NCBI GenBank assembly: GCA_044892525.1
Contig: CM097886.1
Span: forward strand, 183,074,312 to 183,138,311
Origin: Schmidtea polychroa
Taxonomy: Eukaryota
Reading direction: 5' to 3'
DNA: 64,000 bases
Part shown: positions 1 to 64,000 of the stretch, piece after piece
Numbering within the stretch: position 1 is the stretch's first letter
How the letters are laid out: the number at the start of each line of letters is the position of its first letter
Notes under the pieces: generated by a model
Told to the model about the DNA's origin: nothing
The model's database searches: none
What the model saw: the letters and a program-made list of their open reading frames with translations, nothing else
Made by a program: the position numbers and the translations under genes

Positions 1-749
1 AACTCGAATTATATATTATAAAACTATAAATATTATTAATAATAATCTTTCCATTTTACAAAAACCGTGTTTTAAAGTTTTCAAGGGTTTCTTGTTTTTT
101 CGTTAATAGAGCGATTTTTCGTTGGAGTGGAACGTGACTTTCCCAAAAAAGAATGTGTCCACTGTGTCCATTAAATTATTATTATTATTATTGTTAATAA
201 AAGTATAATAAGAAATAATTCATGTTGAGGACAAATTGAAGACCGTGTGATTCAATATGAAACAAGTATTGAACATTATTATTTTTTTCTGAAAGTTTAT
301 TATATATTAAATAAACCTTGCAATATTTTATATTTATCTCTATTTATGTAATATATGTCTAATTCTCATCAGAATTGGAAACAAAGTTGACATGTGCATT
401 TGAACAGAAACACCAGGCTACATTGTCGAAACATTTGATAAGACTGTTTCTATATAAATATTTACGAATATCATCAATGACCCTTCCCGCTAAATTAAGT
501 CTAGAAATAAATTGCCAAGTGTGAAATATAGGATATATCAGATTAATAATATCAGTAATAAATCTGTAATATCAGAATATCACTAACTAATCAGTGCTGA
601 CTTGTTTATTTATTTAAGATACCAAGTTGAGTTTCTAGGAACCTCAACATTTGTTTAAATAACCAATTGAACAAAACGAGGGAGATTTCAAAGGTGAAAG
701 AATTTATTATATAAATTTTATTATTTAGTTTTGATTAAATATCACAATT

Positions 750-900
750 TAATCAATAATTTATCCAGAACAAATTATCAATAAAATAAAATCAATAATT
801 TATCCGGCACAAATTATCAATAAAATATAATCAATAATTTATCCAGCACAAATAATCAATAATTTATCCAGCACAAATAATCAATAAAATATAATCAATT
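750..900. repeat. 39-bp minisatellite, about 3-4 units, just 3' of the ANK-RING gene copy 1
   Basis: Unit CAAATTATCAATAAAATATAATCAATAATTTATCCAGCA with variants and one shortened unit. Confidence 0.85.
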
Positions 901-927
901 GTGAAAGCCAGTGAAAAATCCAAAAAA

Positions 928-3900
928 TTAATTGAAAAACATTTTAGTCCTAGTGACGATGCCAGCCTTACAGAAGGGGCATTCAAATAACTCCATGGAG
1001 CAAGCATTACATGTCAAATGGCCACATTGGAATCCAATTTCCACATTATTACCTGAGCAAATTTGGCACATCTAAATTGCAATAAATCAATACAAATTCA
1101 TCATATAATCTTACTGGTATTTCCTTATCATGTTCATTTCCTTCATTATCAGGTCTGGCAGTGTTTCTGTGACATTTCTCGATCTCCCCCTTAGCAACAA
1201 TGTCTGTGCACGCATCAATTATCCGCTGGCCACGTGACGTCCTCTTATAAATGTCACCGCCCAATGAAATTATCATTTTAATAGCTGAGATTAATTTCCT
1301 TTTAGAATTTGCCTAGAAATCGATCAATGCGATAAATCAATAATCAATCAATACATTATTGGCAATCGATATTTTCTCCAATAATTGTGTCAGCGCACAT
1401 TTGCCGCTTTCATCCTCACCATCGAATTCCTTTGATTCAGTGATCAATGCGTTCACCAGTTCCATTTCTCCCATTTCAATTGCAATTTGGAGAGGAATTT
1501 GATTCCTTATGTTTCGCAACATGACAAATTTCCCTTGATTTACCGAATCCAATAATTTCCATGCAAATTCCATCTTCCTTTCTTGCAATATAAATGTGAA
1601 TAAATTTTCACCGTTTCCAAATGTTCTCGGTGCCGATATTTCCGTTTGTATCAAATGGTCAAATAGCTCGATATCATCACTATATACAGCTTTGTAAAGG
1701 AGATTCTCTATAACCGACTGCTGCAATATGGAACTAGATTTATTGAATAGTAATCTTATTAGGTTAGCTCCACAAATCTCGCATGATTGGAAGGTATCCT
1801 TAGATATAGCTGACCGCAAAAAATTGTCAGGCAAAAGCTCAATCAATGCTTTTGCATATGAGAACCACTGATTTAGGAAAGCCGTTTGAAAATCATTTGA
1901 AGTGAAATTTGTCAATCTCGGCTGATTGGACACGAGTGCAAGCATTAATCTGATAAATTGATTTATTAATATATTTCAATAAATTCTACTTTTCACTTCC
2001 AATATTCGATGCCAATTGGAAAACAGTGATCCCATTGGTTGATTTGACATTGGCATCTGCTCCGTGTGCAATCAATATATTTGTGATATCGATTAATTTA
2101 TTCAAGTTCTAAAATTGATATTTACAAGCCAATCAAAATATATCATTACATCATCATTGATATCAATTGGTGGCTCGACAAGCATCTCAAACAATGGAGT
2201 GCTTCTCAAATTGTTAACACTGTCAACCTGTGCTCCAGCATTGAGTAGTGAACTGCACATATTTGGTTTCAGGCATTTCACCGCGAGATGCAGCAGTGAA
2301 TTGTTGTCACCATCATGAGCATTCGAACTACTTAAATCGAGTCGTTCGAGAAAACACGGAAAAAGAATTCCATGAAATTTCATTGACAATGTTAACGCGT
2401 TTTCATAGCAAGTCAAAGAAATTATTGATTGTGCAAATGGAATAACTGAAAATAATGAAATTCATTAATATTAATTGAATCATGTGTCTTTTATGGCTCA
2501 TTACACATCCCATTCATTTACTGCTTTAAAAAAATTGTTAAATTTAAGTTATGCAAAGTGATTTGATCAGTTATTATTAATTTATAATAATAATTAAATA
2601 TAAAAAAATGGGAAAATATTTTTAATTCCAGAATTTAAATTTAAACAAAATAAGTATAACATTAAGAAATGAAAATATTATTTACATTATAAAAAATCCA
2701 ATAAATACACGAAAGTAAAAATCTTAAACATTGTGAAACATTGCAAATTCATTCAATTTTTTAAATAGGTCAACTTAAAAATTTATAGATTTTTCGATTT
2801 TCAAGGTTTTAACGAAAGTTCAATATTAATATTGATTACTTTGATTCTCCCGGTAATTTTATGGAATCGACACCAGCGTAATCTGAAACACAGCTTATGA
2901 CATTTTATATTTTTGAATGGCAACTAGTGTTTCCAAATTACCCAAATTACAATTCTATATTAAATGCGTTTATTCATTGCAACGCAAAAAATCAACACAC
3001 AGGTAAGTTTTTATGTTTATATAATATACACGTATTTTTTTTATTTTTACATTATGGATGAGTTTATTCAATGCATCGGGTTTTGTGACAATTTTCTGTG
3101 ATTTTCTGTGTATAAAGTTTGTGATTGAATTGAATATTTATGCGCGTTCATTTGATTAATTTATTGTGGGTAATGATTCCAATGGCTGTCTGTCCACAAT
3201 TATATTTATTAAACCCGATATTATTCTAGCTTTTGTTTTACTATATTGAAATTTAGAATTAAACTTTTTGTAACAATTAATTTATCAAAAATTAAAATTT
3301 TATTTTTCAGTTTTTGCTATATTTTTACATTTTTATTGGTTAATAAGAATTTGCAATTTTAATTTCAAGCTTTTACAGCAATTCCTGATAAATCTCTTTT
3401 TAATACTTTTTCAAAATTTAAACTTCTTTGAATAAGCTAAATTATATTTAATTGTTTTATTAAACAATCATGAGTTATTTTCTGGTTTCCATATAATGAT
3501 TTGCGGCTTCCTGGAAATGGTCTCATAGAAATCTGGATTCAACCAGATAAAGATTTTTTCAAGCTGCCATCATAATTATTGTAAGCTTTTTCAATTTGTT
3601 TTTCATTTGTTATTATTGTTATAAATTATTGAATATATGTTTAGGAATTGTGATGTAAGCCTTTATGATACGTTCGTCTATGTGTACTAGTTATTGCATG
3701 TATACATATATTTGACCTACTTTTTTAATAACTTTAAATATACATTTCAGCAGAAGACACAAGCCGTTATGATGATGCGAGTCTGACCTAAATAATATTT
3801 GAGTTGACCTACATAATATATAAGGCCAAAACAGCCTCAGCAGGTCGATCAGTGGTGCTGTCATGATGGAAGCATATCTACTACTTATAGCAGCCTTTAT

Positions 3901-6900
3901 TCATTGGCAACAGGTGTAATCATTGTAGATCCTGATCCTGAACCAATTAAAATATGGATCGCGTTGATTATTTGTTGGAATTGCTTGTTGAGTGCGCACA
4001 CAGACACGAGGCAATGTTTGTGTGTTGGTGCTGGCTATTTATTATTTGTGGGTTCTGGAAGGACATTATTATTGGTTGTTTGGATGAACTAATTGGATCG
4101 CTTTTGAATATTGATATTTTGTTTGGTTCATAAAACTTGCTAATGGTTAGGGCTAATAAATCAGGAATGTGCAAAGGTGGATTTGCCGGAGGTGATGCTT
4201 CATGAGCTGTGGTGCTCTCAATTGCTGGGCGCATTCTAGACATGGAGGTTTGACAGATTATTTGATGGCAATACGAACAGGATGATATTACAGGTTTATA
4301 ACCACAGCGCAAAGGAGAATTTGTTCGAGATATTAAAGAACAAATGTGTTTCATTGCTCTTGTTGTTGAGCAAGCAATGCAGGCTGCTGCTTTATCATCG
4401 CTTCCTGATGAGTTATGAACTACCAGATGATCAATTTATAACCATTGGAAATGAAATATTGAGATGTCCAGAAGCTTTGTTACATCCATCGTTCTTGTGA
4501 ATGGATATTGTTGGTATTCAGGAGGCAACTTATGACAGCATTACATTTTCTGCAGGACTAAAAAGATATGATTTGATCCTTCCGTAATGCTTCTAGAATC
4601 TAGATGTTCCCGTGGCATTGTAACCAATGACCAAATAATAACCAAATCAAACATTTCATTTGGCACTCAAAATAATTATTTCACAGAAATTATTTCTATT
4701 TTCTTTAACAAATTAATTAAAAGTTTTAGTTTGATAAAGTTTCACATCAAAACAAGTATTAATATCGAAATAATAAAAGCAGATCGATTGCATATTAATT
4801 TGAATTAAATCAATTAATTAATTAATCAATTAACTAATAAATAATTTACCATTTTCATTTCCGGAATATCGATTAATATTCTGTAAATAATAGAAATATA
4901 AAATTCAAATCAAATAAATTGTGACATTTCCTCACCTCAACAGATCTCACAACATCGGCACCCCGGTTCACCAGTTGAGCACAAACATTTACCATCCCTC
5001 GAATAACTGCACAGTGTAGGCCAGTCAACCCCATCTATATCTCACATAATTATTCAATCAATAAACAACAAATCTCACAAATCCAGCATGATCAATATCA
5101 ATTGATCGATCTATCAAATATTCACAATTGTCCTCCAATCCACTCGCAATCGCCTCATGCAATGGAGTTTGTGAATACTAAATAATGCCAATATATCAAT
5201 ATCAATATTGAATACTCTATTGAATTACTTTGTTTTGTGTATTGGTATCGATCTCAAATTGCTGCAATACATTGATGCATTTCCTATGATGCAGCGAATG
5301 GGCCAAGGCCAATGCAGTCCCCATTGTCTACAAATATATTGATTTGATCATTTCAATAAACACATACTTCATTATTTGCATTGATATCTACAATGTCCTG
5401 ATTATCTAGTATAAATTTGGTCATATCGGCATCATTATCAGATATTGCTGTGTGTAATATGGTGAAATTGACCTTGATAATAAATAAAATTAATTATTGA
5501 TTTTGCATTATTCTGATGCACCTTTTGTCGTGATTCCATCAGAATCATTCGTTCTTGTATTTCTTCTTGTATTTCTACGAATCCTTTTTCCTTTGCTTTG
5601 TCAATGGCCTTGATCCATAACTGAATGATGAAATCAATGCTGATTTAATCAATTTCATCTCAAATTAGTTAATAATAATAATAATAATAACAATAATAAC
5701 ATAAAACAGGTAAATGATAAGGTAAGCATTTGCTGCAAAATCTTTATTAAGTGAGAAAATTATTTATATAAAATAATTCAATTCGATCTTTCATAATTTT
5801 GCTTCAATGTTGAAATGCTTGCACGATTTCTTTTTAATTCATTTCTGCCTTTTATTTGTTGAAAATTGATTAATTAAAATTACTGAAATGTAAAGCATAA
5901 AATATTTACGTGTTGACATATTTGAAAATATGTCCTACCAGTCAACTCAGGAAATTATTCACTATAAAATAGCGCTTAAAAGATTTCAAATATCTCAACT
6001 GGTTCTACTGTAACTGATGTAAGCGCTTAGGAACACTAATCCCCTAGCCATGGGATATATTAGTCGCTATCATATTATTAATATATTATTATCATATCAG
6101 ACTATTATCATATTATTAATTTTGATCCCAGAAATTATTTGTCTGAAACATTTTTAAAAACCTGTTTGTATGTATCCAATAGTAACAAATTATTACTATT
6201 ATTATTATTATAAGAACTTATTTTAAAAATTTTACCACAGATTTCCATTGACATTATATTTATTTAAAAGCTTGACTATGAATCAGTAAATATATCGATA
6301 TAATTGATATTCACGAATTTTCGACACCGCCTTTTTCAATTGAATTATTATTATTAATATGATTTGACATAATGAAATAACAAAATTCAAAAATGTATTT
6401 TATCACAATTTTTAATTATTTAAACAAAATTAATATTTTGGTAAATGGTTTTGTGTGATTAATGCTTTTCTAATCACAACAATTCACTCCTCCTAATTTG
6501 ATTGCTCTGCTGGCTATGGACGATCAACTGATAAATTCTCTAATACATAGCTTGAAATATTTTGGCTGCTTTTCTAATAGACGAAACGGACCATTATATG
6601 GAGCTTCTAATGATTTCCATACATCTTTTCTCATGTACACGAATTCACAATCCTTAATATATTTATTGATCGTCATACAGTCTTGCAATGGTCTTTCGAT
6701 TATTCTGAAGCTCTCAATAATTTCTTTAAATTGATATGGAGAAGCTTCTATTTAGGAATTAAAAATAATTCCTGGTACAGCAAGATCACATTCAAATGCT
6801 TTTTGTGTCGGAGAATAACCTGCTGAATCCCGACTGTTCCTTATCGTTAACAGTACCTGAGGTAAAACGTCAAACTTTTAATTTAATTTTATTCATTTTA

Positions 6901-9900
6901 TTAATTTATTATTAATTTTATCCATTGAAGCCATTTCTTGAGATTTTAGTGTCTGATGGAATTCTGCAACTTTACAATTGGCTTGGGAATGATAAGCGCA
7001 TGTTTGATTTGTATTTATTTCAAGAAAGTTGAACATATACTGGAATAAAGAGTTTGTAAATTGATCTGTTACAATTTCAGATGGGATTCCATATCGGGAA
7101 ATCCCCACTTCAATTAGTGATTTTGCCACAGTTTCTGAATCTATATATTTAATGGCCAATACCTCAGGGTAATATGTTTAACTATCGATCATTGTTAGTA
7201 GATAGGACTTCTCGTTATTTGCTAGGAAGATTTGCAATTCTGCTTTGATATGACGATATACTTTTGATTTTAAGCAGGAATCGCGTTGCTGACACAACAT
7301 CTGGACATCCTTTGTCATCTTGTGTCATGTATATGAACTCAACATCAATATCTTGGCCATTCGTATTTCTGGATGAGCGACATATTTGGGTATATAGACA
7401 GTACTGTGCGAATTAGTGTGAATATGAAATAATTTACATGTTTTATCATCTAGTTATACGACCATGTCAAAATTAGCTCCAGTTTAGTTTTACTGTTCTT
7501 ATATTTGTTGTGTAATAACGTATTGGAGTTTACAGACGTGTTGTTATAGATAATTTAGTAAATTCTATTGTGCTTCCTTTAATTTTTTACTAAGACTATC
7601 CAAACTATTCTAATCTTTGTTTCTTTCTTATTTTAAAAGATGAATGTTTCTCCCAAGAAGAGCACAAAAATTGTTACCTTAAGTGAACACATCAATGTAT
7701 CAAAGAGATATTGCCAAAGAGTGTGGTGCGAGTTTAGGAGCTGTAATCAACATTTTAAAACAAAAGAAGGAATTTGAGACGGTTTAGGCGAATAGAAAAG
7801 GAAAATGTGGAAGGAAGAGGAAGACAATAATAGATGAATTTATAATAGGAGTAAGTAAATTGAATTCTAGAGAAAATAACCAGCAACTTCAGAAAGGCTT
7901 AGCACATGGTGGAGTTATTATTCCCGATTCCACAGCTTGACAATGGCTTATCAAAGTTAGAACAAGTCTAATAGACCTCAAAAAAAAACAATTATTGAGC
8001 TTTGTTTAAAAAAGTGACAACGAAAACTTTACGACAGCTCATATCAATAGAATCATTAAACGCGATAAGGACGATGTTTTGATCTGGTTATTGTATAAAG
8101 GTACCGGATCCCTTGTGTCGGTTGAAGGCATGATAAAGGCGCTTTGTTTAATTTGTAGAAATATCGTAGCTGTTTTTAAAGATTATAATTTAAAACGGCA
8201 TTATTTTCAAAAATATGTTTCCACGTATGATGATTACGACGGAATGTATCGTAAAGATAAAGTAGCTGGACTTAAGGAAAATCTGTTTTCTCAACAAACA
8301 TTTTTCAAGAGAATTGTCACTCAAAATTATTCTGTCGTAAAAATCAGTTATGTGGTAACAAATATAATTGCAAAGAAGTCGAAACCCTTCACAGATCGCA
8401 AATTTATTAAGTAATGTTTGGAAAGTCTAGCTGACATTATTTGTCCAGATAAAAAATCAGACATATCAAAAATCAGTTTATCGCAACTAACTATAGGAGG
8501 ACGAATTAAAGATATTCAGGACACCTTTGTCCATTGTGAGGCGTTTTGTAATTTGTATTTAAATAATGGTATGATGTTGTGCTTGTTTGATTGTATGCTG
8601 AAATCCTTACTTATACATTAATTATTATTTTTTAGAAACTCATAAAACAAATTAACGTTATAATTTGTTTTAATAATATTTGTGTTTTTATAATAAACGT
8701 GTTTTAGTTATGGATTCTATTAATACCCGTAGCTCTGTGGCTAATATGGCGACGACGATTGCAAATTTTATCAAGCCACCAGAAACATATGACATGAATT
8801 CAGACGTGGAAGATTTTATCTTAGAAACGGAACGATTCTTCGAGATGACAAATATTGTCGATGAATACAGAAGCAAATTCGTCAAAGCTTTTCTATCAAT
8901 CAATTCAACGAAGAAATATGAGTTGACTAATGAAACTCTGCATTATACAGAAAGATTAAGAAACGCTTTTGCTAAGAACAGAAGTCTTATCGATGATCTC
9001 AACGAAGCGCTAAATTATCGTCAAGGAAATGAGGCTGCCGAAGAATTCTGCTCAAAAATTGAGAAACTTGCAAAAAATATTTTGAAGCATAAACTTGATG
9101 AAGAAGAACTAAAGAAATTTTTGCTATTCAATTCGCTTGAAGATAAAGAAGTTAAAAAAGATCTCAAAATGCAAGATTTAAAATCATTTGATGAAATGAA
9201 AGAAAGATTAAAGAGACACGACCAAGTTTCAAAAGAAATTAATGTATTTCATGCTGATGTAGCTTCAATGAATAAAACACAACGCTATGCTGATGCTGTT
9301 AAGAAGAGCTTACCAAGATATAGTTATGATAACAGATCAATTCGAGAACGAGAAGCTAATCCCAGATTCAAAGATGAATATAAAAGAGAACCTCAACATA
9401 ATCCAAGATTCAAAGGCGATCTTACCAGAGAACATCGATATGCTATTTCAAATGAATGAAAACCTATGAATAGAAGTAAGCCTTATAATACCAGGGAATT
9501 TCATTCGCGAGATCATGTCCAAACAAATCAAATTTTGCGATGTTGGGCGTGCCACGAAGAAGGTCATAGAAGATCTGAATGCCCCAATATTCAATGTGCC
9601 CATTGTAAAAGATCTGGACATTTCAAACATCAGTGCCATGAGTTATTTCCAGGCAGACGTCGAAAATTCCATAAATCAGTGGCTGCATTCGGTGACGAGG
9701 ATTCAGAGGCTGATTTTGAGTACCCAAATGGGAATGCTCCACCACACGAGGAGGTGATCGGAGCAATAAATTAAAGGTAATTAATGATATGAGTAAGGGT
9801 TGTATGATTTTGAATGATTGTGATAGGTTGAATGATTGTGATAGTTTGAATGATAACTGTTGTGATGGTGTTTTTGATTATAGAAATTATATTAATATAT

Positions 9901-12900
9901 ACATTAATAAATTTTGTATGGATGAAGTTTTCAAAGACCCACCCCTAACTTCTAATGAACTAAATGTTCTTAATCGTGATAAACGGAATGATATAATAGT
10001 ATACGATAAAATGCAGGGAAGGCCCAGTGTTACCGTAATGATTAATAATGTAAAATTAGTATGCCTATTAGATACTGGAGCTAAAATAAGTGTGATTGAT
10101 TATAATATTTTTAAAATACTTGGAAATTTGAATATGACTACAAGTAATCTGAAATTAAGATGTGCGAATGATAGCCCGATTGAAATTTGCGGTAAAACTT
10201 TATTAAATGTAAAAGTTGATAAAATTTCTGATATTAAAAAAGTAGAATTCGTTGTAGCCAAAGATATAAACCCAAAGTTGATAGGAGGTATAGATTTTCT
10301 CGAAAGATTTGGAATGCAATTGCAAATAGAAAACCGTACAGACGAAATAAATACAATTATGGAAAATTCATTTAATAACCACATAAGTGAAGATAAGATT
10401 ATAAATAATTTAATTTCCACGTTTGACGGTATTTTTATGAAACATAAATGGGATGTTGGAAAAACCGAACTATTAAAGCATGAAATACTTACTAAAGGTA
10501 GTCCGATTGTAATAAACCCAAGACGACAACCTATACATTTAATAGAAAAAATTGAAGAAAATATTCAAGAAATGTTGAAATATGGCATTATATATGAATG
10601 TACATCTCCTTGGAATTCTCCATTAGTATGTGTTAAAAAGAAAAACAGTAGTGATATAAGAATATGCTTGGACTACCGTGCTTTAAATAATATAACCGAA
10701 AGACCTATTTTTCCCATTCCAAATACTGATGAATTATTAGATATTCTTGACGGAGCAAAGTTTTTCTCGACAATTGATTTAGGCAATGCTTATAATCAAG
10801 AAGAACTCGATGATGCATCAAAATTGAAAACAGCATTTCCGACAAAAAGCAAGCAATATTACTTTAACAGAATGCCATTTGGAATAGCAGCCGCACCAGC
10901 AACATTTCAAAGACTTCTCGTTTCCGCCAATGGAACATTAGTAAAAAGACTACACACATCAAACGAAACCATCATTTCATCATCAGAACTTTTCTTCAGT
11001 GCAGCAATGAATGAAGCAAATTCAAAGCTATCCTTACATTCGAACTCAGACGCCATTAAAGGTTTTAATAACCCATCCAAAAATTTGGCAATTTTATATT
11101 GAGCGGTTCCTACCATCGATAACACTGGTCTCATAGACATACCTGCTTTATGTACTTTTGGAAGACCATAAAACTGGTTTATATACAACGCCTGATAGTT
11201 TTTGTGAGTTTAAATATAAAAGGAATATGGTGAGAGGATTAGTGTTTCGTGCTTGGTCACTATCCTCCACGTTTGCTAATTCAGTAAAAAGTATTGATGT
11301 ATTAGTTGAGTTGTTACTTAAAAATGGCTACTCTAAATCTTCTCTTGAGAAGATGACAAAAGTGACCGTGGATAAGTTAATGTTTAAATCTGATAACGTT
11401 GGTATGCGTACGTCTGAATCTGAGGTACCTATTGATCCTGAGGAAAGAACTATGTTAAATTCGGAAAGTGACAAGAATCGATCCAATCGCATGGAGCAGA
11501 AATATGTGTTAGTATTGCCTTATTCGGAGGGTTTCAGAGAATTTAAACATAAAATTCTCAAATATGTAGACAAGGATCAATTCAGGATTGTTTCCACTTC
11601 TTGCAAAGTTAGCAGTATGTTTACTAGTAAATGTCCAACGCCAATTGGTTTGTGTTCTGAGCTCGTGTATCAATTTTCATGTAATGGGTGTAATGCCATA
11701 TACATTGGAGAGACTGCCCGTCATCTCTGCACCCGAGTTCTTGAACACTGTCGACCAAAAGGATTGACTAATATTAGTAATCATGTTAGGAAATGTGTCA
11801 GTAAAAAAATAGGTATCTCTGATTTTAAAATTATTTCAAAAGGTTTAAGTAATTATTGGGAACGAGTAACTTGTGAGGCATTGTTGATTAGATATTTAAA
11901 TCCAAAAATAAATGATCAAGTTGCCCGTTCCACGGAGAATTTGAATGTGTTTAAGTAATTGAAGGATGAAGGTTGGGAGTCGTGTTTGTGGTATAATTAT
12001 GTTTGTGTTTTGTAAACTATGTAATTTTTTTTAAATTTCTTAACTTTATGTTGAATGTTAAATGTTATTAAATTAAAATTTAATTTTAAAATAATATGTA
12101 TGTGGGGCTATGTAAAATATGGTTTGGTTTTTTAAAATATTGTTTTTGAAATATTTTTTTTAAAATTTTTGATACAGTTTGGAGATGATTATTATTAGTT
12201 AATTTGTTTAGATATTGCATATTTTATGTCTTATTATTGATTATCCAGATTGCGGCCTGACGAAGATTGTTGTACAATTGAAATATATCGCGTTTATGTT
12301 GAATTTATTGAGTTGGCATTTCTGTATTATTAAATCATTGCCACGTTTTTTTGATTATTAATAATAATAATAATATTAATTATTATTATCATAACAATCA
12401 CTAAATGATGGCAGCGATTTAAATATAAATAAAACGACAATCCAATATTAATAACTTTTTTTTAAAATTAAGAAATAATGAAATAACAAGTGATTATAAA
12501 GTAAAATTATTTATTGGTATATTTTGGATAGAAAAATAGAAATCGTTAATGAATTGCATAATTATATCTTTCTTGAATGTTGCTTTTTAAATTGCGTCTT
12601 TCAGAAGCTAGAGATATTCGTTTGAATGAGAATGCAAATGCCTTTATTGCTCTATTGATGCTAAATGTGCTAATGTTCATTGGAATTATTTCATAAACTT
12701 GCGTTCGAATTGACTCTGATGTTATTGAAACATCCTCAAGAAAAAACCTCACGCAAATTCTTTTTCAGGCGTTAACAGTTTTCCTTCGTGGCTTTTCGTT
12801 GATTCAATCCTTCCACCTTTTTGTATACACGGATAACACTCGCAACTGTTTGGTAATTTATATTTAATTAGTTTGAAATTTCTTTTATGCTTTAGCTGGG

Positions 12901-15900
12901 ATATATTTATCGTAAACAAATAGCTCATCGAATCTGACAGCTTCATACTTACAGAGATTTACATTCACCCTTAATATTTTGATTTTGACATCATTATTGA
13001 AAAAAGAGAAATAATAATAATAATAATAATTTTAAATCAATAAATAATAATAAATTAATAAAATAACTTGTCAATATATTATATAATTCAAATAAATCAA
13101 TAATTATTCCATTTCCACAAAGTTTATGAAATATTTCAACATAAAATCGATCGCCTTCACTCAAATGCGAAATTTAAAAAATTTAACAAATCGATCTGAC
13201 GCTTCATAAAATATTTATTTAAAATTCATAAATAAACCAATCAAATATTTTCTCACCGATTTGTCGTAAACCGTTTTCTTCATGATCGATTCGACAAACA
13301 GATGATGGCCTTGATTGACAGCCAATTCCAGAAATGACAGCTCGCCCTAATCAATATCAATACAAATCCAAATAATTATTTGACCTTACGATTCTGCGCT
13401 GCCCATTGATAGTGTGAGCAGAATTGAATCTCTTGAACCCGCTCATGTGCCCGTGAGTGATGCAGCGATAAAGGACGCACTGAAATTATTTATTTATTGA
13501 TTTATTCAAATAATCAGCTCACTTCTTTCATTAAATTTGCATTTTTGTCCATTTGTGCTGTCAATAATTCCATTGCATTATTGATTTCCTATTGATGAGA
13601 ATATTAATTATATCAATCAATAAATCAATCAAACTTTATCATCAATTGGTTTGTCAAGGATTAATTTAATAATCTTATCAGCATTGGACTCGATTGCTCC
13701 CTCCAGCACAGCCAATCCAGTCTAAATATCAATTATTAACCAATCAGAATATCACAAATTTACATAAATATTCTGCATTATGAAATCAGAAGATTTGAAC
13801 AAATCACCAAATGCGATTGCATCATCCCGTTCAATGGCAGGAAATAACTGAAATATTTATTCAAATTGATTCATAATGAAATAATTCACACTTTCTCCGC
13901 ATGAGTCAATATTTCCACGCGATCAGCACGATTATATTGCTTTGCATAATCCAGCGGACTCTTTCCATCCTAAATAAATAATCCAATCAAAATATCCGAA
14001 TCAGCGAATCATTTAAACATCCCCATTCACAAACAGATCATTAAAGCACTGTGGCAATAAATGGTACTAAAACCGACACTGCAAAACCGCGTGCAAAGTG
14101 TAAATACCCGTGAGATATCATGCTAAAGAAATAGTTGAGAAATGGCAAATCTGATCCGAATTACTAGCCAATGGAATTGCCGATTTGCATTTATTAATGA
14201 ATTCTGTCAGTGGAGATCTCCAAATAAATGAAGTCGACATTTCAATATTGCTTCATTCATTTCAGACATTTACTGCATAAAATTCTCCAGTGCAAGGAAT
14301 AAATTGCCAGAAAAGCTGCTAGAAAAGCTTTTCATTCATTTTGAGGCGTAGCAGAAAATATTTCAAATAGCAAAAATTATTTCTGTTGAGAAGTGAAAAA
14401 GTGAATTAAAAATAAAATCGATAGCAAGGAAATAGCCAATTAAAATGCTGAATTTAATGTGAGAAGTAGAGAAATGCAAATTTACAGGAAATATTTTACA
14501 TACCAAAACGTAAACAATATTTGTGATGAACATCTGGCCTGCACAATCAATATTCAGTGGCCATTGTTCTGCTTGCATTGCAATTATTGGCCTGATCTGT
14601 TTCACGGTAATTTTGATACAAATGCTATGTAAATATATAATTATTATTTTTAGCTTTGTTTTTATCATTATCATTAAATTATTTGTGAAATGTCCGAAAT
14701 ATTGGCAAATACAAATGAGAAACCCGATGAGTATTCTGGCAATGAAAGCGATGAACATTATGACAGTGAATATATCATACAATAGTGACAGCGACACTCC
14801 TGACAATGAAGGAGCTTCTTCCTCCTCAGAAAGCGAGAGTGAATATGAGAAATTTACAAAATAAAGGTGCGAATGTTACAGTTGATGAGCAACTATTTCC
14901 AACCAAGCTCGATGCTTTATAAATCATGACTTTGTTCTCACAATTTAGAAAGGTAAACCGAACTAAAGTTATTTTTAAAGTTATTTCAAAACATAAATTC
15001 TCTTTCATTTTATAATAATATATCTGATCGAATGGCAAGGAAATGTAGCGTCAAATCTGGGCCTAGAATATGGCCGCTTCAAGTACCTTTCAATATGCTA
15101 GGCTTAGCTGCAATGAATGCCTCGATACCATATAAGGGAACTGCAGCAGATAACATATCAATATGCTAGGCCTAGCTGCAATGAATGCCTCGATACCATA
15201 TAAGGGAACAGCAGCAGATAACATATCAATATGCTAGGCATAGCTGCAATGAATGCCTCGATACCATATAAGGGAACAGCAGCAGATAACATATCAATAT
15301 GCTAGGCCTAGCTGCAATGAATGCCTCGATACCATATAAGGGAACTGCAGCAGATAACATATCAATATGCTAGGCCTAGCTGCAATGAATGCCTCGATAC
15401 CATATAAGGGAACCGCAGCAGATAACATATCAATATGCTAGGCCTAGCTGCAATGAATGCCTCGATACCATATAAGGGAACTGCAGCAGATAACATATGC
15501 TGCTCAATACAAAATCAGAAAGCGTGTCACCAGTAAATATATCGACACCTTCAAATAGCCTCCATCTCACGCGTAAATGGCGCATGATTGGATATTGCAA
15601 TAATAATAACATCACAAATAATTATTTTCATTGCTTTAAATGAATTATTTCCAGTTTAATAATGAATATTATATTATAATTATATTTATTTATTATTTGA
15701 TAATATGGCAGCGCATGTAAGGCTACTTTATAAAGGTTATTTGCTAATCAATCGCTTCTGCTTGGGGAGCAAGATATTATATTTGATGGCCCATTGAAGC
15801 CATTATGACTGTTGCTGGTAGCAATTGCTGTGATTGTTATTGGCCGTTCTAGTGTTAGTTATCTAAATTGATAAATTATTGGCTGTTGGCAATGCAATTT

Positions 15901-16615
15901 GCTGCGGCGGCTGGTAAAGGGCAAGATCATATGATAATGCTGTCACATCGATATTGGCCATATCGGGCCTGCAGGGAGCTATTGCATTCTCACCCCGCTA
16001 ACGGTTCCATTGACACCTCATTCTGTGCTCTCTTGCCTCTCACTAGAGCTCTCTGAGGCAGTTCTCAATGGCATTTCATTCATTGCTCCTTATGCAATCC
16101 ATTTCACATATTCAATTAACCAGATCGCAACTCACCAGATTTAATTGATATTTCATTATATAAAATGTTAATGTTTACTTTTGTTCGGCAATCGATTCGG
16201 CATTTCCGCTGCAGCAATAATTTCAATATTTCTGAATGCCCATGGCAGCTAGCATAATGAATCGCTCTCCATCCCTGCAATTTATCAATTGATTATTTAT
16301 TTGCAATGATTATTTACCCATTTGGTCTCAGATTCCACATCGCAGTTGCTGTCAAGCAATAACCTGGCAATATCAACAAATCCATAACGGCAAGCAATGT
16401 GAATGGGCAACCGGCCCTGAAATCAGAAACATTAACCCAATAATTCGCATTGCCAATCAATCTCACATAATCATCAACAATCCTATGCACAAATTCTCCC
16501 CTCAAATTATCCCTGACGCCCTCCACATTTCCCCTCATCAAGTGCGCCTTGAAACATTGAAAATCCCTGCAATGCAAATTATCCAATGCAAATCATAATC
16601 AATATTTCACCCCAT
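928..16615 (-). CDS. Ankyrin-repeat protein with C-terminal C3HC4 RING finger (putative E3 ubiquitin ligase), copy 1; 21 exons, about 892 aa
   Basis: Hand-spliced exons: 16615-16611, 16566-16467, 16416-16318, 16274-16179, 13969-13892, 13847-13764, 13721-13635, 13588-13523, 13479-13390, 13346-13257, 5620-5522, 5472-5368, 5327-5229, 5177-5079, 5034-4936, 4880-4850, 2445-2150, 2108-1990, 1949-1355, 1312-1115, 1071-928. All introns are GT-AG, 17 of 20 are 40-55 bp, phases are compatible, and the 2679-nt CDS has no internal stop. Ankyrin motifs include [49 protein letters not shown]: CQIC-x10[10 protein letters not shown]6-CPFC. The joins across the three long introns are inferred from phase and motif continuity. 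Confidence 0.85.
4143..4545 (+). pseudogene. Actin pseudogene fragment, internally deleted, antisense in intron 16 (copy 1)
   Basis: [25 protein letters not shown] is joined to [21 protein letters not shown] and [43 protein letters not shown]; contains stops and frameshifts. Confidence 0.92.
4591..4605. mobile_element. hAT excision footprint TTCTAGA-A-TCTAGAT
   Basis: The orthologous site in unit 2 holds a 2400-bp hAT element flanked by the TSD TTCTAGAT. Here 15 bp remain, versus 8 for an empty site. Confidence 0.88.
6500..7430 (-). mobile_element. Decayed Gypsy-type integrase fragment
   Basis: [27 protein letters not shown]...[18 protein letters not shown] (rve core) and a C-terminal [19 protein letters not shown]; multiple stops. 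Confidence 0.8.
7640..8020 (+). mobile_element. Tc1-family transposase N-terminal remnant
   Basis: [17 protein letters not shown]...[14 protein letters not shown]...[12 protein letters not shown]...KKQLL, with a frameshift and stops. Confidence 0.78.
8127..8517 (+). mobile_element. hAT (SPIN/Charlie, GTF2IRD2-like) transposase remnant
   Basis: [23 protein letters not shown]...[26 protein letters not shown]...[15 protein letters not shown]. Confidence 0.85.
8535..10917 (+). mobile_element. Ty3/Gypsy LTR retrotransposon, 5' part (gag, protease, partial RT), truncated at a Penelope element
   Basis: gag 8680-9774 has two CCHC knuckles and one in-frame TGA. Protease [11 protein letters not shown]; RT motifs IDLGNAYNQ and [16 protein letters not shown] possible LTR (TG at 8535) and PBS-like TGGCGACG at 8747 are low confidence. 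Confidence 0.92.
10918..12360 (+). mobile_element. Penelope-like element (GIY-YIG type), 5'-truncated with an inverted RT segment
   Basis: Minus strand 10918-about 11175: FYGLPKVHK...[13 protein letters not shown] (RT). Plus strand about 11175-11958: RT C-terminus and GIY-YIG ([29 protein letters not shown]), then an AT-rich 3' region containing a hammerhead. Confidence 0.92.
12252..12294 (+). ncRNA. Minimal type I hammerhead ribozyme in the Penelope 3' region (copy 1)
   Basis: CTGACGA (12257), stem II GATTG/CAATT, then GAAA-TATA-TC. The palindromic tetranucleotide helix III is typical of Penelope hammerheads. Stem I is weak. Confidence 0.75.
12546..12946 (-). mobile_element. IS630/Tc1-like transposase HTH remnant
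   Basis: [21 protein letters not shown]...[11 protein letters not shown]...[27 protein letters not shown]...ERYNYA. Confidence 0.65.
14700..15620 (+). mobile_element. piggyBac transposase remnant in intron 4 (copy 1)
   Basis: Acidic N-terminal tract, then [13 protein letters not shown] and [43 protein letters not shown], then [12 protein letters not shown]. No TTAA-flanked termini found. Confidence 0.8.
15090..15498. repeat. 68-bp tandem array, 6 units, inside the piggyBac remnant
   Basis: Units start at 15091, 15159, 15227, 15295, 15363 and 15431; no spacers. Confidence 0.97.
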
Positions 16616-18149
16616 CTTGATATTTACTTTCTGTTTTATCTATCAATTAATTGCAAAATCAATAAATTTAATTATAATTTAATTAACAAGTTCAAAATCA
16701 AAAAATCTTACTTCCTAAAATCCAAATGAAATCAATTAAATAGCAGCCAATCAATTCTCAAGGCTAAATAATAAATTTGAAGCGATAAAACAAATCAATT
16801 GCAATCAATAATAAATGTAATATATATAATGGAATTGTCAGGCTGATAAAATTGATATTCAATATTCAATGCGACAACCGAACGATCTGACGGATTCCCC
16901 CGATGCGGCAATTATTATCAATGATTACAACATTCCATGAAGCTGCAAATATTATTATTATTCTTTGGTAACTTTCAAATAATTTGCAAGCATTACACAA
17001 ATGCCTAAATATTATTTTAAATGCTCAATTATATCCACTCAAATCCTCATGCTAATAAATAACAATATTAATAACAATTTTATACAAATCATTTAATTGC
17101 TTTATAATTGCTGATATTTCATAACATCACATATAATTGTTACATAAAATGAATAAATTTATTAATTAAATAATAAATCAAATAGAAATTATATTAATAA
17201 ATACAAAGATGAAAAACATAAAAAATTAAACATTTGAATAATTATAAAAGCCAACATAATTATATAAACAAATATACAAAAATATTATAATGGTAATATA
17301 ATTGAAAGCACATTAACGCAAAACAAATATATTTCACTAAAACTGGAAATAATAATGCTTAAATTAAATCAGCAAATGTTTAACAAAAAATATCATAATA
17401 TTCTAAAAATTTAAATATTTTAATTTCAAATATATAATGCATTAGTAAGATGGGAAACTACTTACAAAATTATTAAAAGTTTGTTTAAAATTAATGGTTT
17501 TTTGAATTTGACTTTGGAATTTGATTTACTGTTCACCTCTTAAGTGGTAATTGATAACATTTTTGTGAACATAATTTTTCAAAGTTTCTCTATGTCTCAA
17601 TTCGAATTTGGAATTTTCAGTTTTCATCATTATTTACAATCGTCTTTCTTCCAAAAGTGTATTGTTGGTTTCTGAACTATGCCGAAATTCCGAGCATTTT
17701 GAAAGCTACAGAATATTATTATTTTTACTTCATGATTCATTAGTCGAGAACACTTCAGATCTATTTCAGGACGAGGAGATTTTAATCGGTTTTTCCTTAT
17801 TAGTTTCATTCATTAAATTGCTTCAAGTTACGATCAAGGACATTTTGGATTGGTACTTATTCTGAGGATCCATAAAAACTCGAGGTTTCGAGCTTATATG
17901 ATATCACTGGAGTAATTACAAGATATAATTCTGCGTTCAATAAGGCTCATTTATAATTATTCATCTGACAATTCCACTCATATTTCATTAATGATTTTGC
18001 CAATCATGACAGAAAATAGCTATTTTAGCTCCTCGGTTTATAAAAAATTGATCAAAGATTGAACCGTAAATAATAAAGCAATTGTTGGGTCGCTTAGGGG
18101 TGTGTCATTTTATTGCTAAAATGTTTTAGGGGTATTATATGTAAGGAAT

Positions 18150-21100
18150 TGACTCCTTTCTAAACGCCTTAATGACTATTGTACTTTAGACCATCTGTGT
18201 ACCCATGTCAGAGGTGTACGCAATGATTGAAAATCAATGACCAGGTGAGCTCTATTGCTAAAATTACTCCTTATTGCATTTTCTTTTCAGATTCTGGAAT
18301 CCGATAAAAAGTCTTACGTCATTATTCAGTATCTGTTCTATCGCTAGATCATTGTCATGTTTTCATTTAACTGTGGTCTTCATTGCCCATTTCAATAATC
18401 TATTTTATGTATCCTTATGATTCTATAGCCCTTCAAATGTTTTATGGTCTGTTCTAATAACTACCTCTGTTCTATATATATGGCCTAAATTATTTCTATT
18501 GTTGAATATCTTAATTGGGCACCTTTTAACGTTTTACTTGCATTAGCTATTACATAAACTTTACATTTTTCTTCTTCTTGTATTAAGACTGCCCCTACGG
18601 CTTTACCGCTGGCGTCAGTCATAACTATAAATTGTTTTTTAAAGTCTGGGTATCTTAATATTGGTGCAGTTACTAATTTTTCGTTTATTGATCAATGTTT
18701 TTGATGTTTTGCTGTCCATTTCTTTTGTGGTTTATTGATTTTATCGTTTATACTTTGTACTATGAACACATTTTTACTTTCTCCCTTGGTTTTTATTCCT
18801 TTAGTTAATTCTATCATCGGTGCTTCTATTTTTGCATACTCTTGTATAAATTTACGATAATACCTTGTTAAACCTAAAAATCCTTGCACTTGTAATGTTT
18901 TTGGGACTGGAAACTTTTTTACAGCTTCAATTTTATCTGGGTTTAGTGTTATGCCCTCCACACTAACAATATGTTCCAAATATAACGCTGAGGGCTCCGC
19001 CCATTTACATTTAGTTGATTTAATCTTTATCTTTGTCTTTCTTAATCGCTGTAATACGTTTGTAATGTCTTTTAAATGTTCCTCAAATGTTTTTGATGAT
19101 ATTAGTATGTCGTCCATGTAAACTGCGCAATGATGTACACCTACTAATATTGTATTCATTAAACGCTGGAAGGTTGATGGTGCATTGGTTAACCCAAAAG
19201 GTAATCTTTATTTGCATAAATGGCTGAAAAATATTTAGAGTCTCTTAATTTATCAAATTGTTCTTGTGCTTTTGGAAATGGGTATGAGTCTTTTACTGTT
19301 ACGTCATTTAGTTTATGATAGTCAATGCACATTCTTATTTCTCCATCTTTTTTTCTAACTGGTACTATTGGTAGTGCCCATTGTGAAAAACTTTGTTTAA
19401 TTACACCTGCCTGTTTTAATTCTTTAATTTTTCGTTTTATTTCCTCCTTCAATTTATAAGGTACTCATTAGGGTCTTTGTTTTATGGGTCTATCATTATC
19501 TGTATCTATCACATGTCTAATGATGTCTGTATCTCCTAAATTAAATTCATGCTTAGCAAAAACATCGTTACATTCATCAATTAAGGTTTCTAATTGTGAT
19601 TGTTGATTTTCATTTAAATATTTATTATCAATTTTTACTTTATCGTAGAATTTTATGTTATTTGGTTTAACCAGTTCGACAACGTTTTCACTCGTATTCT
19701 CCGTTATTCACATCTCACTTATTTCAATAATTTGTTCTGCTTTTCCTTTAAATAGCTTTCATAGTTTTGTATCTTTATGTATTTTTATATTATTATTTTC
19801 ATAATTTGCAAATCGTATCAGGATTATTCCGTTTTTTGGAGTTACACACTCGTCTATCAGCATACATTGTGATTTTTTGTGATTGCCGTAACAAGCTCAA
19901 AAATAAAAGTGTCCTCACTTTTGATATTAACTTTTACAGGAACTATATGACTACATTTGTATTCTAGCTCTAAACCTTCTAAAACGATTACCTCTGAAAA
20001 TTTTGCGTTACGGTGGTTTGCTTTCCTTTTAACTGTACTATTTGTTAAATCTATCACACAATTTTCTAGTTTATTAAGTATGTCCATTCCAAGAACACAT
20101 AAGCTTTTGCACTCCTCAGCGACTTTAATATATATGATTTATTGTTTGACTTGCCAAATGGGCAGTTAGCTCAATGTTTTCTTTTAATGGAATATCGTGT
20201 GCTGACAATGATACCACTCTTTCTCTTGTCGTTACAATATTTTTCTTTTGATTCTCTGTTAATTAACCCTCTCTTATCAATGATGCTGCTGCTCCTGTAT
20301 CAACTTGAGCATATATGCTTATAATATCTATTGTTATTTGAAGTAGTGGTCTTGCTTCATTTGCCGATCCCCATAGGTCATTTATGCAAAGTTCCAAACT
20401 ATAGCACCCGTATATATTTTCTGGGTATACCATGACAACCTTTGCTTAGTTTTGGCATCTTAATTTCAATATTATTTTCCATTTCTTTTAATAAATCTCT
20501 TTGATTATCGTATAGGCCTTTGCTTGGCTGTTGTTCTGATTCTTCCGGGTTTCTTCATCTTTTTCTATGATCATTATTTGCTGCTAGTCTTCTCTTTGTC
20601 TTTTTATTAATCGGATCTATTTGTCATGTTTTGCTGTTATTAAATATTTCGCTATGAATGGACAAAAACATGCTATTAGCTTGTACGAATTTCCAAACAC
20701 TTGTCTGAGCTACTTTAATGACACTAATGATGGGCAAATCATTTTCAATAGAGTCACTGTATAGTATATTCATAATATTGCTGAGAACATGTTTCCGAGG
20801 ATTGCGAAATATCCCAATATAATATATAATATTTGGTATAATACTCAGTATACCACCATTTTTTAAATGTTCCTCTACCTGAGTAGTTTCCATATATACT
20901 TCATAATCATTGTAATTGCTCCGTTTATGACCTAATTGGTTTTGACTTCCTTAGTTATCGTTCTTAATTAGTTATTTCTGTTGACCATTTTAGTAATTCC
21001 CCTTCTTCTGTTTACTCTCGTTTATCCTACTGTTTAGATAATTGCTCTCTAAATTCTCAAATTGTTTATTTCCCCAAATTGCCGCGCTCAGGTTTTCTTC

Positions 21101-21420
21101 ATCGCTCGGGTTCTCCATTGGCTCGGACTTCCCATTAGCTCCGGTTATCCATTAGTCAATTAATTAATAGTTTGTGTTTTTCCATATTTGGCTGTTTTTC
21201 GACCTTTCTAAACATTTTCTAACAATTTATTGCTCACTGTTCTTCATTATTCCCAAATCTACAGCTGTCCCGTTTTTCAGCTTCAATTTCGATAACATTT
21301 CACTTTATCCCACTTCCTCAGATTTGCAAATGTTTCTATTTCGTGTCTGATTGTACTATTTTATAGTTCTGTTTTTGTCATATCTTTCTTTGCCATTAAT
21401 TCTCCGCTTGATCACCATTC
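18150..21420 (-). mobile_element. Second decayed Ty3/Gypsy element (gag remnant, RT, RNase H)
   Basis: WALPIVPVRKKDGEIRMCIDYHKLN, AVYMDDILISS, QGFLGLTRYYRKFI, and RNase H TAPILRYPDFKKQFIVMTDASG; fragmented by stops and frameshifts. Confidence 0.88.
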
Positions 21421-21779
21421 TCTTTCGTTCAATTTTGGTTTTCTTTTTACTCGAAATTATTTAATTTAACGTAATTTAATAATTCACTTTTACAACCTCA
21501 TCATAAATAATATTTGTAAATATTATATTAATAATTAAACATTAGGTAAAATTATAATATAATTATATAATTGAAATTAATAGAAATATTGTAGAATGAT
21601 GTTTTCTTGCTTTATATATTGTTGGTGTAAAATAATCCTCTTGTTTTGTACTGGACAAGACCCATGCTCAAAATAATCAACGTTTTACGGATTTCGTAAT
21701 GTGACAAATTTTTTTGGGGTACTCGAACCAAAATATATAGTCAAATTATCAACAGTATCCGGAGGTTATATTTTCTGAG

Positions 21780-22103
21780 TTTCACACCCAGCTTCTGAAT
21801 GTTATCTCAATTGTGAAGAATGAATTGAAGGAAAAGATATAAATTAAAACATTTGCGGAATTACTTCTTACAAAATATAGCTTTTTAAAAAGTGAATTTT
21901 CGGAAATCTTTATAGCTTTCATGTTGTTTTTACACTTTCTGTTACAGGAGCTTTTCTATACAGAGAGGATATTTAGCAAATTCAACATTATCAAAGATTA
22001 CAAAAGAAATTCTATTGTCCAAACTAGACTACGTGATCTTGCTATCCTAAACATAGAACATGCAGAAGCAGATAAAATGGATCTCAAAGACCTTGGCAGT
22101 TGA
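21780..22103 (+). mobile_element. hAT C-terminal dimerisation-domain remnant (ZMYM1-like)
   Basis: TERIFSKFNIIKDYKRNSIVQTRLRDLAILNIE. Confidence 0.75.
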
Positions 22104-23032
22104 CGTTCCACACGGGATGTTTATATTCTCACGATGAAATGTTCTTATGAAATATGTAATTAAGTTCCATTATCGCAGTTGTCGCAGACCGGATGTCTAC
22201 GTGATGGATGAGATGGTAAACCTAATCTCGTAATACAGAATCGAATACATGTGCTTTTGAATTTTTTCCTTGGGAAAATACGATGGAGCAATGAAATGGT
22301 CGTGTATGCTTCTTGGAATAATAAAATTTACTGATATCGGAAATTGGCTTGGAAAAATCTATCTAGCAAGATGCAAAGAAGTCGAAAATTCAGAATTGGA
22401 GTCTAAAAAGAAAATCCTATTCATTGAACCGATGATATTTAATGTCTAATCGTTGTGAAGGTAGTCATGGAAAAATTCGTTTCCAATTGTTGACGAGTGC
22501 ATCATCATCGAGGAGTGGAGATTTGCTCATAGACTAAAGGTAATATTCCGTGTAGTGAGAAGTCGTTGCCTCGGTATCACCATTCATGCGGATCAACTGA
22601 GAACTACTGACACAAGTGCCATCAATTCTCAATCAACCCCCCGAACGGGTCAAACCACATCTATAAATCATATTAAGTTATAAAAAATTCTCAATGCAAA
22701 TGTTTAATACATTTATATGAAAAATTCAAATAGTTATAAGTTCAATCAAGGTCAATATTCAGCAGTTATCTCGCCCAAGATGGAATCCTACGAAAGTTTC
22801 TCTCTCCCACAGCACAATAAATTTCTCATTTCAGACTTATTATCACACGTCTCTCCATCATGCCTCTATTTTCTCATCTCCTTCCTTTAGTTGGTCATCT
22901 CATTCGATTTCCATAGATGTCGGATTTATCCCCTCATCTTCACATGTCCATGCGATTTCCCAATGTCCTACAAAAGTTTCTGACATTCAACTATTTTCTT
23001 TCTTACTCAGTCCAATTTCTAGTGGCTGTGAT

Positions 23033-25824
23033 TAGGGAATCCATTTTTTAACAAAAACCGAATTCCGGAATTTTCGGATTTACGTAAGATGAAATTCAGA
23101 ATTCCGGAATTATTCTGGAATTGAAAAATAAAAAGTCAAGAGCAAAAAAAATGTTAATCAGCATAAATTTATTTCAAAGTAAACAAAGAAAATTTTTATT
23201 TTTGTATTAATATTAATAAAAAAAACATAAACAAAACAAATTCAATATTTAAAAATATATAATATAAAAATAAAATTTTATGTTTGCTTTTTGAAGAAGC
23301 TTCTCAGCATACACAAATTGTCCAATGTAGTATCATTAAATCTTTACCTAATTTTTGTTGAAAATGCTCCAGCGGCGGAAAAGGCTCTCTCTGCTTCAAC
23401 ACTTGTTGGGGGAATACACAAAAGGTTTTGTAAATTATTTCCAAAAATGGTCCACGAAATACACCTTCGTCCCAAAATTTTAATTCATTTCGAATCGCAA
23501 ATTGAATTGATATTTTTTTTTAAAGTTTTTGTAGTCGGCTGTAAAAGTGACTGCTGGATTTTTTGCTGCAACAATTTCTGTAAGGAGGGCTGCGTTTCAC
23601 TTTCAAAAGATTCGTTGGGTTCAAATACTAAATCAGAATCAGACTCGGAATCCGTTGAATCAACTTCAGCAGTAATTTCATCATTAAGTCGCCGGTCCAG
23701 TAATAGAATAATTTTATTTATTTCTGTTTTCGAGTGACCGGAAATGCTCTTGTGAATTTTTGTTTTGCCACCATTATGCAAATATTGTAGCACATCAGAT
23801 AAAATAGTTCTTCTCCGATTGAACTGGAGTTCTATCTCTTTTTTCAATTCAAGGGCAAATTCGTCATTCTCACTAAAATTTTGTAACATAAACGTAAATG
23901 TTGCATCCGCAGAAATTAAATTAGCATCTGCACGGCATAAGGCGTCTACGGTTAATTTTACTGGCATCAAATTTTTAGATATTCGTGATACCGAATCCCA
24001 TTCTGATTCATATAAAATTATGTCCGTTTCAATGTCAATTAATGCTTTTTTAATGAACTTTTCAAAATATTAAAACGCTCTAACATAGACAACATGCTAT
24101 TGCATCTAGTTTTCGAATCTAACACAAGCTGTAATTCTTTTTTATGATCTTGCTTCACGTATTTTTGAAGCACTTCTTTTTTCAAAGAAGAACGACGAAA
24201 GGTTTTAACAATTTTCCGAACTTTTGTGATTAATGCTCGTAGTTGAGTTTTCAGTTGTTTCCATAACATCAGTTTCAATTCCCATATCTACCCGAATTCC
24301 ATTGTCATCATCCTCATCACCAGTAAGATTTTCTTCATCTAACTCAAAGTTCCGTTCATTTTCATTATTGTCCTGCTCTACTTCGTTTTCTGTTGCATTA
24401 TCTACTAAATCCAACGTTTGCTTTTTATAGAGTACATTACCAATTGCAATTTGAATTGCATGAGCAAAACATAAAATTTGTTCGCAGGGTAACAATCTAC
24501 CAACTTTTTGCATCATGGAGGCACTATCTCTAACAATGCACAAAATATCATTTCCAATATTTAATTGGCATGATTCAAGCTTTTTTTCCAGCAATTTTAT
24601 ACAATCTTTAGACGCAAATCGGCCATTTTTACGAGCCAATCCCAAATTCCAGACCCGATCTCCTGATCCATGCACGTTAATATTTCGAGAAGAAGTCCAT
24701 TCGTCAAGTGTCAGATTGAAACGTACGTTTCTGTTTTTTTCAGAAATAATTCCCGAAATTATCGACTGCCGAATTTTTTTGCTGTAATCCATCACGACTT
24801 TTTGTATACTGGTAGATGATTTCGGAATATCACAAAATCCCCGCGTTCGTAAACATTTTCTTAAATCGTCTGAACTACAAAATATGCGAAACGGTAATCC
24901 GTCTGAAGCTACCATTCGAGATATTACTGCGGCAAAACTTTCGTCTACTTTTGAAATATAAAAATCTTTAATCGTTTTGATTTTTGTAGCTAAATCGCCG
25001 GTATTCGCACCAGCAGCATCCGTATCATCAATTTTTCGTTTATTTAAAATCTTGTTATGTTTAGTCCGCAGATGGGTGCGCATGGGTGTCGTACACCCAC
25101 CCAATATCTTTAAAGCCTTCCTACATTGTGTACATTTCGCCATTTGAGTTTTTGTCCCTCGTAAAAAATGAGTCCACACTGAATTTGAAGTAATCTCTTT
25201 GGAGACATCTATAAAAATTGTGTCTTGCTTATCCGCATTCCTTGGGATTAAACATATGTACACAAGAAATATATGAAATTTTGAAACTAATAAAACCTAC
25301 CTATATCAAATGCTACCGTGAAGAATTGAACTTGAATGGTTAATTAAATATTTATATTATTAAAATAAAATGAAATGATTTGCTGATTAGTAAATTTAAT
25401 ATTAAATATTAGACAAGAGGACGTTATTAAAATGATAATGATTTACTGTTTATTTATACTAAATTTACTATTACACTTAAATATAACATATAACACAACA
25501 CAACAAAGGAAAAAACATTTCTATTATGATATAATTTCACAAAAAATTTAAATGTCAAAACGAATAACATTATTTTTATTTCTCATGGCAAACTGTTTGT
25601 ATTTTTTTTTAAAAATAAATCGTTACAATACAAAGTAATAATATAGTTTTTTTGTATAATTTTTTGTCAGTCGCTGGAATTCCGTGTAATTTGTTAAAAA
25701 CAAAAAAATATTTAAATGCGAATAATCGGGAATTCGATTCATTTCAATTCCGGAATTTCGAATATAAAAAACAAGGCGGAATTTCGGAATTCCGAAATTT
25801 CGAAATCCGGATTTGGATTCCCTA
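23033..25824 (-). mobile_element. hAT (Ac-like, BED finger) DNA transposon, copy 1, frameshifted
   Basis: 11-bp TIR TAGGGAATCCA / TGGATTCCCTA and AATTCCGGA-like subterminal repeats. BED finger VWTHF...CTQC...MRTHLRTKH, plus LTLDEWTS, CFAH, TRCNS and IPPTSVEAERAFS. The 8-bp TSD is degenerate. Confidence 0.9.
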
Positions 25825-26559
25825 CTGGTGACGCTTTCTCAACTCAGTCTTTATTCCCATTAGGTTGACTTTTCAAACCTCTCGATACTGGCGGCGCTTT
25901 CCTTACTCTTTGTTATTTAATTTAAGCTGATTTTTCTAGTTTCTATTACTATCCTCTTTTTGTGTGTTTTCTATCGTTACTGGTTCAAGTCCTAGGTTCA
26001 CTATACTATTGTCTTTACTCCTTACGTTGTGTCCTTTTATAAACGTTTATTTCCCCTACTGTAGGTCCCAACATCCCTCTTTTTGTTACTCTTCCGGGTT
26101 TTCCCCACTCTCCTAACTCGGATGCGAAACACTCGCACTGGTCGGTCTCCGATCGTGTGGTGGATCAGTCACACACAGAAACGTTCCAGTAGATGCGATG
26201 GGCTCTGTTCCATATCTTTCGTCAGGACAGTTGGTATTTCCCTGGGCCTTATCCACACTACGCTGAGTGAAGCTCATGGGTCGTGGATTTGTCAAACAAG
26301 AAAAACAGAAATAAAGAAAAGGAATGGAACAATTAATCCTATATCCCTACATATCTCTACATTTATTATATATCATTTTGATTTGGGTGTATACACCGAT
26401 GTAAGAAATTATTTATGTATTATTAGTCTTATTCTTGGCACTCTGTTCTTCCAATACCATCTCTTTTCAATGTTGTCTTGGTTCTTCCTACCATACGGAT
26501 CTTTTATAACATAGGTTATCACTATCCGCCTGAAACCTTTCTCATACCTCATTTTGTTG

Positions 26560-26725
26560 CATAATATTGCTAATCATATAACAGTCCTGAATTACCGTGC
26601 TAATAATTCGTTGTTTTCTCCTTTACGCAACAGGAAAAACACAGATACATGTGTTCCATTAATCGTTCCATCTCCATCTGGATATATTTTTAAATTCCAC
26701 TTGTAACCATTTTTCTATGAATATA
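26560..26725 (-). pseudogene. Intronless TRAF-type MATH-domain fragment (copy 1)
   Basis: NGYKWNLKIYPDGDGTINGTHVSVFFLLRKGENNELLAR*F resembles TRAF [40 protein letters not shown]; flanked by stops. Confidence 0.7.
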
Positions 26726-27340
26726 ATGCTAGATTAGTTATAGCTATTTATGTACTGTTTTCAGCTCGTTGCATTTTCCTATTTACATCCGGTATTCTCC
26801 GTTAAGTTCTCTAGATGTATTCCTTTATCCAGTACTATTCATAAAAATGAGCAAGTACTAGCCTTTCCACAATGTTACCCATCCTGGATTCGCATTCGCA
26901 GCGGTTAGCCTTTAAGAGACGATTCGATTATCTCTAGGTCAAAGTCTTGATTAAGATTCTCTTTATTTCATATTTGGTGCCTTATTATTTATTGTGTTTT
27001 GTTATATTTTTATTTGAATGCTTATTTAATAGACTTTTGCTGTTCCGACTTTCCAAATTATCATCATGCATTTTGACATCCTTGGGTACTCCACCCTTGG
27101 ATTGGTGTGTGTACAGAATACAAAATATTAGTACTATTAATTGGCTAGATACTCATGATAATTAATCGGGATAATTACTCGAGGTAATTTGATCTTTCAT
27201 GTAGCCTCTAATCCACACATTCATATAATCACCCATCCCTCTTTTAGAGTACGTTCCAAAAGAATTCCGTTCTATGAGAACTATCACTGGATCCATTCAT
27301 CTATTCACGATTCTGGTAATATTCAAAAATTAACATTTGA

Positions 27341-28154
27341 NNNNNNNNNNNNNNNNNNNNNNNNNNNNNNNNNNNNNNNNNNNNNNNNNNNNNNNNNNNN
27401 NNNNNNNNNNNNNNNNNNNNNNNNNNNNNNNNNNNNNNNNNNNNNNNNNNNNNNNNNNNNNNNNNNNNNNNNNNNNNNNNNNNNNNNNNNNNNNNNNNNN
27501 NNNNNNNNNNNNNNNNNNNNNNNNNNNNNNNNNNNNNNNNNNNNNNNNNNNNNNNNNNNNNNNNNNNNNNNNNNNNNNNNNNNNNNNNNNNNNNNNNNNN
27601 NNNNNNNNNNNNNNNNNNNNNNNNNNNNNNNNNNNNNNNNNNNNNNNNNNNNNNNNNNNNNNNNNNNNNNNNNNNNNNNNNNNNNNNNNNNNNNNNNNNN
27701 NNNNNNNNNNNNNNNNNNNNNNNNNNNNNNNNNNNNNNNNNNNNNNNNNNNNNNNNNNNNNNNNNNNNNNNNNNNNNNNNNNNNNNNNNNNNNNNNNNNN
27801 NNNNNNNNNNNNNNNNNNNNNNNNNNNNNNNNNNNNNNNNNNNNNNNNNNNNNNNNNNNNNNNNNNNNNNNNNNNNNNNNNNNNNNNNNNNNNNNNNNNN
27901 NNNNNNNNNNNNNNNNNNNNNNNNNNNNNNNNNNNNNNNNNNNNNNNNNNNNNNNNNNNNNNNNNNNNNNNNNNNNNNNNNNNNNNNNNNNNNNNNNNNN
28001 NNNNNNNNNNNNNNNNNNNNNNNNNNNNNNNNNNNNNNNNNNNNNNNNNNNNNNNNNNNNNNNNNNNNNNNNNNNNNNNNNNNNNNNNNNNNNNNNNNNN
28101 NNNNNNNNNNNNNNNNNNNNNNNNNNNNNNNNNNNNNNNNNNNNNNNNNNNNNN
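27341..28154. other. Assembly gap (814 N)
   Basis: N run. Confidence 1.
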
Positions 28155-28699
28155 CCTAAACAAACTGTTAACTCATTACTCAATCATTCAAAAAAAATTA
28201 CCAAGAAAAAGAATTTTTATTTACTTTCATAAAAAATTAACCTAGCTTACTTACAAAATTCCAATTTTTGAATTGGTTCTATTAATCAAATCTTCATTAG
28301 CGAGGAAAATATTCGAGATTCAGTTTGATAATCTATATTCCAAATAAATTTAATCCGAAATTGAGTAAGATAATTCATTCCATTCCAGAAACATTTTTCA
28401 TTAGCAAGCCCGTTCACTCGATCAACAAACGCGAACTGAAATAAATCGTGCTTTCAAGTGAGACCAACCATAATTTCCACGAATCGATTATCGTATCCAA
28501 CAGAAACGACATTTATTTTACTACATTCCATTCGATTTGACCAGAGACAGTGAATATTTAACTTATCCTTCAAAAAATATTTGAGTAGGGTTCAGCCCTT
28601 ATTTCCAAGTTAATAAAGGTTGTTCCACGCTTCCCATAATATTTAAATTATTCTGCAAAAATTTTGAGCAGGATCCCTAAGTGTGACCAAAATTACTTC

Positions 28700-28926
28700 C
28701 AGCGACGGACCCGTGGGAGGTAGGGTATGATGGTCATATCCTCGGTCTAAGGTGGTCCTCAACCTTCTAAGGGTCAAAAACCGTCGAATTTTGTCAAACC
28801 TTATAATATATACATAATTCGAAAAGTATTTAAGAGGCGAATATGATGGTCATACTCTCTAAAGTTTATGGTGGGTCAATAACCTTCAAAGGGTGTCCAA
28901 AAATAAATATTTTTCAAACCATATAA

Positions 28927-28989
<63 letters not shown>

Positions 28990-29260
28990 TTCAAAAGGCT
29001 TTTGATGGCAAGTTCAAAGGTCATACCTTCGAAGGGTCCAAGGTGCAAAAATTTTAAAATTTTATAATATACATATCAAATAAAAGACATTTGTGATGTA
29101 AGTATCAAGAACATATTTTCAAAGGTTGATGAAGGGTCCTGAACCTTCAAAGCTATAAAAACCTTGAAGGGGTCAAAAACCTTTAAACTTTTATATATTT
29201 CTAGAAGGCCTTAACAAGGCATTCTTGCTCCTTGTGCGGTTCATATATCTGGCGCTCCTA
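28700..29260. repeat. Non-coding repeat with diverged subrepeats of roughly 140 bp and a (TA)n tract at 28931-28987
   Basis: Recurring CCTTC..AGGGTC..AAAA..TATAATATA(T)ACAT..AAAAG blocks; family not assigned. Confidence 0.55.
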
Positions 29261-29669
29261 AAACCCGAATTCAAAACAGCCTACCATAATAAATATAATA
29301 TTCATGTCGAAAATGTTAACTATGTAATCATCTCCAGCTACTATAATTGGTGGTAATGCTCTGAAAATTCTGATGCTTATTTGAAAAAATGAATAATAGA
29401 AGCTTTAAAAATTAAAAAATTTTAGTGTTTAGTTTTGAATTATAGAGAATATTTAATAATAAAAAAAATTTTTTTAATTTTTAAAAATTTTCAAATGAAT
29501 TAACCAATGCAATGAAATAAAAGAGAAAATCAAAAATCTTTTTAAAAATAGAAGAAACGAAATTCCTGGAAATTGACAAGGGATATCTTAAAGTGGAAAA
29601 TCTTTAATTTGTATTAAATATATTATTTGTAGCAAAAAGCTTAAAATATCATTTAATTGTTTAATATTA

Positions 29670-30080
29670 NNNNNNNNNNNNNNNNNNNNNNNNNNNNNNN
29701 NNNNNNNNNNNNNNNNNNNNNNNNNNNNNNNNNNNNNNNNNNNNNNNNNNNNNNNNNNNNNNNNNNNNNNNNNNNNNNNNNNNNNNNNNNNNNNNNNNNN
29801 NNNNNNNNNNNNNNNNNNNNNNNNNNNNNNNNNNNNNNNNNNNNNNNNNNNNNNNNNNNNNNNNNNNNNNNNNNNNNNNNNNNNNNNNNNNNNNNNNNNN
29901 NNNNNNNNNNNNNNNNNNNNNNNNNNNNNNNNNNNNNNNNNNNNNNNNNNNNNNNNNNNNNNNNNNNNNNNNNNNNNNNNNNNNNNNNNNNNNNNNNNNN
30001 NNNNNNNNNNNNNNNNNNNNNNNNNNNNNNNNNNNNNNNNNNNNNNNNNNNNNNNNNNNNNNNNNNNNNNNNNNNNNNNA
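29670..30080. other. Assembly gap (411 N)
   Basis: N run. Confidence 1.
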
Positions 30081-30782
30081 AGAAATAGTTGATGCTTAGG
30101 ATAAATTAAGGACCCTTGGTTATAGAGGAAACCAAATTTATCCTAAAGGTTTTCAATGGGCATCCATTTATTCAATTTGATTATGGCAATATCAGTTCAT
30201 GAAATTTGAATGATTTGTTGTTTAAATGATATTATAATTTTATGATCATTTTATCATTTTATTGTATTATGCTCATAATATTAATTATCACAAGAGGTCA
30301 AAGGACATCTCGAGATTACCTTTGTCAGTTCATTCAAACAAATTGTAAGATGATGTCATCATTGAATTATTTATATAAATAATTGACATATAAATTGTCC
30401 ATTGTTAATAAAATATTACCAATTATGAAGGGCACCCCTGAAACTGGCAATAATCAATAATTAGCTAGAAATTGTACTGAAACAATCAATCGGTTCCTTA
30501 AATAAATATTTACAATTCTTATTGAATAAACAAAATTATTAAATTCATAATTTTATAATATTCAATATTAAATATATAATAAAAATAATTATTTTTAGCT
30601 TTGTTTATTAAAACAAAATAATGAAAGAATTTGTGCAATAATAAATTGGTAACCATGGCAACACAATCCATGCAATAAAACAAATTATTTATTACGCAAT
30701 AACTTAATCAAAAATATATAATAGCGATTCCAAACATTTTTTGTCTTCGGTACCCTTTGATTAGGCCTTCATTCTTTTTAAC

Positions 30783-30916
30783 AAAATATAATCAATTGTG
30801 AAAGTCAGTGAAAAATTCAAAAAATTAATTGAAAAACATTTTAGTCCTAGTGACGATGCCAGCCTTACAGAAGGGGCATTCAAATAACTCCATGGAGCAA
30901 GCATTACATGTCAAAT
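30783..30916 (-). pseudogene. Orphan copy of the 3' half of the RING exon plus 3' flank at the unit junction
   Basis: Encodes [28 protein letters not shown]; duplicate of about 886-1019. Confidence 0.9.
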
Positions 30917-31249
30917 TATCAATAAAATATAATCAATAATATATTCAGCACAAATTATCAATAAAATATAATCAATAATTTATCCAGCACAAATAATCAA
31001 TAAAATATAATCAATAATATATTCAGCACAAATTATCAATAAAATAAAATCAATAATATATTCAGCACAAATTATCAATAAAATATAATCAATAATTTAT
31101 CCAGCACAAATTATCTATAAAATATAATCAATAATTTATCCAGCACAAATTATCAATAAAATATAATCAATAATATATTCAGCACAAATTATCTATAAAA
31201 TATAATCAATAATATATTCAGCACAAATTATCAATAAAATATAATCAAT
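30912..31249. repeat. 39-bp minisatellite, 8 full units plus a partial unit
   Basis: Unit starts at 30912, 30951, 30990, 31029, 31068, 31107, 31146, 31185 and 31224. Confidence 0.95.
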
Positions 31250-31277
31250 TGTGAAAGCCAGTGAAAAACCCAAAAAA

Positions 31278-34200
31278 TTAATTGAAAAACATTTTAGTCC
31301 TGGTGACGATGTCAGCCTTACAGAAGGGGCATTCAAATAACTCCATGGAGCAAGCATTACATGTCAAATGGCCACATTGGAATCCAATTTCCACATTATT
31401 ACCTGAGCAAATTTGGCACATCTAAATTGTGATAAATCAATACAAATTCATCATATAATCTTACTGGTATTTCCTTATCATGTTCATTTCCTTCATTATC
31501 AGGTCTGGCAGTGTTTCTGTGACATTTCTCGATCTCCCCCTTAGCAACAATGTCTGTGCACGCATCAATTATCCGCTGGCCACGTGACGTCCTCTTATAA
31601 ATGTCACCGCCTTTCAGAATTATCATTTTAATAGCTGAGATTAATTTCCTTTTTGAATTTGCCTAGAAATCGATCAATGCGATAAATCAATAATCAATCA
31701 ATACATTATTGGCAATCGATATTTTCTCCAATAATTGTGTCAGCGCACATTTGCCGCTTTCATCCTCACCATCGAATTCCTTTGATTCAGTGATCAATGC
31801 GTTCACCAGGTCCATTTCTCCCATTTCAATTGCAATTTGGAGAGGAATTTGATTCCTTATGTTTCGCAACATGACAAATTTCCCTTGATTTACCGAATCC
31901 AATAATTTCCATGCAAATTCCATCTTCCTTTCTTGCAATATAAATGTGAATAAATTTTCACCGTTTCCAAATGTTCTCGGTGCCGATATTTCCGTTTGTA
32001 TCAAATGGTCAAATAGCTCGATATCATCACTATATACAGCTTTGTAAAGGAGATCCTCTATAACCGACTGCTGCAATATGGAACTAGATTTATTGAATAG
32101 TAATCTTATTAGGTTAGCTCCACAAATCTCGCATGATTGGAAGGTATCCTTTGATATAGCTGACCGCAAAAAATTGTCAGGTAAAAGCTCAATCAATGCT
32201 TTTGCATATGAGAACCACTGATTTAGGAAAGCCGTTTGAAAATCATTTGAAGTGAAATTTGTCAATCTCGGCTGATTGGACACGAGTGCAAGCATTAATC
32301 TGATAAATTGATTTATTATCAATGATTTATTAATATATTTCAATAAATTCTACTTTTCACTTCCAATATTCGATGCCAATTGGAATACAGTGATCCCATT
32401 GGTTGATTTGACATTGGCATCTGCTCCGTGTGCAATCAATATATTTGTGATATCGATTAATTTATTCAAGTTCTAAAATTGATATTTACAAGCCAATCAA
32501 AATATATCATTACATCATCATTGATATCAATTGGTGGCTCGACAAGCATCTCAAACAATGGAGTGCTTCTCAAATTGTTAACACTGTCAACCTGTGCTCC
32601 AGCATTGAGTAGTGAACTGCACATATTTGGTTTCAGGCATTTCACCGCGAGATGCAGCAGTGAATTGTTGTCACCATCATGAGCATTCGAACTACTTAAA
32701 TCGAGTCGTTCGAGAAAACACGGAAAAAGAATTCCATGAAATTTCATTGACAATGTTAACGCGTTTTCATAGCAAGTCAAAGAAATTATTGATTGTGCAA
32801 ATGGAATAACTGAAAATAATGAAATTCATTAATATTAATTGAATCATGTGTCTTTTATGGCTCATTACACATCCCATTCATTTACTGCTTTAAAAAAATT
32901 GTTAAATTTAAGTTATGCAAAGTGATTTGATCAGTTATTATTAATTTATAATAATAATTAAATAAAAAAAAATGGGAAAATATTTTTAATTCCAGAATTT
33001 AAATTTAAACAAAATAAGTATAACATTAAGAAATGAAAATATTATTTACATTATAAAAAATCCAATAAATACACGAAAGTAAAAATCTTAAACATTGTGA
33101 AACATTGCAAATTCATTCAATTTTTTAAATAGGTCAACTTAAAAATTTATAGATTTTCGATTTTCAAGGTTTTAACGAAAGTTCAATATTAATATTGATT
33201 ACTTTGATTCTCCCGGTAATTTTATGGAATCGACACCAGCGTAATCTGAAACACAGCTTATGACATTTTATATTTTTGAATGGCAACTAGTGTTTCCAAA
33301 TTACCCAAATTACAATTCTATATTAAATGCGTTTATTCATTGCAACGCAAAAAATCAACACACAGGTTTATGTTTATATAATATACACGTATTTTTTTTA
33401 TTTTTACATTATGGATGAGTTTATTCAATGCATCGGGTTTTGTGACAATTTTCTGTGATTTTCTGTGTATAAAGTTTGTGATTGAATTGAATATTTATGC
33501 GCGTTCATTTGATTAATTTATTGTGGGTAATGATTCCAATGGCTGTCTGTCCACAATTATATTTATTAAACCCGATATTATTCTAGCTTTTGTTTTACTA
33601 TATTGAAATTTAGAATTAAACTTTTTGTAACAATTAATTTATCAAAAATTAAAATTTTATTTTTCAGTTTTTGTTATATTTTTACATTTTTATTGGTTAA
33701 TAAGAATTTGCAATTTTAATTTCAAGCTTTTACAGCAATTCCTGATAAATCTCTTTTTAATACTTTTTCAAAATTTAAACTTCTTTGAATAAGCTAAATT
33801 ATATTTAATTGTTTTATTAAACAATCATGAGTTATTTTCTGGTTTCCTTATAATGATTTGCGGCTTCCTGGAAATGGTCTCATAGAAATCTGGATTCAAC
33901 CAGATAAAGATTTTTTCAAACTGCCATCATAATTATTGTAAGCTTTTTCAATTTGTTTTTCATTTGTTATTATTGTTATAAATTATTGAATATATGTTTA
34001 GGAATTGTGATGTAAGCCTTTATGATACGCTCGTCTATGTGTACTAGTTATTGCATGTATACATATATTTGACCTACTTTTTTAATAACTTTAAATATAC
34101 ATTTCAGCAGAAGACACAAGCCGTTATGATGATGCGAGTCTGACCTAAATAATATTTGAGTTGACCTACATAATATATAAGGCCAAAACAGCCTCAGCAG

Positions 34201-37200
34201 GTCGATCAGTGGTGCTGTCATGATGGAAGCATATCTACTACTTATAGCAGCCTTTATTCATTGGCAACAGGTGTAATCATTGTAGATCCTGATCCTGAAC
34301 CAATTAAAATATGGATCGCGTCTGTGTGCGCGTTGATTACACCTAACCGCGAAAGTTAACATTGTCTATAATATAAGTTGGTGTGCACACCACCTGAGGT
34401 GAGTCACCAATTATATGACAATGTTAACTTAATTTCATTTATTCAATTTTCCAAAAATCGTTTAAAGGTAAGTTTTTGCATTGAAGTAATTTTTAGGACT
34501 TGATTTTGATTTTATATAATTATGAGATCATTATTCAAGTTCTTAAATATTACTGTTAGTCAGCATTTATAATATTGATAATATATAACATTGATAATTA
34601 AATTTCAGGTGTTTTTTTAGGAATTTTATCGTATTTTATTTGGATTTATTTGGATTTATTTCGTAAAAATGTAAGTTAGATATTTTTATAATTATAAATA
34701 TGTAAAGTAATCACTAAACATTTATTTTTTAAAGACATTTAGTAAAGAATGGATAAAATATTTTTTAAGTTTTTGTAATCTTCTTTCGAATTTTGTCTAT
34801 TTCTGTAATTCTATGATTTAATTTATTAAAATTTACGATTTGCAATGTTTTTCCTGCAAATTCAAAGATGTCGAAGGATCTTCTTCAATATCTGTAAATC
34901 TAAAGAAATTTTATATTCTAAATTATTTTATAATTAAATCTTACGATGTATTTACTTCTTTTTCCCTAAAGCTCAACGTAGAGCAGTCGGAATCTGATTC
35001 AAAAGTTTTTTTGTACATAATTTTTTAAATAATTTTAAAATATTGATATGTTAATTATATGTTAATCAATCTGAATTTCGCATGAAAAACACTTTACTTA
35101 ATTTTGTATGTATTTTTCATTATGTGTGCTGTGTTTGTATGCTTAATTATTTTCTCTCACTTTTTAGATTCCTATAATAAATATGTTAAATTTCGCGGCA
35201 TTAAATTTCTACACACAGGTAAGTTTGTGTGTTCCTATAATATATATTTATTGATTTTTTTTTTAGATTATAGATAATGTTATATTTCGCGGTTAGGTGT
35301 ATTTGTTGGGATTGCTTGTTGAGTGCGCACACAGACACGAGGCAATGTTTGTGTGTTGGTGCTGGCTATTTATTATTTGTGGGTTCTGGAAGGACATTAT
35401 TATTGGTTGTTTGGATGAACTAATTGGATCGCTTTTGAATATTGATATTTTGTTTGGTTCATAAAACTTGCTAATGGTTAGGGCTAATAAATCAGGAATG
35501 TGCAAAGGTGGATTTGCCGGAGGTGATGCTTCATGAGCTGTGGTGCTCTCAATTGCTGGGCGCATTCTAGACATGGAGGTTTGACAGATTATTTGATGGC
35601 AATACGAACAGGACGATATTACAGGTTTATAACCACAGCGCAAAGGAGAATTTGTTCGAGATATTAAAGAACAAATGTGTTTCATTGCTCTTGTTGTTGA
35701 GCAAGCAATGCAGGCTGCTGCTTTATCATCGCTTCCTGATGAGTTATGAACTACCAGATGATCAATTTATAACCATTGGAAATGAAATATTGAGATGTCC
35801 AGAAGCTTTGTTACATCCATCGTTCTTGTGAATGGATATTGTTGGTATTCAGGAGGCAACTTATGACAGCATTACATTTTCTGCAGGACTAAAAAGATAT
35901 GATTTGATCCTTCCGTAATGCTTCTAGATCAGGGGTGCCCACTAATTTTTCTAGGAGAGCTACATTCACATCCAAAATGTGTATGCGATCTACTTTTTTA
36001 ATACTTACATAATATTTACCTACAATGCAATAAATTCATCACAATAAAACAAATATATGTCAAAATATGGAAAATTAAAGTATATAACTATTTATTATAA
36101 AAAAATGTAACTTAGGAAATCAAATTTAATGAAAATTATTTTTATATAGAACTTTTCGATGTTGATGCTCTACATTGGGTTGAATCCACTAGATTTTTGT
36201 AGTTTGGGATATAAGTGCTAAGACAACTTCTTAGGCTGGATTCCAAATGGTCATCTGTTAATGTTGCTCGGTACTTTGACTTTATAATTTTCAGATTGTG
36301 AAAAAGCAGAATCACATAAATAAGTTGAACCAAAACATGATACTAAATTTTCGAAGCATTTTTTCAAGTTTGAATATTTATCCTCTGATAGATATTTCCA
36401 TACATTTGCTTCGGAAGATCTTGATTTAATGAAGATATCATTTTGAAGTGTGATTATTTCCATTTCAAGTATAGGGATATCCATTTTAAACAAAGTTGAA
36501 ATTGAATCTGCAACAATTTCTGGTTTTATTTTTGGATTAAACGGAAAGGACATAAATGCAGCCACAATTTCAAGTTTCTTGGAGTCTTGAAAACGTCTCT
36601 CGAACTCTAAAACCAAAATTTTGATCTGTTTCGCATATCTCGTAATATTAAAGTTGACATTTTCAGATTCTTTTAATTGTGACAACATATTTGGAAAATA
36701 ACTTAAATTTTTGTCTTCTATTTTGGTAATAAGTAAATGAAGCTTCTGTATAAATGCATTGATTGAACTTATCATATCGAATATCAATTTATCCTTACCT
36801 TGTAAATCGAGATTTAATTCATTCAGAATTGCAGTAATATCTACTAAAAATGCCAAATCCAAGAGCCAAACATCATCTTCCAATTGCTTGAACTCATCAC
36901 CTCTTGCGGCAAGGAACAACTTAATCTCAGAAAGCAAATCTCTAAATCTTTGTAAGAATTTTCCTCTACTTAGCCATCTTACATCTGAAGGCATCAGTAA
37001 TTCAGTAGGACCTTCGCTATTACTTTCTTCAATTTGTAATTTGAAAAGTCGTCTCTGAAGACTTCTTGCACGAATCGAGTTAGCAATTTTGAATGTTATT
37101 TCCATAATATCTCTCATATTCAGAATTTTAGCACACAAGGCTTGTTGATGAATAATACAGTGGTAGGAAAGAAAATCTGGGAATTCACAATCATTCCTAC

Positions 37201-40200
37201 AATATGCTATAAATCCGTTGTGACGCCCTGTCATAGCTGGTGCGCCATCTGTTGTTATCGATACAAGCTTACAAATTTGGAGCTGAATGCTGTTGGCATA
37301 AGCTATAAAATTCTGAAATATATCCTCACCTCGAGTTTTACTTTTGAGTGGTATAATTGTTAATAATTCTTCCTTCGTAGAAAAATCTTTAAAGACCATT
37401 CGAATAAAAATTATAAGCTGCGAAATATCAGCCGCATCAGTTGATTCGTCTGCTTGCAATGAAAATGCGGTACAATTTCCTATGTCTAACATTAACTGAT
37501 TTTTTAAATTGGAACTTATTTCTTGGACTCTCCGTGTAACTGTATTACGGGACAATTGCATATCAGTAATAGCAGAAATTATATCTGATTTATTTTTAAA
37601 ATCACAAAATAATGATTCTGCCGCTTCTAAAAATGCTTCTTTTACAATTACTCCATCACTAAAAGATTTCTTATTTTTTGCCAGAATGTAGCTTACCGGA
37701 AAGATGCAGCTGTAGCTGACTTTGATTTGGATGTTAACTTCGTAAAAAATGACTGTTGAAAAGAAATGCATGTTTTCAGTTCCATGATTTTAGACTTGCG
37801 TAGTTCACTGTCAAGTGGATAATCAACTGCAAAAGTCTTATGAATTGTCTTGAAATGCCTTTCCAAATTCCCTCTTTTTGGTAATGAAATAGTAGCTTTA
37901 CAAATTAAGCAACAACATTTACCTTTAATCATTACAAAAAAGTACTCCTTCTCCATTTCTTCGCTATAATGATAAGTCTTGGCTTTTTAATTTAGCATTT
38001 TTAAACAAAATTAATTTAACAAAAAAGCTTAAGAAAATTTTTCACTTTGTTACACCAACCAAAATTAAATTTAACTAAATAAACAAAATTAAATTAAACA
38101 AAATTAAACTAAATAACATTTTGGAAATAGTGAAATCAAAATTAAAAAATGTTATTTAGTATTACCATAGAAATGGAACACAGAACATGAAAATTGGCAA
38201 AAAATTTAAGCATAAAATAGAAATTTTATATAAAATCTAAATTTATATAAAAAATATTTTTATGAAGATCTACTAAAAAATCCTTCGCGATCTACCGGTA
38301 GATCGCGATCGACCTTATGGGCACCCCTGTTCTAGATGTTCCCGTGGCATTGTAACCAATGACCAAATAATAACCAAATCAAACATTTCATTTGGCACTC
38401 AAAATAATTATTTCACAGAAATTATTTCTATTTTCTTTAACAAATTAATTAAAAGTTTTAGTTTGATAAAGTTTCACATCAATACAAGTATTAATATCGA
38501 AATAATAAAAGCAGATCGATTGCATATTAATTTAAATTAAATCAATTAATTAATTAATCAATTAACTAATAAATAATTTACCATTTTCATTTCCGGAATA
38601 TCGATTAATATTCTGTAAATAATAGAAATATAAAATTCAAATCAAATAAATTGTGACATTTCCTCACCTCAACAGATCTCACAACATCGGCACCCCGGTT
38701 CACCAGTTGAGCACAAACATTTACCATCCCTCGAATAACTGCACAGTGTAGGCCAGTCAACCCCATTTATATCTCACATAATTATTCAATCAATAAACAA
38801 CAAATCTCACAAATCCAGCATGATCAATATCAATTGATCGATCTATCAAATATTCACAATTGTCCTCCAATCCACTCGCAATCGCCTCATGCAATGGAGT
38901 TTGTGAATACTAAATAATGCCAATATATCAATATCAATATTGAATACTCTATTGAATTACTTTGTTTTGTGTATTGGTATCGATCTCAAATTGCTGCAAT
39001 ACATTGATGCATTTCCTATGATGCAGCGAATGGGCCAAGGCCAATGCAGTCCCCATTGTCTACAAATATATTGATTTGATCATTTCAATAAACACATACT
39101 TCATTATTTGCATTGATATCTACAATGTCCTGATTATCTAGTATAAATTTGGTCATATCGGCATCATTATCAGATATTGCTGTGTGTAATATGGTGAAAT
39201 TGACCTTGATAATAAATAAAATTAATTATTGATTTTGCATTATTCTGATGCACCTTTTGTCGTGATTCCATCAGAATCATTCGTTCTTGTATTTCTTCTT
39301 GTATTTCCACGAATCCTTTTTCCTTTGCTTTGTCAATGGCCTTGATCCATAACTGAATGATGAAATCAATGCTGATTTAATCAATTTCATCTCAAATTAG
39401 TTAATAATAATAATAATAATAATAACAATAATAACAAAAAACAGGTAAATGATAAGGTAAGCATTTGCTGCAAAATCTTTATTAAGTGAGAAAATTATTT
39501 ATATAAAATAATTCAATTCGATCTTTCATAATTTTGCTTCAATGTTGAAATGCTTGCATGATTTCCTTTTAAAATTCATTTCTGATTTTTATTTGTTCAA
39601 AAATTGATTAATTAAAATTACTGAAATGTAAAGCATAAAATATTTACGTGTTGACATATTTGAAAATATGTCCTACCAGTCAACTCAGGAAATGATTCAC
39701 TATAAATAGCGCTTAAAAGATTTCAAATATCTCAACTGGTTCTACTGTAACTGATGTAAGCGCTTAGGAACACTAATCCCCTAGCCATGGGATATATTAG
39801 TCGCTATCATATTATTAATATATTATTATCATATCAGACTATTATCATATTATTAATTTTGATCCCAGAAATTATTTGTCGGAAACATTTTTAAAAACCT
39901 GTTTGTATGTATCCAATAGTAACAAATTATTACTATTATTATTATAAGAACTTATTTTAAAAATTTTACCACAGATTTCCATTGACATTATATTTATTTA
40001 AAAGCTTGACTATGAATCAGTAAATATATCGATATAATTGATATGCACGAATTTTCGACACCGCCTTTTTCAATTGAATTATTATTATTAATATGATTTG
40101 ACATAATGAAATAACAAAATTCATAAATGTATTTTATCACAATTTTTAATTATTTAAACAAATTTAATATTTTGGTAAATGGTTTTGTGTGATTAATGCT

Positions 40201-43200
40201 TTTCTAATCACAACAATTCACTCCTCCTAATTTGATTGCTCTGCTGGCTATAGACGATCAACTGATAAATTCTCTAATACATAGCTTGAAATATTTTGGC
40301 TGCTTTTCTAATAGACGAAACGGACCATTATATGGAGCTTCTAATGATTTCCGTACATCTTTTCTCATGTACACGAATTCACAATCCTTAATATATTTAT
40401 TGATCGTCATACAATCTTGCAATGGTCTTTCGATTATTCTGAAGCTCTCAATAATTTCTTTAAATTGATATGGAGAAGCTTCTATTTATGAATTAAAAAT
40501 AATTCCTGGTACAGCAAGATCACATTCAAATGCTTTTTGTGTCGGAGAATAACCTGCTGAATCCCGACTGTTCCTTATCGTTAACAGTACCTGAGGTAAA
40601 ACGTCAAACTTTTAATTTAATTTTATTCATTTTATTAATTTATTATTAATTTTATCCATTGAAGCCATTTCTTGAGATTTTAGTGTCTGATGGAATTCTG
40701 CAACTTTACAATTGGCTTGGGAATGATAAGCGCATGTTTGATTTGTATTTATTTCAAGAAAGTTGAACATATACTGGAATAAAGAGTTTGTAAATTGATC
40801 TGTTACAATTTCAGATGGGATTCCATATCGGGAAATCCCCACTTCAATTAGTGATTTTGCCACAGTTTCTGAATCTATATATTAAATGGCCAATACCTCA
40901 GGGTAATATGTTTAACTATCGATCATTGTTAGTAGATAGGACTTCTCGTTATTTGCTAGGAAGATTTGCAATTCTGCTTTGATATGACGATATACTTTTG
41001 ATTTTAAGCAGGAATCGCGTTGCTGACACAACATCTGGACATCCTTTGTCATCTTGTGTCATGTATATGAACTCAACATCAATATCTTGGCCATTCGTAT
41101 TTCTGGATGAGCGACATATTTGGGTATATAGACAGTACTGTGCGAATTAGTGTGAATATGAAATAATTTACATGTTTTATCATCTAGTTATACGACCATG
41201 TCAAAATTAGCTCCAGTTTAGTTTTACTGTTCTTATATTTGTTGTGTAATAACGTATTGGAGTTTACAGACGTGTTGTTATAGATAATTTAGTAAATTCT
41301 ATTGTGCTTCCTTTAATTTTTTACTAAGACTATCCAAACTATTCTAATCTTTGTTTCTTTCTTATTTTAAAAGATGAATGTTTCTCCCAAGAAGAGCACA
41401 AAAATTGTTACCTTAAGTGAACACATCAATGTATCAAAGAGATATTGCCAAAGAGTGTGGTGCGAGTTTAGGAGCTGTAATCAACATTTTAAAACAAAAG
41501 AAGGAATTTGAGACGGTTTAGGCGAATAGAAAAGGAAAATGTGGAAGGAAGAGGAAGACAATAATAGATGAATTTATAATAGGAGTAAGTAAATTGAATT
41601 CTAGAGAAAATAACCAGCAACTTCAGAAAGGCTTAGCACATGGTGGAGTTATTATTCCCGATTCCACAGCTTGACAATGGCTTATCAAAGTTAGAACAAG
41701 TCTAATAGACCTCAAAAAAAAAACAATTATTGAGCTTTGTTTAAAAAAGTGACAACGAAAACTTTACGACAGCTCATATCAATAGAATCATTAAACGCGA
41801 TAAGGACGATGTTTTGATCTGGTTATTGTATAAAGGTACCGGATCCCTTGTGTCGGTTGAAGGCATGATAAAGGCGCTTTGTTTAATTTGTAGAAATATC
41901 GTAGCTGTTTTTAAAGATTATAATTTAAAACGGCATTATTTTCAAAAATATGTTTCCACGTATGATGATTACGACGGAATGTATCGTAAAGATAAAGTAG
42001 CTGGACTTAAGGAAAATCTGTTTTCTCAACAAACATTTTTCAAGAGAATTGTCACTCAAAATTATTCTGTCGTAAAAGTCAGTTATGTGGTAACAAATAT
42101 AATTGCAAAGAAGTCGAAACCCTTCACAGATCGCAAATTTATTAAGTAATGTTTGGAAAGTCTAGCTGACATTATTTGTCCAGATAAAAAATCAGACATA
42201 TCAACAATCAGTTTATCGCAACTAACTATAGGAGGACGAATTAAAGATATTCAGGACACCTTTGTCCATTGTGAGGCGTTTTGTAATTTGTATTTAAATA
42301 ATGGTATGATGTTGTGCTTGTTTGATTGTATGCTGAAATCCTTACTTATACATTAATTATTATTTTTTAGAAACTCATAAAACAAATTAACGTTATAATT
42401 TGTTTTAATAATATTTGTGTTTTTATAATAAACGTGTTTTAGTTATGGATTCTATTAATACCCGTAGCTCTGTGGCTAATATGGCGACGACGATTGCAAA
42501 TTTTATCAAGCCACAAGAAACATATGACATGAATTCAGACGTGGAAGATTTTATCTTAGAAACGGAACGATTCTTCGAGATGACAAATATTGTCGATGAA
42601 TACAGAAGCAAATTCGTCAAAGCTTTTCTATCAATCAATTCAACGAAGAAATATGAGTTGACTAATGAAACTCTGCATTATACAGAAAGATTAAGAAACG
42701 CTTTTGCTAAGAACAGAAGTCTTATCGATGATCTCAACGAAGCGCTAAATTATCGTCAAGGAAATGAGGCTGCCGAAGAATTCTGCTCAAAAATTGAGAA
42801 ACTTGCAAAAAATATTTTGAAGCATAAACTTGATGAAGAAGAACTAAAGAAATTTTTGCTATTCAATTCGCTTGAAGATAAAGAAGTTAAAAAAGATCTC
42901 AAAATGCAAGATTTAAAATCATTTGATGAAATGAAAGAAAGATTAAAGAGACACGACCAAGTTTCAAAAGAAATTAATGTATTTCATGCTGATGTAGCTT
43001 CAATGAATAAAACACAACGCTATGCTGATGCTGTTAAGAAGAGCTTACCAAGATATAGTTATGATAACAGATCAATTCGAGAACGAGAAGCTAATCCCAG
43101 ATTCAAAGATGAATATAAAAGAGAACCTCAACATAATCCAAGATTCAAAGGCGATCTTACCAGAGAACATCGATATGCTATTTCAAATGAATGAAAACCT

Positions 43201-46200
43201 ATGAATAGAAGTAAGCCTTATAATACCAGGGAATTTCATTCGCGAGATCATGTCCAAACAAATCAAATTTTGCGATGTTGGGCGTGCCACGAAGAAGGTC
43301 ATAGAAGATCTGAATGCCCCAATATTCAATGTGCCCATTGTAAAAGATCTGGACATTTCAAACATCAGTGCCATGAGTTATTTCCAGGCAGACGTCGAAA
43401 ATTCCATAAATCAGTGGCTGCATTCGGTGACGAGGATTCAGAGGCTGATTTTGAGTACCCAAATGGGAATGCTCCACCACACGAGGAGGTGATCGGAGCA
43501 ATAAATTAAAGGTAATTAATGATATGAGTAAGGGTTGTATGATTTTGAATGATTGTGATAGGTTGAATGATTGTGATAGTTTGAATGATAACTGTTGTGA
43601 TGGTGTTTTTGATTATAGAAATTATATTAATATATACATTAATAAATTTTGTATGGATGAAGTTTTCAAAGACCCACCCCTAACTTCTAATGAACTAAAT
43701 GTTCTTAATCGTGATAAACGGAATGATATAATAGTATACGATAAAATGCAGGGAAGGCCCAGTGTTACCGTAATGATTAATAATGTAAAATTAGTATGCC
43801 TATTAGATACTGGAGCTAAAATAAGTGTGATTGATTATAATATTTTTAAAATACTTGGAAATTTGAATATGACTACAAGTAATCTGAAATTAAGATGTGC
43901 GAATTATAGCCCGATTGAAATTTGCGGTAAAACTTTATTAAATGTAAAAGTTGATAAAATTTCTGATATTAAAAAAGTAGAATTCGTTGTAGCCAAAGAT
44001 ATAAACCCAAAGTTGATAGGAGGTATAGATTTTCTCGAAAGATTTGGAATGCAATTGCAAATAGAAAACCGTACAGACGAAATAAATACAATTATGGAAA
44101 ATTCATTTAATAACCACATAAGTGAAGATAAGATTATAAATAATTTAATTTCCACGTTTGACGGTATTTTTATGAAACATAAATGGGATGTTGGAAAAAC
44201 CGAACTATTAAAGCATGAAATACTTACTAAAGGTTATAATAAACCCAAGACGACAACCTATACATTTAATAGAAAAAATTGAAGAAAATATTCAAGAAAT
44301 GTTGAAATATGGCATTATATATGAATGTACATCTCCTTGGAATTCTCCATTAGTATGTGTTAAAAAGAAAAACAGTAGTGATATAAGAATATGCTTGGAC
44401 TACCGTGCTTTAAATAATATAACCGAAAGACCTATTTTTCCCATTCCAAATACTGATGAATTATTAGATATTCTTGACGGAGCAAAGTTTTTCTCGACAA
44501 TTGATTTAGGCAATGCTTATAATCAAGAAGAACTCGATGATGCATCAAAATTGAAAACAGCATTTCCGACAAAAAGCAAGCAATATTACTTTAACAGAAT
44601 GCCATTTGGAATAGCAGCCGCACCAGCAACATTTCAAAGACTTCTCGTTTCCGCCAATGGAACATTAGTAAAAAGACTACACACATCAAACGAAACCATC
44701 ATTTCATCATCAGAACTTTTCTTCAGTGCAGCAATGAATGAAGCAAATTCAAAGCTATCCTTACATTCGAACTCAGACGCCATTAAAGGTTTTAATAACC
44801 CATCCAAAAATTTGGCAATTTTATATTGAGCGGTTCCTACCATCGATAACACTGGTCTCATAGACATACCTGCTTTATGTACTTTTGGAAGACCATAAAA
44901 CTGGTTTATATACAACGCCTGATAGTTTTTGTGAGTTTAAATATAAAAGGAATATGGTGAGAGGATTAGTGTTTCGTGCTTGGTCACTATCCTCCACGTT
45001 TGCTAATTCAGTAAAAAGTATTGATGTATTAGTTGAGTTGTTACTTAAAAATGGCTACTCTAAATCTTCTCTTGAGAAGATGACAAAAGTGACCGTGGAT
45101 AAGTTAATGTTTAAATCTGATAACGTTGGTATGTGTACGTCTGAATCTGAGGTACCTATTGATCCTGAGGAAAGAACTATGTTAAATTCGGAAAGTGACA
45201 AGAATCGATCCAATCGCATGGAGCAGAAATATGTGTTAGTATTGCCTTATTCGGAGGGTTTCAGAGAATTTAAACATAAAATTCTCAAATATGTAGACAA
45301 GGATCAATTAAGGATTGTTTCCACTTCTTGCAAAGTTAGCAGTATGTTTACTAGTAAATGTCCAACGCCAATTGGTTTGTGTTCTGAGCTTGTGTATCAA
45401 TTTTCATGTAATGGGTGTAATGCCATATACATTGGAGAGACTGCCCGTCATCTCTGCACCCGAGTTCTTGAACACTGTCGACCATAAGGATTGACTAATA
45501 TTAGTAATCATGTTAGGAAATGTGTCAGTAAAAAAATAGGTATCTCTGATTTTAAAATTATTTCAAAAGGTTTAAGTAATTATTGGGAACGAGTAACTTG
45601 TGAGTCATTGTTGATTAGATATTTAAATCCAAAAATAAATGATCAAGTTGCCCGTTCCACGGAGAATTTGAATGTGTTTAAGTAATTGAAGGATGAAGGT
45701 TGGGAGTCGTGTTTGTGGTATAATTATGTTTGTGTTTTGTAAACTATGTAATTTTTTTTAAATTTCTTAACTTTATGTTGAATGTTAAATGTTATTAAAT
45801 TAAAATTTAATTTTAAAATAATATGTATGTGGGGCTATGTAAAATATGGTTTGGTTTTTTAAAATATTGTTTTTGAAATATTTTTTTTAAAATTTTTGAT
45901 ACAGTTTGGAGATGATTATTATTAGTTAATTTGTTTAGATATTGCATATTTCATGTCTTATTATTGATTATCCAGATTGCGGCCTGACGAAGATTGTTGT
46001 ACAATTGAAATATATCGCGTTTATGTTGAATTTATTGAGTTGGCATTTCTGTATTATTAAATCATTGCCACGTTTTTTTGATTATTAATAATAATAATAA
46101 TATTAATTATTATTATCATAACAATCACTAAATGATGGCATCGATTTAAATATAAATAAAACGACAATCCAATATTAATAACTTTTTTTTAAAATTAAGA

Positions 46201-49200
46201 AATAATGAAATAACAAGTGATTATAAAGTAAAATTATTTATTGGTATATTTTGGATAGAAAAATAGAAATCGTTAATGAATTGCATAATTATATCTTTCT
46301 TGAATGTTGCTTTTTAAATTGCGTCTTTCAGAAGCTAGAGATATTCGTTTGAATGAGAATGCAAATGCCTTTATTGCTCTATTGATGCTAAATGTGCTAA
46401 TGTTCATTGGAATTATTTCATAAACTTGCGTTCGAATTGACTCTGATGTTATTGAAACATCCTCAAGAAAAAACCTCACGCAAATTCTTTTTCAGGCGTT
46501 AACAGTTTTCCTTCGTGGCTTTTCGTTGATTCAATCCTTCCACCTTTTTGTATACACGGATAACACTCGCAACTGTTTGGTAATTTATATTTAATTAGTT
46601 TGAAATTTCTTTTATGCTTTAGCTGGGATATATTTATCGTAAACAAATAGCTCATCGAATCTGACAGCTTCATACTTACAGAGATTTACATTCACCCTTA
46701 ATATTTTGATTTTGACATCATTATTGAAAAAAGAGAAATAATAATAATAATAATAATTTTAAATCAATAAATAATAATAAATTAATAAAATAACTTGTCA
46801 ATATATTATATAATTCAAATAAATCAATAATTATTCCATTTCCACAAAGTTTATGAAATATTTCAACATAAAATCGATCGCCTTCACTCAAATGCGAAAT
46901 TTAAAAAATTTAACAAATCGATCTGACGCTTCATAAAATATTTATTTAAAATTCATAAATAAACCAATCAAATATTTTCTCACCGATTTGTCGTAAACCG
47001 TTTTCTTCATGATCGATTCGACAAACAGATGATGGCCTTGATTGACAGCCAATTCCAGAAATGACAGCTCGCCCTAATCAATATCAATACAAATCCAAAT
47101 AATTATTTGACCTTACGATTCTGCGCTGCCCATTGATAGTGTGAGCAGAATTGAATCTCTTGAACCCGCTCATGTGCCCGTGAGTGATGCAGCGATAAAG
47201 GACGCACTGAAATTATTTATTTATTGATTTATTCAAATAATCAGCTCACTTCTTTCATTAAATTTGCATTTTTGTCCATTTGTGCTGTCAATAATTCCAT
47301 TGCATTATTGATTTCCTATTGATGAGAATATTAATTATATCAATCAATAAATCAATCAAACTTTATCATCAATTGGTTTGTCAAGGATTAATTTAATAAT
47401 CTTATCAGCATTGGACTCGATTGCTCCCTCCAGCACAGCCAATCCAGTCTAAATATCAATTATTAACCAATCAGAATATCACAAATTTACATAAATATTC
47501 TGCATTATGAAATCAGAAGATTTGAACAAATCACCAAATGCGATTGCATCATCCCGTTCAATGGCAGGAAATAACTGAAATATTTATTCAAATTGATTCA
47601 TAATGAAATAATTCACACTTTCTCCGCATGAGTCAATATTTCCACGCGATCAGCACATTTATATTGCTTTGCTATATCCAGCGGACTCTTTCCATCCTAA
47701 ATAAATAATCCAATCAAAATATCCGAATCAGCGAATCATTTAAACATCCCCATTCACAAACAGATCATTAAAGCACTGTGGCAATAAATGGTACTAAAAC
47801 CGACACTGCAAAACCGCGTGCAAAGTGTAAATACCCGTGAGATATCATGCTAAAGAAATAGTTGAGAAATGGCAAATCTGATCCGAATTACTAGCCAATG
47901 GAATTGCCGATTTGCATTTATTAATGAATTCTGTCAGTGGAGATCTCCAAATAAATGAAGTCGACATTTCAATATTGCTTCATTCATTTCAGACATTTAC
48001 TGCATAAAATTCTCCAGTGCAAGGAATAAATTGCCAGAAAAGCTGCTAGAAAAGCTTTTCATTCATTTTGAGGCGTAGCAGAAAATATTTCAAATAGCAA
48101 AAATTATTTCTGTTGAGAAGTGAAAAAGTGAATTAAAAATAAAATCGATAGCAAGGAAATAGCCAATTAAAATGCTGAATTTAATGTGAGAAGTAGAGAA
48201 ATGCAAATTTACAGGAAATATTTTACATACCAAAACGTAAACAATATTTGTGATGAACATCTGGCCTGCACAATCAATATTCAGTGGCCATTGTTCTGCT
48301 TGCATTGCAATTATTGGCCTGATCTGTTTCACGGTAATTTTGATACAAATGCTATGTAAATATATAATTATTATTTTTAGCTTTGTTTTTATCATTATCA
48401 TTAAATTATTTGTGAAATGTCCGAAATATTGGCAAATACAAATGAGAAACCCGATGAGTATTCTGGCAATGAAAGCGATGAACATTATGACAGTGAATAT
48501 ATCATACAATAGTGACAGCGACACTCCTGACAATGAAGGAGCTTCTTCCTCCTCAGAAAGCGAGAGTGAATATGAGAAATTTACAAAATAAAGGTGCGAA
48601 TGTTACAGTTGATGAGCAACTATTTCCAACCAAGCTCGATGCTTTATAAATCATGACTTTGTTCTCACAATTTAGAAAGGTAAACCGAACTAAAGTTATT
48701 TTTAAAGTTATTTCAAAACATAAATTCTCTTTCATTTTATAATAATATATCTGATCGAATGGCAAGGAAATGTAGCGTCAAATCTGGGCCTAGAATATGG
48801 CCGCTTCAAGTACCTTTCAATATGCTAGGCTTAGCTGCAATGAATGCCTCGATACCATATAAGGGAACTGCAGCAGATAACATATCAATATGCTAGGCCT
48901 AGCTGCAATGAATGCCTCGATACCATATAAGGGAACAGCAGCAGATAACATATCAATATGCTAGGCATAGCTGCAATGAATGCCTCGATACCATATAAGG
49001 GAACAGCAGCAGATAACATATCAATATGCTAGGCCTAGCTGCAATGAATGCCTCGATACCATATAAGGGAACTGCAGCAGATAACATATCAATATGCTAG
49101 GCCTAGCTGCAATGAATGCCTCGATACCATATAAGGGAACCGCAGCAGATAACATATCAATATGCTAGGCCTAGCTGCAATGAATGCCTCGATACCATAT

Positions 49201-50469
49201 AAGGGAACTGCAGCAGCAATACAAAATCAGAAAGCGTATCACCAGTAAATATATCGACACCTTCAAATAGCCTCCATCTCACGCGTAAATGGCGCATGAT
49301 TGGATATTGCAATAATAATAACATCACAAATAATTATTTTCATTGCTTTAAATGAATTATTTCCAGTTTAATAATGAATATTATATTATAATTATATTTA
49401 TTTATTATTTGATAATATGGCAGCGCATGTAAGGCTACTTTATAAAGGTTATTTGCTAATCAATCGCTTCTGCTTGGGGAGCAAGATATTATATTTGATG
49501 GCCCATTGAAGCCATTATGACTGTTGCTGGTAGCAATTGCTGTGATTGTTATTGGCCGTTCTAGTGTTAGTTATCTAAATTGATAAATTATTGGCTGTTG
49601 GCAATGCAATTTGCTGCGGCGGCTGGTAAAGGGCAAGATCATATGATAATGCTGTCACATCGATATTGGCCATATCGGGCCTGCAGGGAGCTATTGCATT
49701 CTCACCCCGCTAACGGTTCCATTGACACCTCATTCTGTGCTCTCTTGCCTCTCACTAGAGCTCTCTGAGGCAATTCTCAATGGCATTTCATTCATTGCTC
49801 CTTATGCAATCCATTTCACATATTCAATTAACCAGATCGCAACTCACCAGATTTAATTGATATTTCATTATATAAAATGTTAATGTTTACTTTTGTTCGG
49901 CAATCGATTCGGCATTTCCGCTGCAGCAATAATTTCAATATTTCTGACTGCCCTCCCCTGCTAGCATAATGAATTGCTCTCCATCCCTGCAATTTATCAA
50001 TTAATTATTTATTTGCAATGATTATTTACCCCATTGCTCTCAGATTCCACATCGCAGTTGCTGTCAAGCAATAATTTCAATATTTCTGAATGCCCATTGC
50101 TGCTAGCATGATGAATCGCTCTGAATCCCTGCAATTTATCAATTGATTATTTATTTGCAATGATTATTTACCCCATTGCTCTCAGATTCCACATCGCAGT
50201 TGCTGTCAAGCAATAACCTGGCAATATCAACAAATCCCTCACGGCAAGCAATGTGAATGGGCAACCGGCCCTGAAATCAGAAACATTAACCCAATAATTC
50301 GCATTGCCAATCAATCTCACATAATCATCAACAATCCTATGCACAAATTCTCCCCTCAAATTATCCCTGACGCCCTCCACATTTCCCCTCATCAAGTGCT
50401 CCTTGAAACATTGAAAATCCCTGCAATGCAAATTATCCAATGCAAATCATAATCAATATTTCACCCCAT
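31278..50469 (-). CDS. Ankyrin-repeat / C3HC4 RING protein, copy 2; 22 exons (one extra repeat exon, one acceptor lost)
   Basis: Exons: 50469-50465, 50420-50321, 50270-50172, 50128-50030 (new), 49986-49891, 47696-47619, 47574-47491, 47448-47362, 47315-47250, 47206-47117, 47073-46984, 39352-39254, 39204-39100, 39059-38961, 38909-38811, 38766-38668 (AG changed to AA), 38612-38582, 32809-32514, 32472-32354, 32299-31705, 31662-31465, 31421-31278. No exonic stop or frameshift seen. Confidence 0.83.
34340..35299. mobile_element. 960-bp non-autonomous TA-target DNA transposon (Tc1/mariner-type MITE), unit 2 only
   Basis: Perfect 15-bp TIR CACCTAACCGCGAAA / TTTCGCGGTTAGGTG with a TA duplication; unit 1 has a single TA at 3969-3970; no convincing ORF. 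Confidence 0.93.
35474..35876 (+). pseudogene. Actin pseudogene fragment (copy 2)
   Basis: Near-identical to 4143-4545. Confidence 0.92.
35930..38329 (-). mobile_element. Full-length 2400-bp hAT transposon (SPIN/Charlie/Buster type), unit 2 only
   Basis: 12-bp TIR CAGGGGTGCCCA / TGGGCACCCCTG, 8-bp TSD TTCTAGAT, and subterminal palindrome CGCGATCTACCGGTAGATCGCG. Confidence 0.96.
36142..37956 (-). pseudogene. GTF2IRD2/SPIN-like hAT transposase split by two 1-bp frameshifts
   Basis: CCCLIC...[45 protein letters not shown] and [12 protein letters not shown]; frameshifts near 37696 and 36298. Confidence 0.9.
40234..42252. mobile_element. Copy-2 integrase, Tc1 and hAT remnants
   Basis: Colinear with 6500-8517. 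Confidence 0.8.
42270..44644 (+). mobile_element. Gypsy 5' part, copy 2, with an extra frameshift in pol
   Basis: Colinear with 8535-10917; a net 8-bp loss near 44233 splits pol. Confidence 0.92.
44645..46087 (+). mobile_element. Penelope-like element, copy 2
   Basis: Colinear with 10918-12360; AAA changed to TAA at 45485 within the GIY-YIG region. Confidence 0.92.
45979..46021 (+). ncRNA. Minimal hammerhead ribozyme (copy 2)
   Basis: Identical to 12252-12294. Confidence 0.75.
46273..46673 (-). mobile_element. IS630/Tc1-like remnant, copy 2
   Basis: Same translation as 12546-12946. Confidence 0.65.
48427..49330 (+). mobile_element. piggyBac remnant with the 68-bp x6 array (48817-49216), copy 2
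   Basis: Colinear with 14700-15620; 15 bp shorter at the array end. Confidence 0.8.
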
Positions 50470-52019
50470 CTTGATATTTCCTTTCTGTTTTATCTATCAA
50501 TTAATTCAAAAATCAATAAATTTAATTATAATTTAATTAACAAGTTCAAAATCAAAAAATCTTACTTCCTAAAATCCAAATGAAATCAATTAAATAGCAG
50601 CCAATCAATTCTCAAGGCCAAATTATAAATTTGAAGCGATAAAACAAATCAATTGCAATCAATAATAAATGTAATATATATAATGGAATTGTCAGGCTGA
50701 TAAAATTGATATTCAATATTCAATGCGACAACCGAGCGATCTGACGGATTCCCCCGATGCGGCAATTATTATCAATGATTACAACATTCCATGGAGCTGC
50801 AAATATTATTATTATTATTCTTTGGTAACTTTCAAGTAATTTCCAATTATAATTTGCAAGCATTACACAAATGCCTAAATATTATTTTAAATGCTCAATT
50901 ATATCCACTCAAATCCTCATGCTAATAAATAACAATATTAATAACAATTTTATACAAATCATTTAATTGCTTTATAATTGCTGATATTTCATAACATCAC
51001 ATATAATTGTTACATAAAATGAATAAATTTATTAATTAAATAATAAATCAAATAGAAATTATATTAATAAATACAAAGATGAAAAACATAAAAAATTAAA
51101 CATTTGAATAATTATAAAAGCCAACATAATTATATAAACAAATATACAAAAATATTATAATGGTAATATAATTGAAAGCACATTAACGCAAAACAAATAT
51201 ATTTCACTAAAACTGGAAATAATAATGCTTAAATTAAATCAGCAAATGTTTAACAAAAAATATCATAATATTCTAAAAATTTAAATATTTTAATTTCAAA
51301 TATATAATGCATTAGTAAGATGGGAAACTACTTACAAAATTATTAAAAGTTTGTTTAAAATTAATGGTTTTTTGAATTTGACTTTGGAATTTGATTTACT
51401 GTTCACCTCTTAAGTGGTAATTGATAACATTTTTGTGAACATAATTTTTCAAAGTTTCTCTATGTCTCAATTCGAATTTGGAATTTTCAGTTTTCATCAT
51501 TATTTACAATCGTCTTTCTTCCAAAAGTGTATTGTTGGTTTCTGAACTATGCCGAAATTCCGAGCATTTTGAAAGCTACAGAATATTATTATTTTTACTT
51601 CATGATTCATTAGTCGAGAACACTTCAGATCTATTTCAGGACGAGGAGATTTTAATCGGTTTTTCCTTATTAGTTTCATTCATTAAATTGCTTCAAGTTA
51701 CGATCAAGGACATTTTGGATTGGTACTTATTCTGAGGATCCATAAAAACTCGAGGTTTCGAGCTTATATGATATCACTGGAGTAATTACAAGATATAATT
51801 CTGCGTTCAATAAGGCTCATTTATAATTATTCATCTGACAATTCCACTCATATTTCATTAATGATTTTGCCAATCATGACAGAAAATAGCTATTTTAGCT
51901 CCTCGGTTTATAAAAAATTGATCAAAGATTGAACCGTAAATAATAAAGCAATTGTTGGGTCGCTTAGGGGTGTGTCATTTTATTGCTAAAATGTTTTAGG
52001 GGTATTATATGTAAGGAAT

Positions 52020-55000
52020 TGACTCCTTTCTAAACGCCTTAATGACTATTGTACTTTAGACCATCTGTGTACCCATGTCAGAGGTGTACGCAATGATTGA
52101 AAATCAATGACCAGGTGAGCTCTATTGCTAAAATTACTCCTTATTGCATTTTCTTTTCAGATTCTGGAATCCGATAAAAAGTCTTACGTCATTATTCAGT
52201 ATCTGTTCTATCGCTAGATCATTGTCATGTTTTCATTTAACTGTGGTCTTCATTGCCCATTTCAATAATCTATTTTATGTATCCTTATGATTCTATAGCC
52301 CTTCAAATGTTTTATGGTCTGTTCTAATAACTACCTCTGTTCTATATATATGGCCTAAATTATTTCTATTGTTGAATATCTTAATTGGGCACCTTTTAAC
52401 GTTTTACTTGCATTAGCTATTACATAAACTTTACATTTTTCTTCTTCTTGTATTAAGACTGCCCCTACGGCTTTACCGCTGGCGTCAGTCATAACTATAA
52501 ATTGTTTTTTAAAGTCTGGGTATCTTAATATTGGTGCAGTTACTAATTTTTCGTTTATTGATCAATGTTTTTGATGTTTTGCTGTCCATTTCTTTTGTGG
52601 TTTATTGATTTTATCGTTTATACTTTGTACTATGAACACATTTTTACTTTCTCCCTTGGTTTTTATTCCTTTAGTTAATTCTATCATCGGTGCTTCTATT
52701 TTTGCATACTCTTGTATAAATTTACGATAATACCTTGTTAAACCTAAAAATCCTTGCACTTGTAATGTTTTTGGGACTGGAAACTTTTTTACAGCTTCAA
52801 TTTTATCTGGGTTTAGTGTTATGCCCTCCACACTAACAATATGTTCCAAATATAACGCTGAGGGCTCCGCCCATTTACATTTAGTTGATTTAATCTTTAT
52901 CTTTGTCTTTCTTAATCGCTGTAATACGTTTGTAATGTCTTTTAAATGTTCCTCAAATGTTTTTGATGATATTAGTATGTCGTCCATGTAAACTGCGCAA
53001 TGATGTACACCTACTAATATTGTATTCATTAAACGCTGGAAGGTTGATGGTGCATTGGTTAACCCAAAAGGTAATCTTTATTTGCATAAATGGCTGAAAA
53101 ATATTTAGAGTCTCTTAATTTATCAAATTGTTCTTGTGCTTTTGGAAATGGGTATGAGTCTTTTACTGTTACGTCATTTAGTTTATGATAGTCAATGCAC
53201 ATTCTTATTTCTCCATCTTTTTTTCTAACTGGTACTATTGGTAGTGCCCATTGTGAAAAACTTTGTTTAATTACACCTGCCTGTTTTAATTCTTTAATTT
53301 TTCGTTTTATTTCCTCCTTCAATTTATAAGGTACTCATTAGGGTCTTTGTTTTATGGGTCTATCATTATCTGTATCTATCACATGTCTAATGATGTCTGT
53401 ATCTCCTAAATTAAATTCATGTTTAGCAAAAACATCGTTACATTCATCAATTAAGGTTTCTAATTGTGATTGTTGATTTTCATTTAAATATTTATTATCA
53501 ATTTTTACTTTATCGTAGAATTTTATGTTATTTGGTTTAACCAGTTCGACAACGTTTTCACTCGTATTCTCCGTTATTCACATCTCACTTATTTCAATAA
53601 TTTGTTCTGCTTTTCCTTTAAATAGCTTTCATAGTTTTGTATCTTTATGTATTTTTATATTATTATTTTCATAATTTGCAAATCGTATCAGGATTATTCC
53701 GTTTTTTGGAGTTACACACTCGTCTATCAGCATACATTGTGATTTTTTGTGATTGCCGTAACAAGCTCAAAAATAAAAGTGTCCTCACTTTTGATATTAA
53801 CTTTTACAGGAACTATATGACTACATTTGTATTCTAGCTCTAAACCTTCTAAAACGATTACCTCTGAAAATTTTGCGTTACGGTGGTTTGCTTTCCTTTT
53901 AACTGTACTATTTGTTAAATCTATCACACAATTTTCTAGTTTATTAAGTATGTCCATTCCAAGAACACATAAGCTTTTGCACTCCTCAGCGACTTTAATA
54001 TATATGATTTATTGTTTGACTTGCCAAATGGGCAGTTAGCTCAATGTTTTCTTTTAATGGAATATCGTGTGCTGACAATGATACCACTCTTTCTCTTGTC
54101 GTTACAATATTTTTCTTTTGATTCTCTGTTAATTAACCCTCTCTTATCAATGATGCTGCTGCTCCTGTATCAACTTGAGCATATATGCTTATAATATCTA
54201 TTGTTATTTGAAGTAGTGGTCTTGCTTCATTTGCCGATCCCCATAGGTCATTTATGCAAAGTTCCAAACTATAGCACCCGTATATATTTTCTGGGTATAC
54301 CATGACAACCTTTGCTTAGTTTTGGCATCTTAATTTCAATATTATTTTCCATTTCTTTTAATAAATCTCTTTGATTATCGTATAGGCCTTTGCTTGGCTG
54401 TTGTTCTGATTCTTCCGGGTTTCTTCATCTTTTTCTATGATCATTATTTGCTGCTAGTCTTCTCTTTGTCTTTTTATTAATCGGATCTATTTGTCATGTT
54501 TTGCTGTTATTAAATATTTCGCTATGAATGGACAAAAACATGCTATTAGCTTGTACGAATTTCCAAACACTTGTCTGAGCTACTTTAATGACACTAATGA
54601 TGGGCAAATCATTTTCAATAGAGTCACTGTATAGTATATTCATAATATTGCTGAGAACATGTTTCCGAGGATTGCGAAATATCCCAATATAATATATAAT
54701 ATTTGGTATAATACTCAGTATACCACCATTTTTTAAATGTTCCTCTACCTGAGTAGTTTCCATATATACTTCATAATCATTGTAATTGCTCCGTTTATGA
54801 CCTAATTGGTTTTGACTTCCTTAGTTATCGTTCTTAATTAGTTATTTCTGTTGACCATTTTAGTAATTCCCCTTCTTCTGTTTACTCTCGTTTATCCTAC
54901 TGTTTAGATAATTGCTCTCTAAATTCTCAAATTGTTTATTTCCCCAAATTGCCGCGCTCAGGTTTTCTTCATCGCTCGGGTTCTCCATTGGCTCGGACTT

Positions 55001-55290
55001 CCCATTAGCTCCGGTTATCCATTAGTCAATTAATTAATAGTTTGTGTTTTTCCATATTTGGCTGTTTTTCGACCTTTCTAAACATTTTCTAACAATTTAT
55101 TGCTCACTGTTCTTCATTATTCCCAAATCTACAGCTGTCCCGTTTTTCAGCTTCAATTTCGATAACATTTCACTTTATCCCACTTCCTCAGATTTGCAAA
55201 TGTTTCTATTTCGTGTCTGATTGTACTATTTTATAGTTCTGTTTTTGTCATATCTTTCTTTGCCATTAATTCTCCGCTTGATCACCATTC
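52020..55290 (-). mobile_element. Second Gypsy remnant, copy 2
   Basis: Colinear with 18150-21420. Confidence 0.88.
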
Positions 55291-55649
55291 TCTTTCGTTC
55301 AATTTTGGTTTTCTTTTTACTCGAAATTATTTAATTTAACGTAATTTAATAATTCACTTTTACAACCTCATCATAAATAATATTTGTAAATATTATATTA
55401 ATAATTAAACATTAGGTAAAATTATAATATAATTATATAATTGAAATTAATAGAAATATTGTAGAATGATGTTTTCTTGCTTTATATATTGTTGGTGTAA
55501 AATAATCCTCTTGTTTTGTACTGGACAAGACCCATGCTCAAAATAATCAACGTTTTACGGATTTCGTAATGTGACAAATTTTTTTGGGGTACTCGAACCA
55601 AAATATATAGTCAAATTATCAACAGTATCCGGAGGTTATATTTTCTGAG

Positions 55650-55973
55650 TTTCACACCCAGCTTCTGAATGTTATCTCAATTGTGAAGAATGAATTGAAG
55701 GAAAAGATATAAATTAAAACATTTGCGGAATTACTTCTTACAAAATATAGCTTTTTAAAAAGTGAATTTTCGGAAATCTTTATAGCTTTCATGTTGTTTT
55801 TACACTTTCTGTTACAGGAGCTTTTCTATACAGAGAGGATATTTAGCAAATTCAACATTATCAAAGATTACAAAAGAAATTCTATTGTCCAAACTAGACT
55901 ACGTGATCTTGCTATCCTAAACATAGAACATGCAGAAGCAGATAAAATGGATCTCAAAGACCTTGGCAGTTGA
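55650..55973 (+). mobile_element. hAT dimerisation-domain remnant, copy 2
   Basis: Same translation as copy 1. Confidence 0.75.
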
Positions 55974-56902
55974 CGTTCCACACGGGATGTTTATATTCTC
56001 ACGATGAAATGTTCTTATGAAATATGTAATTAAGTTCCATTATCGCAGTTGTCGCAGACCGGATGTCTACGTGATGGATGAGATGGTAAACCTAATCTCG
56101 TAATACAGAATCGAATACATGTGCTTTTGAATTTTTTCCTTGGGAAAATACGATGGAGCAATGAAATGGTCGTGTATGCTTCTTGGAATAATAAAATTTA
56201 CTGATATCGGAAATTGGCTTGGAAAAATCTATCTAGCAAGATGCAAAGAAGTCGAAAATTCAGAATTGGAGTCTAAAAAGAAAATCCTATTCATTGAACC
56301 GATGATATTTAATGTCTAATCGTTGTGAAGGTAGTCATGGAAAAATTCGTTTCCAATTGTTGACGAGTGCATCATCATCGAGGAGTGGAGATTTGCTCAT
56401 AGACTAAAGGTAATATTCCGTGTAGTGAGAAGTCGTTGCCTCGGTATCACCATTCATGCGGATCAACTGAGAACTACTGACACAAGTGCCATCAATTCTC
56501 AATCAACCCCCCGAACGGGTCAAACCACATCTATAAATCATATTAAGTTATAAAAAATTCTCAATGCAAATGTTTAATACATTTATATGAAAAATTCAAA
56601 TAGTTATAAGTTCAATCAAGGTCAATATTCAGCAGTTATCTCGCCCAAGATGGAATCCTACGAAAGTTTCTCTCTCCCACAGCACAATAAATTTCTCATT
56701 TCAGACTTATTATCACACGTCTCTCCATCATGCCTCTATTTTCTCATCTCCTTCCTTTAGTTGGTCATCTCATTCGATTTCCATAGATGTCGGATTTATC
56801 CCCTCATCTTCACATGTCCATGCGATTTCCCAATGTCCTACAAAAGTTTCTGACATTCAACTATTTTCTTTCTTACTCAGTCCAATTTCTAGTGGCTGTG
56901 AT

Positions 56903-59697
56903 TAGGGAATCCATTTTTTAACAAAAACCGAATTCCGGAATTTTCGGATTTACGTAAGATGAAATTCAGAATTCCAGAATTATTCTGGAATTGAAAAATA
57001 AAAAGTCAAGAGCAAAAAAAATGTTAATCAGCATAAATTTATTTCAAAGTAAACAAAGAAAATTTTTATTTTTGTATTAATATTAATAAAAAAAACATAA
57101 ACAAAACAAATTCAATATTTAAAAATATATAATATAAAAATAAAATTTTATGTTTGCTTTTTGAAGAAGCTTCTCAGCATACACAAATTGTCCAATGTAG
57201 TATCATTAAATCTTTACCTAATTTTTGTTGAAAATGCTCCAGCGGCGGAAAAGGCTCTCTCTGCTTCAACACTTGTTGGGGGAATACACAAAAGGTTTTG
57301 TAAATTATTTCCAAAAATGGTCCACGAAATACACCTTCGTCCCAAAATTTTAATTCATTTCGAATCGCAAATTGAATTGATATTTTTTTTTAAAGTTTTT
57401 GTAGTCGGCTGTAAAAGTGACTGCTGGATTTTTTGCTGCAACAATTTCTGTAAGGAGGGCTGCGTTTCACTTTCAAAAGATTCGTTGGGTTCAAATACTA
57501 AATCAGAATCAGACTCGGAATCCGTTGAATCAACTTCAGCAGTAATTTCATCATTAAGTCGCCGGGCCAGTAATAGAATAATTTTATTTATTTCTGTTTT
57601 CGAGTGACCGGAAATGCTCTTGTGAATTTCTGTTTTGCCACCATTATGCAAATATTGTAGCACATCAGATAAAATAGTTCTTCTCCGATTGAACTGGAGT
57701 TCTATCTCTTTTTTCAATTCAAGGGCAAATTCGTCATTCTCACTAAAATTTTGTAACATAAACGTAAATGTTGCATCCGCAGAAATTAAATTAGCATCTG
57801 CACGGCATAAGGCGTCTACGGTTAATTTTACTGGCATCAAATTTTTAGATATTCGTGATACCGAATCCCATTCTGATTCATATAAAATTATGTCCGTTTC
57901 AATGTCAATTAATGCTTTTTTAATGAACTTTTCAAAATATTAAAACGCTCTAACATAGACAACATGCTATTGCATCTAGTTTTCGAATCTAACACAAGCT
58001 GTAATTCTTTTTTATGATCTTGCTTCACGTATTTTTGAAGCACTTCTTTTTTCAAAGAAGAACGACGAAAGGTTTTAACAATTTTCCGAACTTTTGTGAT
58101 TATTGCTCGTAGTTGAAAGTTTTCAGTTGTTTCCAAAACATCAGTTTCAATTCCCATATCTACCCGCATTCCATTGTCATCATCCTCATCATCAGTAAGA
58201 TTTTCTTCATCTAACTCAAAGTTCCGTTCATTTTCATTATTGTCCTGCTCTACTTCGTTTTCTGTTGCATTATCTACTAAATCCAACGTTTGCTTTTTAT
58301 AGAGTACATTACCAATTGCAATTTGAATTGCATGAGCAAAACATAAAATTTGTTCGCAGGGTAACAATCTACCAACTTTTTGCATCATGGAGGTACTATC
58401 TCTAACAATGCACAAAATATCATTTCCAATATTTAATTGGCATGATTCAAGCTTTTTTTCCAGCAATTTTATACAATCTTTAGACGCAAATCGGCCATTT
58501 TTACGAGCCAATCCCAAATTCCAGACCCGATCTCCTGATCCATGCACGTTAATATTTCGAGAAGAAGTCCATTCGTCAAGTGTCAGATTGAAACGTACGT
58601 TTCTGTTTTTTTCAGAAATAATTCCCGAAATTATCGACTGCCGAATTTTTTTGCTGTAATCCATCACGACTTTTTGTATACTGGTAGATGATTTCGGAAT
58701 ATCACAAAATCCCCGCGTTCGTAAACATTTTCTTAAATCGTCTGAACTACAAAATATGCGAAACGGTAATCCGTCTGAAGCTACCATTCGAGATATTACT
58801 GCGGCAAAACTTTCGTCTACTTTTGAAATATAAAAATCTTTAATCGTTTTGATTTTTGTAGTTAAATCGCCGGTATTCGCACCAGCAGCATCCGTATCAT
58901 CAATTTTTCGTTTATTTAAAATCTTGTTATGTTTAGTCCGCAGATGGGTGCGCATGGGTGTCGTACACCCACCCAATATCTTTAAAGCCTTCCTACATTG
59001 TGTACATTTCGCCACTTGAGTTTTTGTCCCTCGTAAAAAATGAGTCCACACCGAATTTGAAGTACTCTCTTTGGAGACATCTATAAAAATTGTGTCTTGC
59101 TTATCCGCATTCCTTGGGATTAAACATATGTACACAAGAAATATATGAAATTTTGAAACTAATAAAACCTACCTATATCAAATGCTACCGTGAAGAATTG
59201 AACTTGAATGGTTAATTAAATATTTATATTATTAAAATAAAATGAAATGATTTGCTGATTAGTAAATTTAATATTAAATATTAGACAAGAGGACGTTATT
59301 AAAATGATAATGATTTACTGTTTATTTATACTAAATTTACTATTACACTTAAATATAACATATAACACAACACAACAAAGGAAAAAACATTTCTATTATG
59401 ATATAATTTCACAAAAAATTTAAATGTCAAAACGAATAACATTATTTTTATTTCTCATGGCAAACTGTTTGTATTTTTTTTTAAAAATAAATCGTTACAA
59501 TACAAGGTAATAATATAGTTTTTTTGTATAATTTTTTGTCAGTCGCTGGAATTCCGTGTAATTTGTTAAAAACAAAAAAAATATTTAAATGCGAATAATC
59601 CGGAATTCGATTCATTTCAATTCCGGAATTTCGAATATAAAAAACAAGGCGGAATTTCGGAATTCCGAAATTTCGAAATCCGGATTTGGATTCCCTA
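56903..59697 (-). mobile_element. hAT (Ac-like, BED finger) transposon, copy 2
   Basis: Same TIRs; the 408-aa ORF 59135-57909 lacks the frameshift seen near 24240 in copy 1 but is broken downstream. Confidence 0.9.
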
Positions 59698-60494
59698 CTG
59701 GTGACGCTTTCTCTACTCAGTCTTTATTCCCATTAGGTTGACTTTTCAAACCTCTCGTGACTGGCGACGCTTTCCCTACTCAGCCTTACTTATTCTTATT
59801 TGACTTTTCAAACCTCTCGATACTGGCGGCGCTTTCCTTACTCATTGTTATTTAATTTAAGCTGATTTTTCTAGTTTCTATTACTATCCTCTTTTTGTGT
59901 GTTTTCTATCGTTACTGGTTCAAGTCCTAGGTTCACTATACTATTGTCTTTAGTCCTTACGTTGTGTCCTTTTATAAACGTTTATTTCCCCTACTGTAGG
60001 TCCCAAAATTCCTCTTTTTGTTACTCTTCCGGGTTTTCCCCACTCTCCTAACTCGGATGCGAAACACTCGCACTGGTCGGTCTCCGATCGTGTGGTGGAT
60101 CAGTCACACGCAGAAACGTTCCAGTAGATGCGATGGGCTCTGTTCCATATCTTTCGTCAGGACAGTTGGTATTTCCCTGCGCCTTATCCACACTACGCTG
60201 AGTGAAGCTCATGGGTCGTGGATTTGTCAAACAAGAAAAACAGAAATAAAGAAAAGGAATGGAACAATTAATCCTATATCCCTACATATCTCTACATTTA
60301 TTATATATCATTTTGATTTGGGTGTATACACCGATGTAAGAAATTATTTATGTATTATTAGTCTTATTCTTGGCACTCTGTTCTTCCAATACCATCTCTT
60401 TTCAATGTTGTCTTGGTTCTTCCTACCATACGGATCTTTTATAACATAGGTTATCACTATCCGCCTGAAACCTTTCTCATATCTCATTTTGTTG

Positions 60495-60660
60495 CATAAT
60501 ATTGCTAATCATATAACAGTCCTGAATTACCGTGCTAATAATTCGTTGTTTTCTCCTTTACGCAACAGGAAAAACACAGATACATGTGTTCCATTAATCG
60601 TTCCATCTCCATCTGGATATATTTTTAAATTCCACTTGTAACCATTTTTCTATGAATATA
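60495..60660 (-). pseudogene. TRAF-type MATH fragment, copy 2
   Basis: Colinear with 26560-26725. Confidence 0.7.
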
Positions 60661-61291
60661 ATGCTAGATTAGTTATAGCTATTTATGTACTGTTTTCCGC
60701 TCGTTGCATTTTCCTTTTTACATCCGGTATTCTCCGTTAAGTTCTCTAGATGTATTCCTTTATCCAGTACTATTCATAAAAATGAGCAAGTACTAGCCTT
60801 TCCACAATGTTACCCATCCTGGATTCGCATTCGCAGCGGTTAGCCTTTAAGAGACGATTCGATTATCTCTAGGTCAAAGTCTTGATTAAGATTCTCTTTA
60901 TTTGATATTTGGTGCCTTATTATTTATTGTGTTTTGTTATATTTTTATTTGAATGCCTTTTTAATAGACTTTTGCTGTTCCGACTTTCCAATTTATCATC
61001 ATGCATTTTGACATCCTTGGGTACTCCACCCTTGGATTGGTGTGTGTACAGAATACAAAATATTAGTACTATTAATTGGCTAGATACTCATGATAATTAA
61101 TCGTGATTATTACTCGAGGTAATTTGATCTTTCATGTAGCCTCTAATCCACACATTCATATAATCACCCATCCCTCTTTTAGAGTACGTTCCAAAAGAAT
61201 TCCGTTCTATGAGAACTATCACTGGATCCATTCATCTATTCACGATTCTGGTAATATTCAAAAATTAACATTTGATAAATCAGTAACATCA

Positions 61292-61433
61292 NNNNNNNNN
61301 NNNNNNNNNNNNNNNNNNNNNNNNNNNNNNNNNNNNNNNNNNNNNNNNNNNNNNNNNNNNNNNNNNNNNNNNNNNNNNNNNNNNNNNNNNNNNNNNNNNN
61401 NNNNNNNNNNNNNNNNNNNNNNNNNNNNNNNNN
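61292..61433. other. Assembly gap (142 N)
   Basis: N run at the site orthologous to 27341-28154. Confidence 1.
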
Positions 61434-62897
61434 CCTAAACAAACTGTTAACTCATTACTTAATCATTCAAAAAAATTACCAAGAAAAAGAATTTTTATTT
61501 ACTTTCATAAAAAATTAACCTAGCTTACTTACAAAATTCCGATTTTTGAATTGGTTCTATTAATCAAATCTTCATTAGCGAGGAAAATATTCGAGATTCA
61601 GTTTGATAATCTATATTCCAAATAAATTTAATCCGAAATTGAGTAAGATAATTCATTCCATTCCAGAAACATTTTTCATTAGCAAGCCCGTTCACTCGAT
61701 CAACAAACGCGAACTGAAATAAATCGTGCTTTCAAGTGAGACCAACCATAATTTCCACGAATCGATTATCGTATCCAACAGAAACGACATTTATTTTACT
61801 ACATTCCATTCGATTTGACCAGAGACAGTGAATATTTAACTTATCCTTCTAAAAATATTTGAGTAGGGTTCAGCCCTTATTTCCAAGTTAATAAAGGTTG
61901 TTCCACGTTTCCCATAATATTTAAATTATTCTTCAAAAATTTTGAGCAGGATCCCTAAGTGTGACCAAAATTACTTCCAGCGACGGACCCGTGGGAGGTA
62001 GGGTATGATGGTCATATCCTCGGTCTAAGGTGGTCCTCAACCTTCTAAGGGTCAAAAACCGTCGAATTTTGTCAAACCTTATAATATAAACATAATTCGA
62101 AAAGTATTTAAGAGGCGAATATGATGGTCATACTCTCTAAAGTTTATGGTGGGTCAATAACCTTCAAAGGGTGTCCAAAAAATATATATATCATTCAAAA
62201 GGCTTTTGATGGCAAGTTCAAAGGTCATACCTTCGAAGGGTCCAAGGTGCAAAAATTTTAAAATTTTATAATATACATATCAAATAAAAGACATTTGTGA
62301 TGTAAGTATCAAGAGCATATTTTCAAAGGTTGATGAAGGGTCCTGAACCTTCAAAGCTATAAAAACCTTGAAGGGGTCAAAAACCTTTAAACTCTTATAT
62401 ATTTCTAGAAGGCCTTAACAAGGCATTCTTGCTCCTTGTGCGGTTCATATATCTGGCGCTCCTAAAACCCGAATTCAAAACAGCCTACCATAATAAATAT
62501 AATCTTCATGTTGAAAATGATAACTATGTAATCATCTCCAGCTACTATAATAGGTGGTAATGCTCTGAAAATTCTGATGCTAATTTGAAAAAATGAATAA
62601 TAGAAGCTTTAAAAATTAAAAAATTTTAGTGTTTAGTTTTGAATTATAGAGAATATTTAATAATAAAAAAATTTTTTTTAATTTTTAAAAATTTTCAAAA
62701 AAAAGTTGATTAATTTTAACCAATGAATTAACCAATGCAATGAAATAAAAGAGAAAATCAAAAATCTTTTTAAAAATAGAAGAAACGAAATTCCTGGAAA
62801 TTGACAAGGGATATCTTAAAGTGGAAAATCTTTAATTTGTATTAAATATATTATTTGTAGCAAAAAGCTTAAAATATCATTTAATTGTTTAATATTA

Positions 62898-63349
62898 NNN
62901 NNNNNNNNNNNNNNNNNNNNNNNNNNNNNNNNNNNNNNNNNNNNNNNNNNNNNNNNNNNNNNNNNNNNNNNNNNNNNNNNNNNNNNNNNNNNNNNNNNNN
63001 NNNNNNNNNNNNNNNNNNNNNNNNNNNNNNNNNNNNNNNNNNNNNNNNNNNNNNNNNNNNNNNNNNNNNNNNNNNNNNNNNNNNNNNNNNNNNNNNNNNN
63101 NNNNNNNNNNNNNNNNNNNNNNNNNNNNNNNNNNNNNNNNNNNNNNNNNNNNNNNNNNNNNNNNNNNNNNNNNNNNNNNNNNNNNNNNNNNNNNNNNNNN
63201 NNNNNNNNNNNNNNNNNNNNNNNNNNNNNNNNNNNNNNNNNNNNNNNNNNNNNNNNNNNNNNNNNNNNNNNNNNNNNNNNNNNNNNNNNNNNNNNNNNNN
63301 NNNNNNNNNNNNNNNNNNNNNNNNNNNNNNNNNNNNNNNNNNNNNNNNN
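62898..63349. other. Assembly gap (452 N)
   Basis: N run at the site orthologous to 29670-30080. Confidence 1.
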
Positions 63350-64000
63350 AAGAAATAGTTGATGCTTAGGATAAATTAAGGACCCTTGGTTATAGAGGAA
63401 ACCAAATTTATTCTAAAGGTTTTCAATGGGCATCCATTTATTCAATTTGATTATGGCAACATCAGTTCATGAAATTTGAATGATTTGTTGTTTAAATGAT
63501 ATTATAATATTATGATCATTTTATCATTTTATCGTATTATGCTCATAATATTAATTATCACAAGAGGTCAAAGGACACCTCGAGATTACCTTTGGCAGTT
63601 CATTCAAACAAATTGTAAGATGATGTCATCATTGAATTATTTATATAAATAATTGACATATAAATTGTCCATTGTTAATAAGATATTACCAATTATGAAG
63701 GGCACCCCTGAATCTGGCAATAATCAATAATTAGCTAGAAATTGTACTGAAACAATCAATCGGTTCCTTAAATAAATATTTACAATTCTTATTCAATAAA
63801 CAAAATTATTAAATTCATAATTTTATAATATTCAATATTAAATATATAATAAAAATAATTATTTTTAGCTTTGTTTATTAAAACAAAATAATGAAAGAAT
63901 TTGTGCAATAATAAATTGGTAACCATGGCAACACAATCCATGCAATAAAACAAATTATTTATTATGCAATAACTTAATCAAAAATATATAATAGCGATTC

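Follow-up and report, generated by a model that had tools for sequence, protein, structure and literature searches.

An intact 21-exon ankyrin-RING gene in a tandemly amplified family of Schmidtea polychroa

In a 64,000-nucleotide stretch of Schmidtea polychroa DNA (hereafter designated the window), we found what is, with a probability of roughly 80%, one intact animal gene of 21 exons spread over 15.7 kb of the minus strand. Its predicted product is an 892-residue protein in which essentially one long ankyrin solenoid, broken by a charged helix (exon 11), leads up to a single C-terminal C3HC4 RING of the IAP/Mind bomb type, and the locus forms part of a ~31–34-kb tandem unit of a family with dozens of members. 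That a single intact gene extends across three long introns, the core of an earlier note made from the letters alone, is thereby supported.

When the gene was rebuilt from sequence, its exons joined from the ATG at 16615 to the TAA at 930–928 into a 2679-nt CDS of 892 codons without internal stop, reproducing exactly the structure that the earlier note had proposed. Every intron runs from GT to AG, and the reading frame and all splice sites (40 of 40) are intact. Seventeen introns measure 40–55 nt, the other three being introns 4, 10, and 16 (Table 1). Because open stretches in this DNA (~30% G+C) ordinarily reach only 25–50 codons locally, because Pfam domains lie in the exons, and because contigs of RNA-like runs reproduce the joints, the gene model is far beyond chance. 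The layout of the first exon, with a ~44-nt intron ahead of exon 2, recurs in three distant paralogues, two of which are only 34–37% identical in that region. Exons 5–10 and 11–15 are all in phase 0, the introns between the former being 42–46 nt long, and with exon 16 the phase changes from 0 to 1, the phase in which exon 17 is entered at 2445. This phase-1 link had been attributed to the micro-exon beforehand, and both the rebuilt frame and the RNA-like joints described below bear it out.

Table 1 Positions of the gene's features in the window
Feature	Position	Strand	Description
Exon 1	16611..16615	-	ATG plus 2 nt, GT donor immediately after
Exon 2	16467..16566	-	100 nt; capping helices at the N-terminus; homologous to the start of predicted relative P0044
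Exon 3	16318..16416	-	99 nt; a single ankyrin repeat; Ank score in Pfam 30.6 bits (cut-off 21.1)
Exon 4	16179..16274	-	96 nt; one ankyrin repeat; Pfam Ank 29.8 bits
Intron 4	13970..16178	-	2209 nt; 68-nt x 6 minisatellite at 15090–15498
Exons 5–10	13969–13892, 13847–13764, 13721–13635, 13588–13523, 13479–13390, 13346–13257	-	
Intron 10	5621..13256	-	7636 nt; opposite-strand retroelement remains
Exons 11–15	5620–5522, 5472–5368, 5327–5229, 5177–5079, 5034–4936	-	
Exon 16	4850..4880	-	31-nt micro-exon
Intron 16	2446..4849	-	2404 nt
Exons 17–21	2445–2150, 2108–1990, 1949–1355, 1312–1115, 1071–928	-	Degenerate ankyrin solenoid, then RING and stop
Exon 21, coding part	931..1071	-	C3HC4 RING with C-terminal tail

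Pfam was run exon by exon on 19 exons, the 5-nt and 31-nt exons being too short to scan, and found ankyrin repeats in exons 3, 4, 12, 14, 15, and 17 and a zf-C3HC4_3 domain in the last exon. Against the Ank cut-off, exons 3, 4, 14, and 15 scored 21.5–30.6 bits and exons 12, 17, 18, and 19 were weaker; exon 2 gave no Pfam match in its single-exon scan. Exon 4 carries a complete repeat (profile positions 2–33 of 33), and exon 5 opens a further, partial one (positions 1–22, E 0.19); exon 5 thus continues the array and does not, as had been supposed, complete the repeat of exon 4. An AlphaFold model of exon 19 reached a pLDDT of 87.7, and its top 50 fold matches in the PDB were all ankyrin-repeat proteins or DARPins (TM-score at most 0.63), the ANK domain of MIB1 among them. 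A whole-protein model of the predicted relative P0003 had a mean pLDDT of 67, being confident for residues 253–716 only and poor in the first 250 residues and in the RING.

The RING in exon 21 has the spacing C-x2-C-x10-C-x-H-x2-C-x2-C-x6-C-x2-C, read directly as the earlier note had given it, with all eight zinc ligands of a C3HC4 cross-brace. It matched zf-C3HC4_3 (PF13920) at 32.6 bits (cut-off 27, E 6.8e-8), and the closest solved RINGs were those of BIRC7 and XIAP (E 2e-6 to 1e-5) and RING3 of MIB1, in agreement with the proposed Mind bomb/IAP type; IAP-family matches overall ranged from 2e-6 to 1e-4, and the alignment runs to the very end of the RING. In RING-E2~Ub structures, contacts with E2 and activation involve a hydrophobic residue between the first two Cys residues, the Pro of CP-x-C, a basic residue following the final Cys, and an aromatic one in the tail. 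The exon 21 RING, in its alignment with BIRC7 and XIAP, has at these places Ile between Cys1 and Cys2, the Pro of CP-x-C, Lys after the last Cys, and Phe in the tail. We infer E3 activity: the ankyrin surface would bind substrate and the C-terminal RING would recruit a ubiquitin-charged E2, so that the protein may function as an E3 ligase with substrate recognition built into a single chain, its RING probably dimerising through the C-terminal tail by analogy with IAP RINGs.

Three known ligase groups share parts of this architecture. As in Mind bomb (MIB1/MIB2), an ankyrin block precedes a zf-C3HC4_3 RING at the extreme C-terminus; here, however, the RING is single where Mind bomb has two or three, the ankyrin-like repeats are many more, and the family is lineage-specific and tandemly arranged. 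Membership in Mind bomb was rejected, exon 21 holding the single RING and no MIB/HERC2, ZZ, or REP domain being found in the 19 scanned exons or among the precomputed domains of P0003 and P0044. IAP RINGs (BIRC7/ML-IAP, XIAP, and cIAP1/2) give the best RING matches through the tail and likewise lie at the extreme C-terminus, whereas no BIR domain matched in any Pfam-scanned exon; the gene was therefore not assigned to the IAP family, and substrate binding would use ankyrin repeats instead. The plant XB3/XBAT proteins also carry ankyrin repeats at the N-terminus and a RING at the C-terminus of one chain, but the present gene is an animal one with a much longer repeat region, and membership was rejected because RING_XB3-XBAT31 scored 16.8 bits where the cut-off is 50; the resemblance is more likely one of convergent architecture.

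Since intron 16, long in every paralogue examined, was the weakest link in the model, contigs of sequencing runs were mapped onto positions 850–5800 of the window, comparing RNA-like runs X1 and X2 (from two studies) with DNA-like runs X5 and X7. The former two are labelled just "RNA?", their cDNA nature being deduced from depth and the pattern of joints. Their contigs jump introns 11, 13, 15, 16, 17, and 19, and show loose ends of paralogue type at introns 12 and 14 and a variant joint at intron 20. Indeed, intron 16 was skipped in both X1 and X2 with the micro-exon joined on both sides (4880>4936 and 2445>4850), confirming the proposed joint 4850/2445; each side of the joints at the micro-exon spans 19–30 letters, below the 31-letter rule of thumb, as is unavoidable with an exon of 31 nt. 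Depth within intron 16 was nil in X2, little in X1, and even in X5 and X7, in which the introns are covered and the X1/X2 splice joints are absent. Moreover, one contig passes from exon 11 directly to exon 10 over the 7.6-kb intron 10, as the earlier note had predicted for 13257/5620: the first 30 letters of its 165-letter loose end at 5621 are identical to window positions 13258–13287, which belong to exon 10. A paralogue transcript has a different insert of matching length at the place of exon 16. Transcripts of the family are thus spliced across introns 10 and 16. The RNA-like contigs are 95–99+% alike to the window, and the RNA is not assignable to this particular copy because the array holds copies of exon 19 that are 99–100% identical; this copy is itself presumably expressed.

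The gene is one unit of the ~31–34-kb tandem repeat and belongs to a large family, amplified recently and comprising dozens of paralogues, so that its earlier description as hidden, with the implication of a unique gene, was overstated. Genome-wide, exon 19 is matched 56 times, several of the matches being 99–100% identical within the array, and exon 4 differs from that of a second copy within the window at 7 of 96 nt; this copy has variants of its own in exons 4, 5, and 20. Exon order is kept in the seven paralogues compared, down to ~35–60% identity. Estimates of dN/dS against the paralogue C1 were 0.13–0.33 in all four exon blocks (0.33 for exons 5–10), with every AG/GT border kept; judged by these sequence comparisons, purifying selection is shown on every exon block.

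Predicted proteins of flatworm type in UniParc include true family members: P0003 (UPI00060BDE3D), P0152, P0001, and P0044 are collinear at 55–71% identity and share the micro-exon peptide and the RING. P0003 aligns with residues 95–892 in a single collinear stretch at 59% identity, including a peptide homologous to that of exon 16. These public relatives are not encoded in the present assembly (best identity 61–70%) and so come from another species or strain; a database lookup gave no encoding contig on record for P0003 or P0001. Truncation or mis-joining affects most of these predictions, not one of which has a name or a studied function. P0152 begins only at exon 17 and P0002 only at exon 19, while exons 1–4 are missing from P0003; these truncations at long introns lend indirect support to the expectation that annotation would miss or split such a gene. 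A homologue search with P0003 returned five proteins only, none from transcript assemblies, our literature search found no description of this ankyrin-RING family, and a planarian RING/U-box screen does not mention ankyrin (PMC8807557).

The joint between exons 4 and 5 (16179/13969) invites a different division of the locus, in which exons 1–4 would be a separate small ankyrin gene or fragment and the ligase gene would begin after intron 4. The evidence for this joint is comparative throughout, intron 4 is long (2.2 kb), and P0003 begins just before the equivalent of exon 5. The first residues of P0003, however, resemble the tail of an exon-4-type repeat, P0044 links exons 2–4 to exon 5, and exon 5 itself lacks a start codon context. 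Moreover, in all three paralogues that reach that far, exons 2–4 precede exon 5 and share its orientation, with the phase-0 border at the same repeat position, and the border is conserved in two distant paralogues. Exon 4 also differs from its C1 counterpart by two synonymous and two non-synonymous changes over 32 codons (dN/dS 0.26). The joint is thus supported by the shared border and the collinear relatives, and a fusion of two genes seems very improbable.

Even with one gene of the proposed structure, the copy in the window could be a silent or nearly silent recent duplicate, possibly on the way to a pseudogene, with all the RNA coming from its siblings. Several RNA-like contigs do deviate from the window by 1–4% (4 of 270 letters in exon 19, 8 of 223 in exon 17), and at least four array copies share an identical exon 19; yet 89 of the 207 mapped records of X1 are at least 99% alike to the window, the RNA runs may stem from another strain than the assembly, and neither frame nor splice sites have decayed. 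We regard silence of this copy as rather unlikely, though a serious possibility. Less probable still is that the protein is not an active ligase, its RING being no more than a module for dimerisation or scaffolding, or a partner of another RING. Some IAP/MDM2-type RINGs function only as heterodimers, and ligase activity here is a prediction; on the other side stand the complete set of zinc ligands, the Ile, CP-x-C, Lys, and tail aromatic aligned with BIRC7 and XIAP, and the family-wide conservation of the RING exon.

The three long introns of this gene are probably ordinary introns that have been enlarged. Intron 10, only ~120 nt in a chromosome-4 paralogue and ~35 nt in another, probably grew by retroelement insertion: its opposite strand holds zf-CCHC (9466–9774), a protease and RVT_1 (9789–11102), and a weak GIY-YIG match (11158–11958), while a repeat search found no LTR pair and no other long repeat within it. 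Intron 16 contains a dispersed ~123-nt repeat (window ~2953–3075; 1027 first-look candidates) and an empty hAT-type site at 4597–4599, and probably acquired them through a short-repeat insertion and a hAT-type visit. In a genome search, the part of intron 4 at 13980–15080 matched almost only other family loci, and hence is not a dispersed transposable element. The description of these introns as filled with transposable elements accordingly holds clearly only for intron 10 and fails for most of the tested part of intron 4, which is family-specific sequence.

With exons scattered over 15.7 kb, a first exon of 5 coding nucleotides, and a 31-nt micro-exon, the gene model is useful for annotation, because in public predictions genes of this kind have been cut short or joined wrongly. 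Of broader interest is the family itself, with dozens of paralogues, units of 31–34 kb up to 99–100% identical, one repeat per phase-0 exon, and between-copy differences concentrated in a few exons. Tentatively, and with considerable doubt, the array may be read as an expressed, cassette-built set of more than 30 ankyrin-RING ligases in which the copies diverge mainly in the first repeats (exons 3–5) and exon 20, forming a diversifying substrate-recognition repertoire. Equally speculative, and argued by analogy, its targets might be viruses, transposons, or other fast-changing molecules, following a logic like that of the expanded TRIM and F-box families. Were selection on the binding surface the source of the differences between copies, this regenerating flatworm would possess in the family a natural library of ubiquitin-ligase specificities.

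The 21-exon coding sequence proposed in the earlier note was rebuilt from the raw sequence, giving 2679 nt, that is, 892 codons, from the ATG at 16615 to the TAA at 930–928, with no internal stop codon and with GT..AG at every intron, as had been claimed. Since open stretches in this window DNA of ~30% G+C usually extend over only 25–50 codons, the 892-codon frame is no product of chance. Each of exons 3 to 15 is in phase 0 at both ends, and 17 introns measure 40–55 nt, the other three being long.

Features of copy 1 (exons rebuilt from raw sequence), compared exons of copy 2, and read joints; window positions
Feature	Position	Strand	Remark
Exon 1	16615-16611	minus	
Exon 2	16566-16467	minus	phase 2 at start, phase 0 at end
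Exon 3	16416-16318	minus	Pfam Ank above cut-off
Exon 4	16274-16179	minus	Pfam Ank above cut-off
Exon 5	13969-13892	minus	weaker ankyrin match
Exon 6	13847-13764	minus	
Exon 7	13721-13635	minus	
Exon 8	13588-13523	minus	
Exon 9	13479-13390	minus	
Exon 10	13346-13257	minus	
Exon 11	5620-5522	minus	charged helix
Exon 12	5472-5368	minus	weaker ankyrin match
Exon 13	5327-5229	minus	
Exon 14	5177-5079	minus	Pfam Ank above cut-off
Exon 15	5034-4936	minus	Pfam Ank above cut-off
Exon 16	4880-4850	minus	31-nt micro-exon
Exon 17	2445-2150	minus	weaker ankyrin match
Exon 18	2108-1990	minus	weaker ankyrin match
Exon 19	1949-1355	minus	weaker ankyrin match
Exon 20	1312-1115	minus	
Exon 21	1071-928	minus	zf-C3HC4_3, stop codon
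Intron 4		minus	2209 nt
Intron 10		minus	7636 nt
Intron 16		minus	2404 nt
Copy 2 exon 4	49891-49986	minus	compared with copy 1
Copy 2 exon 5	47619-47696	minus	compared with copy 1
Copy 2 exon 20	31465-31662	minus	compared with copy 1
Joint, intron 19	1311>1354		X1/X2 contigs
Joint, intron 17	2108>2150		X1/X2 contigs
Joint, intron 16 (2404 nt)	2445>4850		both X1 and X2
Joint, intron 15	4880>4936		X1/X2 contigs
Joint, intron 13	5177>5229		X1/X2 contigs
Joint, intron 11	5470>5520, cut +2		X1/X2 contigs

Four sequencing runs, two RNA-like (X1 and X2, from separate studies and labelled merely 'RNA?') and two DNA-like (X5 and X7), were aligned to window 850–5800 only. The depth of X1 and X2 lay on exons, intron 16 being empty or almost so and coverage ending at 5663, and the joints counted had CT..AC ends, that is, GT..AG on the gene strand. 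X5 and X7 covered introns and exons evenly and contained none of these joints, which therefore represent splicing and not a shorter form of the DNA. The 31-nt exon proposed earlier is bordered by joints on each side in RNA-like contigs, and 4850/2445, one of three joints named as critical, is found in transcripts. So is a second, 13257/5620: the match of a 265-letter X1 contig stops at 5621 and 165 more letters follow, the 30 displayed letters of the loose end being exactly window 13258–13287, the end of exon 10. These RNA-like contigs (95–99+% alike) are unassignable to copy 1, because its sibling copies are so close. In one of them, with the joint 2443>4936, 33 different letters stand in place of the 31-nt exon; this contig is a paralogue transcript with a micro-exon of other sequence but matching length and frame, and the paralogue therefore shares the micro-exon design.

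The third critical joint, 16179/13969, was assessed comparatively. The genome contains 56 matches to exon 19, and the gene model was mapped onto each of ten paralogous loci; the order and orientation of the exon blocks are kept in paralogues as low as ~35–60% identity. At this joint (the exon 4/5 border), two distant paralogues show the matching repeat position, phase 0, and GT and AG. The public predicted relative P0044 joins exon 2–4 type repeats to exons 5–9, and another, P0003 (UPI00060BDE3D), gives a single collinear alignment with residues 95–892 (59% identity). The exon 1 layout, ATG plus two bases directly followed by GT, is present in three paralogues too. Against the chromosome-1 paralogue, the AG/GT borders are intact in every alignable exon, and dN/dS in the four blocks between the long introns is 0.26, 0.33, 0.13, and 0.30. 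A single gene is the probable reading (roughly 0.8–0.85), with the 16179/13969 joint resting on comparison.

The introns had also been described as filled with transposable elements, which is true once, partly true once, and unsupported once. Intron 10 holds retroelement remains antisense to the gene (8680–11958, plus strand; zinc-knuckle gag, protease, and RVT_1), broken near 11100 and followed by an ORF that has a weak GIY-YIG match and may be Penelope-like; a search for an LTR pair in this intron found none. The length of intron 10 here is attributable to insertions, since the intron measures only ~120 nt in a paralogue on chromosome 4 and ~35 nt in a distant one on chromosome 2. Intron 16 contains a ~123-nt dispersed repeat (~2953–3075), probably a MITE or SINE. 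Copies with 92–94% identity to it occur on each of the four large contigs, a first look gave 1027 candidates over all chromosomes, and the DNA-like runs show a 30- to 70-fold depth spike at this repeat. Intron 4 carries a minisatellite (15090–15498; six 68-nt units, 97% alike), and the matches of its part 13980–15080 lie nearly all at other family loci, indicating that this part is old sequence of the intron rather than a dispersed element.

The contig that contains the window measures 190 Mb, in an assembly of 781 Mb. The gene forms a single unit of a tandem repeat, the period being ~31–34 kb. Copy 2 (~31278–50499, minus strand) comprises the whole gene including introns, 98–99.7% identical to copy 1. 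Exons 6–10 and 12–17 are identical, and the differences cluster in exons 4 (7/96 nt), 5 (5/78), and 20 (7/198). Against another paralogue, exons 5–10 gave a dN/dS of 1.28 from small counts. Copy 2 additionally has ~1 kb at ~34321–35300, an ankyrin exon piece near 50038–50122, and, at 35929–38330, an insert of 2402 bp that has inverted ends (CAGGGGTGCCCA...) and contains an ORF of 512 codons. The corresponding site in copy 1 (4597–4599) is empty with both flank copies remaining (TCTAGA-A-TCTAGA) and resembles the footprint of an excision; at 4597 and 4599, the DNA-like runs have loose ends that match the ends of the element, so that occupied sites exist in those samples. A 92-nt perfect duplicate of the RING exon start lies at 30825–30916, ~360 nt downstream of the real last exon of copy 2, with no equivalent seen below copy 1. 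On its minus strand, the inter-copy spacer holds a reverse-transcriptase-like ORF and a 352-codon ORF (18692–19159 / 24205–25263), the latter resembling the zinc-finger N-terminus of a hAT-type transposase. Masked N runs are present at 27341–28154 and 29670–30079.

Pfam scans, run exon by exon and not on the spliced product, found no domain types beyond ankyrin and zf-C3HC4_3 (32.6 bits against a cut-off of 27), and full-length relatives have ankyrin families and PF13920 only. Exon 19 (198 residues), barely recognized by Pfam, is predicted to form a helical repeat (pLDDT 87.7) whose top PDB fold matches are all ankyrin proteins; on this model, the protein is predicted to be an ankyrin solenoid nearly end to end, with the charged helix mid-chain and a single C-terminal RING. 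The label 'Mind bomb/IAP type' given to the RING was correct, as its closest solved structures are BIRC7, XIAP, MIB1 RING3, and cIAP1/2, the alignments reaching the last residues of the protein. Mind bomb is the nearest architecture, but its defining MIB/HERC2, ZZ, and REP domains and multiple RINGs are missing, and this identity was rejected, as were IAP and plant XBAT.

A literature search found no paper describing this family, whose only public relatives are unnamed predictions, mostly truncated. None is encoded in the present assembly; P0002 and P0003, the closest public proteins (UniParc), are at best 61–70% identical to anything there, so that one or more other species or strains also have the family. 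The gene product is predicted to be a single-chain ankyrin-RING ligase, a known class, in a lineage-specific expanded family. Probably, the ankyrin solenoid would bind a target while the RING, in which every zinc ligand is retained together with the residues touching E2~ubiquitin in BIRC7 and XIAP and which is for this reason proposed to recruit a charged E2, would act as a dimer formed through its tail, like the RINGs of IAPs.

Follow-up and report, generated by a model that had tools for sequence, protein, structure and literature searches.

The window, a 64,000-nt stretch of Schmidtea polychroa contig CM097886.1, carries a minus-strand gene that we rebuilt independently of an earlier sequence-only reading. 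The gene has 21 coding exons (928-16615) preceded by a non-coding leader exon, all introns of the model are GT-AG, and the uninterrupted 2679-nt coding sequence specifies an 892-aa product with ankyrin repeats and a C-terminal RING. For its exon 2-15 region the sequence-only reading gave the limits 16566 and 4936; in our model exon 2 starts and exon 15 ends at exactly these positions. A plus-strand gene was considered and rejected, as the ankyrin and RING frames all lie on the minus strand. Read evidence consisted of contigs, pooled over near-identical gene copies and covering exons 1-11, from the RNA-like runs X1-X3 and the DNA-like run X5. Pfam Ank matches (PF00023/PF12796) were judged against the curated cut-off of 21.1 bits. 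The features, including two in a second tandem gene copy, were as follows.

16712-16727, minus: 3' end of the non-coding leader exon; an X3 loose end at 16639 matches 16712-16727 exactly, with one such site per gene copy
16640-16711, minus: leader intron, 72 nt, GT-AG, with a gtaag donor after the leader exon
16611-16639, minus: exon 1, 5' UTR plus ATGGG (ATG at 16615-16613, presumably the start codon used), intron 1 in phase 2; joint 16566/16611 in X1-X3 only
16467-16566, minus: exon 2, 100 nt, without ankyrin signature (model, reads, Pfam); 35 genome matches
16318-16416, minus: exon 3, 99 nt, canonical ankyrin repeat and first copy of the variable 142-nt unit; Pfam Ank 30.6 bits, residues 1-31 aligning with profile positions 2-32
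16275-16317, minus: 43-nt intron after exon 3, part of the 142-nt unit (gene model)
16179-16274, minus: exon 4, 96 nt, canonical ankyrin repeat and constant last unit of the variable block, with a tail (11 protein letters, not shown); Pfam Ank 29.8 bits, joint 13969/16179 in X1-X3
13970-16178, minus: intron 4, 2209 nt, phase 0, holding a 68-nt tandem repeat array (~15082-15621); model and reads; long in every paralogue (351-7072 nt)
13892-13969, minus: exon 5, 78 nt, truncated ankyrin repeat; hhalign 96% against the canonical exon profile, in register; joint 13847/13892
13764-13847, minus: exon 6, 84 nt, phase 0-0, no ankyrin signature detected (model, reads, Pfam, hhalign)
13635-13721, minus: exon 7, 87 nt, weak in-register ankyrin-like match; hhalign E 0.013, joint 13721/13764
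13523-13588, minus: exon 8, 66 nt, phase 0-0, not ankyrin-like and without family match; loose ends 13634 and 13479 match both exon ends
13390-13479, minus: exon 9, 90 nt, phase 0-0, not demonstrably ankyrin (model, reads, hhalign)
13257-13346, minus: exon 10, 90 nt, phase 0-0, ankyrin-like on visual inspection only; joint 13346/13390, helix pair in the structure model
5621-13256, minus: intron 10, 7636 nt, phase 0, full of transposon ORFs; loose end at 13257 matching the exon 11 start
8680-11958, plus, and ~6527-7324, minus: gag/protease/RT-like and integrase-like ORFs, respectively, within intron 10 (ORF list)
5522-5620, minus: exon 11, 99 nt, degenerate repeat; hhalign 68%, residues 3-33 corresponding to 2-32
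5368-5472, minus: exon 12, 105 nt, ankyrin repeat; Pfam Ank/Ank_3 E ~3e-4, in register; hhalign 88%
5229-5327, minus: exon 13, 99 nt, weak ankyrin-like match (model, Pfam, hhalign)
5079-5177, minus: exon 14, 99 nt, ankyrin repeat with TPLH motif; Pfam Ank 21.5 bits, hhalign 87%
4936-5034, minus: exon 15, 99 nt, ankyrin repeat, the last of the symmetric exons; Pfam Ank 21.5 bits, hhalign 91%
4850-4880, minus: exon 16, predicted 31-nt micro-exon, phase 0 in and 1 out; required by the frame and conserved in sequence, its peptide being kept in 16 of 20 paralogues and in the homologous protein P0003
2150-2445, minus: exon 17, 296 nt, several ankyrin-like repeats (model, Pfam)
1990-2108, minus: exon 18, 119 nt (model, Pfam)
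1355-1949, minus: exon 19, 595 nt, with some six ankyrin-like repeats and at least four deep types among paralogues (model, Pfam, paralogue comparison)
1115-1312, minus: exon 20, 198 nt, linker (gene model)
928-1071, minus: exon 21, RING finger zf-C3HC4_3 and stop codon; Pfam 32.6 bits, cut-off 27
50030-50171, minus: extra 142-nt unit in the second tandem copy, a chimeric 99-nt ankyrin exon (50030-50128) plus a 43-nt intron
38767, minus: exon 15 acceptor AG reads AA in the sequence of the second copy

The 5' two-thirds of the gene consists of repeat-sized, phase-0 symmetric exons with tiny introns of 40-55 nt between them. Exon 1 contributes 5 coding nt and exon 2 is 100 nt long; exons 3-15 measure 99, 96, 78, 84, 87, 66, 90, 90, 99, 105, 99, 99 and 99 nt (range 66-105), and exons 16-21 measure 31, 296, 119, 595, 198 and 144 nt. 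Intron 1 is in phase 2, introns 2-15 are in phase 0 throughout, and introns 16-20 are in phases 1, 0, 2, 0 and 0. The independent model thus agreed with the sequence-only reading that introns 2-15 are all phase 0, that exon sizes of 99, 96 or 105 nt are common (7 of 14 exons fall at 96-105 nt), and that the 3' part has mixed phases and larger exons, including those of 296 and 595 nt. Exon 2 is entered in phase 2 and left in phase 0 and is therefore no symmetric cassette; only the 13 exons from 3 to 15 are symmetric. The chance of 14 phase-0 introns running is ~6e-5, a rough estimate that takes about half of introns to be phase 0 and applies to exons that are not independent. As the phases of exons 3-15 were confirmed, duplication or skipping of any one of them is frame-neutral. 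Three introns of the gene are rich in transposons, among them intron 10 and the long intron 16.

The proposal of one ankyrin repeat per exon held for part of this region. Exons 3, 4, 14 and 15 passed the Ank cut-off. In exons 3, 4, 5, 12, 14 and 15 the exon begins at Ank profile position 1-2, residues 1-3 being aligned with profile positions 1-3. Profile comparison with hhalign placed exon 11 in register and exons 7 and 13 weakly so, whereas no ankyrin signature could be demonstrated in exons 2, 6, 8, 9 and 10 with either method. The homologous proteins P0003 and P0041 gave Pfam Ank_2 E values of 5e-30 and 7e-44. An AF2 model of P0003 (20-row alignment) contained confident helical repeats over residues 370-715, with pLDDT <50 over most of exons 5-13, too low to assign repeats to individual exons in that part. 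Every fold match over 460-660 columns was an ankyrin array (DARPins, tankyrase, ankyrin-B/R, MIB1 ANK). Eight Cys/His ligands of the exon 21 RING can be read in the translation (PF13920 zf-C3HC4_3, above cut-off). Pfam found only Ank families and zf-C3HC4_3 in P0003, P0041, P0001 and the exons of the window. A homologue search returned four or five family-specific database proteins, the remaining relatives being generic ankyrin proteins.

The genome contains at least 35 copies of this ankyrin-RING gene, at least seven of them arrayed in tandem at intervals of ~30-35 kb. Very similar tandem copies are prone to mis-assembly; differing exon numbers and transcribed variants argue that these copies are real. 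We compared 20 minus-strand paralogues, leaving out about ten on the plus strand. The complete exon plan is common to all 20, the most distant included, and exons 5-15 have the same number, order and length in every one. Exons of the exon 3/4 type occur 2, 3, 2, 4, 3, 6, 2, 2, 2, 5, 4, 3, 4, 4, 5, 4, 5, 2, 5 and 5 times in the individual paralogues. The unit is always a 99-nt exon (96 nt for the last one) with a 43-nt intron, 142 nt in all and present 2-6 times per gene; one paralogue has two identical exons of this type in succession. Internal units hardly differ in their framework codons or in the intron (intron pi 0.027). High variability is seen at codons 2, 7, 10, 11, 31 and 33, with no concentration of the changes at third positions. 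Phase-0 exons of one length follow each other in this first block, where 99-nt exons alternate with 43-nt introns, and again at the 99-nt exons 13-15.

From these data we conclude that exons 5-15 are a frozen scaffold and that present dynamics are confined to the first block. The idea that any 5' repeat can be duplicated thus applies to the exon 3/4-type unit only, and swapping is limited to in-register chimeras in the first block and block mosaics between paralogues. Exon number, whose constancy across the family the sequence-only reading had set against its own proposal, is constant for 11 of the 14 exons and varies in the first block of the 20 paralogues. Because 11 of the 13 symmetric exons are frozen at a family divergence of ~72% identity, frame-neutrality is necessary but not sufficient. 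The gene is a clean example of a known construction mode of repeat proteins rather than a free cassette system.

In X1-X3, minus-strand GT..AG joints of introns 1, 4, 5, 6 and 9 were present exactly as modelled, those of introns 2, 3 and 8 carried a few variant letters from sister copies, and loose contig ends fit junctions 7>8, 8>9 and 10>11. None of the joints of introns 1-10 was seen in the DNA-like run X5. The gene is transcribed and spliced. Exons 11-15 are supported by the same lengths and AG/GT sites in the 20 paralogues, down to 72% nucleotide identity, and by the colinearity of P0003 and P0041 with the gene model.

With all 13 symmetric exons in phase 0-0, every skip would preserve the frame, and combinatorial alternative splicing could in principle omit any of exons 3-15 and produce many isoforms per gene. 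With the exon 15 acceptor lost in the second copy, either this exon would have to be skipped, in frame, or a cryptic site used; P0003 has no exon 8 equivalent and P0041 no exons 10-12. However, these missing exons may be prediction gaps, and since none of the 20 genes examined is a close match to P0003, P0041 or P0001, the absences cannot be taken for isoforms. Canonical joints in X1-X3 all connect adjacent exons, and no exon-skipping joint over exons 1-10 was found in these three runs, a weak test in that contigs lose rare isoforms. The strict retention of the 11 scaffold exons in 20 genes suggests that all are needed. Skipping, as put forward in the sequence-only reading, found no support here, and we regard combinatorial splicing as quite improbable.

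The two copies in the window are 98-99.4% identical; exons 3-5 are 94-96% identical between them, and almost all else 99-100%. Assembly gaps lie at equivalent places in both. Such identity and such gaps, together with the three transposon-filled introns, could point to an artefact, be it a chance open-frame pattern, a dead pseudogene or haplotypes collapsed into a false tandem array. Spliced RNA-like contigs exist, however, and are missing from the DNA-like run, the 892-aa open reading frame is intact, exon lengths and splice sites are kept at 72% nucleotide identity, and neither the exon number nor certain codons are the same in all array copies. An artefact is already largely refuted and must be considered extremely unlikely.

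The two halves of the gene differ in how they vary. Copies on the chromosome-scale contig C2 share 91-97% identity over exons 6-15, and exon 19 of the same copies falls into three types that are only ~67-70% identical to one another. The histories of the 5' and 3' halves are uncoupled. A separate origin of exons 17-21, followed by fusion to an exon-per-repeat 5' module, would account for 5' exons that are alike beside exon 19 types that diverge, and the two halves meet close to intron 16, which is long and transposon-rich. Against such an origin, Pfam Ank matches were also obtained in exons 17, 18 and 19, the model has confident helical repeats at residues 370-715, the fold matches span most of the protein, and the whole exon plan is shared by the 20 paralogues down to the most distant. 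Fusion also fits less well than homogenisation of the 5' block through gene conversion or recombination, or than 3'-biased intron loss. The latter is a general model. The different origin suggested for the 3' half was not borne out; this half is ankyrin-like too, though uncoupled in history from the 5' half, and we consider a fusion unlikely.

The most likely explanation for these results is that the gene, which is transcribed, belongs to a large, lineage-restricted family of ankyrin plus C-terminal RING E3 ligases and is an exon-intron-module gene that is dynamic only in its first block, by recombination or slippage; we think this is probably correct. E3 ubiquitin ligase activity is predicted from the RING sequence. 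The 142-nt units would expand and contract through in-register unequal recombination or slippage, and because the 43-nt intron is removed in phase 0, the product remains in frame after each gain or loss of a unit. The first-block exons also differ in sequence at a few surface codons. The variable ankyrin block may serve as a substrate-recognition surface, and the RING would recruit an E2. The gene provides a well-supported, RNA-confirmed case of a repeat domain that can become longer or shorter in frame by virtue of its intron phase and exon-equals-repeat structure.

Human ankyrin-1, with 99/198-bp exons in its membrane-binding domain, is an example of exon-equals-repeat organisation. In the literature searched, no paper was found that states such a 99-bp organisation for vertebrate ankyrin genes. 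Genes in which an exon is a repeat module form the second class of Street, Rose & Barrick 2006, which, as related in PMC4585158, grows by local duplication of intron/exon modules. Shared with that class as outlined there are exons equivalent to one repeat, boundaries at one repeat position and symmetric phases; our gene differs in that only a sub-block is still duplicating, in having four repeat-sized exons without a detectable ankyrin signature, and in its extremely short introns (40-55 nt), the 43-nt one lying inside a homogenised 142-nt unit. The architecture belongs to an already known class, to which this gene is an added member.

Brown-alga LRR-ROCO genes have successive equal-length phase-0 exons with exon indels (PMC3341825), and alternative splicing of repeat exons has been reported for algal ROCOs (PMC11378527). 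The analogy to brown-algal genes drawn in the sequence-only reading is apt for the first block: the LRR-ROCO and NB-ARC-TPR genes (PMC3341825; PMC11378527) likewise have equal-length, phase-0, one-repeat exons, exon gain and loss between paralogues, and a large clustered family with variation centred on the repeat domain. It does not extend to the remainder of the gene, where exons 5-15 are invariant in 20 genes. Moreover, the planarian repeat is ankyrin, the partner domain is a RING rather than ROC-COR or NB-ARC, the kingdom is another, exon turnover is restricted to the 2-6 N-terminal units, and no alternative splicing was seen in contigs over exons 1-10. Near-identical units with few hypervariable positions and a variable repeat number are also found in fungal NOD-like receptors (ANK/TPR/WD, e.g. 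PMC13449251), and by analogy such a pattern would imply unequal recombination and diversification. Fungal repeats, however, usually lie within one exon, whereas in our gene every unit has an intron of its own, and a RING serves as output domain.

With at least 35 genes, near-identical first repeats of variable number, a few hypervariable surface codons and historically uncoupled 5' and 3' modules, the family is a candidate fast-evolving substrate-recognition system. It would be a very long step further to propose a germline-diversified recognition system, e.g. against transposons, viruses or non-self, in which cassette exons are also combined within the individual by alternative splicing or somatic recombination of 142-nt units, widening the target range of the ligase; we deem this very unlikely.

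Ankyrin repeats followed by a C-terminal zf-C3HC4_3-type RING also occur in animal MIB1/MIB2 and plant XB3/XBAT. Orthology to MIB1/2 was rejected, there being no MIB/HERC2 or ZZ domains by Pfam in P0003, P0041, P0001 or the window exons, and so was orthology to XB3/XBAT, as the PF24921 RING model (XB3/XBAT31) scored 16.8 bits against a cut-off of 50. DARPins, which are among the best fold matches, share with the first block a fixed framework and a handful of varying surface positions. The planarian block, with its putative binding function, is unlike them a natural product of the germline, joined to a RING and a long ankyrin scaffold. The variable codons 2, 10, 11 and 30-33 of the exon match the DARPin library positions 5, 13, 14, 33 and 1-3.

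The window is AT-rich (GC ~30%) and holds a ~33.7-kb unit in two tandem copies, 98-99.4% identical to one another, with every ankyrin-like and RING-like frame on the minus strand. A gene model for copy 1 was built from the minus-strand sequence independently of the earlier sequence-only reading. The model consists of 21 coding exons with GT-AG at every intron and an uninterrupted 2679-nt CDS (892 aa); 17 of its introns are 40-55 nt long. Features of the window are as follows.

16712, minus strand: 3' end of a non-coding leader exon, followed by a 72-nt intron (a loose read end matched in the window)
16615, minus strand: ATG (gene model)
928, minus strand: stop codon (gene model)
Introns 4, 10 and 16, minus strand: long introns of 2209, 7636 and 2404 nt, holding repeats and transposon ORFs
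8680-11958, plus strand: retrotransposon-type ORF in intron 10
6527-7324, minus strand: retrotransposon-type ORF in intron 10
18692-19452, minus strand: retrotransposon-type ORF
50030-50128, minus strand: extra chimeric exon in copy 2 (exon mapping)

The outer limits of exons 2-15, 16566 and 4936, were identical to those of the sequence-only reading, and introns 2-15 were in phase 0 throughout, as that reading had claimed. Exon 2 (100 nt) is entered in phase 2 and is therefore not symmetric; exons 3-15 are 99, 96, 78, 84, 87, 66, 90, 90, 99, 105, 99, 99 and 99 nt. The mixed phases and larger exons described for the 3' part were also recovered (31, 296, 119, 595, 198 and 144 nt; phases of the intervening introns 1, 0, 2, 0 and 0). 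We conclude that the window gene does contain a run of repeat-sized, phase-0 exons.

Splicing was examined by mapping reads onto 13200-16650; the RNA-like data were three contig runs drawn from two studies. In these runs, introns 1, 4 (2209 nt), 5, 6 and 9 appeared as minus-strand GT..AG joints at exactly the modelled positions. Introns 2, 3 and 8 were present with a few replaced letters, because these contigs derive from sister copies in which exon 2 is longer by 3 nt. Loose contig ends matched junctions 7>8, 8>9 and 10>11, the last of which spans the 7.6-kb intron. No modelled intron joint was found in this region in a DNA-like run. Exons 11-15 rest on conservation across paralogues and on colinearity with the homologous, unnamed database proteins P0003 and P0041. 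Two RNA-like runs also contained a non-canonical joint, 13971/15996, that connects intron-4 sequence beside exon 4 to a position lying 2 nt short of exon 5; its probable source is a paralogue in which intron 4 is shorter, either as unspliced RNA or as DNA.

Exons were scanned singly against Pfam, and exon profiles from 20 paralogues were compared with a canonical exon profile by hhalign. Exons 3 and 4 were clearly above the Pfam Ank cut-off and exons 14 and 15 just above it; exon 12 fell just under it and exon 5 was weak. In each of these six exons, positions 1-3 of the Ank profile matched exon residues 1-3, so the introns lie at the repeat boundary. Hhalign gave 96% for exon 5, 91% for exon 15, 88% for exon 12, 87% for exon 14 and 68% for exon 11, with weak, in-register matches for exons 7 and 13 and no match to the canonical profile for exons 6, 8, 9 and 10. 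Thus, the claim of about one ankyrin repeat per exon holds for exons 3, 4, 5, 11, 12, 14 and 15, and weakly for 7 and 13, but finds no support in exons 6, 8, 9 and 10. In an AF2 model of P0003, exons 10-15 each correspond to one helix pair at low confidence, the model being confident for the 3' half only; all of its fold matches were ankyrin arrays.

The gene belongs to a large family. Exon 19 had 51 genome matches and exon 2 had 35; at least seven copies at 30-35 kb spacing adjoin the window, and many further copies occur both at 185-188 Mb of this contig and on others. Assembly gaps occur at equivalent places in both units (27341-28154 and 29670-30079 versus 61292-61433 and 62898-63349); assembly of the inter-gene part is therefore difficult, and the number of copies in the array may be uncertain.

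Eighteen further minus-strand copies were mapped exon by exon, giving 20 genes with the two in the window. Exons 5-15 occurred once each, with order and lengths unchanged, in 20/20 genes, including copies that are only ~72% identical at the nucleotide level. Between exons 2 and 5, however, the number of exon 3/4-type exons per gene was 2, 3, 2, 4, 3, 6, 2, 2, 2, 5, 4, 3, 4, 4, 5, 4, 5, 2, 5 and 5. Each exon of this first block is 99 nt and followed by a 43-nt intron, except that the final one is always 96 nt. Recent changes in this block include the extra chimeric exon of copy 2 and, in one neighbouring copy, two consecutive identical exons. Codons 2, 7, 10, 11, 31 and 33 of these units are highly variable, whereas framework codons, like the intron, hardly vary; the variable codons sit where ankyrin repeats usually contact ligands. 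Exons 3-5 of the two window copies are 94-96% identical (16179-16416 and 13892-13969 versus 49891-50270 and 47619-47696), whereas nearly everything else, including introns, transposons and other exons, is 99-100% identical. Exon number across paralogues therefore varies from 2 to 6 in the first block but is constant for exons 5-15. We conclude that cassette duplication and deletion are real but confined to a single homogenised block, the remainder being a fixed scaffold. As for skipping of 5' repeats, which the sequence-only reading had also proposed, the RNA-like contigs for 13200-16650 listed no exon-skipping joint; this is weak negative evidence, as contigs drop rare forms. Taken together, the cassette interpretation is partly supported.

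In copy 2 the exon 15 acceptor at 38767 reads AA in place of AG, and the exon itself equals that of copy 1. Skipping of this exon would keep the frame because it is 99 nt with phases 0-0, so this site offers a naturally occurring test of the cassette hypothesis.

A different origin of the 3' half is not indicated, because this half likewise codes for ankyrin-like repeats, several per exon, ahead of a zf-C3HC4_3 RING (Pfam) in exon 21. Among paralogues, at least four types of exon 19 can be distinguished, mutually ~67-70% identical, and exons 6-15 are 91-97% identical among three of these types, all on one contig (C2). In four paralogues, g9, g11, g12 and g16 (loci L016-L018, L021, L022-L023 and L033-L034), identity to the window gene is 91-97% over exons 6-15 but only ~67-70% over exon 19, which falls into separate deep types. 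In g16 exons 5-7 have diverged too, and one paralogue copy has a three-part mosaic structure. The history of the 3' half is uncoupled from that of exons 6-15, and the simplest reading of the 5'/3' mosaics is recombination or gene conversion between paralogues.

A homology search returned four or five unnamed database proteins and otherwise only generic ankyrin proteins. Orthology to MIB and to XB3 was rejected on Pfam domain evidence. Genes in which an exon equals a repeat, formed by duplication of intron/exon modules, are a class described in PMC4585158, and the window gene shares the equal-length, phase-0 exon logic of the brown-alga LRR/TPR genes named in the sequence-only reading (PMC3341825). 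It adds to this known architecture, and its family context is of interest. Elsewhere in the genome, strong Ank matches cluster in open frames of 35-85 aa (G000 contigs C3, 130.69-130.89 Mb; C2, 117.51 Mb; C1, 166.23-166.27 Mb), which may be further one-repeat-per-exon families. Open frames around Ank matches range from ~35 to >1000 aa, so short-frame and long-frame ankyrin genes both exist in this genome.

In intron 4, a 68-nt unit is repeated in tandem (15082-15621), and depth there in the DNA-like run was >10x that of neighbouring sequence; the unit is therefore a high-copy genomic repeat. The retrotransposon-type ORFs encode gag with a zinc knuckle, protease, reverse transcriptase and integrase, and both tandem copies carry the same insertions. 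Intron 16 of copy 2 has ~1 kb and ~2.4 kb extra (34321-35300 and 35928-38331 versus 3964-3969 and 4597-4599 in copy 1), differences due to insertions or excisions later than the duplication.

What the first reader, a model, noticed from the sequence alone, without database searches (positions are those of the whole stretch)
16179..16566. Hypervariable ankyrin binding surface on an E3 ligase: a candidate natural DARPin-like recognition system
Seen (manual comparison): exons 2-5 (373 nt) differ between units at 18 nt, 17 in amino-acid-changing codons (11 residues). Introns 2-3 are essentially identical and exons 6-10 are identical. Changes in exons 3-4 are ACRY>ACRE, ETKW|G>ESNG|G and ASCHGH>ASRGGQ; the extra exon has a third state, GF...HHASSNGH. 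Established: in the DARPin consensus xDxxGxTPLHLAAxxGH, the beta-turn xx, the residue after G and the xx before GH are the randomised target-contact positions, and most changes fall there. Inference: diversifying selection or templated diversification of a substrate-recognition surface coupled to ubiquitination, as expected for intracellular pathogen recognition or self/non-self discrimination. I know of no description of this system but cannot search.
Basis: partly seen in the sequence, partly recalled or inferred. Interest (0 to 1): 0.93.

Follow-up and report, generated by a model that had tools for sequence, protein, structure and literature searches.

The report
Hypervariable ankyrin-RING ligase gene family
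Two neighbouring copies of a ubiquitin-ligase gene, probably from a flatworm, are almost letter-identical except in a few codons on the protein's target-gripping ankyrin surface, which points to an expressed gene family evolving many different target specificities, as immune-type receptor families do.

Summary
The window holds two tandem units of about 33.7 kb (99.3% identical). Each carries an intact 21-exon minus-strand gene encoding ankyrin repeats plus a C-terminal RING finger.

- **Divergence:** exons 2-5 differ at 18 of 373 nt (11 residues changed, 1 synonymous change). Introns 1-9 differ at 2 of 2549 nt and exons 6-17 at 1 of 1245 nt.
- **Codon swaps:** four codons differ at 2-3 letters.
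- **Extra exon:** unit 2 has an extra in-frame ankyrin exon from a 142-bp exon-plus-intron duplication.
- **Binding positions:** half of the variable repeat residues sit at the six DARPin library positions. In 13 related cassettes the four most variable positions are 5, 3, 14 and 13.
- **Family and expression:** public reads show a large family (exon depth 10-30 times intron depth) and spliced transcripts with at least seven beta-turn states.

My reading is a germline multigene family of ankyrin-RING ligases, diversified by cassette exchange, unequal crossing-over and diversifying selection. I found no sign of somatic or templated diversification. The closest precedent is the hypervariable ankyrin repeats of fungal NLRs, so this is a new variant of a known kind. 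Other first-reader notes of this scan report further copies downstream on the same chromosome; I did not check them.

The parts
928..16615 (-). Unit 1 ankyrin-RING gene: 21 exons, 892 aa, with TE-filled introns 4, 10 and 16
   Evidence: Intact 2679-nt CDS with all GT-AG introns. Pfam Ank hits on the exons and PF13920 on the last exon.
16467..16566 (-). Exon 2 (100 nt), N-terminal cap; 1 difference (A>E)
   Evidence: A spliced E2-E3 junction at this donor is seen in RNA contigs of paralogues.
16318..16416 (-). Exon 3: first ankyrin cassette (33 aa, phase 0); 5 nt differences (Y>E, TKW>SNG)
   Evidence: Pfam Ank 30.6 bits, exon residue k = Pfam position k+1.
16179..16274 (-). Exon 4: second ankyrin cassette (32 aa); 7 nt differences to unit 2 exon 4 (CH>RG, H>Q, 1 synonymous), 5 to the head of the extra exon
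   Evidence: Pfam Ank 29.8 bits.
13892..13969 (-). Exon 5: truncated ankyrin repeat (26 aa); 5 nt differences (Y>I by TAT>ATA, NR>KC). Lies outside the finding's coordinates.
928..1071 (-). Exon 21: C3HC4 RING finger with a short C-terminal tail
   Evidence: PF13920 zf-C3HC4_3, 32.6 bits (cut-off 27); all eight zinc ligands can be read in the sequence.
31278..50469 (-). Unit 2 paralogue of the same gene, 22 exons with the extra cassette; ORF intact
50172..50270 (-). Unit 2 exon 3
50030..50128 (-). Unit 2 extra cassette exon (33 aa): head of the exon-4 type with a third set of variable residues (F, H, SN), tail identical to exon 3
   Evidence: Pfam Ank 26.4 bits.
50030..50171 (-). 142-bp exon-plus-intron duplication that adds the cassette
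   Evidence: 142-nt gap in the unit alignment. Self-match 49920-50074 against 50060-50216. The two intron copies differ at 1 nt.
49891..49986 (-). Unit 2 exon 4
47619..47696 (-). Unit 2 exon 5
4599..27340 (.). Tandem unit 1, aligned to 38331-61275 at 99.3% identity
   Evidence: non-exonic substitution rate 0.33%.
38331..61275 (.). Tandem unit 2

Best explanation
This is one locus of a tandemly arrayed, expressed multigene family encoding ankyrin-repeat proteins with a C-terminal RING finger, in what is probably a flatworm.

The N-terminal repeats are built from cassettes of one 33-residue ankyrin repeat per phase-0 exon plus a 43-nt intron, 142 bp in all. Cassettes are kept nearly identical, introns included, by unequal crossing-over and gene conversion within and between paralogues. 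The same processes change cassette number: 2 here, 3 in the next unit, 4-5 in relatives.

A handful of codons resist this homogenisation. They lie on the beta-turn and the first helix (DARPin positions 2, 3, 5, 13, 14, plus 10 and 1) and stay highly diverse, often differing at 2-3 letters per codon. This is best explained by diversifying selection on the ligand-binding groove. Each germline gene would then encode one fixed specificity, and the RING would ubiquitinate whatever the groove binds.

Shown: the gene structure, the codon-restricted divergence, the cassette duplication, the family size, the splicing, and the enrichment at contact positions.

Inferred: selection as the cause, ligase activity, and any role in recognising fast-evolving targets such as pathogens, mobile elements or non-self.
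For: - **Gene:** intact 21-exon ORFs in both units, with ankyrin and PF13920 RING domains.
- **Divergence:** 18 of 373 nt in E2-E5, against 2 of 2549 in introns 1-9 and 1 of 1245 in E6-E17 (p = 8e-15). Non-synonymous divergence of 0.053 is about 65 times the intron divergence.
- **Codon pattern:** four codons carry 2-3 changes (simulation p = 0.0025). Changes are biased to transversions, 15:3 against 39:32 in the background (p = 0.03).
- **Cassette duplication:** the 142-bp duplication has an identical tail and a near-identical intron, but 9-10 differences in the hypervariable head codons.
- **Contact positions:** variable positions are enriched at the DARPin library positions between the units (OR 7.8, p = 0.004). 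Across 13 cassettes from the window and relatives P0041, P0153 and P0272, the top four entropies are at positions 5, 3, 14 and 13 (Mann-Whitney p = 5e-4). The register was checked against Pfam Ank and ankyrin-1 structures. Contact positions 2, 3, 5, 13, 14 and 33 are as given in PMC1261162.
- **Family size:** DNA runs place 200-339 contigs on 1.7 kb, with exon depth 10-30 times the intron depth.
- **Expression:** only the RNA run shows spliced joints: intron 1 exactly as modelled, a 5'UTR intron, and cassette-to-cassette junctions. It also shows at least seven beta-turn states.
- **Real variants:** the unit 1 and unit 2 states at several differing sites occur in independent runs.
- **Cassette number:** it varies from 2 to 5 across family members.
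Against: - Only two full copies could be compared at nucleotide level.
- dN/dS within the exons is 2.07 and not significant (p = 0.39), because exonic synonymous divergence (0.026) is also raised. That is what import from paralogues would give.
- Half of the variable residues lie outside the six DARPin positions (positions 1, 10, 15, 16).
- The relatives used for the family profile come from unlabelled 'metaclust' records of unknown species.
- No structural model could be obtained (pLDDT 37), so mapping onto the binding face rests on sequence register and the literature.
- The linkage of variant codons within each unit depends on an assembly of near-identical 34-kb units with N gaps between them.
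- Ligase activity and targets are untested.
Confidence: 0.6

Rival explanations
1. Neutral patchwork. The differences are short gene-conversion tracts copied from diverged paralogues, with no selection for new binding specificities. The variable codons are simply unconstrained.
For: Many paralogous donors exist. Exonic synonymous divergence is also raised, so dN/dS is not significant. Because cassette introns are shared across the family, tract ends would be invisible.
Against: Unconstrained codons cannot diverge faster than introns under neutrality, yet across the family the introns and framework codons stay homogeneous. Diversity instead peaks at positions 5, 3, 14 and 13. Only 1-2 of the 18 changes are synonymous.
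Confidence: 0.15
2. Assembly, phasing or polishing artefact. Reads from many paralogues were mixed in the multi-copy exons, or haplotypes were laid out as tandem units, so the two 'copies' are chimeras.
For: The differences sit exactly in the high-copy exons, while the more unit-specific flanks are clean. N gaps flank the unit junctions. Public runs hold only 36-66% of the window's sampled words.
Against: Both units keep perfect ORFs and splice sites. Both letters at differing sites (for example 50101, 50238, 50507/8, 50624) occur in independent DNA and RNA runs. Related proteins from other records show the same variable positions. Other first-reader notes report further copies downstream (unchecked).
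Confidence: 0.08
3. Somatic or templated diversification, similar to lamprey VLR assembly or chicken Ig gene conversion, acting on the cassettes within an individual.
For: The cassette architecture with phase-0 exons and many near-identical donors would allow it. Many cassette variants occur in single runs.
Against: Both genes are complete germline ORFs, and there are no orphan cassettes in 64 kb. The variant diversity is also seen in DNA contigs at depths consistent with germline copies. No evidence bears on tissue differences.
Confidence: 0.04
4. Decaying duplicates. One or both copies are recent pseudogenes under relaxed constraint.
For: The genes lie in TE-rich DNA with giant TE-filled introns.
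Against: There are no stops, frameshifts or broken splice sites in 21-22 exons. Changes avoid framework residues. E6-E17 are essentially identical. Family transcripts are spliced.
Confidence: 0.05

Closest known systems
Fungal NLR (STAND) proteins with highly internally conserved ANK, TPR or WD repeats (Podospora HET-E/NWD family; Dyrka et al. 2014, PMC4986451)
   Same: Near-identical repeats, repeat-number polymorphism by recombination between repeats, and a few positively selected hypervariable sites on the concave ankyrin face. They are interpreted as non-self receptors.
   Different: This gene has no NACHT or NB-ARC domain; its output domain is a RING finger. The organism is an animal, probably a flatworm. 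Each repeat is a separate phase-0 exon with a conserved intron, and the genes sit in 34-kb tandem units.
Designed ankyrin repeat proteins (DARPin libraries; positions 2, 3, 5, 13, 14, 33; summarised in PMC1261162)
   Same: A constant 33-residue framework, with diversity concentrated at the beta-turn and at the end of helix 1. The family's four most variable positions are library positions.
   Different: This is natural and germline-encoded. Positions 10, 1 and 29 also vary, position 33 only moderately. The tails carry conserved cysteines that are absent from the consensus.
Expanded E3 substrate-adaptor families under positive selection (nematode F-box and MATH-BTB; see PMC8120010)
   Same: A ubiquitin-ligase specificity module duplicated in tandem clusters, with selection on the substrate-binding part. 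A proposed role is targeting foreign proteins.
   Different: Those are adaptors for cullin ligases with other binding folds. Here the binding domain and the RING are in one chain, and the variation is cassette-based.
TRIM5alpha and fish finTRIM (RING plus a hypervariable B30.2 domain); from my own knowledge, not checked here
   Same: RING E3 ligases whose recognition domain has hypervariable patches in multigene clusters, acting as intracellular sensors.
   Different: The domain order is reversed, the recognition fold is different, and there is no repeat-cassette shuffling.
ANK-plus-RING ligases: Mind bomb (MIB1/2) and plant XB3/XBAT
   Same: Ankyrin repeats followed by a PF13920-type RING. 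The nearest named Atlas clusters are mib1-like and XBAT-like.
   Different: Pfam scans of the two relatives P0041 and P0003 found only ankyrin and RING domains, so no MIB/HERC2 or ZZ domain. The XB3 RING model scores 16.8 bits against a cut-off of 50. Hypervariability is not a known feature of those families.
Lamprey VLR
   Same: Repeat-cassette architecture used for recognition diversity.
   Different: VLRs are assembled somatically from donor cassettes into an incomplete germline gene. Here the genes are complete, and no donor cassettes were found.

Membership tests
Ankyrin repeat (Pfam PF00023) | 33-residue repeat matching the Ank profile above the gathering score | tested here: met
   Exons 3 and 4 and the extra exon score 30.6, 29.8 and 26.4 bits (cut-off 21.1), aligned to profile positions 2-33.
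RING finger E3 ligase (zf-C3HC4_3, PF13920) | Eight zinc ligands in C3HC4 spacing and a profile score above the cut-off | tested here: met
   32.6 bits against a cut-off of 27. The pattern C-x2-C-x11-C-x-H-x2-C-x2-C-x6-C-x2-C can be read in exon 21.
RING finger E3 ligase | E2-dependent ubiquitin transfer | not testable with these tools
   Needs an in-vitro ubiquitination assay.
DARPin-like recognition surface | Diversity concentrated at repeat positions 2, 3, 5, 13, 14, 33 on a constant framework | tested here: met
   6 of 12 variable positions between the units are library positions (OR 7.8, p = 0.004). Across 13 cassettes the top four entropies are at positions 5, 3, 14 and 13 (p = 5e-4). 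Diversity is not exclusive to these positions: 10, 1, 29 and 16 also vary.
Family under diversifying selection | dN/dS significantly above 1 at specific codons | tested here: inconclusive
   Pairwise Nei-Gojobori dN/dS is 2.07, p = 0.39. dN compared with intron divergence gives p = 2e-14. Site models need many more nucleotide sequences.
Fungal-type NLR with internally conserved repeats | Central NACHT or NB-ARC NTPase domain | tested here: not met
   Pfam finds only Ank and RING domains in P0041 and P0003. In the window gene I scanned 12 of the 21 exons (2-5, 11, 15 and 17-21) and likewise found only Ank and RING.
Fungal-type NLR with internally conserved repeats | Repeat-number polymorphism between copies or alleles | tested here: met
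   2 cassettes in unit 1, 3 in unit 2, 4 each in P0041 and P0272, 5 in P0153.
Fungal-type NLR with internally conserved repeats | At least 85% identity between repeats of one gene | tested here: inconclusive
   Cassette heads differ at 6-10 of 63 nt, but the last cassette has a different tail. P0153 repeats 3 and 4 are identical.
VLR-like somatic cassette assembly | Incomplete germline gene flanked by donor cassettes | tested here: not met
   Both genes have complete ORFs. tblastn finds no cassette outside the genes.
Mind bomb / XB3-XBAT | MIB/HERC2 and ZZ domains, or an XB3-type RING | tested here: not met
   Pfam scans of the relatives P0041 and P0003 show only ankyrin and RING domains, so no MIB/HERC2 or ZZ domain. 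PF24921 scores 16.8 bits against a cut-off of 50.

The most novel reading that the evidence does not exclude
Flatworms carry a large germline repertoire of 'natural DARPin-degraders'. These would be ankyrin-cassette receptors fused to a RING ligase, with binding grooves diversified by cassette shuffling and selection. They would serve as an intracellular recognition-and-destruction system for viruses, mobile elements or non-self proteins. This would be an animal counterpart of the fungal NLR repeat receptors, but wired directly to ubiquitination.
Probability: 0.25. Interest if true: 0.85.

Novelty: new variant of a known kind. Interest (0 to 1): 0.6.

Why it matters
If the reading holds, this is an animal example of a recognition repertoire built on ankyrin repeats rather than Ig, LRR or B30.2 domains. 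It would be coupled in one polypeptide to a ubiquitin ligase.

That would give planarian innate immunity, or genome defence, a concrete candidate receptor family. This matters in an organism with no adaptive immunity and a TE-laden genome. It would also offer a natural precedent for engineered DARPin-E3 degraders.

The one-repeat-per-exon cassette with a conserved intron is a clean system for studying how concerted evolution and diversifying selection coexist at a scale of a few base pairs.

Tried and rejected
- **Structure:** a single-sequence AlphaFold model of the N-terminal repeats of relative P0041 failed (mean pLDDT 37). No structure-based mapping was possible, and I ran no further search on a shallow alignment.
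- **Protein databases:** they hold very few family members: P0003, P0041, P0153, P0272 and some C-terminal fragments. Their contigs are not on record, so I could not collect nucleotide sequences of paralogues or run site-model dN/dS.
- **Spliced window proteins:** they have no reference form, so they were not submitted to the search or fold tools.
- **Read laying:** this was limited to one call on 1.7 kb of unit 2, chosen to avoid the 68-bp tandem repeat in intron 4. Only 40 of 160 variant positions were printed. Exon 5, and most of the exonic differences, could therefore not be checked in reads.
- **Simple unequal-crossover origin of unit 1 from a three-cassette ancestor:** rejected, because unit 1's head is a mosaic in the wrong order and has unique states.
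- **DGR-like mutagenesis:** rejected, because the changes are not adenine-specific.
- **N-terminal MG as a myristoylation signal:** Asp after Gly argues against it (my own knowledge of the motif); left open.
- **Literature:** searches found no description of this family in flatworms.

Full report
**Context.** The window is AT-rich (about 30% G+C) eukaryotic DNA. It is dominated by a tandem duplication: 4599-27340 matches 38331-61275 at 99.3% identity, and the flanks match too, giving a period of about 33.7 kb. The non-exonic substitution rate between the units is 0.33%. Retrotransposon and hAT-like ORFs fill much of the units. N gaps lie near the unit junctions.

**The gene.** On the minus strand I assembled a 21-exon gene for unit 1. 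The CDS runs from 16615 to 928, is 2679 nt (892 aa), and every intron is GT-AG with no internal stop. Most introns are 40-55 nt. Introns 4, 10 and 16 are 2.2, 7.6 and 2.4 kb and hold repeats and transposons. Exons 3-15 mostly encode one ankyrin repeat each, in phase 0. The last exon encodes a complete C3HC4 RING (PF13920, 32.6 bits against a cut-off of 27). Unit 2 carries the same gene at 50469-31278, also intact. This agrees with the model noted by other first-reader notes on this window, which I re-derived independently.

**The observation.**
- Exon by exon, the units differ at 1, 5, 7 and 5 nt in exons 2, 3, 4 and 5. That is 18 of 373 nt, in 11 changed residues plus one synonymous change.
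- Introns 1-3 and 5-9 are identical, and intron 4 has 2 substitutions in 2194 aligned nt.
- Exons 6-17 differ at 1 of 1245 nt.
- Exons 2-5 against introns 1-9 give an odds ratio of 65 (p = 8e-15).
- Four codons differ at two or three letters: TAT/GAG, TGC/AGG, CAT/GGA and TAT/ATA. That is more than a random scatter of 18 hits gives (p = 0.0025).
- Changes are biased to transversions, 15:3 against 39:32 in the background (p = 0.03).
- Exon 5, with five of the differences, is at 13892-13969, 2.2 kb outside the coordinates given.

**The extra exon.** Unit 2 has a 142-bp insertion (50030-50171) made of one exon plus one intron. The new 33-residue exon is in frame. Its tail is letter-identical to the tail of exon 3. 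Its flanking introns differ at 1 nt. Its head is of the exon-4 type but differs from both exon-4 copies at the same few codons, with residues F, H and SN. The three exon-4-type heads differ from each other at 6, 7 and 10 of 63 nt, almost all in codons 2, 7, 10, 11 and 13.

**Mapping to the ankyrin framework.** Pfam aligns exon residue k to Ank profile position k+1. The alignment to ankyrin-1 structures gives the same G-x-T-P-L-H-x-A-A-x-x-G-H register. In DARPin numbering, the ligand-contact positions randomised in libraries are 2, 3, 5, 13, 14 and 33 (PMC1261162). Between the units, 6 of 12 variable repeat positions are library positions, although these make up only 15 of the 91 repeat positions compared (OR 7.8, p = 0.004). 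The other variable positions are 1, 10 (twice), 15 and 16 (twice). By helix periodicity, position 10 lies on the same face as 13 and 14; this is my inference.

**Relatives.** Searches with the long C-terminal exon and then with the hits found a small family:
- P0003, 774 aa.
- P0041, with four N-terminal cassettes.
- P0153, with five cassettes and the same N-terminus, MMGDFQCF.
- P0272, with four cassettes.

All have the same ankyrin-plus-PF13920 design. The nearest ESM Atlas cluster is from Platyhelminthes. Together with the composition, the tiny introns and a chromosome longer than 143 Mb (position given), this suggests a planarian; that is an inference. Across the 13 exon-4-type cassettes, the framework is almost invariant. 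The highest entropies are at DARPin positions 5, 3, 14 and 13, followed by 10, 29 and 1. Library positions average 1.90 bits against 0.67 for the rest (p = 5e-4).

**Reads.** I laid Logan contigs of four public runs on 49230-50900.
- In the DNA runs, 200-339 contigs map. Summed depth over the cassette exons is 10-30 times that of intron 4, and individual variant contigs have about a tenth of the intron-4 depth. This indicates a many-copy array and a much larger pool of cassette-like exons; the copy numbers are rough inferences.
- Letters matching the other unit's state at several differing sites (50101, 50238, 50507/8, 50624) occur in independent runs, so the variants are real.
- Only the RNA run shows spliced joints. 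These are intron 1 exactly as modelled (50420/50465), a 72-nt 5'UTR intron, E2-E3 and cassette-to-cassette junctions.
- Across those junctions, the three residues before each cassette start read as DKW, DQW, DKA, KS, SNG, TKW and DRL.
- RNA runs also hold 15-24% of the sampled words of the E5-E10 stretch.

So the family is transcribed and spliced. Expression of these exact two copies is not shown.

**Mechanism.** Unconstrained sites cannot diverge faster than introns, so neutral drift in place is excluded. The local pattern is most simply produced by exchange of cassettes among paralogues. Because cassette exons and their introns are homogenised across the family, any conversion or unequal crossover changes only the hypervariable codons. 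The raised exonic synonymous divergence and the non-significant pairwise dN/dS (2.07, p = 0.39) fit this. The 5' part of the gene is even more similar between the units than the background (2 of 2549 against 69 of 18839, p = 0.015), and the 3' end is less similar (98%), so the units have a mosaic history. What then needs explaining is the family-level pattern: a constant framework and introns, with diversity at contact positions. Concerted evolution plus diversifying selection is the established explanation for the same pattern in fungal NLR repeats (PMC4986451).

**Alternatives I could address.** Nothing supports somatic or templated assembly. Both genes are complete, and no orphan cassettes exist in the window. 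An assembly artefact is unlikely for the variant states themselves. It remains possible for their linkage within units.

**Comparison and novelty.** The design principle is known from fungal NLRs, from DARPins as an engineered analogue, and, in a looser sense, from positively selected E3 adaptor families (PMC8120010). TRIM-type sensors are a further loose analogue (my own knowledge). What is new here is the combination of an animal host, a RING ligase in the same chain, and exon-intron cassettes in 34-kb tandem units. I found no paper describing it. I rate it a new variant of a known kind, of moderately high interest. The functional claim (immune-type recognition) remains a hypothesis.

Noticed in passing
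window 1262-1267 (unit 2: 31612-31617): In exon 20, six consecutive letters differ between the units (TCATTG against CTGAAA, SL>LK), just before a conserved GGDIY motif of a C-terminal ankyrin-like repeat. The same two residues vary among relatives (RS, LL, QA, NI). This may be a second hypervariable spot.
   Followed up: partly
window 15090-15498 and 48817-49216: A 68-bp tandem repeat of 6 copies, 97% alike, inside intron 4 of both gene copies. The two units differ here by a 15-nt indel.
   Followed up: no
window 3817-4497 (+ strand), inside intron 16: An actin-like fragment on the opposite strand (Pfam Actin, 20 bits, below the cut-off; it contains an ITIGNE..RCPEAL motif). Probably a decayed retrocopy.
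   Followed up: partly
window 8677-11955 (+), 18488-20445 (-), 23488-25296 (-): Retrotransposon gag/protease/RT ORFs inside intron 10, a second RT-bearing element between the genes, and a BED-zinc-finger hAT-like ORF. All are shared by both units, so they predate the duplication.
   Followed up: partly
window 34321-35300 and 35928-38331: Unit 2's intron 16 is 3.4 kb longer than unit 1's (5772 against 2404 nt). The insertions are specific to one unit.
   Followed up: no
window 746-3964 against 31082-34321: The 3' end of the gene and its flank are 98.0% identical between the units, against 99.3% elsewhere and 99.9% in the E1-E10 region. The units have a mosaic history.
   Followed up: partly
window 30780-31369 and 746-1019: A 39-bp-period tandem repeat lies just downstream of the stop codon of each gene copy, with different copy numbers.
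   Followed up: no
cassette exons (for example 16318-16416) and relatives P0041, P0153, P0272: Cassette tails carry two conserved cysteines (N-C-x-I-E-C) in the loop where consensus ankyrin repeats have G-A-D-V-N-A. The first is invariant; the second is replaced by serine in the window's internal-type tails (exon 3 of both units and the extra exon) and in one P0272 cassette. Their role is unknown.
   Followed up: no

What the first reader, a model, noticed from the sequence alone, without database searches (positions are those of the whole stretch)
50030..50171. Extra chimeric ankyrin exon created by a 142-bp exon-plus-intron duplication
Seen: copy 2 has a new 99-nt exon [33 protein letters not shown]. 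Its 5' half is exon 4 type and its 3' half exon 3 type, switching within the shared TTATTGCT. Both splice sites and the frame are intact. The two 43-bp introns differ by 1 nt and the 3' halves are identical, yet the 5' halves differ at the contact codons (F/W, H/Y, SN/RG, H/Q). Inference: unequal crossover changes repeat number, and the binding residues then diverge quickly. A loss from copy 1 is equally possible.
Basis: partly seen in the sequence, partly recalled or inferred. Interest (0 to 1): 0.86.

Follow-up and report, generated by a model that had tools for sequence, protein, structure and literature searches.

The report
Variable-number ankyrin exon cassette
The extra 99-nt ankyrin exon is real, but it is one of 29 identically built internal exon cassettes in a tandem family of about 26 or more ankyrin-RING ubiquitin-ligase genes whose repeat number (2-6) and binding-surface residues vary strikingly between near-identical gene copies.

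Summary
On the minus strand, copy 2 carries a 142-bp unit that copy 1 lacks: a 99-nt phase-0 exon at 50128-50030 plus a 43-nt intron at 50171-50129. The exon's 5' half is of the last-repeat type and its 3' half of the first-repeat type.

The interpretation needs amending. This exon type was not created here. The same 19-nt junction occurs 29 times in the genome. All 27 internal units in 21 parsed paralogs have this build, and so do ~50%-identical public gene models. Seven 33-kb tandem gene copies differ by 1.4% or less in their flanks, yet carry 2, 3, 2, 4, 3, 6 and 2 units.

Repeat number therefore changes by recurrent unequal exchange or conversion among 142-bp cassettes. Copy 1 is neither a simple deletion product of copy 2 nor its simple precursor.

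Nucleotide diversity is 0.28 at nine codons, against 0.03 in the intron. Six of these codons fall on positions randomised in designed ankyrin binder libraries. Their variants are shared and reshuffled among paralogs, so they are standing diversity rather than change after the duplication.

RNA-like runs show exon-only depth and GT..AG splicing of the family. Inclusion of this particular exon could not be assigned. The scan's other notes on this gene are unchecked first-reader notes on the same locus.

The parts
50030..50128 (-). Extra internal ankyrin exon u2 of copy 2: 99 nt, 33 aa, phase 0. Its 5' half is last-repeat type and its 3' half first-repeat type.
   Evidence: Pfam Ank 26.4 bits against a cut-off of 21.1. 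Its 30-nt hypervariable haplotype occurs once in the genome.
50129..50171 (-). 43-nt intron between u1 and u2 (GTAAAT..TTGCAG). Together with u2 it makes up the 142-bp unit that copy 1 lacks.
   Evidence: Depth is zero in the RNA-like runs X7 and X9 but not in the DNA runs (bin 50126-50159).
49987..50029 (-). 43-nt intron between u2 and u3. It differs by 1 nt from the upstream intron.
   Evidence: RNA contigs join across a 43-nt intron here, but carry paralog letters.
50172..50270 (-). First-type ankyrin exon u1, 99 nt.
   Evidence: Ank 29.2 bits.
49891..49986 (-). Last-type ankyrin exon u3 (96 nt, ends ..[13 protein letters not shown]). It is followed by a 2.2-kb intron.
   Evidence: A loose RNA end at 49891 runs on into a paralog version of the next exon.
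50321..50420 (-). N-terminal cap exon (..[20 protein letters not shown]).
   Evidence: The same start is seen in public model P0155, MMGDFQCF. Spliced joints in RNA contigs.
50465..50493 (-). 29-nt exon carrying the ATG (50469-50467). A 44-nt intron lies downstream and a 72-nt 5'UTR intron upstream (50494-50565).
   Evidence: GT..AG joints 50419/50464 and 50493/50566 appear in X7 and X9 only.
16179..16416 (-). Copy 1 counterpart with only two units: u1 at 16416-16318, 43-nt intron at 16317-16275, last unit at 16274-16179.
   Evidence: Coordinates converted from locus L011.
31281..31421 (-). C-terminal RING exon of copy 2.
   Evidence: Pfam zf-C3HC4_3 33.9 bits against a cut-off of 27.
31281..50650 (-). 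Approximate span of the whole copy-2 ankyrin-RING gene, about 22 exons, with mobile-element insertions in its introns.
   Evidence: tblastn of public homologue P0003 against the window finds ordered open exons. ORF list.

Best explanation
The 142-bp unit is a genuine in-frame ankyrin cassette, consisting of one 33-residue repeat plus its 43-nt intron. It sits in one member of a tandemly arrayed ankyrin-RING E3 ligase gene family.

The true tandem repeat runs from mid-exon to mid-exon (3' half of an exon, intron, 5' half of the next). Every internal exon in the family therefore looks chimeric. Two-unit genes hold one copy of this repeat, copy 2 holds two, and other paralogs hold up to five.

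Copy number changes through homologous unequal exchange or ectopic gene conversion between cassettes, both within and between paralogs. Because each cassette is a phase-0 exon with its own splice sites, every such event yields an open, spliceable gene.

The same exchanges reshuffle a pool of alternative codons at nine positions, most of them on the ankyrin target-binding face. Diversifying selection probably maintains that pool. The protein product would be a RING ligase whose substrate-recognition surface varies in both length and residues between paralogs.

Shown: the anatomy, the family-wide cassette structure, the number variation, the site-specific hypervariability, and transcription and splicing of the family.

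Inferred: the recombination mechanism, the selection, E3 activity, a recognition role, and inclusion of this particular exon in mRNA.
For: - All 27 internal units in 21 paralogs share the same chimeric build, a 99-nt exon and a 43-nt intron.
- The exact 19-nt junction is found 29 times, the last-type junction 26 times and the first-type junction 24 times.
- Public gene models at about 50% identity have the same cap, first, internal and last (LQRKC) layout, with 4-5 units.
- On the flank tree, seven local copies lie within 1.4% of each other but carry 2, 3, 2, 4, 3, 6 and 2 units. The tree needs 13 changes of unit number over 21 tips.
- Copy 1 and copy 2 are about 99.3% identical over 33 kb. 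Their ankyrin exons nevertheless differ at 12 of 195 nt, 11 of them in the variable codons of those units.
- Nucleotide diversity is 0.277 at the nine hypervariable codons, 0.018 at other exon sites and 0.031 in the intron. Mann-Whitney P = 1.4e-7.
- There are 38 haplotypes among 48 units, and all four gametes are present between every pair of neighbouring variable codons.
- In the seven closest copies, u1 differences number 110 in the variable codons and 0 elsewhere.
- Runs X7 and X9 show exon-only depth and GT..AG joints that are absent from DNA runs X1 and X5.
- The Ank and zf-C3HC4_3 domains score above their Pfam cut-offs.
- Our variable positions 2, 7, 10, 32 and 33 correspond to positions 5, 10, 13, 2 and 3 randomised in the ANK-N5C library (PMC4308713).
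Against: - No read or contig spans the whole array, so the unit count at this locus rests on the assembly alone.
- RNA contigs cannot be assigned to copy 2, because most 31-mers are shared with paralogs.
- A 185-nt skip joint could mean that the exon is skipped, or that the contig comes from a two-unit paralog.
- No formal codon-model test that allows for recombination was run. Hypervariability could partly reflect relaxed constraint at surface positions combined with homogenisation elsewhere.
- No targets, E3 activity or phenotype are known.
Confidence: 0.72

Rival explanations
1. One reading: a recent in-situ duplication in copy 2, caused by a crossover between exon 3 and exon 4 at the shared TTATTGCT, created a new chimeric exon. 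Its contact codons then diverged quickly by point mutation.
For: - The two 142-bp copies are adjacent.
- Their 3' halves are identical and their introns differ by 1 nt.
- 10 of the 11 differences cluster in the 5' half.
Against: - The same junction exists 29 times in the genome and in distant homologues, so it arose long before copy 2.
- Every allele at codons 2, 4, 7, 10 and 11 of u2 and u3 recurs in other paralogs' units; only Q at codon 13 of u3 is unique among the 48 units.
- Codons 10-11 differ at 4 of 6 nt between u2 and u3. Independent point changes are unlikely to produce that in sequence whose intron differs by only 1 of 43 nt.
- Units 2 nt away from the u2 5' half sit in seven other units of six paralogs.
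Confidence: 0.08
2. A simple one-step deletion. Copy 1 lost one 142-bp unit from a three-unit ancestor that resembled copy 2.
For: - Deletion between tandem 142-bp units is mechanistically the easiest event.
- Repeat loss dominated among spontaneous mutants of fungal hnwd genes (PMC2873952).
- Multi-unit architecture is ancestral in the family.
Against: - Copy 1's last unit (W, Y, CH) cannot be made as a mosaic of copy 2's u2 (F, H, SN) and u3 (W, Y, RG). It is instead identical to the last unit of the gene on the other side of copy 2.
- Copy 1's u1 also differs from copy 2's u1 at 5 nt.
- The flank tree does not resolve the direction of change.
Confidence: 0.12
3. An assembly artefact. Either the extra unit comes from mis-assembly of near-identical repeats, or two haplotypes were placed in tandem.
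For: - The two 33-kb copies are about 99.3% identical.
- No short-read contig spans the array.
- The window contains masked N runs.
Against: - At least seven consecutive ~33-kb copies exist, with distinct unit numbers and distinct insertions. Copy 2 has extra stretches of about 1 kb and 2.4 kb in its introns.
- An array of three units (426 bp) is far shorter than long reads (own knowledge).
- The u2 haplotype is unique yet in frame.
- DNA runs from two studies hold 38-67% of the sampled words and cover the exon.
Confidence: 0.04
4. The exon is present in DNA but is not used. Either copy 2 is silent or a pseudogene, or the exon is skipped during splicing.
For: - A contig in X7 and in X9 joins u1-type sequence directly to u3, skipping 185 nt.
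- Some paralogs carry stops: u4 of the C1 copy ends in TAG, and the C4 array has units with stops.
- No RNA contig could be assigned to copy 2.
Against: - The 185-nt skip fits the 43-nt intron equally well, because the 3' halves of u1 and u2 are identical. It also fits two-unit paralogs.
- Splice sites and frame are perfect.
- All located exons of copy 2 are open.
- RNA contigs at 95% likeness or better cover the exon, and no differing letters are listed there.
Confidence: 0.15

Closest known systems
Fungal NLR repeats with high internal conservation (Podospora hnwd / het-e / het-d WD repeats, and the ANK and TPR repeats of fungal NLRs; PMC2873952, PMC4986451)
   Same: - Near-identical tandem repeats.
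- Repeat-number variation by unequal exchange within and between paralogs.
- Concerted evolution.
- A few hypervariable codons on the binding face of the solenoid.
- A multigene family.
   Different: - The host here is an animal genome. Dyrka et al. found such repeats in only 0.8% of metazoan repeats.
- The partner domain is a C-terminal RING, not a NACHT or NB-ARC NTPase.
- Each repeat is a separate phase-0 exon with its own 43-nt intron, so the recombining unit includes non-coding DNA.
- Arrays are short (2-6 units).
- Variation is shown here only between paralogs of one assembly, not between individuals.
Intragenic exon-containing tandem repeats whose number varies by unequal crossover, such as the LPA kringle IV-2 repeat and the NBPF Olduvai exon doublets (own knowledge)
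   Same: - A tandem unit made of exon(s) plus intron.
- In-frame gain and loss that changes the number of protein domains.
   Different: - The unit is only 142 bp, against several kb.
- The repeat phase is offset from the exon boundaries.
- It is coupled to site-specific hypervariability.
- Variation is documented among paralogs rather than alleles.
Designed ankyrin repeat libraries (DARPins; ANK-N5C, PMC4308713)
   Same: - A constant framework with diversity confined to the beta-turn and first-helix positions.
- Natural variable positions 2, 7, 10, 32 and 33 correspond to library positions 5, 10, 13, 2 and 3.
- Position 11 corresponds to DARPin position 14, and position 23 to DARPin position 26 (own knowledge of Binz et al. 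2003).
   Different: - This is a natural, germline-encoded family with restricted residue alphabets.
- It is fused to a RING domain.
- Library position 33 (our position 30) is nearly constant here, while our positions 27 and 31 vary.
Expanded ubiquitin-ligase substrate-adaptor families under adaptive evolution (nematode F-box and MATH-BTB families, primate TRIM5-type restriction factors; own knowledge)
   Same: - Large, tandemly clustered ligase-related families.
- Rapid change concentrated in the substrate-binding module.
- A proposed role in recognising foreign proteins.
   Different: - The recognition module here is an ankyrin solenoid whose length also varies.
- No functional or infection data exist for this family.
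Ankyrin-RING ligases (plant XB3/XBAT, animal MIB1/MIB2)
   Same: N-terminal ankyrin repeats followed by a C-terminal C3HC4-type RING.
   Different: - The XB3/XBAT RING model scores 17 bits against a cut-off of 50.
- No MIB/HERC2 or ZZ domain matched in the segments scanned.
- Family-specific sequence relatives were found only among a few unnamed UniParc gene models.

Membership tests
Ankyrin repeat (Pfam PF00023) | A 33-residue unit that matches the Ank model above its gathering score. | tested here: met
   Scores against a cut-off of 21.1 bits: extra exon 26.4, u1 29.2, u3 26.0.
RING-type E3 ligase (Pfam PF13920, zf-C3HC4_3) | A C3HC4 zinc-finger signature scoring above the cut-off. | tested here: met
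   The terminal exon 31421-31281 scores 33.9 bits against a cut-off of 27.
RING-type E3 ligase (Pfam PF13920, zf-C3HC4_3) | Ubiquitin-ligase activity. | not testable with these tools
   This needs an in-vitro ubiquitination assay.
Exon-containing tandem repeat varying by unequal exchange | Head-to-tail copies of exon plus intron, with frame and splice sites preserved. | tested here: met
   TRF finds a 142-bp period at 93% matches. All units in 20 of the 21 paralogs are open with GT..AG introns.
Exon-containing tandem repeat varying by unequal exchange | Copy number differs between otherwise near-identical genes. | tested here: met
   Seven copies carry 2, 3, 2, 4, 3, 6 and 2 units, with flanks within 1.4% of each other.
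Exon-containing tandem repeat varying by unequal exchange | Copy number differs between individuals (allelic polymorphism). | not testable with these tools
   Only short de Bruijn contigs were available, and none spans the array.
High-internal-conservation recognition repeats (fungal NLR type) | At least 85% identity between repeats over at least 100 residues (Dyrka et al. criterion). | tested here: inconclusive
   Internal units are 85-100% identical in six of the seven C2 paralogs that have two or more internal units (0.82 in the C1 copy). The 100-residue length is reached in the 5- and 6-unit genes. Copy 2 has a single internal unit and 49% mean identity over all three units.
High-internal-conservation recognition repeats (fungal NLR type) | Hypervariable codons on the predicted binding face. 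| tested here: met
   Diversity is 0.277 at these codons against 0.031 in the intron. Positions were mapped by sequence register onto library positions. No structure was computed.
High-internal-conservation recognition repeats (fungal NLR type) | A central NOD (NACHT or NB-ARC) NTPase domain. | tested here: not met
   Pfam finds only Ank-type and RING domains in the window segments scanned and in homologues P0033 and P0155.
XB3/XBAT ankyrin-RING ligases | A match to the family-specific RING model PF24921. | tested here: not met
   17 bits against a cut-off of 50.

The most novel reading that the evidence does not exclude
The cassette design (one phase-0 ankyrin exon plus a homogenised 43-nt intron) may serve as a substrate for elevated or programmed recombination and short-tract conversion. 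Such a process would continuously generate new ankyrin-RING recognition specificities. It could differ between individuals, clonal lineages or even somatic cell lineages, giving an animal counterpart of the fungal repeat-shuffling receptors that is coupled directly to ubiquitination of the recognised target.
Probability: 0.08. Interest if true: 0.92.

Novelty: new variant of a known kind. Interest (0 to 1): 0.6.

Why it matters
Taken alone, an extra exon made by unequal crossover is textbook. In context it marks a gene family that behaves like a natural ankyrin binder library fused to a ubiquitin ligase.

- About 26 close genes (40 or more C-terminal exon matches) share a constant framework.
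- Nine positions are combinatorially variable, six of them at positions randomised in designed ankyrin libraries.
- The number of modules changes faster than the flanking DNA diverges.

Repeats with this behaviour are well documented in fungal non-self receptors but rare in animals. If the family recognises foreign or selfish proteins and marks them for degradation, it would be a new type of animal innate recognition repertoire.

It would also be a clean system for studying how exon-intron architecture makes repeat shuffling safe. The family is easy to test, because PCR ladders in 142-bp steps and long-read cDNA would settle polymorphism and expression.

Tried and rejected
1. Finding the window's own protein or spliced transcripts in public protein collections.
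- The profile-free search with the 220-aa C-terminal exon and three word-index searches returned only a few unnamed UniParc gene models at 45-78% identity, plus generic ankyrin proteins.
- No transcript-derived protein of this organism was found, so inclusion of the exon in mRNA could not be shown this way.

2. RNA runs.
- No holder is on record as RNA.
- X7 and X9 behave as RNA, but their contigs are short and shared among paralogs. The 185-nt skip joint and the 43-nt joints cannot be assigned to copy 2.
- Depth in the bin holding the within-exon junction is explained by words shared with u1 and u3, so it is not evidence of inclusion.

3. Direction of change.
- The flank tree has only 2 well-supported inner branches out of 18, so gain versus loss is unresolved.
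- The unaligned Hamming count for the downstream flanks was spoiled by indels and is not used.

4. Species identity.
- Names are coded. My guess of a flatworm (planarian) rests only on genome traits and was not verified. These traits are 781 Mb, about 30% G+C, three contigs of 93-272 Mb (C1, C2, C4) and 43-50-nt introns.
- Two literature searches for a described planarian ankyrin-RING expansion found nothing relevant.

5. Pfam on the intronic mobile-element ORFs gave only a weak DUF4371 hit, below its cut-off.
Full report
**Observation**

The window holds two ~33.7-kb direct copies that are about 99.3% identical. Each carries a minus-strand gene of about 21-22 exons, with ankyrin repeats at the N-terminus and a C-terminal RING.

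At the 5' end of the gene, copy 2 has exactly 142 bp that copy 1 lacks. Tandem Repeats Finder scores this as a 142-bp period with 2.1 copies at 93% matches.

Reading the minus strand gives this order:
- u1 exon, 50270-50172
- 43-nt intron, 50171-50129
- u2 exon, 50128-50030, the extra exon
- 43-nt intron, 50029-49987
- u3 exon, 49986-49891

All exon starts follow AG and all exon ends precede GT. Exons are phase 0, and each encodes one 33-residue ankyrin repeat (Pfam Ank 26-29 bits against a cut-off of 21.1).

The 5' half of u2 is of the last-unit type. Its 3' half is identical to that of u1. The switch falls in the shared TTATTGCT. The introns differ by 1 nt. The 5' halves of u2 and u3 differ at codons 2, 7, 10, 11 and 13.

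**The exon type is not new**

A search of the whole assembly with the 801-bp region found more than 25 related loci, mostly on contig C2 between 183 and 188 Mb. I fetched 21 of them and parsed them into units. Three results follow.

- Every gene has one first-type unit, one last-type unit (ending LLQRKC..) and 0-4 internal units. All 27 internal units have the same chimeric build as u2, a 99-nt exon and a 43-nt GT..AG intron.
- The exact 19-nt within-exon junction occurs 29 times in the genome. The last-type junction occurs 26 times and the first-type junction 24 times.
- Public gene models only about 50% identical to this family (P0033, P0155, P0273) show the same cap, first, internal and last layout with 4-5 units.

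The simplest description is that the real tandem repeat is offset from the exon boundaries. It consists of the 3' half of an exon, the intron, and the 5' half of the next exon. It is flanked by a unique first 5' half and a unique last 3' half. The junction in TTATTGCT therefore dates from the origin of the family, not from copy 2.

**Repeat number is labile**

Seven consecutive gene copies at ~33-kb spacing carry 2, 3, 2, 4, 3, 6 and 2 units. Other paralogs carry 2-5. A tree of 885 flanking columns places those seven copies within 1.4% of one another. It needs 13 changes of unit number over 21 tips.

One gene has two fully identical adjacent units (183188k u2 and u3), which points to a very recent duplication. 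A diverged paralog on C4 has 15.9 units of 141 bp arranged in a 283-bp higher-order repeat.

Domain repeats of this length are generally thought to change by unequal crossing-over rather than slippage (PMC5100051).

**Gain or loss?**

Neither simple version fits.

- Copy 1's last unit (W, Y, CH at codons 2, 7 and 10-11) cannot be assembled from copy 2's u2 (F, H, SN) and u3 (W, Y, RG). It is instead identical to the last unit of the gene on the far side of copy 2.
- Copy 1 and copy 2 differ at 12 of 195 nt in their shared ankyrin exons, against about 0.7% over the whole 33 kb.

The arrays must therefore have exchanged sequence with other paralogs after the 33-kb duplication. The direction of the number change stays open.

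Going from one repeat copy to two needs either conversion from a longer paralog or an illegitimate event. Going from two to one needs only homologous misalignment.

**Hypervariable codons**

Among the internal units, nucleotide diversity is 0.277 at the 27 sites of codons 2, 7, 10, 11, 23, 27 and 31-33. It is 0.018 at the other 72 exon sites and 0.031 in the intron (Mann-Whitney P = 1.4e-7).

Extra codon variants are mostly non-synonymous: 29 against 10 in the 5' half and 21 against 2 in the 3' half. In the seven closest copies, pairwise differences in u1 number 110 in the variable codons and none elsewhere.

The 48 internal and last units carry 38 different haplotypes at five codons. All four allele combinations exist between every neighbouring pair of variable codons, including the adjacent codons 10 and 11.

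The variants in u2 and u3 of copy 2 recur in other paralogs, apart from Q at codon 13 of u3. The full u2 combination, however, is unique in the genome. I read this as standing diversity that is reshuffled by recombination or short-tract conversion and kept by diversifying selection. It is not divergence after this particular duplication. Recurrent mutation cannot be excluded.

By the Pfam register (exon residue 1 equals model position 2), our positions 2, 7, 10, 32 and 33 correspond to positions 5, 10, 13, 2 and 3. These were randomised in the ANK-N5C library, where they form the continuous binding surface on the beta-turn and first helix (PMC4308713). Our positions 11 and 23 correspond to DARPin positions 14 and 26 (own knowledge).

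**Expression**

No run is on record as RNA. I laid four runs on 49650-50650.

- X7 and X9 have high depth on exons and zero or near-zero depth in the 43-50-nt introns.
- In X1 and X5 the intron bin 49990-50023 is the deepest or second deepest, as expected for DNA.
- Only X7 and X9 show joints: a 72-nt 5'UTR intron, a 44-nt intron after the ATG exon, the cap-to-u1 intron, and 43-nt unit introns.
- A loose end at 49891 continues into the next ankyrin exon 2.2 kb downstream.

Several of these contigs carry paralog-specific letters (GCTAAT, ..KA, ..ETNG), so multiple paralogs are transcribed and spliced as modelled.

Whether u2 of copy 2 itself is included cannot be decided. The 185-nt skip joint fits exon skipping, a two-unit paralog, or simply the 43-nt intron, because the 3' halves of u1 and u2 are identical.

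**Gene and family**

- The terminal exon is a C3HC4 RING (zf-C3HC4_3, 33.9 bits against a cut-off of 27).
- tblastn with homologue P0003 finds ordered open exons across copy 2.
- The 220-aa C-terminal exon has 40 matches in the genome, 17 of them at 92% identity or more.
- Copy 2 has two insertions in its introns that copy 1 lacks. This argues that the two are distinct loci rather than one locus assembled twice.

**Comparison with known systems**

The closest described phenomenon is the set of highly conserved, number-polymorphic WD, ANK and TPR repeats of fungal NLR non-self receptors. These evolve in concert and carry positively selected binding-face codons (PMC2873952; PMC4986451). That study found such repeats in only 0.8% of metazoan repeats.

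The present family differs in three ways. It is in an animal genome, it is joined to a RING rather than an NTPase domain, and each repeat is packaged as its own exon with an intron.

It is not an XB3/XBAT-type ligase by the family-specific RING model (17 bits against 50). Two literature searches found no description of such a family.

**Verdict**

The mechanism of number change is supported at family level. The claims of a new chimera and of rapid divergence after the event are not supported.

The finding is an ordinary event inside an unusual family. I rate it a new variant of a known kind, with interest 0.6.

The scan's other notes on this locus and its neighbouring copy (s1-217224, s1-217300, s1-217314, s1-220217, s1-220124) are unchecked first-reader notes. 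They agree with what I found.

Noticed in passing
window 48817-49216 (also 14949-15588 in copy 1): A 68-bp tandem repeat, 5.9 copies at 97% matches, lies inside the 2.2-kb intron downstream of the last ankyrin unit. It is present in both gene copies.
   Followed up: no
window 35929-38330 and 34322-35299: Copy 2 has insertions of about 2.4 kb and about 1 kb in its introns that copy 1 lacks. The larger one holds a 512-aa open frame (37789-36254, minus strand) with only a weak DUF4371 match below the cut-off. It may be a hAT-like transposase relic.
   Followed up: partly
window 30828-30932 and 30834-31340: A partial second copy of the RING exon (..[29 protein letters not shown]) lies about 450 bp downstream of the real one. 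A 39-bp tandem repeat sits beside it.
   Followed up: no
L031 (G000:C4:1593000-1597500), positions 1053-3295: A diverged paralog has 15.9 ankyrin cassettes of 141 bp, organised as a 283-bp higher-order repeat at 95% matches. Runs of its units are identical. Some units appear to carry a stop or lack the canonical acceptor, so it may be decaying.
   Followed up: partly
L028 (G000:C1:2243600-2245600): The only close paralog on contig C1 has five units. Its fourth unit ends in an in-frame TAG, so the gene is either a pseudogene or skips that exon.
   Followed up: no
window 50296-50329: One 515-nt RNA-like contig (run X9) skips 34 nt with non-canonical ends (GA..TT on the gene strand) in place of the 50-nt cap-to-u1 intron. 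The same contig correctly splices the two upstream introns. It may come from a paralog with a deletion, or reflect aberrant splicing.
   Followed up: no
window 39355-46981: The 7.6-kb intron holds open frames on the gene strand that look retroelement-derived by eye (44936-44637 and 40881-40630). Pfam gave no match at E 0.001.
   Followed up: partly
window 27325-29840 and 61116-63070: An 8-9-bp microsatellite-like array lies between the gene copies, next to the masked N runs (27341-28154, 29670-30079, 61292-61433, 62898-63349). The N runs were left untouched.
   Followed up: no
P0275 (protein from a 1262-nt Logan contig): A 335-aa ankyrin-RING protein is encoded as one uninterrupted frame on a short public contig. 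It has similar repeat motifs (..RPIH.AC..G...I.K.LI..NC..ES) and a similar RING at about 40% identity. It may be a shorter relative of this family in another organism.
   Followed up: no
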